Part shown: positions 1 to 28,300 of the stretch, in pieces
Layout of the letters: the number at the start of each line of letters is the position of its first letter
How positions within the stretch are numbered: the stretch's first letter is position 1
Assembly: GCA_035437565.1 (NCBI GenBank)
Contig: DAOMYL010000012.1
Location: 1-28,300 of the forward strand
Length of the DNA stretch: 28,300 nucleotides
Direction of reading: 5' to 3'
DNA from: a bacterium
GTDB taxonomy: Bacteria; Patescibacteriota; Gracilibacteria; BD1-5; UBA2023
Notes under the pieces: model-generated
The model's database searches: none
Told to the model about the DNA's origin: nothing
What the model saw: the letters and a program-made list of their open reading frames with translations, nothing else
Program-made: the position numbers and the translations under genes

Positions 1-144
1 GGATACGGAATTCTCAATTCCGCACTCTCTCTCTCGGGCGGACACCGTGCGAACATGCTCGGCTCCGATTGGACCACGGTCGGAATCGGTATCGCCCGCG
101 ATGGCGATCGGGCATACTATGTGCAGGTATTCGGGATGGAATAA
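1..144 (+). CDS. CAP/SCP (YkwD-like) domain protein, C-terminal fragment; 5' end lies outside the window
   Basis: Frame 1 is open from the window edge to TAA 142-144. It translates to GYGILNSALSLSGGHRANMLGSDWTTVGIGIARDGDRAYYVQVFGME. This resembles the C-terminal GHxxNxL...G(V/I)G...Y(W/Y)VQxF end of bacterial CAP/SCP domains. Confidence 0.55.
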   Translation, partial: GYGILNSALSLSGGHRANMLGSDWTTVGIGIARDGDRAYYVQVFGME

Positions 145-156
145 CCTTCCTCCCAT

Positions 157-729
157 ATGCGAATCCGAGTTGTTATGCTCGCCGTACTCATGTTCTTGCT
201 CGTTGCTGCGGCACTCGCACTGCCATTCGTCCTGCGTGCACCAGAATCAATTTTTCACACCTCTCCTATGCGAATTTCAAGCTCTGTGTTCGAACATGGA
301 TGACTGATTCCTGTACGCTATACCTGCGATGGAGAGAATATCTCTCCTCCCCTCTCGATCGCCGATGTGCCAGCGAATACCGTGTCGCTCGCACTCATCA
401 TGGATGATCCCGATGTCCCCACATCCGTCCGAGAGGACGGTCTCTGGGTTCACTGGGTCATCACAGATCTTGATGTAGCTCTCACGGAGATTCCCGCATC
501 CGTCGATCCAACGACACTGGGGAATCCCTGAGTGAACACTCGATGACTCCCGATCTATGGCGGTCCTTGCCCTCCTGATCGAGAGCACCGATACTTCTTC
601 CGACTCTACGCGCTCGATCGCCGACTCGATCTCTCGACCGGAGCAACGAAAGACCAGGTTGAAAAAGCTATGGACGGACATATAATCGCGGAAGCGACCC
701 TCATGGGTCGATATGACCGCCCGCGATAA
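157..729 (+). CDS. PEBP / YbhB-YbcL family (Raf-kinase-inhibitor-like) protein with N-terminal signal/TM segment; 3 UGA sense codons
   Basis: ATG 157, TAA 727-729, 191 codons. In-frame TGAs at 301-303, 529-531 and 544-546. The read-through product is MRIRVVMLAVLMFLLVAAALA..FEHG[G*]LIPVRYTCDGENISPPL..IMDDPDVP..LWVHWVITDL..GNP[G*]VNTR[G*]LPIYGGPCPPDREHRYFFRLYALD..ATLMGRY. It carries the PEBP signatures DPDxP, HW and GPxPPxxxHRYxF. The standard-code track shows only fragments. Confidence 0.8.
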
Positions 730-730
730 T

Positions 731-2095
731 ATGCAAAAAATTCATTTCATCGGTATCGGAGGTATCGGGACATCCGCTCTCGCACGATACTACCTCGCCA
801 CAGGATGGAGTGTCTCAGGATCAGATGCGTCCGATAGCTCGCTCCTACACGCGCTCGCCGATGAGGGAGTACGAGTTTTTCTTGGAGAGGACGCGAATAA
901 CCTCGATGATGATGCCGACCGTGTGGTATACAGCGAGGCGATCATTACCAAGCCCGATCTCTCAAAAGAAGAGAATCTCATGGCAAATCCCGAGCTTGCG
1001 AAAGCGCGGACGCTCGGGATAGAAAATCTCAGCTATCCGCACGCGCTCGCCGAACTCTTCAATGCAAAACAATTCGGAGTGGCAGTCACGGGGAGCCATG
1101 GAAAGTCTACGACCACCGCCATGCTCGGGACGATTTTATCAAGGACAGGGGGGTCGGCACTGGCGGGCACACTCGTTCCGGCATTCGGTGGACGAAATAT
1201 TTTGGTGGATTCTCACAGTGAAATATTCGCGATCGAGGCGTGCGAATATAAGCGGAGCTTTCTCGCGTATCACCCCACTATCACGGTTATTACCAATATC
1301 GATCTCGATCACCTCGATTACTACCGGGACCTCGAAGATTACATCAGTGCGTTTCGCTCTCTTTGCGCGCAGACTCGTGATTACGTTGTCATTGCCGCGA
1401 CGGATGCCCACTCTGCCAAGCTCGCTCAAGAGCTGCCAAATGCCGTGCGCGTATACGACTCATATTATAGTGTGCCGGATTTAGTGAGTGGGGATTTCCA
1501 GATGTTTTCGATCCCCGCACTCGACCTGCGCGTAAAAGGTGAGCATATGCTCGCGGACGCTCGCCTCGCCTACGTAACAGCGAGACTTCTCGGAATAGAG
1601 GAGTCGATTGTCGTGTCCGCTCTTGAATCATATTCGGGTTCGTGGCGGCGAGCAGAAATCGTGGGGACTACCGCGCAGGGAAATATCATCATGTCGGACT
1701 ACGGACACCATCCGAATGAAATCCGTCCCACACTCGCTGCAATCAAGGAGGCAAATCCAGAAAAAAAGCTCGTTGTGTGCTTCGAGCCGCACCAGTACTC
1801 GCGCACGATCGAGCTCCTGGATGGATTTCTCTCGAGCTTCGACGATGCGGATCTACTCATCATCCCGAGTATCTATTTCTCGCGTGATAAGCATGAAGAT
1901 GTAGAGGCAATGCCAGCAAAGCGGTTCGTCTCACTGCTCCAAGAAAAATATCCACACACCGTCTACGGCGAAGGGCTTGAGAATACCAGCACATGGCTCT
2001 CTCGGTATGATGAACAACATCCCGATACCTCTATCATACTCCTACTCGGAGCTGGGGCAGTCGACAGTCTGCGAGAGGGATTCGAGTACTGCTAA
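731..2095 (+). CDS. murC: UDP-N-acetylmuramate--L-alanine ligase
   Basis: The track ORF 713..2095 ends in TAA. The N-terminus MQKIHFIGIGGIGTSALARYYLATGWSVSGSD is the MurC-type GxGGxG fold. VTGSHGKSTTTAM is the Mur ligase P-loop, and NIDLDHLDYY plus a C-terminal Mur ligase domain follow. I prefer ATG 731, 1 nt after the PEBP stop, but ATG 713 is also possible. There is no internal TGA. Confidence 0.9.
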   Translation: MQKIHFIGIGGIGTSALARYYLATGWSVSGSDASDSSLLHALADEGVRVFLGEDANNLDDDADRVVYSEAIITKPDLSKEENLMANPELAKARTLGIENLSYPHALAELFNAKQFGVAVTGSHGKSTTTAMLGTILSRTGGSALAGTLVPAFGGRNILVDSHSEIFAIEACEYKRSFLAYHPTITVITNIDLDHLDYYRDLEDYISAFRSLCAQTRDYVVIAATDAHSAKLAQELPNAVRVYDSYYSVPDLVSGDFQMFSIPALDLRVKGEHMLADARLAYVTARLLGIEESIVVSALESYSGSWRRAEIVGTTAQGNIIMSDYGHHPNEIRPTLAAIKEANPEKKLVVCFEPHQYSRTIELLDGFLSSFDDADLLIIPSIYFSRDKHEDVEAMPAKRFVSLLQEKYPHTVYGEGLENTSTWLSRYDEQHPDTSIILLLGAGAVDSLREGFEYC

Positions 2096-2742
2096 AGATA
2101 TCGCTCGATCTCCCGTACTTCGGGCACGATGATAGTCGCGAGCCGCGCAATCTCGTCATGCAGATCGCGATCAATCGCGATCCCCCATGCAGCTTTTTCG
2201 AAAAGTGCGAGATCGTTTTCCCCGTTTCACACAACCAAGCAGGACTCCGCGGCGATACCGGTCTCATGCAGGTATTGTTCGAGTTGTTCGAGTTTCTTTG
2301 CGGATTGATCCGGATAATAGGTAAAATCGATCAGATTCCCGTTCGATCAGAAGATGAGTTCCGAATTCGCATACCAATGGGACACGCCGAGTCTCCGAGC
2401 CACAGATTCAACGTAGTGATCCATCGAACCGGATATGAGGCAGATCCGGTAACGATCTCATAAAGAGGCAATCATCGAGTCAACGCCATCGTCCAACGGG
2501 AACAAATCGAACATTTCGCGAAAGAGGTCTTTCCGGGCGTTGCCGGTCGCCCCCCAGAGAGCGACAAGCTCCGATTTTGCCTCGTTCAGATCCGTGATAC
2601 CTGCAATCATATCGCGATAGATTCGCTCATGCTCCGCAACGGACGCTCCGAGCTGTTCGGTCATCCGTAGCCACGAGACGCCGGGCGCGATCGTTCCGTC
2701 GATATCGAAAACGATCGTTTCGATCTGTTCTTTCGGAAGCAT
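2092..2742 (-). CDS. HAD-superfamily hydrolase, subfamily IB (phosphoserine-phosphatase-like); 3 UGA sense codons
   Basis: ATG 2742..2740, TAG 2094..2092, 217 codons. In-frame TGAs at 2458-2460, 2347-2349 and 2227-2229. Motif I is VFDIDGTIA, motif II is CLISGS, the Lys is in SAKKLEQL, and motif IV is LVV[G*]NGENDL. The track shows only the first 94 aa (2458..2742). The 3' end overlaps the murC stop by 4 nt (convergent). Confidence 0.8.
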
Positions 2743-2754
2743 AAAGAGTCTATG

Positions 2755-3441
2755 TTACGAGCGCAGGATACGCGCGGAGAGTGTTTCCATTCCGACATTC
2801 TTCCCGAGCGCGACCACTCCGGGATACGCCTCCACGTCGGAGAAGCTGAATCCTCGAAACTTCGCCCCCGGTCATCCGTAGATCGCTCATGCGATGGAAA
2901 AATCACCGTGCGCATCCCCGATAACCACGATATCCTCACTATCCGTATCGGGCGTATACACCTCAAATTTACTACCCGGAGCAAGTGTTGGAACCCCAGG
3001 AATCCATACGGGTTCGATCGGATTCGCAACAATCGAAATACTCTCATGCCTGGGGAGATCGTACTTCTGCCAAAATCATTCAATCAGCTCGGTAATACCA
3101 GAGCTGACAATTTGTATAGGAATGCCTCGACTAATGCAGGCATCAAGGAACTCGTGCAGTCATTCACGTGGAAGAAGCGTGCCCGCAGACTCGCAGATAT
3201 CCAGTACTTCTCGAACATGCTCTGTTACCTCGAATCGATGCATCAATGCAAGATGTTCGCCAAACCATCGACTCACTTCGGACCAGTTGCCCGCGGTCTC
3301 GTAGTGGTAATTGAGCTCGTACAGGCGATCGCGCTCGGTCATGTATTCGGCCGGGAACAATCAGGAATTGTAAAACGAGCTCCAGGTGCTCTTGGATGTC
3401 GGGGTCGTGAAGGTTTTGGAGAAATCAGCGATGATTTTCAT
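2755..3441 (-). CDS. HAD-superfamily hydrolase, pyrimidine 5'-nucleotidase (UMPH-1)-like; 5 UGA sense codons
   Basis: ATG 3441..3439, TAA 2757..2755, 229 codons. In-frame TGAs at 3361-3363, 3160-3162, 3076-3078, 2887-2889 and 2872-2874. The product is MKIIADFSKTFT..LPRE[G*]LHEFLDACISRGIPIQIVSSGITELIE[G*]FW..IVVIGDAHGDFSIA[G*]AIYG[G*]PGAKF... Its layout is a motif I-like DFxxT, a cap region, an (S)SG motif II and a GDxxxD motif IV. The track shows only a 66-aa piece (3160..3360). Confidence 0.6.
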
Positions 3442-3490
3442 GGCTCAAGAATGAGAAGGACGATATGGTTATCGTACTCCCGTTTCCCTA

Positions 3491-4069
3491 TTATGCAAGG
3501 CTCTTTCCGGTATGACCCAGTTCCCACTGCTTCTCAGGACGATCCGTGGAATCCGCGGCGAAGAGCGACACTCGCTCGAATAGATCGATTTGATCGAAAC
3601 GTTCCATCCATGTCCGTATCGCGTCCTCCGTGAGGTTTCTTCGTCTTTCGTAGGCGACAGGGTCGATGATGCGGAAGAGCGTGATATGCGCGACGAACGG
3701 GAGTCGATTCTCTCCCCAAGGGGTATAGGCTGGGAATCGTCCGCGCAAATCATCATTGGCACGAGCGCAATCACCCCTGTCCACAGGCGAGAGAAAGCAA
3801 ACCGTCGGAATATCGTCGCGGACAAAGTATCCGAATCCCGCAATGGCGATATTCCATCGAAGCGCGTTCTTCTCCAAAACAGCACGATACAGATCTTCGA
3901 GATCGTCGGAGATGTCCGCCGGGAGATAGAAGAGTGTGGCGTGTGGCAGGGTATCGTTCTGGAATTCGACGATATTGCTATCCGTCCCGAGAATGGATTC
4001 AAGTGTTCCAAAGAGATTCGTGAATCCATCGCTCTGGAGTTTTGCCGCGATGAAGTGTGACGTTGTCAT
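3491..4069 (-). CDS. 2H phosphoesterase family protein (LigT/ThpR-like RNA 2',3'-cyclic phosphodiesterase)
   Basis: Track ORF 3491..4069, 192 aa, TAA stop. Two H-x-T-x boxes (PHATLFYL and AHITLFRI) lie about 95 aa apart, which is the 2H-phosphoesterase hallmark. The start codon directly abuts the upstream U32 stop (TAAATG). Confidence 0.7.
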   Translation of the reverse strand: MTTSHFIAAKLQSDGFTNLFGTLESILGTDSNIVEFQNDTLPHATLFYLPADISDDLEDLYRAVLEKNALRWNIAIAGFGYFVRDDIPTVCFLSPVDRGDCARANDDLRGRFPAYTPWGENRLPFVAHITLFRIIDPVAYERRRNLTEDAIRTWMERFDQIDLFERVSLFAADSTDRPEKQWELGHTGKSLA

Positions 4070-5410
4070 TTAGTCGACTTTCGACTTGCTCACGTCTCGG
4101 GTCTTGCGCCGCAGGATCGCCCATGGTCCCGGATCGTGCGGTATATTGATCCACACATCCCATGCTCCTCCGTGCGCGGAAGGCTGCGGTGCATCGTCCT
4201 TGCTTGAGAGAATGGTATCGATATTGTATTCGAGGACTCCTTCCGGCATGACGATCTTCACGTGCTCGCCGAGATCGAAGCGATTCTTGACTTCCAGTCG
4301 AGCCATTCCGCGATTCACATCGTACTCGCGGATGATTCCCACGAAGTCTTCCTCGTGGTATTCGTCGTTCTTGTCGTAGTAGATGGATTTTTCTGCGAGG
4401 TTTCCGCGAATGAATCCGGGGGTGTATCCGCGATTCGAGATGGCGAAAATATCGGGCGAATACGCATCAAGATCCGGTACTCGTCCAGCCTCCAGGTCAT
4501 CGAGGGTCCGGCGGTAGGCCCGCCCTACTCCGGCGAGGTAGTTGATCGTCTTGGATCGCCCCTCGATCTTGAAGCTCACCACTCCGGCTTCGCGTAGGTC
4601 CTGCAGGCAGTCGAGCAGACACATATCGCGAGCGTTCATGATATACGTCCCGTATTCATCTTCGTCTACCGGCAGATACTGATCGGGGTGCATCTCTTCC
4701 GTGAGGAAGTACTCTCCCTTGAGCGGCTCGTAGTTTCCGGACTGAAGCGTCTCATCGTAGAGATCATCAGTATTGTTCTCCTGGTGGAACACCTTGTATT
4801 CCCACCGGCAGCTATGCGAGCAGACCCCCTGGTTCGGATCGCGGTTCGAGAGGTAATTGGAGAGCAGGCACCGTCCCGAATACGCCATACAGATTGCACC
4901 ATGCACGAAGAATTCTATCTCGACCTGCGGCACTTTTTCATGGATCTCGCGGATTTCTCGCAGCGACAGCTCGCGCGAGAGAATGACACGAGTGATTCCT
5001 ACCTGTTCGTGCCAGAATTTCACCTGGGCCCAGTTGGTGTTGTTCGCTTGCACGGATAGGTGGATTTCTGCGTCCGGGTACTGTTCGCGAACCATACCGA
5101 TAAGTCCGGGATCAGACATGATGTAGGCGTCTGGTTTGAGCGCGTACATTTTTTCAAACGCCTTCATGAACGGCGCGAGTTTCATATTGTGCGCGTAGAT
5201 GTTCGCGGTGAAGTAGATCTTTTTTCCGAGCTTGCGCGTATACTCCACGCCCTCAGCGAGAGATTCCCAGGTGAATTGGTTTTCGCGCGCGCGAAGCGAG
5301 AACATTGGCACGCCCGCATATACGGCATCTGCACCGTAGGCGAAGGCATATTTGAGTTTCTCGAGATTCCCCGCGGGAAACAATAGCTCGGTCTTTGGAA
5401 GATCTGACAT
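4070..5410 (-). CDS. Peptidase U32 family protein (Fe-S dependent RNA/quinone hydroxylase family: TrhP/RlhA/UbiU-UbiV relatives)
   Basis: Track ORF 4070..5410, 446 aa, TAA stop. The N-terminus ELLFPAGNLEKLKYAFAYGADAVYAG is typical of U32 proteins. A cysteine cluster ICMAYSGRC-x15-CSHSC follows. There is no internal TGA. Confidence 0.8.
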   Translation of the reverse strand: MSDLPKTELLFPAGNLEKLKYAFAYGADAVYAGVPMFSLRARENQFTWESLAEGVEYTRKLGKKIYFTANIYAHNMKLAPFMKAFEKMYALKPDAYIMSDPGLIGMVREQYPDAEIHLSVQANNTNWAQVKFWHEQVGITRVILSRELSLREIREIHEKVPQVEIEFFVHGAICMAYSGRCLLSNYLSNRDPNQGVCSHSCRWEYKVFHQENNTDDLYDETLQSGNYEPLKGEYFLTEEMHPDQYLPVDEDEYGTYIMNARDMCLLDCLQDLREAGVVSFKIEGRSKTINYLAGVGRAYRRTLDDLEAGRVPDLDAYSPDIFAISNRGYTPGFIRGNLAEKSIYYDKNDEYHEEDFVGIIREYDVNRGMARLEVKNRFDLGEHVKIVMPEGVLEYNIDTILSSKDDAPQPSAHGGAWDVWINIPHDPGPWAILRRKTRDVSKSKVD

Positions 5411-5417
5411 GCAATGA

Positions 5418-5465
5418 CTCCTTAAAAATGAAAGCAGATTATAGGGTCAAGGGGATTTTTTTCAA
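5418..5465 (-). promoter_or_regulatory. Putative sigma70-type promoter plus Shine-Dalgarno for the U32/2H/HAD operon
   Basis: Read on the - strand: TTGAAA (5465..5460), a 16-nt spacer, TATAAT (5443..5438), then AAGGAG (5423..5418) 7 nt before ATG 5410. This is a motif-level call only. Confidence 0.45.
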
Positions 5466-5483
5466 ACCTTTTCGGATTTATCC

Positions 5484-5493
5484 AAGGGAGGTG
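5484..5493 (+). promoter_or_regulatory. Shine-Dalgarno site for the MGMT-family gene
   Basis: AAGGGAGGTG ends 4 nt before ATG 5498. It is one of only two strong SD matches I could find in the window. Confidence 0.55.
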
Positions 5494-5497
5494 TATT

Positions 5498-5842
5498 ATG
5501 GAGGTCGATTCCTTTCTGTTTTTTATGTCGCTCGATCCCTCCCTCCGAATGCGGGTCCTCCAGGATCTCGCATCTCTCCCTACCGGATACGTGACGACCT
5601 ATTCCGCGCTCGGTCGGCGGCATGGTCTCCACCAACGGGCTATCGCCTCCATCATGCGCCACAACAAGGAACCGGACACCTACCCCTGCTACCGAGTCGT
5701 AGCGGCTGATGGGAGACTCTCGGGCTATGCTCTCGGATTACCGGAGAAGATACGGCGTCTTTCTGCCGATGGTATTATCATGAAAAGTGGCAGAGTGGAC
5801 GCTGGCAATATTTTGTCCGAATGGGAATGAAGGGACTTCTAA
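5498..5842 (+). CDS. MGMT-family (O6-alkylguanine-DNA alkyltransferase DNA-binding domain) small protein; UGA read through near the C-terminus
   Basis: ATG 5498. The track ORF stops at TGA 5828-5830, and under code 25 it runs 3 more codons (..SEWE[G*]RDF) to TAA 5840-5842. The core YVTTYSALG..YPCYRVVAADGRLSGYALG..KIRRLSADGI matches the C-terminal MGMT domain, with PCYRV in place of the canonical PCHRV. Confidence 0.7.
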
Positions 5843-6282
5843 CAATCTCCGTGATCTTCGGGGCTCTTGTCGCCGTATCGGTGTCTTTGCGGGGTATGAC
5901 ACTTCCGAATGAAGAGGTTTGTTTCGTGCCCGGCGGACCATGCTACCTTGTAGAAATCGCGAATGATCCGGGCGAGCGCGCCAGATGACTCATGGGGAGG
6001 ACATCGCTTGATCTCGATCGAGGTATGCTTTTCGTTTTCGAGACAGAAGAAGTCGCGAACTTCTGGATGCGCGATACGAGCATTCCCCTATATGCGGTAT
6101 GGATCGCTGGCGATGGTCGAGTCCTTGGTTCTACTGTCATGTCACCGTGTCCGGATGGGGCCATCGATTGTCCGAATTACCCCTCTCCCGCTCCGGTTCG
6201 TTGGGTCTTGGAGATACCGATCGGAGCAGTCGTGCCGGAGGCAGGGTCTGTCATGACCCTCTCAGGATCTGCCGGAGATTAG
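5821..6282 (+). CDS. DUF192 (COG1430) family protein with N-terminal signal/TM segment; 1 UGA sense codon
   Basis: ATG 5821 (or ATG 5827, which forms an ATGA overlap with the TGA of the upstream gene). TAG 6280-6282. In-frame TGA at 5986-5988. The product is MGMKGLLTISVIFGALVAVSV..YLVEIANDPGERAR[G*]LMGRTSLDLDRGMLFVFE..FWMRDTSIPLYAVWI. It carries the DUF192 GLM(x)R, GMLF and FWM(k/r)(n/d)T boxes. The track shows only 5992..6282. Confidence 0.8.
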
Positions 6283-7139
6283 CCGAGATCGTTTCTTAGT
6301 ACCCTGAGCATCTCGCCACGGGACTCCATGAGCGCGAGAATTCGTCCATCGAACGAGAGAAATACATTCACCCCTTCGGAAATACCCCAATGGTTTTCTA
6401 TTGGCATTCCATTGGAAAGCGGTGCCAGCACCGACTCTTCCGTCTCCAGGATCGGCATACCAGAGAAGACCTCCGGGAGTATGAGTTGTGCGAATCATTC
6501 GTCGGACGAAGACAGGCGATCCGCTTCGAACGGCCCAATCGCCATACGGTCGAGTCATGTAAGATAGCCGCGCACCCCCATGGCCTGACCAATATCATCC
6601 GCGAGCGTCCGAATATACGTACCCGATGATACCCGGGCTCGTAGGACGCATTCAGGAAACTCGTATCGAAGAATCTCAATGGAATAAATCTCCACTTCAC
6701 GAGAGGGCATAGCCACATCGTGTCACTTCCGAGCGAGCTCGTACGCCCGTTTTCCGTCTATCCAGATTGCGGAGAATACCGATGGAACTTGGGTGATTCT
6801 TCCGATAAATCGCTCGCGCAAAAGCGCATCGAGTTTCTCTCGGGAAAACTCGTTTCGAGCATGCTCGATCGCAGAAGGATCACACGACTCTGGTTCGGAT
6901 TCCAGATCTCCGGTTGCGGTCCATCCGTCAAACCGGATAGATGCCTCGTAGGTTTTATCGGTATGAGGAAGAAAAGAGAGGAGTCTCGTCGATCGGTCGG
7001 TTGCTACGAGCAAAAGGCCCTCGGCCAAAAGGTCGAGGGTACCGGCATGGCCGATTTTTTTGATGCCGCGATCTCGAGCAAATCGCCGGATGCATTCGAA
7101 GCTTGAGACCCCGCGCGGTTTATGGATGAGTGCGAACAT
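6279..7139 (-). CDS. truB: tRNA pseudouridine(55) synthase; 3 UGA sense codons
   Basis: ATG 7139..7137, TAA 6281..6279, 287 codons. In-frame TGAs at 6723-6725, 6555-6557 and 6495-6497. The product is MFALIHKPRGVSSFE..IGHAGTLDLLAEGLLLV (catalytic Asp box)..KRAYELARK[G*]HDVAMPSREVEIY..SSGTYIRTLADDIG... The track ORF 6723..7808 is this frame, artificially extended upstream through lepB. Confidence 0.88.
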
Positions 7140-7140
7140 G

Positions 7141-8013
7141 CTATGTCTCCGAAGTGACCGTCCCACTGGAAGCACTTTCGCTCTTGCCAGAGAGGAGGGC
7201 ATTGATCTCCGGATACTCCCAGGTGCTCGCTGTGGAGAAGAAGCGCGGTGCATGCAGCCAAGACCAAGAGCCGGGCATGATGTACGATCCGTCTTCAAAC
7301 ATATCGAAATGCCCGAGGTGGACGAATACCTTGCCAACGATATGGTCACGAGGAACATAGTGGCGAGCGTCCGAGGAAAAGCAGGAAAGGAAGCACGAGC
7401 GCGAGTCCGAAGAATTGCTCCGGTTATCGCCCATGAGAAAGTACTCCCCTTCCGGCACGACAAATGTATCGTTATCGGTTCCGGGAGGGAGGAAGGTTTT
7501 ATGATTGTTCTGCTCGGAGAGATAGGCTTCGTTGAGCAGCACCTCTGTCTCGAGTCCGGATGGTGTGAGATACACTTCTCCCCCTTCGAATCGAAGCTTG
7601 TCCCCAGGCAGGCCAATAACACGCTTGATATAAAATTCCTTGGCATCGTGTACGCCTGGATGGAATACAACGACATCTCCGCGATCTGGAGATCCGACAG
7701 AGACAATATCATCGAGGTGCAGGTAGGAGAATTTATCAGCGATAATGAATTCTCCGTCATGGTACGTGGTCTCCATGGAACTCCCGCGTATCTCGAACGG
7801 CGTAGCAATAAGGAATCGTACCGAGATAATGACTGTCACGATGACGACCAAATCACGAAGAAAAAGATTCACATCACGCAGGGAAATGCGGTTTGTGGAT
7901 TCGAAGGATCCTTCCGGCGCATCCGAACGGGATTCCTCGGAGGAGTGCACAAATCCGTCGTTCGAGTCCTTTTTCTCTTCTTCCATATCGGACGTGTTGG
8001 TTAGGAGTTTCAT
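7141..8013 (-). CDS. lepB: Signal peptidase I
   Basis: TAG 7143..7141. It has a TM segment [15 protein letters not shown], the Ser box GSSMETTY, the Lys box KRVIGLPGD, and [11 protein letters not shown]. The start is uncertain. ATG 8013 overlaps the secA tail, ATG 7986 (MEEEKK) is also possible, and the track start 8055 lies inside secA. Confidence 0.85.
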
Positions 8014-10745
8014 CCGTGGCAGTGCTTGTATTTCTTCCCACTTCCGCATGGACATGGATCATTGCGACCAACGACCGGAGTGCTCGAATCCGGTGCCGGA
8101 ACGGAGGCAGTATCCGCTACGCGGTAGACCCGGATACCGTCGGAGGTGGTTGGCTTACTCGTCTGCGCCATTGCGATTGGGGCGGTGTCTTGCGGAGCTT
8201 CGGCAGTATCGCGGGCGAGTGCAAGACTATCGAGATCTACGTCATTTTCTGCCACGGTCTGTTCGGGTTTCGCGGCGAGTAATCATCGTACGACCTTGAA
8301 GTTGATTTCTCGTAAGAGATCCACGAAAATCGAATATGCGCGGTCCTTGTAAACCAGGAGCGGATTCTTCTGGGCGTATCCCTCGAACGCAACTTCCTGT
8401 CGCAAGCCGGACATACGCTCGATGTGTCCCATCCAGAGAATATCGGTCGACTGGAGAGCGAGACCTTTTTCGAATATGCGGAATCGCTCTTCGCCGAAGA
8501 CCGACGAAAGGGTGGCGATCCTCGTTTCAAAATTCGCGAAAACATGGGCGATAAGCTCTTCCTTGCTGCCGTACGGAGCAAGCTCCTCGGTTCCCACGAG
8601 GTCCGTTCCCGCAAATTCACGCAGCGTATTGACAAGCGATACTAGATCCCATTCATCGGGATGCGGGGATTCAATTTCCACATCCACGATTGTTGTTATC
8701 TCGCCCTTCGCAGCCGAAAGAATCTCCTCATGGATGGAGTCGGATTCCAAGAACCGCCTGCGCCGAGCGTAGATTATGAGACGATGCTGATTGAGCACAT
8801 CATCAAACTCAAGAATGTGCTTGCGAATATCGAAGTTGCGGCCCTCCACCTGCTTCTGTACTGAGTCAATGCGACGGGTGAGCATGCGACTCTCTGCGAG
8901 TGGTTCATCATCCGGGAGGCTCGTGAACGAATTGAATATCCCAAAGAGCTTGTCACCCCCGAAGATTCGCATGATATCATCCGTTGGAGATACCATGAAT
9001 TGAGACATTCCAGGGTCGCCTTGGCGGCCGGATCGTCCACGCAATTGGTTGTCGATGCGGCGGGTCTCGTGTTTTTCTGTCCCGATGACCCAGAGTCCGC
9101 CAAGAGGAAACTCGTTACCAGCTACGGTAATGGATCCTGAGAGTGAGCGAACATGGTCGTCAATCTTGATATCGGTTCCGCGACCGGCCATGTTCGTGGC
9201 GATGGTGACGGCTCCTGTGAGACCCGCGCGACCAATGATCTCAGCTTCGCGCGCATCCTGTTTGGCATTGAGTACCTCGTGTGGCACACCTGCTCTCGAG
9301 AGGAGTCCGCTCAGGTACTCGGACTTTGCTACCGATACAGTCCCTACAAGGACTGGTTGTCCCGCTTCGTGCGCTGCCTTAATGAGCTTACCGAGAAATT
9401 CGAATTTTCCCTTCTCATTCTTGAAGAGCAAATCTCCTCGGTCGATACGCGCGATGGAACGGTTCGTTGGTACGACTACCACCTCGAGTCCGTAGATCCG
9501 AAAAAACTCTTCTTCTTCGGTCTTGGCTGTACCAGTCATTCCGGCGAGCTTGTCGTAGAGGCGGAAAAGGTTTTGGAACGTGATTGATGCAAGTGTCTTG
9601 GATTCTTGCTTGATCTCCACCGCTTCCTTGGCCTCTATGGCTTGGTGGAGGCCATCCGAGTAGCGGCGACCGGAGAGGACGCGACCAGTATGCTCATCGA
9701 TGATCATCACTTCGCCATCGCGTACAAGATAGTCTACATCGAGCTTGTAGGCATAGCTTGCCTTCAGAGCATTCTCAATGTGATGAATGTCGTTGTAGTG
9801 GTCCGAGACGAAAATGTTTTCGATTCCGAGGACCCGCTCAAGCTCGCGAATACCGTCCTCGAGCAGGATTACGTTCTTGTGTTTCTCATCGAGCTTATAG
9901 TGGGTACCGACCTGGAGCTGCTTGGCGAGTGCTGCGAACTTCACGTACTTGGTCGTTGGCTCCTCGTCTGGTGCGGAGATGATGAGCGGCGTACGAGCCT
10001 CGTCCACCAGGATCGAGTCCACTTCGTCCACGATAGCGTAGGAGAGATTTCCGAGCACCTGAAATTCCCGCTTGGGTGCCATGTTATCCCGGAGGTAGTC
10101 GAATCCGAGTTCGTTATTGGTGACATACACCACATCCTTGGCATAGGCTTCTTTTTTCTGTGGGAGACGCTCCGAATGCGTCACGATCCCGACTGAGAGA
10201 CCGAGAGTTTGATAAATAATTCCCATCTCAGAAGCGTCACGGCGGGCAAGGTAGTCGTTTACCGTCACCACGTGCACGCTCTCTCCTGCGAGCGCGTTCG
10301 CGTAGGCCGCAATGGTTGCTACGAGTGTCTTTCCCTCTCCGGTGCGCATCTCAGCGATATTGCCATCGTTGAGAGCGAGCGCGCCGAGTATCTGCACATC
10401 GAACGGCACCATATTCCACACGAACGGGGTGTCACGTCCGGGAATTTCGAACGACTGACCAGCAATTATGCGGCACGCAGTCCGGTGTAGCGCAAAAGCC
10501 TCGACAATCACGGAATCAACGAGTTCTTTGCGTCGCTTCTTGCGGAGGTCACGATCGGCGATATCCGCAAGCTCTGTAAACCGTCCGCGCAAGCGATTTG
10601 TCTCAGCGCGCACGTCATCGACCGTGCGGATGGTCTGTGCGTAATGCTCTTCCTGGGCTATAATCGACTCCAGAGTGCGACGGTAGCGGGCAAGAATTTT
10701 CTCGTTTGGGTCGCCGAATATGACTCGGTAAATCGTCTGAAGCAT
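8001..10745 (-). CDS. secA: Preprotein translocase ATPase SecA; 2 UGA sense codons in the C-terminal tail
   Basis: ATG 10745, TAA 8003..8001, 915 codons. In-frame TGAs at 8283-8285 and 8010-8012. It has the Walker [12 protein letters not shown] and [19 protein letters not shown]. The separate 81-aa track ORF 8010..8255 is in the same frame and carries the SecA zinc-binding tail [14 protein letters not shown]. Confidence 0.92.
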
Positions 10746-10760
10746 CGTGGTTTTAGGGTA

Positions 10761-12065
10761 TTACGCGAAGAACGTGTCAACAACCTTCTTGTAGCCGAGA
10801 CGCGCCCGCATATCTTCGTAGTGCTGGTCTCCCGGAACGAGCTTCTCAATGAGTCGCTTGCGGACCTCCGCGTTGGAATAATCTTCGAGCAGAGTCTTCA
10901 CCTCGGCGTCCACCTCGGCATCGGAGACTACGGTCTTGCGGTCAGCCTGGAGATGCTTGAGAATGAGCTCTGCCTTGAGGCGACGCTCTGCTTCTGGCTT
11001 GATTGCCTCCTCGCGGTAGACCTCTTCGGTCTTGCCGATGTGGGCGAGGTAACTCTCCATGCGCAAGTTCTGGGACTGAAGACGGGAAGCTTGCTCGCGG
11101 TAGAGCTTATCGATCTCAAGCTCCATGAGCTTCGGCCCGATCTCTACGGTCATATGCTTGAGAAGCTCATCGAGAAGTGCCTCCTCGTCTTTGGATCGTG
11201 CGGTACGCTCGCGCTCAGCGAGGATCTCGCCCTTCAAGATAGCGCGGAGACCCTCCATATCGGTCTTCTTGCCGCGAAGCCCCTCAATGAACTCAGGTGT
11301 CCATTCGGGCCCCTGCGGAGCTTCTACGCTATGAACCGTGACCTCGAAGTAGACCTTTCGTCCCTTGAATTCATCGCTATGATAGTCTTTGGGGAACGTA
11401 ATGGGAAATCCAATCGTCTCATCGGACGAGTGTCCGGCAACAGCTTCCTCGAATCCTGGAATGAACTGTCCGCTTCCGAGGGTGAGCGAGTATCCGCGAA
11501 CCTGCGTCTCGGGAATCGCCTTGCCACCCTTCTTGTCGTATCCTTGCGCATCGATCTCTACACGATCTCACATCTCAATCTTCACAGGGGATCCCTCCTT
11601 GGCGGTGAATTTCGTGAATCGTCCTTCGATAGCCTTCACGGCAGCATCGACATCTTCATCGGATACCGATACCTCGGTCCGATCGAGCTTGATCTTCGCA
11701 ACCTTCTTCTCGTCCATCGAGACTTCCGGAAGCACCTCTACTTCGAAGATTGCCTCAAGTGGGGAAAAAGTTTTCACCTCCTTGATTTCTCCGGCGGACA
11801 CGGGAGTGATTCCAGACTTCGAGATAATCTTGGAGTAGGCGTCATTGAGGTAGGCCTCTACTGCCTGTCCTTCAATGAATCCAGCGGAGTATTCGCGCTC
11901 AATGACATCGGCCGGTACCTCTGACCCAGGACGAAATCCCTTGATCTTGGCATGTTTTCCGATCTCTGCAATGGTCTTGTCACGCCATTTGGCCATTTCT
12001 TTCGCGCTCTCCTTCACAGTAATGGAGACGGTGTTCGATGAACTTTTCTCGACGATGATCTGCAT
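10761..12065 (-). CDS. tig: Trigger factor; 1 UGA sense codon
   Basis: ATG 12065..12063, TAA 10763..10761, 435 codons. In-frame TGA at 11568-11570. The N-domain has KIKGFRPGSEVP (GFRxGxxP ribosome-binding box). The read-through segment ..KIEM[G*]DRVEIDAQGYDKKGGKAI..LTLGSGQFIPGFEEAVAGH is the FKBP-type PPIase domain. The C-domain is the track ORF 10761..11258. Confidence 0.9.
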
Positions 12066-12096
12066 GGGACTCGTTTTTTTTAGGAAAAGAGAGCAT

Positions 12097-12123
12097 ATTA
12101 TATGGAAAAATTCGGCATTACAA
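12097..12123 (-). promoter_or_regulatory. Putative promoter upstream of tig
   Basis: On the - strand, TTGTAA (12123..12118) is followed by TATAAT (12102..12097) after 15 nt, or by TAATAT after 17 nt, about 30 nt before ATG 12065. This is a motif-level call. The -35 overlaps the stop codon of the upstream gene. Confidence 0.3.
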
Positions 12124-12894
12124 GCCGTCTTCCTCCTTTTTTCCGAACCGAACAAGTTCGCGCTCGGCTCGGCGAACATCCCCGAGTTCTTCCTCTTCTA
12201 TCCGGGCGAATATATCACCAATCGGATCGATCCCGATCTGTCGATAGAGGAAAGAATATACCGCTTCGAACAGGAGTCGGACGAGCGTCATGACCCCGAT
12301 GATCGCTACGGGGAGTCCGAGGAGGCTGTAGATGGCGCGCGATGATTCTGGTGCGCTGAAAAAGTACACAGCCGTAATGACAACACTCGCAAAGAGGCCA
12401 AGAAATGATCCGTAGACTCCAAGGAGGACATATCGGTAATTGGAGACGATCTCAAGCACGAGGCTCGCACCGAAAACCGAGAGCGTGACATGAACAGCAA
12501 AGACCAAGAGAATCTGATCCGGAGCAATGACGCCAACCGCTAGATATAGTGGTGTGACGCACGCATATGAAAAAATACAAAAGAGCAGGATCTGCCCGAA
12601 CCCGAGTCCAGCTCCCCGGTACTTATCCGGAAAGAGCATCCGCATGAAGACAAAATACGTGGAGACCGAGAGTACGATCGAGAAGAATGCGACGAGCGAG
12701 AGCAGATAGGGATAAACTCCCGTCCCCGCCATTTTTGTCATACCCACGAATACATAGCTCGCCACGAAGGATAGGAGCCCACCGAAGAATCCGGCAATAA
12801 TACCGGCGAGAGTCCCGAGTCCGACCGAGACCATATCCACCTCCGCAGGACCGATCCGATCCTCGAGGGGGCGACTATTTGGCTGTTCGTTCAT
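12118..12894 (-). CDS. Polytopic membrane protein of unknown function
   Basis: Track ORF, 258 aa, TAA stop. By eye there are about 6-7 hydrophobic segments (e.g. VSVGLGTLAGIIAGFFGGLLSFVASYVFVG, YPYLLSLVAFFSIVLSVSTYFVF, ILLFCIFSYACVTPLYLAVGVIA). The C-terminal tail is charged (EEEELGDVRRAERELVRFGKKEEDGL). I did not recognise a family motif. The start overlaps the lspA 3' end by 20 nt. Confidence 0.6.
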   Translation of the reverse strand: MNEQPNSRPLEDRIGPAEVDMVSVGLGTLAGIIAGFFGGLLSFVASYVFVGMTKMAGTGVYPYLLSLVAFFSIVLSVSTYFVFMRMLFPDKYRGAGLGFGQILLFCIFSYACVTPLYLAVGVIAPDQILLVFAVHVTLSVFGASLVLEIVSNYRYVLLGVYGSFLGLFASVVITAVYFFSAPESSRAIYSLLGLPVAIIGVMTLVRLLFEAVYSFLYRQIGIDPIGDIFARIEEEELGDVRRAERELVRFGKKEEDGL

Positions 12895-13318
12895 TCCAGG
12901 CGAGGATTAGGAGAATAAGCACGCCGATCGAGATGGCCGCATCGGCGATATTGAAGACGGCGAAGTATCGAAGCGAGATGTAATCCACCACATACCCCAC
13001 GAAAATACGTTCATACGCATTCGAGATCGCTCCTCCCAAGAGCAGGCCGTACCCGACATGCGTCCATACAGATGGATGTGGTCGCGCATAGCGGAAATAA
13101 TACCCGAGAATGGCGAGAATCAAAACGATCGTGACGACCGAAAGAAGTACGCCCTCGAGCGGAAAAGAGAATGCGATCCCGGTATTCTCGGCGTATTTGA
13201 TCCCCACCCAGTACCAATCCAATATTTCTCTCGGAGCATCAGCGAAGAATCCGAGCCGGATCCACTGCGCGAAAATCCCAACAAGAAGAGCGGTAATGGA
13301 GAGGGCTACAAGTGGCAT
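12875..13318 (-). CDS. lspA: Lipoprotein signal peptidase (signal peptidase II)
   Basis: Track ORF, 147 aa, TAG stop. It has the NTGIAFSF box, GGAISNAYERI, VVDYISL and FNIADAAISIGV (the two catalytic Asp regions), plus four hydrophobic segments. Confidence 0.85.
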   Translation of the reverse strand: MPLVALSITALLVGIFAQWIRLGFFADAPREILDWYWVGIKYAENTGIAFSFPLEGVLLSVVTIVLILAILGYYFRYARPHPSVWTHVGYGLLLGGAISNAYERIFVGYVVDYISLRYFAVFNIADAAISIGVLILLILAWNERTAK

Positions 13319-13326
13319 GGAGAGAT

Positions 13327-14535
13327 TTATGAGTGGCGAACGTATGCGAATTTCTTTTTCCCCATCTGCACGAGTATCGAAGCATTCGCCTGAAGAGAGA
13401 TCATCGCATCAATCCGCATTTCTTGGGTATCATTGATCTTCACTCCCCCGCCCTTCACGGCATCTCTCGCTTCACCCGTGGTCTGCGCGAATCCGAGCTC
13501 CTTGAGTAGTACGAGGATCGGGTATGCTGACTGAGGCAGTACGATGGTCTCTACGTCTGACTCCGATGGACGAGATCCCTGCGAGATGACCCGCTCAAAG
13601 TAGTCTCGTGCCTCATCGGCGGATGCTGCATCACAAAAGAGCGAAACCACCGCGTGCGCGAGCTCCATCTTGAGCATACGAGGGTGCTCTCCGGCATAGA
13701 GACGCTCTCGTACCGCATCAACAAATGCCATGTCCACGAGCGTACAATGCTCCCAGTAAACGGGAATCAGGTCATCCGAAATCTCCATCACCTTCACGAA
13801 CATTTCGTTCGGCGGAGTATCGATCGCGATGAAATTCTTTTTGGTTTTACTCATCTTCTGTCCATCCGTCCCGGCGATGAGATTCATCATCACGATATCT
13901 TGTTTTTCTTGTCCGAATGCCTCCTGGAGCGTTCGCCCCGCGAGTAGATTGAAGTACTGATCATTACCGCCGAGCTCCACGTCGGCACGCAGAGCGACGC
14001 TGTCGTACCCCTGCATGAGCGGGTAGAGAAATTCCTGGAGACTTATCCGGACGCCTTCCTTGTAGCGTTTGGAGAAGTTATCCCGATCGAGCATTTCTGC
14101 GACCGAAAAATGCTTAGCAAGCTCTCCGACATCACAGAAATTGAGCTTATCTAGCCCCTCGCTGTTGTAGTAGATTTCGGTCTTTGATGGGTCAATGACG
14201 CGAGAAAATAGCTCCACATAGCGAGCGGCGTTTCGGCGAGTCTCCTCTCGCTGGAGCATGGGGCGTTCCGCATCCTTGTCCGAGCTATCCCCTACTTGAG
14301 CCGTCGCATCTCCGATGAGGAGAATAATATGATGTCCGAGCTCCTGAAATTGCCGGAGTTTGAGAATGGGGACCGCATGCCCGATATGGATAATCGGTGC
14401 GGTCGGGTCGATTCCGAGCTTGATTCGCAGCTGCTTACCGGACGTCAGGCGTTTTCGGAGACTGTCGGCATCGATCACGCGCGAGACCCCCTTGCGGATG
14501 ATTGTGTCGATCTGAGTGTCGGTCGGAGTGAGCAT
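13327..14535 (-). CDS. tyrS: Tyrosine--tRNA ligase
   Basis: Track ORF, 402 aa, TAA stop. It has the class I HIGH motif (PIIHIGHAVP), a KMSKT (KMSKS-type) loop, GGNDQYFNLLAGR, and a C-terminal S4-like RNA-binding end (GEARDAVKGGGVKIND). Confidence 0.88.
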   Translation of the reverse strand: MLTPTDTQIDTIIRKGVSRVIDADSLRKRLTSGKQLRIKLGIDPTAPIIHIGHAVPILKLRQFQELGHHIILLIGDATAQVGDSSDKDAERPMLQREETRRNAARYVELFSRVIDPSKTEIYYNSEGLDKLNFCDVGELAKHFSVAEMLDRDNFSKRYKEGVRISLQEFLYPLMQGYDSVALRADVELGGNDQYFNLLAGRTLQEAFGQEKQDIVMMNLIAGTDGQKMSKTKKNFIAIDTPPNEMFVKVMEISDDLIPVYWEHCTLVDMAFVDAVRERLYAGEHPRMLKMELAHAVVSLFCDAASADEARDYFERVISQGSRPSESDVETIVLPQSAYPILVLLKELGFAQTTGEARDAVKGGGVKINDTQEMRIDAMISLQANASILVQMGKKKFAYVRHS

Positions 14536-14538
14536 GTT

Positions 14539-15198
14539 CTAGGGTTTATGGATAAAGATATTCACGAAGGTATCACCAGAATTCATAGAGGAATATCCGT
14601 GACTGTCTACGGAGAATCATGTCGATCGAAGAGCGGCGAATAGGTCTTCCGGAAGCCAGTAGATATATCGTTTGACAATGCCATCGGACGATCGACTCGG
14701 CTTCTCTACGATCTCTGGAGCATTCACATCGCTGCGGCATTTCACGCTCACATAGGCCGAGCCTCCCGGCCGGAGAAGCCGATACATCGAATGAAATGTT
14801 TTCTCCGCTTGTATCCGATCGATGTGCACGATTGCTGCGCATGCCCAGATCCCATCGAACGATTCCAGAGAAAAGCACTCGTCAGCACGGGCGATGTCGC
14901 CGAGGTGCACATCTGCATACGGGAGACTCTCGCGTGCCCGCACTACCTGTCGGCGGGAAATATCTATACCAGCTACCTCGTACCCGCGAGAATGAAAGTA
15001 CCGCATGTCCCACCCGGAACCGAAACCGAGATCGAGAACACGCCCGTGGAGCGGAATACCGGCAATGAAACGGTCATGATCCTCCGTTCACCGGCGTTCA
15101 CGATACATTGCGGTATTGTCGGCGAAGACATCCGCTGATTCATCGTAGATCGCGGCGATGGCAGCGAGCATCGCATCGCGTTTCGCATCGGTCGTCAT
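14539..15198 (-). CDS. Class I SAM-dependent methyltransferase; 2 UGA sense codons
   Basis: ATG 15198..15196, TAG 14541..14539, 220 codons. In-frame TGAs at 15088-15090 and 14617-14619. The read-through restores the missing motif I, ..RERR[G*]TEDHDRFIAGIPLHGRVLDLGFGSGWDMRYF..GYEVAGIDIS. Post-I/II regions follow, with LRPGGSAYV and a C-terminus ALRST[G*]FSVDSHG. The track shows only 14617..15006. Confidence 0.75.
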
Positions 15199-15213
15199 CG
15201 CGCACGTTCGTGG

Positions 15214-15849
15214 TTAACGGTTTTTAATCACCTTGTCGATAAGACCGTATTTGAGTGCCTGCTCCGGAGTCATGTAATTGTCTCGGTCACAGTCATCACG
15301 TACTTTGTCGATCTTTTGCCCCGTGTGCTTCGCAAGAATTCCATAGAGCGTCTCTCCCGTGCGATGAATGTGCTCCGCGGCGATACGAATATCGGTTGCC
15401 TGCCCCTCTGCCCCACCGAGTGGCTGGTGAATCATGATCTCCGAGTGCGGAAGCGCGAAACGCTTTCCTTTGGTACCTCCGGCGAGGATGATGGATCCCA
15501 TGCTCGCAGCCATCCCCACACACACCGTCTCCACATCGCACTTGAGATTCTGCATCGTATCGTAAATGGCGAGACCCGCGGTCACGTGTCCCCCTGGAGA
15601 GTTCACATAGAGTGTGATCGGTGCAGATGGATCCGCTTTTTCGAGGAAGAGAAGCTGGGCGATAATGGTATTTGCCACGTAGCTGTCGATCGCATCTCCG
15701 AGGAATACGATACGATCCTCGAGCAGGCGGGAATAAATATCGTAGACACGCTCTCCTGTGGGCGTCTTGTCAATGACAGTGGGAATGAACGCGCTCACGA
15801 GTGCGCGAGTCCCGCGACGGCGGATGATTGGTTTTTTCTGTTCGGACAT
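15214..15849 (-). CDS. clpP: ATP-dependent Clp protease proteolytic subunit
   Basis: TAA 15216..15214, with ATG at 15849. The product is ..[48 protein letters not shown] (Ser)..IMIHQPLGG (His). An alternative GTG start at 15798 would give a canonical-length N-terminus. The track ORF 15214..16227 over-extends into prfA. Confidence 0.9.
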
Positions 15850-15875
15850 AGCGGATGATAGTAAGCGAAGAAACG

Positions 15876-15903
15876 AATATAGCGTATGCGGCAGGAAAAT
15901 CAA
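15876..15903 (-). promoter_or_regulatory. Putative promoter upstream of clpP
   Basis: On the - strand: TTGATT (15903..15898), a 16-nt spacer, TATATT (15881..15876). It lies in the 56-nt gap between prfA and clpP. This is a motif-level call. Confidence 0.3.
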
Positions 15904-15905
15904 GC

Positions 15906-16988
15906 CTAGGAAACCGATCCCTCGGCAGCCCGCTGGAGCTTTTCCGTCTGATCGGCAACGGCGAGCGATTCCACGATATCTGCGAGATCTCCGGCCATAC
16001 GGACCGGAATATTGGAGAAATTCGCGCCGATCCGGTGGTCGGTGATACGATCCTGCGGAAAATTGTATGTGCGGATCTTCTCGCTGCGGTCTCCGGTCCC
16101 CACCTGCGCGAGACGGTTCGCACCGATCTCGGCTTGCTGCTTGGCGAGCTCGAGAGCATAGACACGGGACTTCAGAATCATGAGGGCCTTTTGTTTGTTT
16201 TGGATCTGGCTTCGGCCGTCCTGACACTCCACCACAACGCCACTCGGGAGGTGGACCATTCGCACGGCGGAGTTCGTTTTGTTGACGTGCTGTCCTCCAG
16301 CCCCGGATGCTCGGGCGACCGTAATCTCGAGATCCTCTTCGCGGATTTCTACCTCCACATCTTCTACCTCTGGTAGGATTGCCACTGTAATGGTACTCGT
16401 ATGGACGCGCCCTTTGCTCTCAGTCTCGGGCACGCGCTGTACACGATGGGTCCCGGATTCGTATTTGAATCGCGAGTATGCCCCGTCTCCACTGATTTTG
16501 GCGACCACTTCCTTGTATCCGCCAGATTCGCTCTCGGATTCATCAAGCGTCTCTACCGAAAACCCCGATGCCTTGGCGAATATGACATAGGCATCGAAGA
16601 GCTCTCGAGCGAAGAGAGCAGCCTCTTCCCCTCCCGCTCCGGCACGGACCTCGAGGATGATGTTTTTATCATCGTTCTCGTCTTTCGGCAAGAGCGCGAT
16701 CTTGATGTCTTCTTCCAACTGCTCGATCCGCGGTAGGAGAGCGTGCATCTCTTCCCGGGCAAGCTCCAGCATCTCCGGGTCAGATTCTGTTTCGATGATG
16801 GACTTACTCTCCGTGAGGTCTTTATTGGCGGTCTTGTACTCGCGGTAGAGTGTTACGACCCGTTCGAGGCGTTTCTTTTTTTTCATCAGGTCTTTCAGGC
16901 GCGAAGTATCGCTGTATACGGCCGGATCGGCGAGATCGTTTTCGTATCGGGCGTACTCATCGAGCAGGGAGTCGAGTTCAAACTTCAT
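15906..16988 (-). CDS. prfA: Peptide chain release factor 1 (UAA/UAG-specific)
   Basis: Track ORF, 360 aa, TAG stop. The RF1-type P-x-T anticodon-like motif [17 protein letters not shown] has PET at 16430..16422. The GGQ motif [11 protein letters not shown] is at 16298..16290. There is no SPF (RF2) motif. Confidence 0.9.
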
Positions 16989-16996
16989 ATCGGGTA

Positions 16997-18019
16997 TTAG
17001 GGGACGATAACGGAATCAAGTACGGCGACGATGATGGATTCGACGCTCACGTCATCGGAGAGTGCATCGAAAGATCGGTGAATACGATGACGGAGAATAT
17101 CGGGAGCAAGTTCTTTAATGTCTTCAGGGATCACGTAATCGCGTCATTCCATGAATGCGAGAACCTTGGCAGCCTGGACGAAGGCGATGCTCGCGCGGGG
17201 GCTCGCCCCAAGATGGATATACGGACGAATCGAAGCAAGCTTTCCCTCCGATCCGAATCGCGTTGATCGCACGATATCAGCAATATAGCTGTACATGGAA
17301 TCGTGGACGAAGACAGTCTCACGGACGAACGTCTGAATTTCGAGGAGCATCTCACGAGAAAGAGCGGGAGCAACCTCTGCAAACGATGGCGTTCATTTCA
17401 TGATTCCAATCTCCTCGTCCTTAGAAGGATAATCCACCACGGTCTTGAAGAGGAATCGATCCTGTTGGGCTTCAGGGAGAGCATAGGTCCCGTCCTGTTC
17501 TATGGGATTTTGTGTCGCGAGCACCACGAATGGCGCATCGAGAGAGTATGTTGTATCAGCGATCGTGACGCGACGTTCTTGCATCGCTTCGAGCAGGGCT
17601 GATTGTACCTTGGCGGGGGCGCGGTTGATCTCGTCTGCAAGAAGAAAATTCGTGAAGATCGGACCCTTTCTCGTCTCAAACATGCCGGTATTTTGCCGGT
17701 AAATCTGCCCGCCGATAATATCGGATGGGAGAAGATCCGGCGTGAATGATACGCGCGCAAACGAACAATCGACCGAGCGCGCGACTGACGAGAGCGCGAG
17801 GGTTTTTCCGAGTCCCGGAACCCCCTCCAGGAGTACGTGCCCTCCAGCAAAGAGCGCGATAAAAACGTTTCGTACTAGACGTTCTTGTCCTACAACGATG
17901 GTTCCAACCGACCGCATCGCGGCGTTTGCCGCTTCGCGGTAGGCATCGTGGCGAGCGGTAATTTCTGGATTTGTCTCTCTCATTGGTGCGTCAGTAAGGA
18001 GGTTAATCGCGTCAGGCAT
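16997..18019 (-). CDS. MoxR-family AAA+ ATPase; 2 UGA sense codons
   Basis: TAA 16999..16997. In-frame TGAs at 17393-17395 and 17144-17146. It has Walker [12 protein letters not shown], Walker [10 protein letters not shown], and [22 protein letters not shown]. After read-through come ..[23 protein letters not shown][G*][21 protein letters not shown]. The start is uncertain: ATG 18019 overlaps the upstream gene by 17 nt, and ATG 17983 or 18028 are alternatives. Confidence 0.85.
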
Positions 18020-18848
18020 ACTTGGCATTGCGGACAGAATCAAGTAGCGATGCGATTTTGATCCGTTCCTCCGAGTCCGGCTCAAGCGCGAGGATCTCGG
18101 CGGTCGTGAGAGTACGGACATCGCGACCGAATCGGCGTCCAAGCGTCGCGAAAATTGCATTGGGTCCATCTGTCGACAGCGGAAGCGGAACGACTCATGT
18201 CGGTGGCGAGTCGCTAACGCAAAGTGATTTTGTGACGGGAGGTCTCCTTGAAGTGAGTGCTATGGTCGCATAGAGCGCGATGAGCAGAAGACACAATGTC
18301 CCGAGCACGGGGAGCGCGTATTCCATTGTCGATACTGACTTCTTGGAATCGGAGAAGCTTATGAGATTCTCCGGGTCAGTATCAGACAAAGATGTTTTCG
18401 CCTCTGCGACAACGACAGAAATCGGATCTGACTGCATGATTTGCCCATTCTCATCTTCCACCACAACAGGACCGAGCGTGAACTGTCCAGATCTCATGGG
18501 GGCGAGTTCCAGATAATAGACCGTGTCGTAGGTGGGGACGCCCCGGAAATCCACGAAATCGTTTTGCTCTTCTCGCTCACTGAGCTCGTGAAATTGTTCG
18601 ATGCCTGGAATCTCGATGGAGAGTCCCTCGAATACGTCTCATCATTTCTGAACGATCGAGACCTCAAGTGTGAAGGACTCTCCCATCTCGATCCGATCAG
18701 CACTTGCACGAGCATCGAACTCGAACGTCACGGAGTCTGCCGACTCAACTCCATATTCTATTGGGTCGCTCACGGCAGATTCTTGGGCGTTCGCATGGGG
18801 CACAAGTACCCACGAAAGCACAACGAGAACAAGAAGATGTCGAAACAT
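18003..18848 (-). CDS. BatD-like / MoxR-operon-associated membrane protein (signal peptide, extracytoplasmic beta-rich domain, one TM, cytoplasmic tail); 4 UGA sense codons
   Basis: ATG 18848, TAA 18005..18003, 282 codons. In-frame TGAs at 18642-18644 and 18639-18641 (tandem), 18195-18197 and 18012-18014. The signal peptide is [21 protein letters not shown]. It continues ..[16 protein letters not shown][G*][G*][35 protein letters not shown]. The TM is [22 protein letters not shown], and the tail is ..[24 protein letters not shown][G*]RD. The family call comes from architecture and operon context, not a strong motif. Confidence 0.55.
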
Positions 18849-18857
18849 TCAAGGATC

Positions 18858-19445
18858 TTAGTTGATACCGAGGACGTATGCTGGCGGAATATTACGCCAG
18901 GTCTTTGAGAGCGTCCGTATTGGGAGTCAGTCGTAATATGGAATCATGACAGATGGAGCATACGTGAACATGCGGAATTTTGCTCCGGTTTCGGTATTTC
19001 GGCGTATCGAAGAGATCATTCTCGTGAGATCTGGCTTCGGAATGGCGGGAGTCGGGAGACCGCTCACGATCGCCCCAACCTCCCGGTCCGAGAGATTGTA
19101 GCGATCGAGGATTGGCTCCAGATTACCAGCGGAATCCTCTACCACGACCACGTTTGAGCGTTCGTGGTACTTGCCACGTAGATACTCAGCATAGTGCGGA
19201 TCGATTTCGATCGTGACGAGCATACACTCCTGGTGCATACGCGCAATGATCTCATCCGTAAATATTCCCGTTCCCGGACCAAATTCAACGATCAGGCGGG
19301 TTGAATCAAAATCAATGCCCTCCATCATGGCTCGAGCAAGATAGCGCGAACTCGGAGCTACCGCTCCCACCCGGAGTGGGTGGGAGAAATAGCGCGAGAG
19401 AAATTTCAACAGATCCGAGGAGCGAGCGCGTTTTTTTGTCGTCAT
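18858..19445 (-). CDS. Class I SAM-dependent methyltransferase (COG3963 / rRNA-adenine-dimethylase-like fold); 1 UGA sense codon
   Basis: ATG 19445, TAA 18860..18858, 196 codons. In-frame TGA at 18927-18929. It has HPLRVGAVAPSSRYLARAM and motif I LIVEFGPGTGIFT. The read-through tail is ..MIPYYD[G*]LPIRTLSKTWRNIPPAYVLGIN. The N-x-PPA-x-V ending is typical of this family and lies beyond the TGA. Confidence 0.7.
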
Positions 19446-19465
19446 GCGTCTTCGGGTTCGTGAGA

Positions 19466-23512
<4,047 letters not shown>

Positions 23513-23560
23513 TTGATGTCGGTTAGGCGAATTAGGCGGGAACGGGCAAGAGGAGGCTGA

Positions 23561-26500
23561 TTACTCCTCTTCCGTGACGGCAGCATCTACTGCGGGAGTG
23601 GTATCGGCTCGCACATCGGAGGCGAGAGCCTCGTTCTCGAGATCGAATTGTCCTTCCAGACGTCCAAGTTCGAGGTACCGTTCGAGCATTTCGCTCTCCA
23701 GAGTTTCGAGCTCCTGGGAGTCGAGAAGTTCCACCTTGAGGTTGAGTGCCTGCAACTCGCGCAGGAGGACATTGAACGATTCTGGGATATTCGGCCGCTT
23801 GATCGGCTTGCGCTTGACGATGGCTTCGTACGACTGGATACGTCCGTTGATGTCGTCGGACTTGATCGTGAGCATCTCCTGGAGAATATTGGCAGCACCG
23901 TATCCTTCGAGTGCCCAGACCTCCATTTCTCCGAGACGCTGTCCTCCGTTCTGAGCCTTACCTCCGAGTGGCTGCTGGGTGACCATGGAGTAGGGTCCGA
24001 CCGAGCGAGCATGGATTTTGTCCTCGACGAGGTGGTGGAGTTTGAGCATATACTTGATTCCCACCATGGTACGCTCCTTGAACGGTTCTCCGGTCTTACC
24101 ATCGAAGAGCTGAACCTTCCCGTCCGAGTCCATGCCGCACTCATTCATGAGCCGTGTGATAGTCTCGACTGGCACTCCGTTGAGGATGGGCGATGCCACC
24201 TTGATACCGAGCATGTTCGCCACGGCTCCGAGGTGGGTCTCCAGAATCTGTCCAATGTTCATGCGCGAAACGACTCCGAGCGGGTTCAGGATGATGTCTA
24301 CCGGCTGACCGTCAGCCATGAACGGCATATCCTCCGCAGGGACAATACGTGCCACTATTCCCTTGTTTCCATGGCGTCCAGCCATCTTGTCTCCGACTTC
24401 GATCTTGCGGGTCTGAGCGACGTAGACTTTTACCTGTTTGAATACTCCGGTCGGGAGGTTGTCGGCGTTCTCGCGCTTGAGCACGTGCACCTGAATAACC
24501 TTACCACCTGATCCCGAGGGCAACACGAGCGACGAATCCTTCACGTCCTTGGACTTGTCTCCGAAGATCGCGCGAAGCAGACGCTCTTCCGGCGAGAGCT
24601 CGATCTCCCCCTTCGGAGTGACCTTACCAACGAGGATGTCTCCCCCTTGTACATATGCCCCTATTCGGACAATACCTTCCTCATCGAGATCTTTGAGCTT
24701 TGCAGCCGAGACATTCGGAATATCGTAGGTGGTCTCTTCCGGGCCGAGCTTGGTCTCACGGACATCGAGTACGTACTCGGTAATATGGATCGAGGTGAAT
24801 GCATCATTCTCCACGAGTCGGGAATTGAGGATGATCGCATCCTCGAAGTTGTATCCTTCCCATGGCATGTAGGCAACACGGAGATTCTTTCCGAGGGCGA
24901 GTTCTCCGTTTTCAATGGATTGTCCATCCGCGAGTACCTGTCCCTTCATTATCTTATCCCCCGCAGAAATGCGCGGTGTCTGATGAATGAGCATATCGTG
25001 GTTCGATCGCTCGAAAGTCTTGAGCTCGTAGATCTCCTTTTTTCCACTCTTGTAAAGCAGGGAGATGTGTTTGGCATCGACTCCAATGACCTCTCCGTCT
25101 TCCTCTGCAAGGATGACGTATCCCGATCCTTCTCCGATGGCACGCTCCATACCAGTCCCAACGATCGGGGCTTCCGGACGCAAGAGCGGTACAGCCTGGC
25201 GCATCATGTTGGTTCCCATTTCCGCGCGGGTGGCAGCATCGTGCTCGATGAACGGGATGAGCGATGTGGTCTCGCTCATGATCTGCTTCGGCGAAACATC
25301 GATGTGCGTGACTTCTCCGACATAGGCGACGGTCGGCTCATTGGCACGGCGCGATCCGATGCGGGTGGAGATGAAGTTTCCGTATTCATCGAGCTCGGTA
25401 TTCGCCTCGGCGATGGTGAGCGATCGCTCGTCATAGGCTCCGTAGTAGTCGTATTCATCGGTAGTGAATCCGCGAACCATGATCGTATCAGCCTTGATGG
25501 ACTTCTGTATCTGCTTGGCAGCAGCCTCAGAAATATACTCCTTATCGGCGACAATTGTCTTCCCATCATCCCCAATGATATCATCGAGGGCGATACGGTT
25601 TACGGCCGAGGTTCCGTCATTCGGTACGCTATGTGCAATCTTTCGGTACGGTGTCTGGATGAATCCGTGCTCGTCGATCTTCGCGTAGGTCGAGAGGTGG
25701 AGTACCAGTCCGATATTCGGTCCTTCCGGCGTAGCGATAGGACAGATGCGTCCGTACTGCGTGGGGTGGACGTCGCGCACCTCGAAGCTCGCGCGCTCGC
25801 GCGTGAGTCCGCCGGGGCCGAGAGCCGTCACGCGTCGCTTATGTGCGATTTCCGAGACGGGGTTGGACTGATCCATAAACTGCGAGAGCTGGCTCGTACC
25901 GAAGAATTCCTTGAGTACGGCGATAATCGGCCGGGAGTTGATAAATGTTCCCGGCGTTGCCTCGGCGAGATTCACGATCGTCATGCGATCCTTCGCGATC
26001 TTTTCCATACGGGCGAGTCCCACCTTGATCTTGTCGTACACGAGCTCTCCCACGGAGCGCACGCGGCGGTTTTCGAGGTGGTCAATGTCGTCCCAATGGT
26101 GTCCATCCCGAGCTTCCATAAGCGAAAGCAGGTATCGGAGTCCATTGGCGAGATCCTCCTTGGAGAGGAAAGAGTCACGATTCTCGTCTTCAATATTCGT
26201 CTTCCCGAGCTTGCGGTCGATCTTCATGCGGGCCACCGCCCCGAGCTCAAACTTCTTCGCATCGAAAAACGTGGTCTGGAAAAGGTCGGCAACGCGCTCC
26301 TCGGTCCCGAGATCCCCCGGACGCAGGAGCTTGTAGATGGCGTGCATAGCCTCCATCTTGGTCTTGGCGCGATCCTTCTCGAGCGTGGGAGCAATGTACT
26401 TTGAGATGAAATCCGGTTCGTCCTTGAACAGCGCGATGATCTCGGCATCACTCTCATATCCGTAGGCGCGAAGCAAGACGGTGAAAGGAATCTTTCGCTT

Positions 26501-27079
26501 CTTGTCGATTTTTACATTGATGACACCTCGCCGCTCGATCTCCACCTCGAACCAGCTTCCCTTCTGCGGAACCATTTTCATGGCGAAAAATCCGGAGAAA
26601 CGAGAATCCGGCGTGAAGAAGATACCAGTAGAACGGATGATCTGACTGACAATGATACGCTCGACTCCATTGACGATGAAGGTCCCGCGTTCGGTCATGA
26701 GCGGCATTCCTCCCATATAGACGTCCTGTTCTTTTAGTTCGCCGGTCTCTTTGTTGAGCATCTCAAGACGTACCTTGAACGGTGCCTCGTAGTTGAGATT
26801 CTTACGCTTGCAGTCGAGAATATCGTACTTCGGCTCTTCGATCATGAGATCGAGGAACTTGATTTCGATTTTTTCTTCGGAGAAGTCATTGATCGGGAAT
26901 GTCTCGTCGAACGCTCGACGGAGTTTTCCATTGAGAAAATCCTTGTACGAGTTGATCTGGACTTCGATGAGTTCCGGAGTGGGAATGACTGACGTATCGT
27001 CCGTGAAAAAGTAGCGTCACTGCACATCGTAAAGTGCCCCTATCTCCTGCGGGGTTGGCAGCTTCTTCGCCCGGTTCAT
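23561..27079 (-). CDS. rpoB: DNA-directed RNA polymerase subunit beta; 1 UGA sense codon at codon 21
   Basis: ATG 27079..27077, TAA 23563..23561, 1173 codons. In-frame TGA at 27017-27019. The N-terminus restored by read-through is MNRAKKLPTPQEIGALYDVQ[G*]RYFFTDDTSVIPTPELIEVQINSYKDFL.., carrying the conserved L(I/V)EVQxxSYxxFL box. Downstream motifs include GDKMAGRHGNKGIVARI and PLGGKAQNGGQRLGEMEVWALEGYGAA. The track ORF starts at an internal Met (26845). Confidence 0.95.
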
Positions 27080-27167
27080 TGGCATGCGGGTAAGCGGAAA
27101 GTGAATATGCAAGAAAAGGCGCGGACCTTCCCCCTCAACACAATCGTGAGTCCGTCGCGATGGGCCA

Positions 27168-27195
27168 ATTGTATCGAAATTACCTCCTTTTGCAA
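27168..27195 (-). promoter_or_regulatory. Putative sigma70-type promoter upstream of rpoB
   Basis: On the - strand: TTGCAA (27195..27190), a 16-nt spacer, TACAAT (27173..27168). It sits about 85-90 nt upstream of ATG 27079, inside the only sizeable gap (177 nt) of the - strand gene string. This is a motif-level call. Confidence 0.35.
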
Positions 27196-27256
27196 ATCCG
27201 CTTTCACAGTTTCTTCGGTTTCTCTTCTCGGTCGTTGCGTATGTCGTCTCGGTGTG

Positions 27257-28300
27257 CTACCTATGGGCAATAAACGACTGCTTCCGGAAGAATCTCCACG
27301 CCGAAGCAAAGAGCGCGAATGCAAACATAATGATCAATGGAATGAGTCCTCCGAATCCACGGGCGGATGCCGATATATCCGGTCCGTCTGACGGAGCTTC
27401 ACCATCTCGTGCGACAGGCGTATCTGATACAGGGTCCTCGGACATGGCAGGATCGGTATTAGGACTTGATTCGCTGTTGGTGGTGTCATTCTCCTCGGAG
27501 GATGTAATCGGGAGAGGCTCAACGCTATCCGAGGACTCCGTCTCGACAGGAGCGTCTTGCGTATCGATCATCGGCACCGAATCCACTTCTCCCGAGGCAT
27601 CCATCCCGTCAGATCCAGCCATTTCGGAGTCGGTATCCGTTCGCGTGGGAGTGGCCGACTCTGGTGGTATGTACTGCCGGACAGGGAGGAGCACTTCTTC
27701 AATATGCGACTCGGGCTCTTCAACGAGAATCTCTGAGATGATGCGCCCATCGGGTGCTATGAGCCGATATGTGCCGTACGCGTGGATGTCGGACGGAAGC
27801 ACATACGATACAGAGAGTGTCCGGCCAGCCGAGAGAAAATCCCGTGGCTCAAATTTATGCAGTGTCACGGAATCTTTTTCGAGTTTCCACCCTTCGAGCG
27901 CGATACTATTTTTTTCGTTTTGGGAAAAATTCATAAACGAAGCGACTCGCGTCTTGGGATCAACGGAAAATGCGGCATGATCGGGGTAGTGTATTTCGTA
28001 GTCCTGCCGGTAGATAGGCGATTCGTTCGTGGGATCGGTGAACGCAAAATACAAAAACGGTGTGCTATGATCTATCCGAATCGTGCCCGTATAGGCGTAT
28101 GCATCCATCGGTGAGCCGTCCGGATCAAATGTATAGAAGAGTTTTGCGCTCGGATCAGAAGCTATCAGCCGAACATCGAACATCCGGTCATACACACCGG
28201 ACTCCACGGATGCAGAGATAGATATCGCCGCAGAAGCATGGAACGGCAACGAGAAAATAACACTAAGAAGAATGAGAAATGCGGAAGTTCTTTGGATCAT
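27257..28300 (-). CDS. Predicted cell-surface protein: signal peptide, chitobiase/hexosaminidase-C-like (FN3-associated) module, lamin-tail-like (LTD) module, acidic low-complexity stalk, C-terminal TM anchor
   Basis: The ATG is exactly at the window end (28300..28298). TAG 27259..27257, 347 aa. The signal peptide is MIQRTSAFLILLSVIFSLPFHASA. SGVYDRMFDVRLIASDPSAKLFYTFDPDGSP..YTGTIRID resembles the G-x-Y..V.L....IYYT.DGS.P module. NFSQNEKNSIALEGWKLEKDSVTLHKFEPRDFLSAGRTLSV resembles LTD. A D/E/S/T/P-rich segment follows, then the anchor GLIPLIIMFAFALFASAW-RFFRKQ. An upstream in-frame start outside the window cannot be excluded. Confidence 0.6.
   Translation of the reverse strand: MIQRTSAFLILLSVIFSLPFHASAAISISASVESGVYDRMFDVRLIASDPSAKLFYTFDPDGSPMDAYAYTGTIRIDHSTPFLYFAFTDPTNESPIYRQDYEIHYPDHAAFSVDPKTRVASFMNFSQNEKNSIALEGWKLEKDSVTLHKFEPRDFLSAGRTLSVSYVLPSDIHAYGTYRLIAPDGRIISEILVEEPESHIEEVLLPVRQYIPPESATPTRTDTDSEMAGSDGMDASGEVDSVPMIDTQDAPVETESSDSVEPLPITSSEENDTTNSESSPNTDPAMSEDPVSDTPVARDGEAPSDGPDISASARGFGGLIPLIIMFAFALFASAWRFFRKQSFIAHR

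What the first reader, a model, noticed from the sequence alone, without database searches (positions are those of the whole stretch)
2227..2229. The recoded UGA falls on conserved glycines, pointing to code 25 (UGA=Gly) rather than code 4 (Trp) or selenocysteine
The cleanest case is the HAD motif IV, LVV-[TGA]-NGENDL at 2227-2229, where the family consensus is G-D-G-x-N-D. Other TGAs also sit where, from my knowledge of the families, glycine is the consensus. DUF192: RAR-[TGA]-LMGR (GLM box, 5986). TruB: YELARK-[TGA] (AR-x-G, 6723). Trigger factor: EM-[TGA]-DRVEIDAQG (G-D-x-V-x-ID-x-G, 11568). MoxR: AFME-[TGA]-RDYVIPEDI (G-R-x-Y-V-x-P-x-D, 17144). UMPH-1-like HAD: PRE-[TGA]-LHEF and GDAHGDFSIA-[TGA] (3160, 2887). 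Methyltransferase: ALRST-[TGA]-FSV (a-G-F-x-v, 14617). PEBP: FEHG-[TGA]-LIP and NTR-[TGA]-LPIYGGPCPP (301, 544). Tryptophan would be implausible in these tight turns and phosphate-binding loops. The sites are far too numerous for selenocysteine and are not redox-cysteine positions. Table 25 is so far known only from Candidatus Gracilibacteria (BD1-5) and Absconditabacteria (SR1), so this also gives a strong taxonomic hint. The DNA is not AT-rich by eye, unlike typical code-4 organisms.
Basis: partly seen in the sequence, partly recalled or inferred. Interest (0 to 1): 0.85.

Follow-up and report, generated by a model that had tools for sequence, protein, structure and literature searches.

The report
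UGA read as glycine (code 25)

Summary
All ten quoted TGA codons are in frame at the stated coordinates. I count 29 in-frame TGAs in 24 genes, and every gene ends in TAA or TAG.

Glycine is the meaning that fits:
- Substituting each of 14 amino acids at the TGA sites, Gly gave the highest summed Pfam scores (38 bits above Trp).
- At 2227 (HAD motif IV), 6723 (TruB) and 5986 (DUF192), every aligned solved structure has Gly.
- In the closest relative (87% identical U32 peptidase, syntenic), 8 of 11 comparable window TGAs are GGN codons. RpoB 27017 is GGA in three other relatives.
- In about 70 relatives, 1120 of 1596 in-frame TGAs align to window glycines and none to Trp.

The nearest relatives are labelled Gracilibacteria and are themselves recoded. 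One carries a tRNA(UCA) with the glycine identity set. The window encodes RF1.

Not shown: this genome's own tRNA-Gly(UCA), and loss of RF2.

Site 2887 is not a Gly column, and 17144 is a mixed G/R column.

This is code 25 in its known clade, so it is already known. Side points: GC is unusually high (53%), TGA is rare and avoided in housekeeping genes, and NCBI proteins for this organism are truncated at TGA.

The parts
2227..2229 (-). The flagged in-frame TGA, residue 172 of the HAD-IB hydrolase, in motif IV (LVV-x-NGENDL)
   Evidence: Sequence read. Gly in all 5 aligned solved phosphoserine phosphatases (vGDGaND). With Gly at the TGA sites, Pfam HAD scores 13.0 and Hydrolase 15.1 bits higher than with Trp; in that construct these two models also score the UMPH-like gene's TGA sites.
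2092..2742 (-). HAD-IB (phosphoserine-phosphatase-like) hydrolase gene. TGAs at 2458, 2347 and 2227.
   Evidence: Sites 2458 and 2347 fall in variable or gapped columns (K/R; V/N/gap).
2755..3441 (-). UMPH-1-like HAD gene. TGAs at 3361, 3160, 3076, 2887 and 2872.
   Evidence: Pfam UMPH-1 match is weak at 27 bits. PDB alignments are weak: 3160 aligns to G in human and R in fly; 2887 to D/S; the other sites are variable.
157..729 (+). PEBP/YbhB-family gene. TGAs at 301, 529 and 544.
   Evidence: The closest relative L088 has GGC, GGG and GGC at these sites. Structure 3n08 has G at 529 and 544.
5498..5842 (+). TGA at 5828, four codons before the TAA/TAG stop.
   Evidence: The relative's protein ends one codon before this TGA.
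5821..6282 (+). DUF192 gene. TGA at 5986.
   Evidence: Gly in 2/2 structures. GGG in L088.
6279..7139 (-). truB gene. TGAs at 6723, 6555 and 6495.
   Evidence: 6723: Gly in 5/5 structures, and GGC/GGA in relatives. 6555 and 6495 fall in variable columns (K, E, A, Y; P, V).
8001..10745 (-). secA gene. TGAs at 8283 and 8010.
   Evidence: 8283: GGT in L088. In 77 relatives the column holds Ala 32, Ser 21, Gly 11 and TGA 1, with no Trp. L010 has a TGA at the same position. 8010 lies two codons before the stop, in the variable tail (H or K in relatives).
10761..12065 (-). Trigger factor gene. TGA at 11568.
   Evidence: GGN in 6/6 relatives. Gly in Vibrio and Glu in E. coli structures.
14539..15198 (-). 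Class I SAM methyltransferase gene. TGAs at 15088 and 14617.
   Evidence: 14617 is GGA in L088. No comparator was found for 15088.
16997..18028 (-). MoxR-type AAA+ ATPase gene. TGAs at 17393 and 17144.
   Evidence: The 17144 column holds R 34, G 26, K 5 and H 5 in 74 homologues. The AAA_lid_2 model prefers G. 17393 is variable.
18003..18848 (-). BatD-like gene. TGAs at 18642, 18639, 18195 and 18012.
   Evidence: BatD model scores: G 28.9, S 28.1, A 27.9, C 25.3, W 25.2 bits. No close comparator was found. 18012 lies two codons before the stop.
18858..19445 (-). Small methyltransferase gene (weak OlsG/PmtA-like match). TGA at 18927.
   Evidence: No comparator for the site.
23561..27085 (-). rpoB gene. 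Its single TGA is at 27017 (residue 23, x-RYFFTDD).
   Evidence: GGA in 3/3 relatives at 73-76% identity.
15906..16988 (-). prfA, peptide chain release factor 1 (reads UAA/UAG). Contains no TGA.
   Evidence: NCBIfam RF1 equivalogs score 483 and 476 bits, above their cut-offs. The RF2 model scores 276 bits, below its cut-off of 370.

Best explanation
The organism uses NCBI translation table 25. UGA is a sense codon for glycine, and only UAA and UAG terminate.

Shown here:
- UGA lies in frame in 14 of the 24 genes.
- Wherever a comparison is possible, UGA behaves like the organism's GGN glycine codons.
- The nearest relatives share the recoding.

Inferred, not shown for this genome:
- Decoding is by a dedicated tRNA-Gly with anticodon UCA, probably derived from tRNA-Gly(UCC) by one anticodon change.
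- Release factor 2 has been lost, leaving RF1 (encoded in the window) as the only class I release factor.

In this high-GC member UGA is a rare glycine codon: 29 TGA beside 615 GGN codons, about 4.5% of glycine codons. It is largely kept out of housekeeping genes.
For: 1. There are 29 in-frame TGAs, and all 24 genes stop at TAA/TAG. Pfam domains span the TGAs.

2. Substitution test. All TGA sites were set to one amino acid and scored against Pfam.
- Over 11 non-redundant families: G 843.4 bits, A 827.0, S 822.9, W 805.7, C 803.2.
- Over 6 families: G 523.6, T 503.8, N 503.0, Q 501.2, D 501.1, K 500.0, E 500.0, R 497.7, P 489.3, L 487.3.

3. Solved structures have Gly at 2227 (5/5), 6723 (5/5), 5986 (2/2), and at 529 and 544 in the closest PEBP structure.

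4. The closest relative L088 is syntenic, with U32 peptidase 87% and SecA 83% identical. It has GGN at 8 of 11 window TGA sites. RpoB 27017 is GGA in 3/3 other relatives.

5. Calibration on L088: window GGN aligns to Gly at 87%, TGA to Gly at 73%, and TGG to Trp at 68%. TGA aligns to Trp at 0%. Every non-Gly residue aligns to Gly at 3.6% or less.

6. Reverse test: 1596 in-frame TGAs in the related loci (mostly in secA) align to window G 1120 times and to W 0 times.

7. The nearest relatives are named Candidatus Gracilibacteria or '(gcode 4)' BD1-5 bins.

8. Relative L041 carries a tRNA(UCA) with G1:C72, C2:G71, G3:C70 and U73. It matches Rfam tRNA at 45.9 bits. Those four elements are the criterion for tRNA-Gly(UCA) used in PMC8629427.

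9. The window's release factor is RF1.
Against: This genome's own tRNA-Gly(UCA) was not found. There is no tRNA in the window, nor in the further roughly 8.5 kb of the 42.5-kb source contig that could be fetched.

Absence of prfB (RF2) cannot be tested from one contig.

About half of the TGA sites lie in variable columns or have no comparator, so they say nothing either way.

Three TGAs lie within the last five codons of their genes. There a stop reading cannot be excluded by homology.

No protein-level (peptide) evidence exists here.
Confidence: 0.95

Rival explanations
1. Code 4: UGA is read as tryptophan, as in Mycoplasmatales and several insect endosymbionts.
For: UGA to Trp is the commoner bacterial reassignment (PMC8629427). 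Some relatives were historically labelled 'gcode 4'.
Against: No aligned homologue has Trp at any window TGA site that could be compared. Trp scores 37.7 bits below Gly in the Pfam substitution test. Window TGG aligns to Trp at 68% in the closest relative, whereas TGA aligns to Trp at 0% and to Gly at 73%. Relatives' TGAs never align to window Trp, 0 of 1596.
Confidence: 0.01
2. UGA is read both ways: mostly as glycine, but still acting as a partial or context-dependent stop near gene ends.
For: Three of 29 TGAs lie within the last five codons (secA, the BatD-like gene, the Ogt-like gene), against 0.38 expected (P = 0.007). In the Ogt-like gene the relative's protein ends one codon before the TGA. 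TGA is strongly avoided in housekeeping genes.
Against: The pattern is equally explained by harmless short read-through extensions, for example former stops or stop-loss mutations running to the next TAA/TAG. In secA the closest relative has a sense codon (CAT) at that site and a protein of the same length. Essential proteins (RpoB, SecA, TruB, trigger factor) need efficient read-through at internal TGAs. The count is only three sites.
Confidence: 0.04
3. Standard code, with pseudogenes, assembly errors or selenocysteine insertion explaining the in-frame TGAs.
For: Public gene calls made with table 11 split these genes.
Against: The sequence is identical in the separate public assemblies that carry it. 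The frame and the homology continue across every TGA. Fourteen of 24 genes would be broken, including rpoB, secA, truB and tig. There are 29 sites, none of the compared ones aligns to Cys, no Rfam family (so no SECIS family) was found, and Cys scores 40 bits below Gly.
Confidence: 0.005

Closest known systems
NCBI translation table 25 (Candidate Division SR1 and Gracilibacteria code; Campbell et al. 2013 and Rinke et al. 2013, as cited in PMC8629427 and in preprint 10.64898/2026.05.24.727570)
   Same: UGA is a sense codon for Gly, and UAA/UAG are the only stops. The nearest relatives are Gracilibacteria/BD1-5-type bins that share the recoding. One relative carries tRNA(UCA) with the Gly identity set. 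RF1 is present.
   Different: GC is 53% here and 57% in the closest relative, against 23-46% in almost all other related loci fetched. That is at the top of the 0.21-0.53 range given in PMC8629427. UGA makes up only about 4.5% of glycine codons, whereas low-GC relatives have dozens of TGAs in secA and its neighbours alone.
BD1-5/SN-2 bacterium with UGA recoded to Gly (Hanke et al. 2014, PMC4032931)
   Same: The same kind of inference, judging from the paper's title: an uncultured BD1-5-type bacterium from an enrichment culture that recodes the stop codon UGA to glycine (I read only the title and the start of the abstract).
   Different: A different organism and habitat. This window comes from a bioreactor-sludge metagenome.
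Translation table 4 (UGA = Trp; Mycoplasmatales and several endosymbionts)
   Same: UGA is a sense codon, and RF2 is expected to be dispensable.
   Different: The amino acid differs. The Trp reading was tested here and failed.
Selenocysteine recoding of UGA
   Same: An in-frame UGA is translated.
   Different: Selenocysteine is site-specific, depends on a SECIS element, is rare, and sits at Cys-type redox positions. Here there are 29 sites in 14 genes, at Gly or variable columns, with no SECIS.

Membership tests
Genetic code 25 (UGA = Gly) | UGA occurs in frame inside conserved protein-coding genes (it is a sense codon) | tested here: met
   29 in-frame TGAs in 14 of 24 genes, with Pfam domains spanning them.
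Genetic code 25 (UGA = Gly) | UGA positions correspond to glycine in homologues | tested here: met
   Gly scored best of the 14 amino acids tried in the Pfam substitution tests. Gly is invariant in structures at 2227, 6723 and 5986. The closest relatives have GGN at 9 of 12 comparable sites. The calibration shows TGA behaving like GGN. In the reverse test 70% of relatives' TGAs align to window Gly.
Genetic code 25 (UGA = Gly) | UAA and UAG remain the stop codons | tested here: met
   All 24 genes end at TAA or TAG near the C-terminus expected from homologues.
Genetic code 25 (UGA = Gly) | The genome has a tRNA(UCA) with glycine identity elements (G1:C72, C2:G71, G3:C70, U73) | not testable with these tools
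   No tRNA lies in the window or in the fetched part of the source contig. Such a tRNA is present in relative L041. The rest of the MAG could not be fetched.
Genetic code 25 (UGA = Gly) | Loss of release factor 2 (prfB) | not testable with these tools
   Only RF1 is seen in the window. Absence of prfB needs the whole genome.
Genetic code 25 (UGA = Gly) | Belongs to the Gracilibacteria/Absconditabacteria clade (GTDB class JAEDAM01) | tested here: inconclusive
   The best SecA, U32 and RpoC relatives are labelled Candidatus Gracilibacteria, Peribacteria (name mapping) or '(gcode 4)' BD1-5 bins, and have in-frame TGAs at Gly positions. No formal phylogeny or GTDB classification was run.
Genetic code 4 (UGA = Trp) | UGA positions correspond to tryptophan in homologues | tested here: not met
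   No Trp at any window TGA site that could be compared. Trp scores 37.7 bits below Gly. None of 1596 relative TGAs aligns to a window Trp.
Selenocysteine insertion | Few UGA sites, at Cys/Sec redox positions, with a SECIS element | tested here: not met
   29 sites, none aligned to Cys in the comparisons made; Cys scores 40 bits below Gly. No Rfam hit.

The most novel reading that the evidence does not exclude
The window and its 57%-GC relative may form a high-GC branch of the code-25 clade in which GC pressure is purging UGA. UGA is about 4.5% of glycine codons, runs at 0.65 per 1000 codons in housekeeping genes against 8.3 in other genes, and is over-represented just before TAA/TAG stops. 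If so, this lineage would be a natural intermediate towards loss of the codon, or one in which UGA keeps a residual, context-dependent termination role. That would test codon-capture ideas, which assume low GC drives UGA reassignment.
Probability: 0.1. Interest if true: 0.55.

Novelty: already known. Interest (0 to 1): 0.25.

Why it matters
Biologically, this is a confirmation. UGA = Gly is the established code of the Gracilibacteria/Absconditabacteria clade, and this organism sits among its recoded members.

The practical point is annotation:
- The same contig is in NCBI (GCA_002335145.1), JGI (3300006417) and ENA.
- Gene calls on those copies split 14 of the 24 genes of this window at TGA.
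- NCBI nr holds the 165-aa trigger-factor fragment HRI36549.1 and the 138-aa TruB fragment HRI36544.1, under the organism name 'bacterium'.
- Neither the full-length Gly translation nor the Trp translation of trigger factor is in a collection of 15 billion proteins.
- The gTranslate preprint describes this class of error: genomes that NCBI classifies only as Bacteria get table 11.

The genome is also a useful high-GC test case for tools that detect the genetic code. UGA is rare here, so the coding-density signal that some of those tools rely on should be weak.

Tried and rejected
- A concatenated 'polyprotein' query to the search for homologous proteins returned only two MoxR hits. It wasted one of the three searches.
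It returned 80 distant MoxR homologues rather than close relatives. These were useful only for the two MoxR columns.
- Synteny around secA in the GTDB species representatives is poor, so those 80 loci informed few window sites beyond secA.
- The RpoC search did not return the 87%-identity relative. As a result the MT1-37, MoxR, BatD-like and MT2 sites have no close comparator.
- The 72%-identity RpoC relatives are not syntenic downstream of rpoC.
- The part of the source contig beyond the window that could be fetched carries no tRNA.
- A pattern scan of metagenomes for tRNA-Gly(UCA) was considered and dropped.
- No paper mentions GCA_002335145.
- I checked whether CGA/CGG are also reassigned, as proposed for Absconditabacteria in PMC8629427. 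Here they align to Arg/Lys like the other Arg codons.

Full report
**Observation**

Bases 2227-2229 are 'tca' on the + strand, which is TGA on the - strand, in the context LVV-TGA-NGENDL. The window has 52-55% GC throughout, no tRNA gene and no Rfam family at gathering score.

I delimited ORFs by TAA/TAG only and chose frames by codon-usage score and homology. This gives 24 genes, nearly all on the - strand:
- PEBP, murC, a HAD-IB hydrolase, a UMPH-1-like HAD, a LigT-like gene, a U32 peptidase and an Ogt-like gene
- DUF192, truB, lepB, secA, tig, a membrane protein, lspA and tyrS
- a methyltransferase, clpP, prfA, moxR, a BatD-like gene and a second methyltransferase
- rpoC, rpoB and a secreted protein

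In total 29 TGAs lie in frame, in 14 of the 24 genes and 9216 codons, and every gene ends in TAA or TAG. Pfam confirms the families, and the domain matches run across the TGAs.

**Origin**

The exact TyrS protein, and a table-11 fragment of RpoB, are found on public contigs:
- NCBI GCA_002335145.1 (DDBV01000020.1, 32 kb)
- JGI 3300006417 (42.5 kb)
- ENA assemblies
- a Logan assembly of SRR1506951, a bioreactor-sludge metagenome

These copies are 100% identical to the window over the parts they cover, so the TGAs are not assembly errors. In the gene calls on these copies the genes are split at the TGAs: trigger factor 165 + 165 aa, SecA 820 aa, MoxR 208 + 68 aa, TruB 138 aa.

**Which amino acid: Pfam substitution test**

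I replaced the TGA sites with one amino acid at a time and scored against Pfam. The first construct held 24 sites, the second 10.
- Over 11 non-redundant families: Gly 843.4 bits, Ala 827.0, Ser 822.9, Trp 805.7, Cys 803.2.
- Over six families: Gly 523.6, against 487-504 for D, N, R, K, E, P, T, Q and L. Gly was best in each of the six families.

**Which amino acid: solved structures**

Phmmer alignments to solved structures give the following.
- Gly in every aligned chain at 2227 (five phosphoserine phosphatases), at 6723 (five TruB) and at 5986 (two DUF192).
- Gly at 529 and 544 in the closest PEBP structure, 3n08.
- Site 11568: Gly in Vibrio and Glu in E. coli trigger factor.
- Other sites (2458, 2347, 301, 6555, 6495, 17393) fall in variable columns.
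- No aligned residue is Trp or Cys.

**Which amino acid: the closest relative**

A search with the TGA-free U32 peptidase found an 87%-identical protein on a 394-kb JGI contig. Its locus, L088, is syntenic with the window and has 57% GC. The window's TGA codons correspond there to:

| Window site | Codon in L088 |
|---|---|
| 301 | GGC |
| 529 | GGG |
| 544 | GGC |
| 5986 | GGG |
| 6723 | GGC |
| 8283 | GGT |
| 11568 | GGA |
| 14617 | GGA |
| 6555 | AAG |
| 6495 | CCG |
| 8010 | CAT |

That is 8 of 11 sites as GGN. RpoB residue 23 (27017) is GGA in three relatives at 73-76% identity.

As a calibration on the same alignments:
- window GGN codons align to Gly 87% of the time;
- window TGG aligns to Trp 68% of the time;
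- no non-Gly residue aligns to Gly more than 3.6% of the time;
- window TGA aligns to Gly 73% and to Trp 0%.

**Which amino acid: the reverse test**

Eighty secA loci from GTDB species representatives were fetched. About 70 have in-frame TGAs. Their 1596 aligned TGAs fall on window Gly 1120 times (70%) and on window Trp never. The nearest of them (57-61% SecA identity over the full length; 59-64% best segment) all carry internal TGAs at Gly positions. One, UBA5532, has TGA at the very SecA position (821) where the window does. Loci with no in-frame TGA in secA are the more distant ones, at 48% best-segment identity or less (42-46% over the full-length secA alignments), with one closer exception: L004 (56% best-segment, 54% full-length identity) has none among its 907 codons.

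Seven are clean glycine positions in the closest available homologues: 2227, 5986, 6723, 11568, 14617, 301 and 544.
- 17144 is a mixed column: R 34, G 26, K 5 and H 5 in 74 diverse MoxR proteins, and N in 2r44.
- 3160 is weakly supported: Gly in human cN-III and Arg in fly, at E about 0.02-0.05.
- 2887 aligns to Asp/Ser and is not a glycine column.

A mix of invariant-Gly and variable columns is what a glycine codon should show.

**Mechanism**

This part is inferred from what is established for this code (PMC8629427; preprint 10.64898/2026.05.24.727570): a tRNA-Gly with anticodon UCA decodes UGA, and RF2 is lost.

In the window, the release-factor gene is RF1. The RF1 equivalogs score 483 and 476 bits, above their cut-offs, and the RF2 model falls below its cut-off. 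This genome's tRNA could not be reached: there is none in the window or in the fetched part of the source contig.

A relative, L041, does carry a tRNA(UCA): GCGGGGG...CCCCCGC-U-CCA. It has G1:C72, C2:G71, G3:C70 and U73. It scores as an ordinary tRNA in Rfam. Those four features are the glycine-identity criterion used in PMC8629427.

**Rivals**

- Code 4 fails on every comparison above.
- Selenocysteine, pseudogenes and assembly errors fail on several counts: 29 sites in 14 genes (essential ones among them), identical sequence in separate assemblies, no Cys columns, and no SECIS.
- One small residual possibility is dual use of UGA near gene ends. Three TGAs lie within the last five codons (secA, BatD-like, Ogt-like), against 0.38 expected (P = 0.007). 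Short harmless read-through extensions explain this equally well, and the closest relative has a sense codon at the secA site.

**Comparison with what is known, and novelty**

Table 25 is described for Absconditabacteria (SR1) and Gracilibacteria (BD1-5). In GTDB these form class JAEDAM01.

The window's relatives carry those names. PMC8629427 already gives a GC range of 0.21-0.53 for the clade. So this is the known code in its known clade.

What is unusual is only a matter of degree:
- GC is 53% here and 57% in the closest relative, against 23-46% in almost all other related loci.
- TGA supplies only about 4.5% of glycine codons.
- TGA is strongly skewed away from housekeeping genes: 0.65 against 8.3 per 1000 codons (Fisher p = 4e-9).
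- CGA and CGG behave as Arg, with no sign of the further reassignment proposed for Absconditabacteria.

**Practical consequence**

NCBI nr holds truncated products of this organism under the name 'bacterium' (HRI36549.1, HRI36544.1). Neither full-length translation of trigger factor exists in a 15-billion-protein collection. This fits the class of table-11 misassignments described in the gTranslate preprint.

**Dead ends**

- The polyprotein homology search.
- Poor synteny in distant relatives.
- No literature mention of the assembly.

Noticed in passing
window 10761-12065 and 6279-7139; NCBI proteins HRI36549.1 and HRI36544.1: Public records hold this organism's proteins truncated at TGA: trigger factor at 165 aa and TruB at 138 aa, under the organism name 'bacterium'. 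The full-length Gly and Trp translations of trigger factor are absent from the 15-billion-protein collection. Gene calls on the NCBI, JGI and ENA copies of the contig are split at TGA.
   Followed up: yes
window 2092-3441 (HAD-IB and UMPH-1-like genes): This gene pair is absent from the syntenic site in the closest relative L088, where the LigT-like gene directly adjoins murC. It has the highest TGA density in the window, 8 in 444 codons. It may be a lineage-specific insertion or a loss in the relative.
   Followed up: partly
window 8010 (secA), 18012 (BatD-like), 5828 (Ogt-like): Three of the 29 TGAs lie within the last five codons of their genes, against 0.38 expected (P = 0.007). In the Ogt-like gene the relative's protein ends one codon before the TGA. 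These may be read-through extensions after an older stop, or residual termination.
   Followed up: partly
whole window: TGA is almost excluded from housekeeping genes: 4 in 6194 codons, with rpoC, tyrS, clpP, prfA, murC and the U32 peptidase gene having none. Other genes have 25 in 3022 codons (Fisher p = 4e-9). This is consistent with a rare, probably slowly decoded codon.
   Followed up: yes
whole window; L088; L001-L080: The window (53% GC) and its closest relative (57% GC) stand far above the other related loci, which have 23-46% GC apart from one Thermomicrobiales outlier at 64%. TGA use in secA broadly falls as GC rises, from roughly 20-40 in secA of the lowest-GC relatives (up to 60 when neighbouring genes are counted) to 0-8 in the 41-46% GC relatives and 2 here.
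   Followed up: partly
whole window (CGA 119, CGG 91 codons): CGA and CGG align to Arg/Lys in relatives like the other Arg codons. There is no sign of the CGA/CGG to Trp reassignment proposed for Absconditabacteria and some Gracilibacteria in PMC8629427.
   Followed up: yes
Its end overlaps the DUF192 start by 22 bases. moxR and the BatD-like gene also overlap, by 26 bases (18003-18028).
   Followed up: partly
L010 (UBA5532, DINU01000018.1), SecA residue 821 equivalent: A relative at 57% SecA identity has a TGA at exactly the SecA position where the window has one (8283). In most relatives that column is Ala, Ser or Gly.
   Followed up: no
L084 6631-6927; L086 579-1295 (source contig beyond window position 28300): Resolvase and recombinase genes lie a few kb beyond the window's right end. 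The gene calls in that stretch differ between the JGI and NCBI copies of the contig, which may mark a mobile element or an assembly junction.
   Followed up: no
L041 5302-5380 (-): ARAGORN labels the relative's tRNA(UCA) as tRNA-SeC. Rfam scores it as an ordinary tRNA, and its acceptor stem and discriminator carry the glycine identity set. Automatic pipelines would mislabel it.
   Followed up: yes
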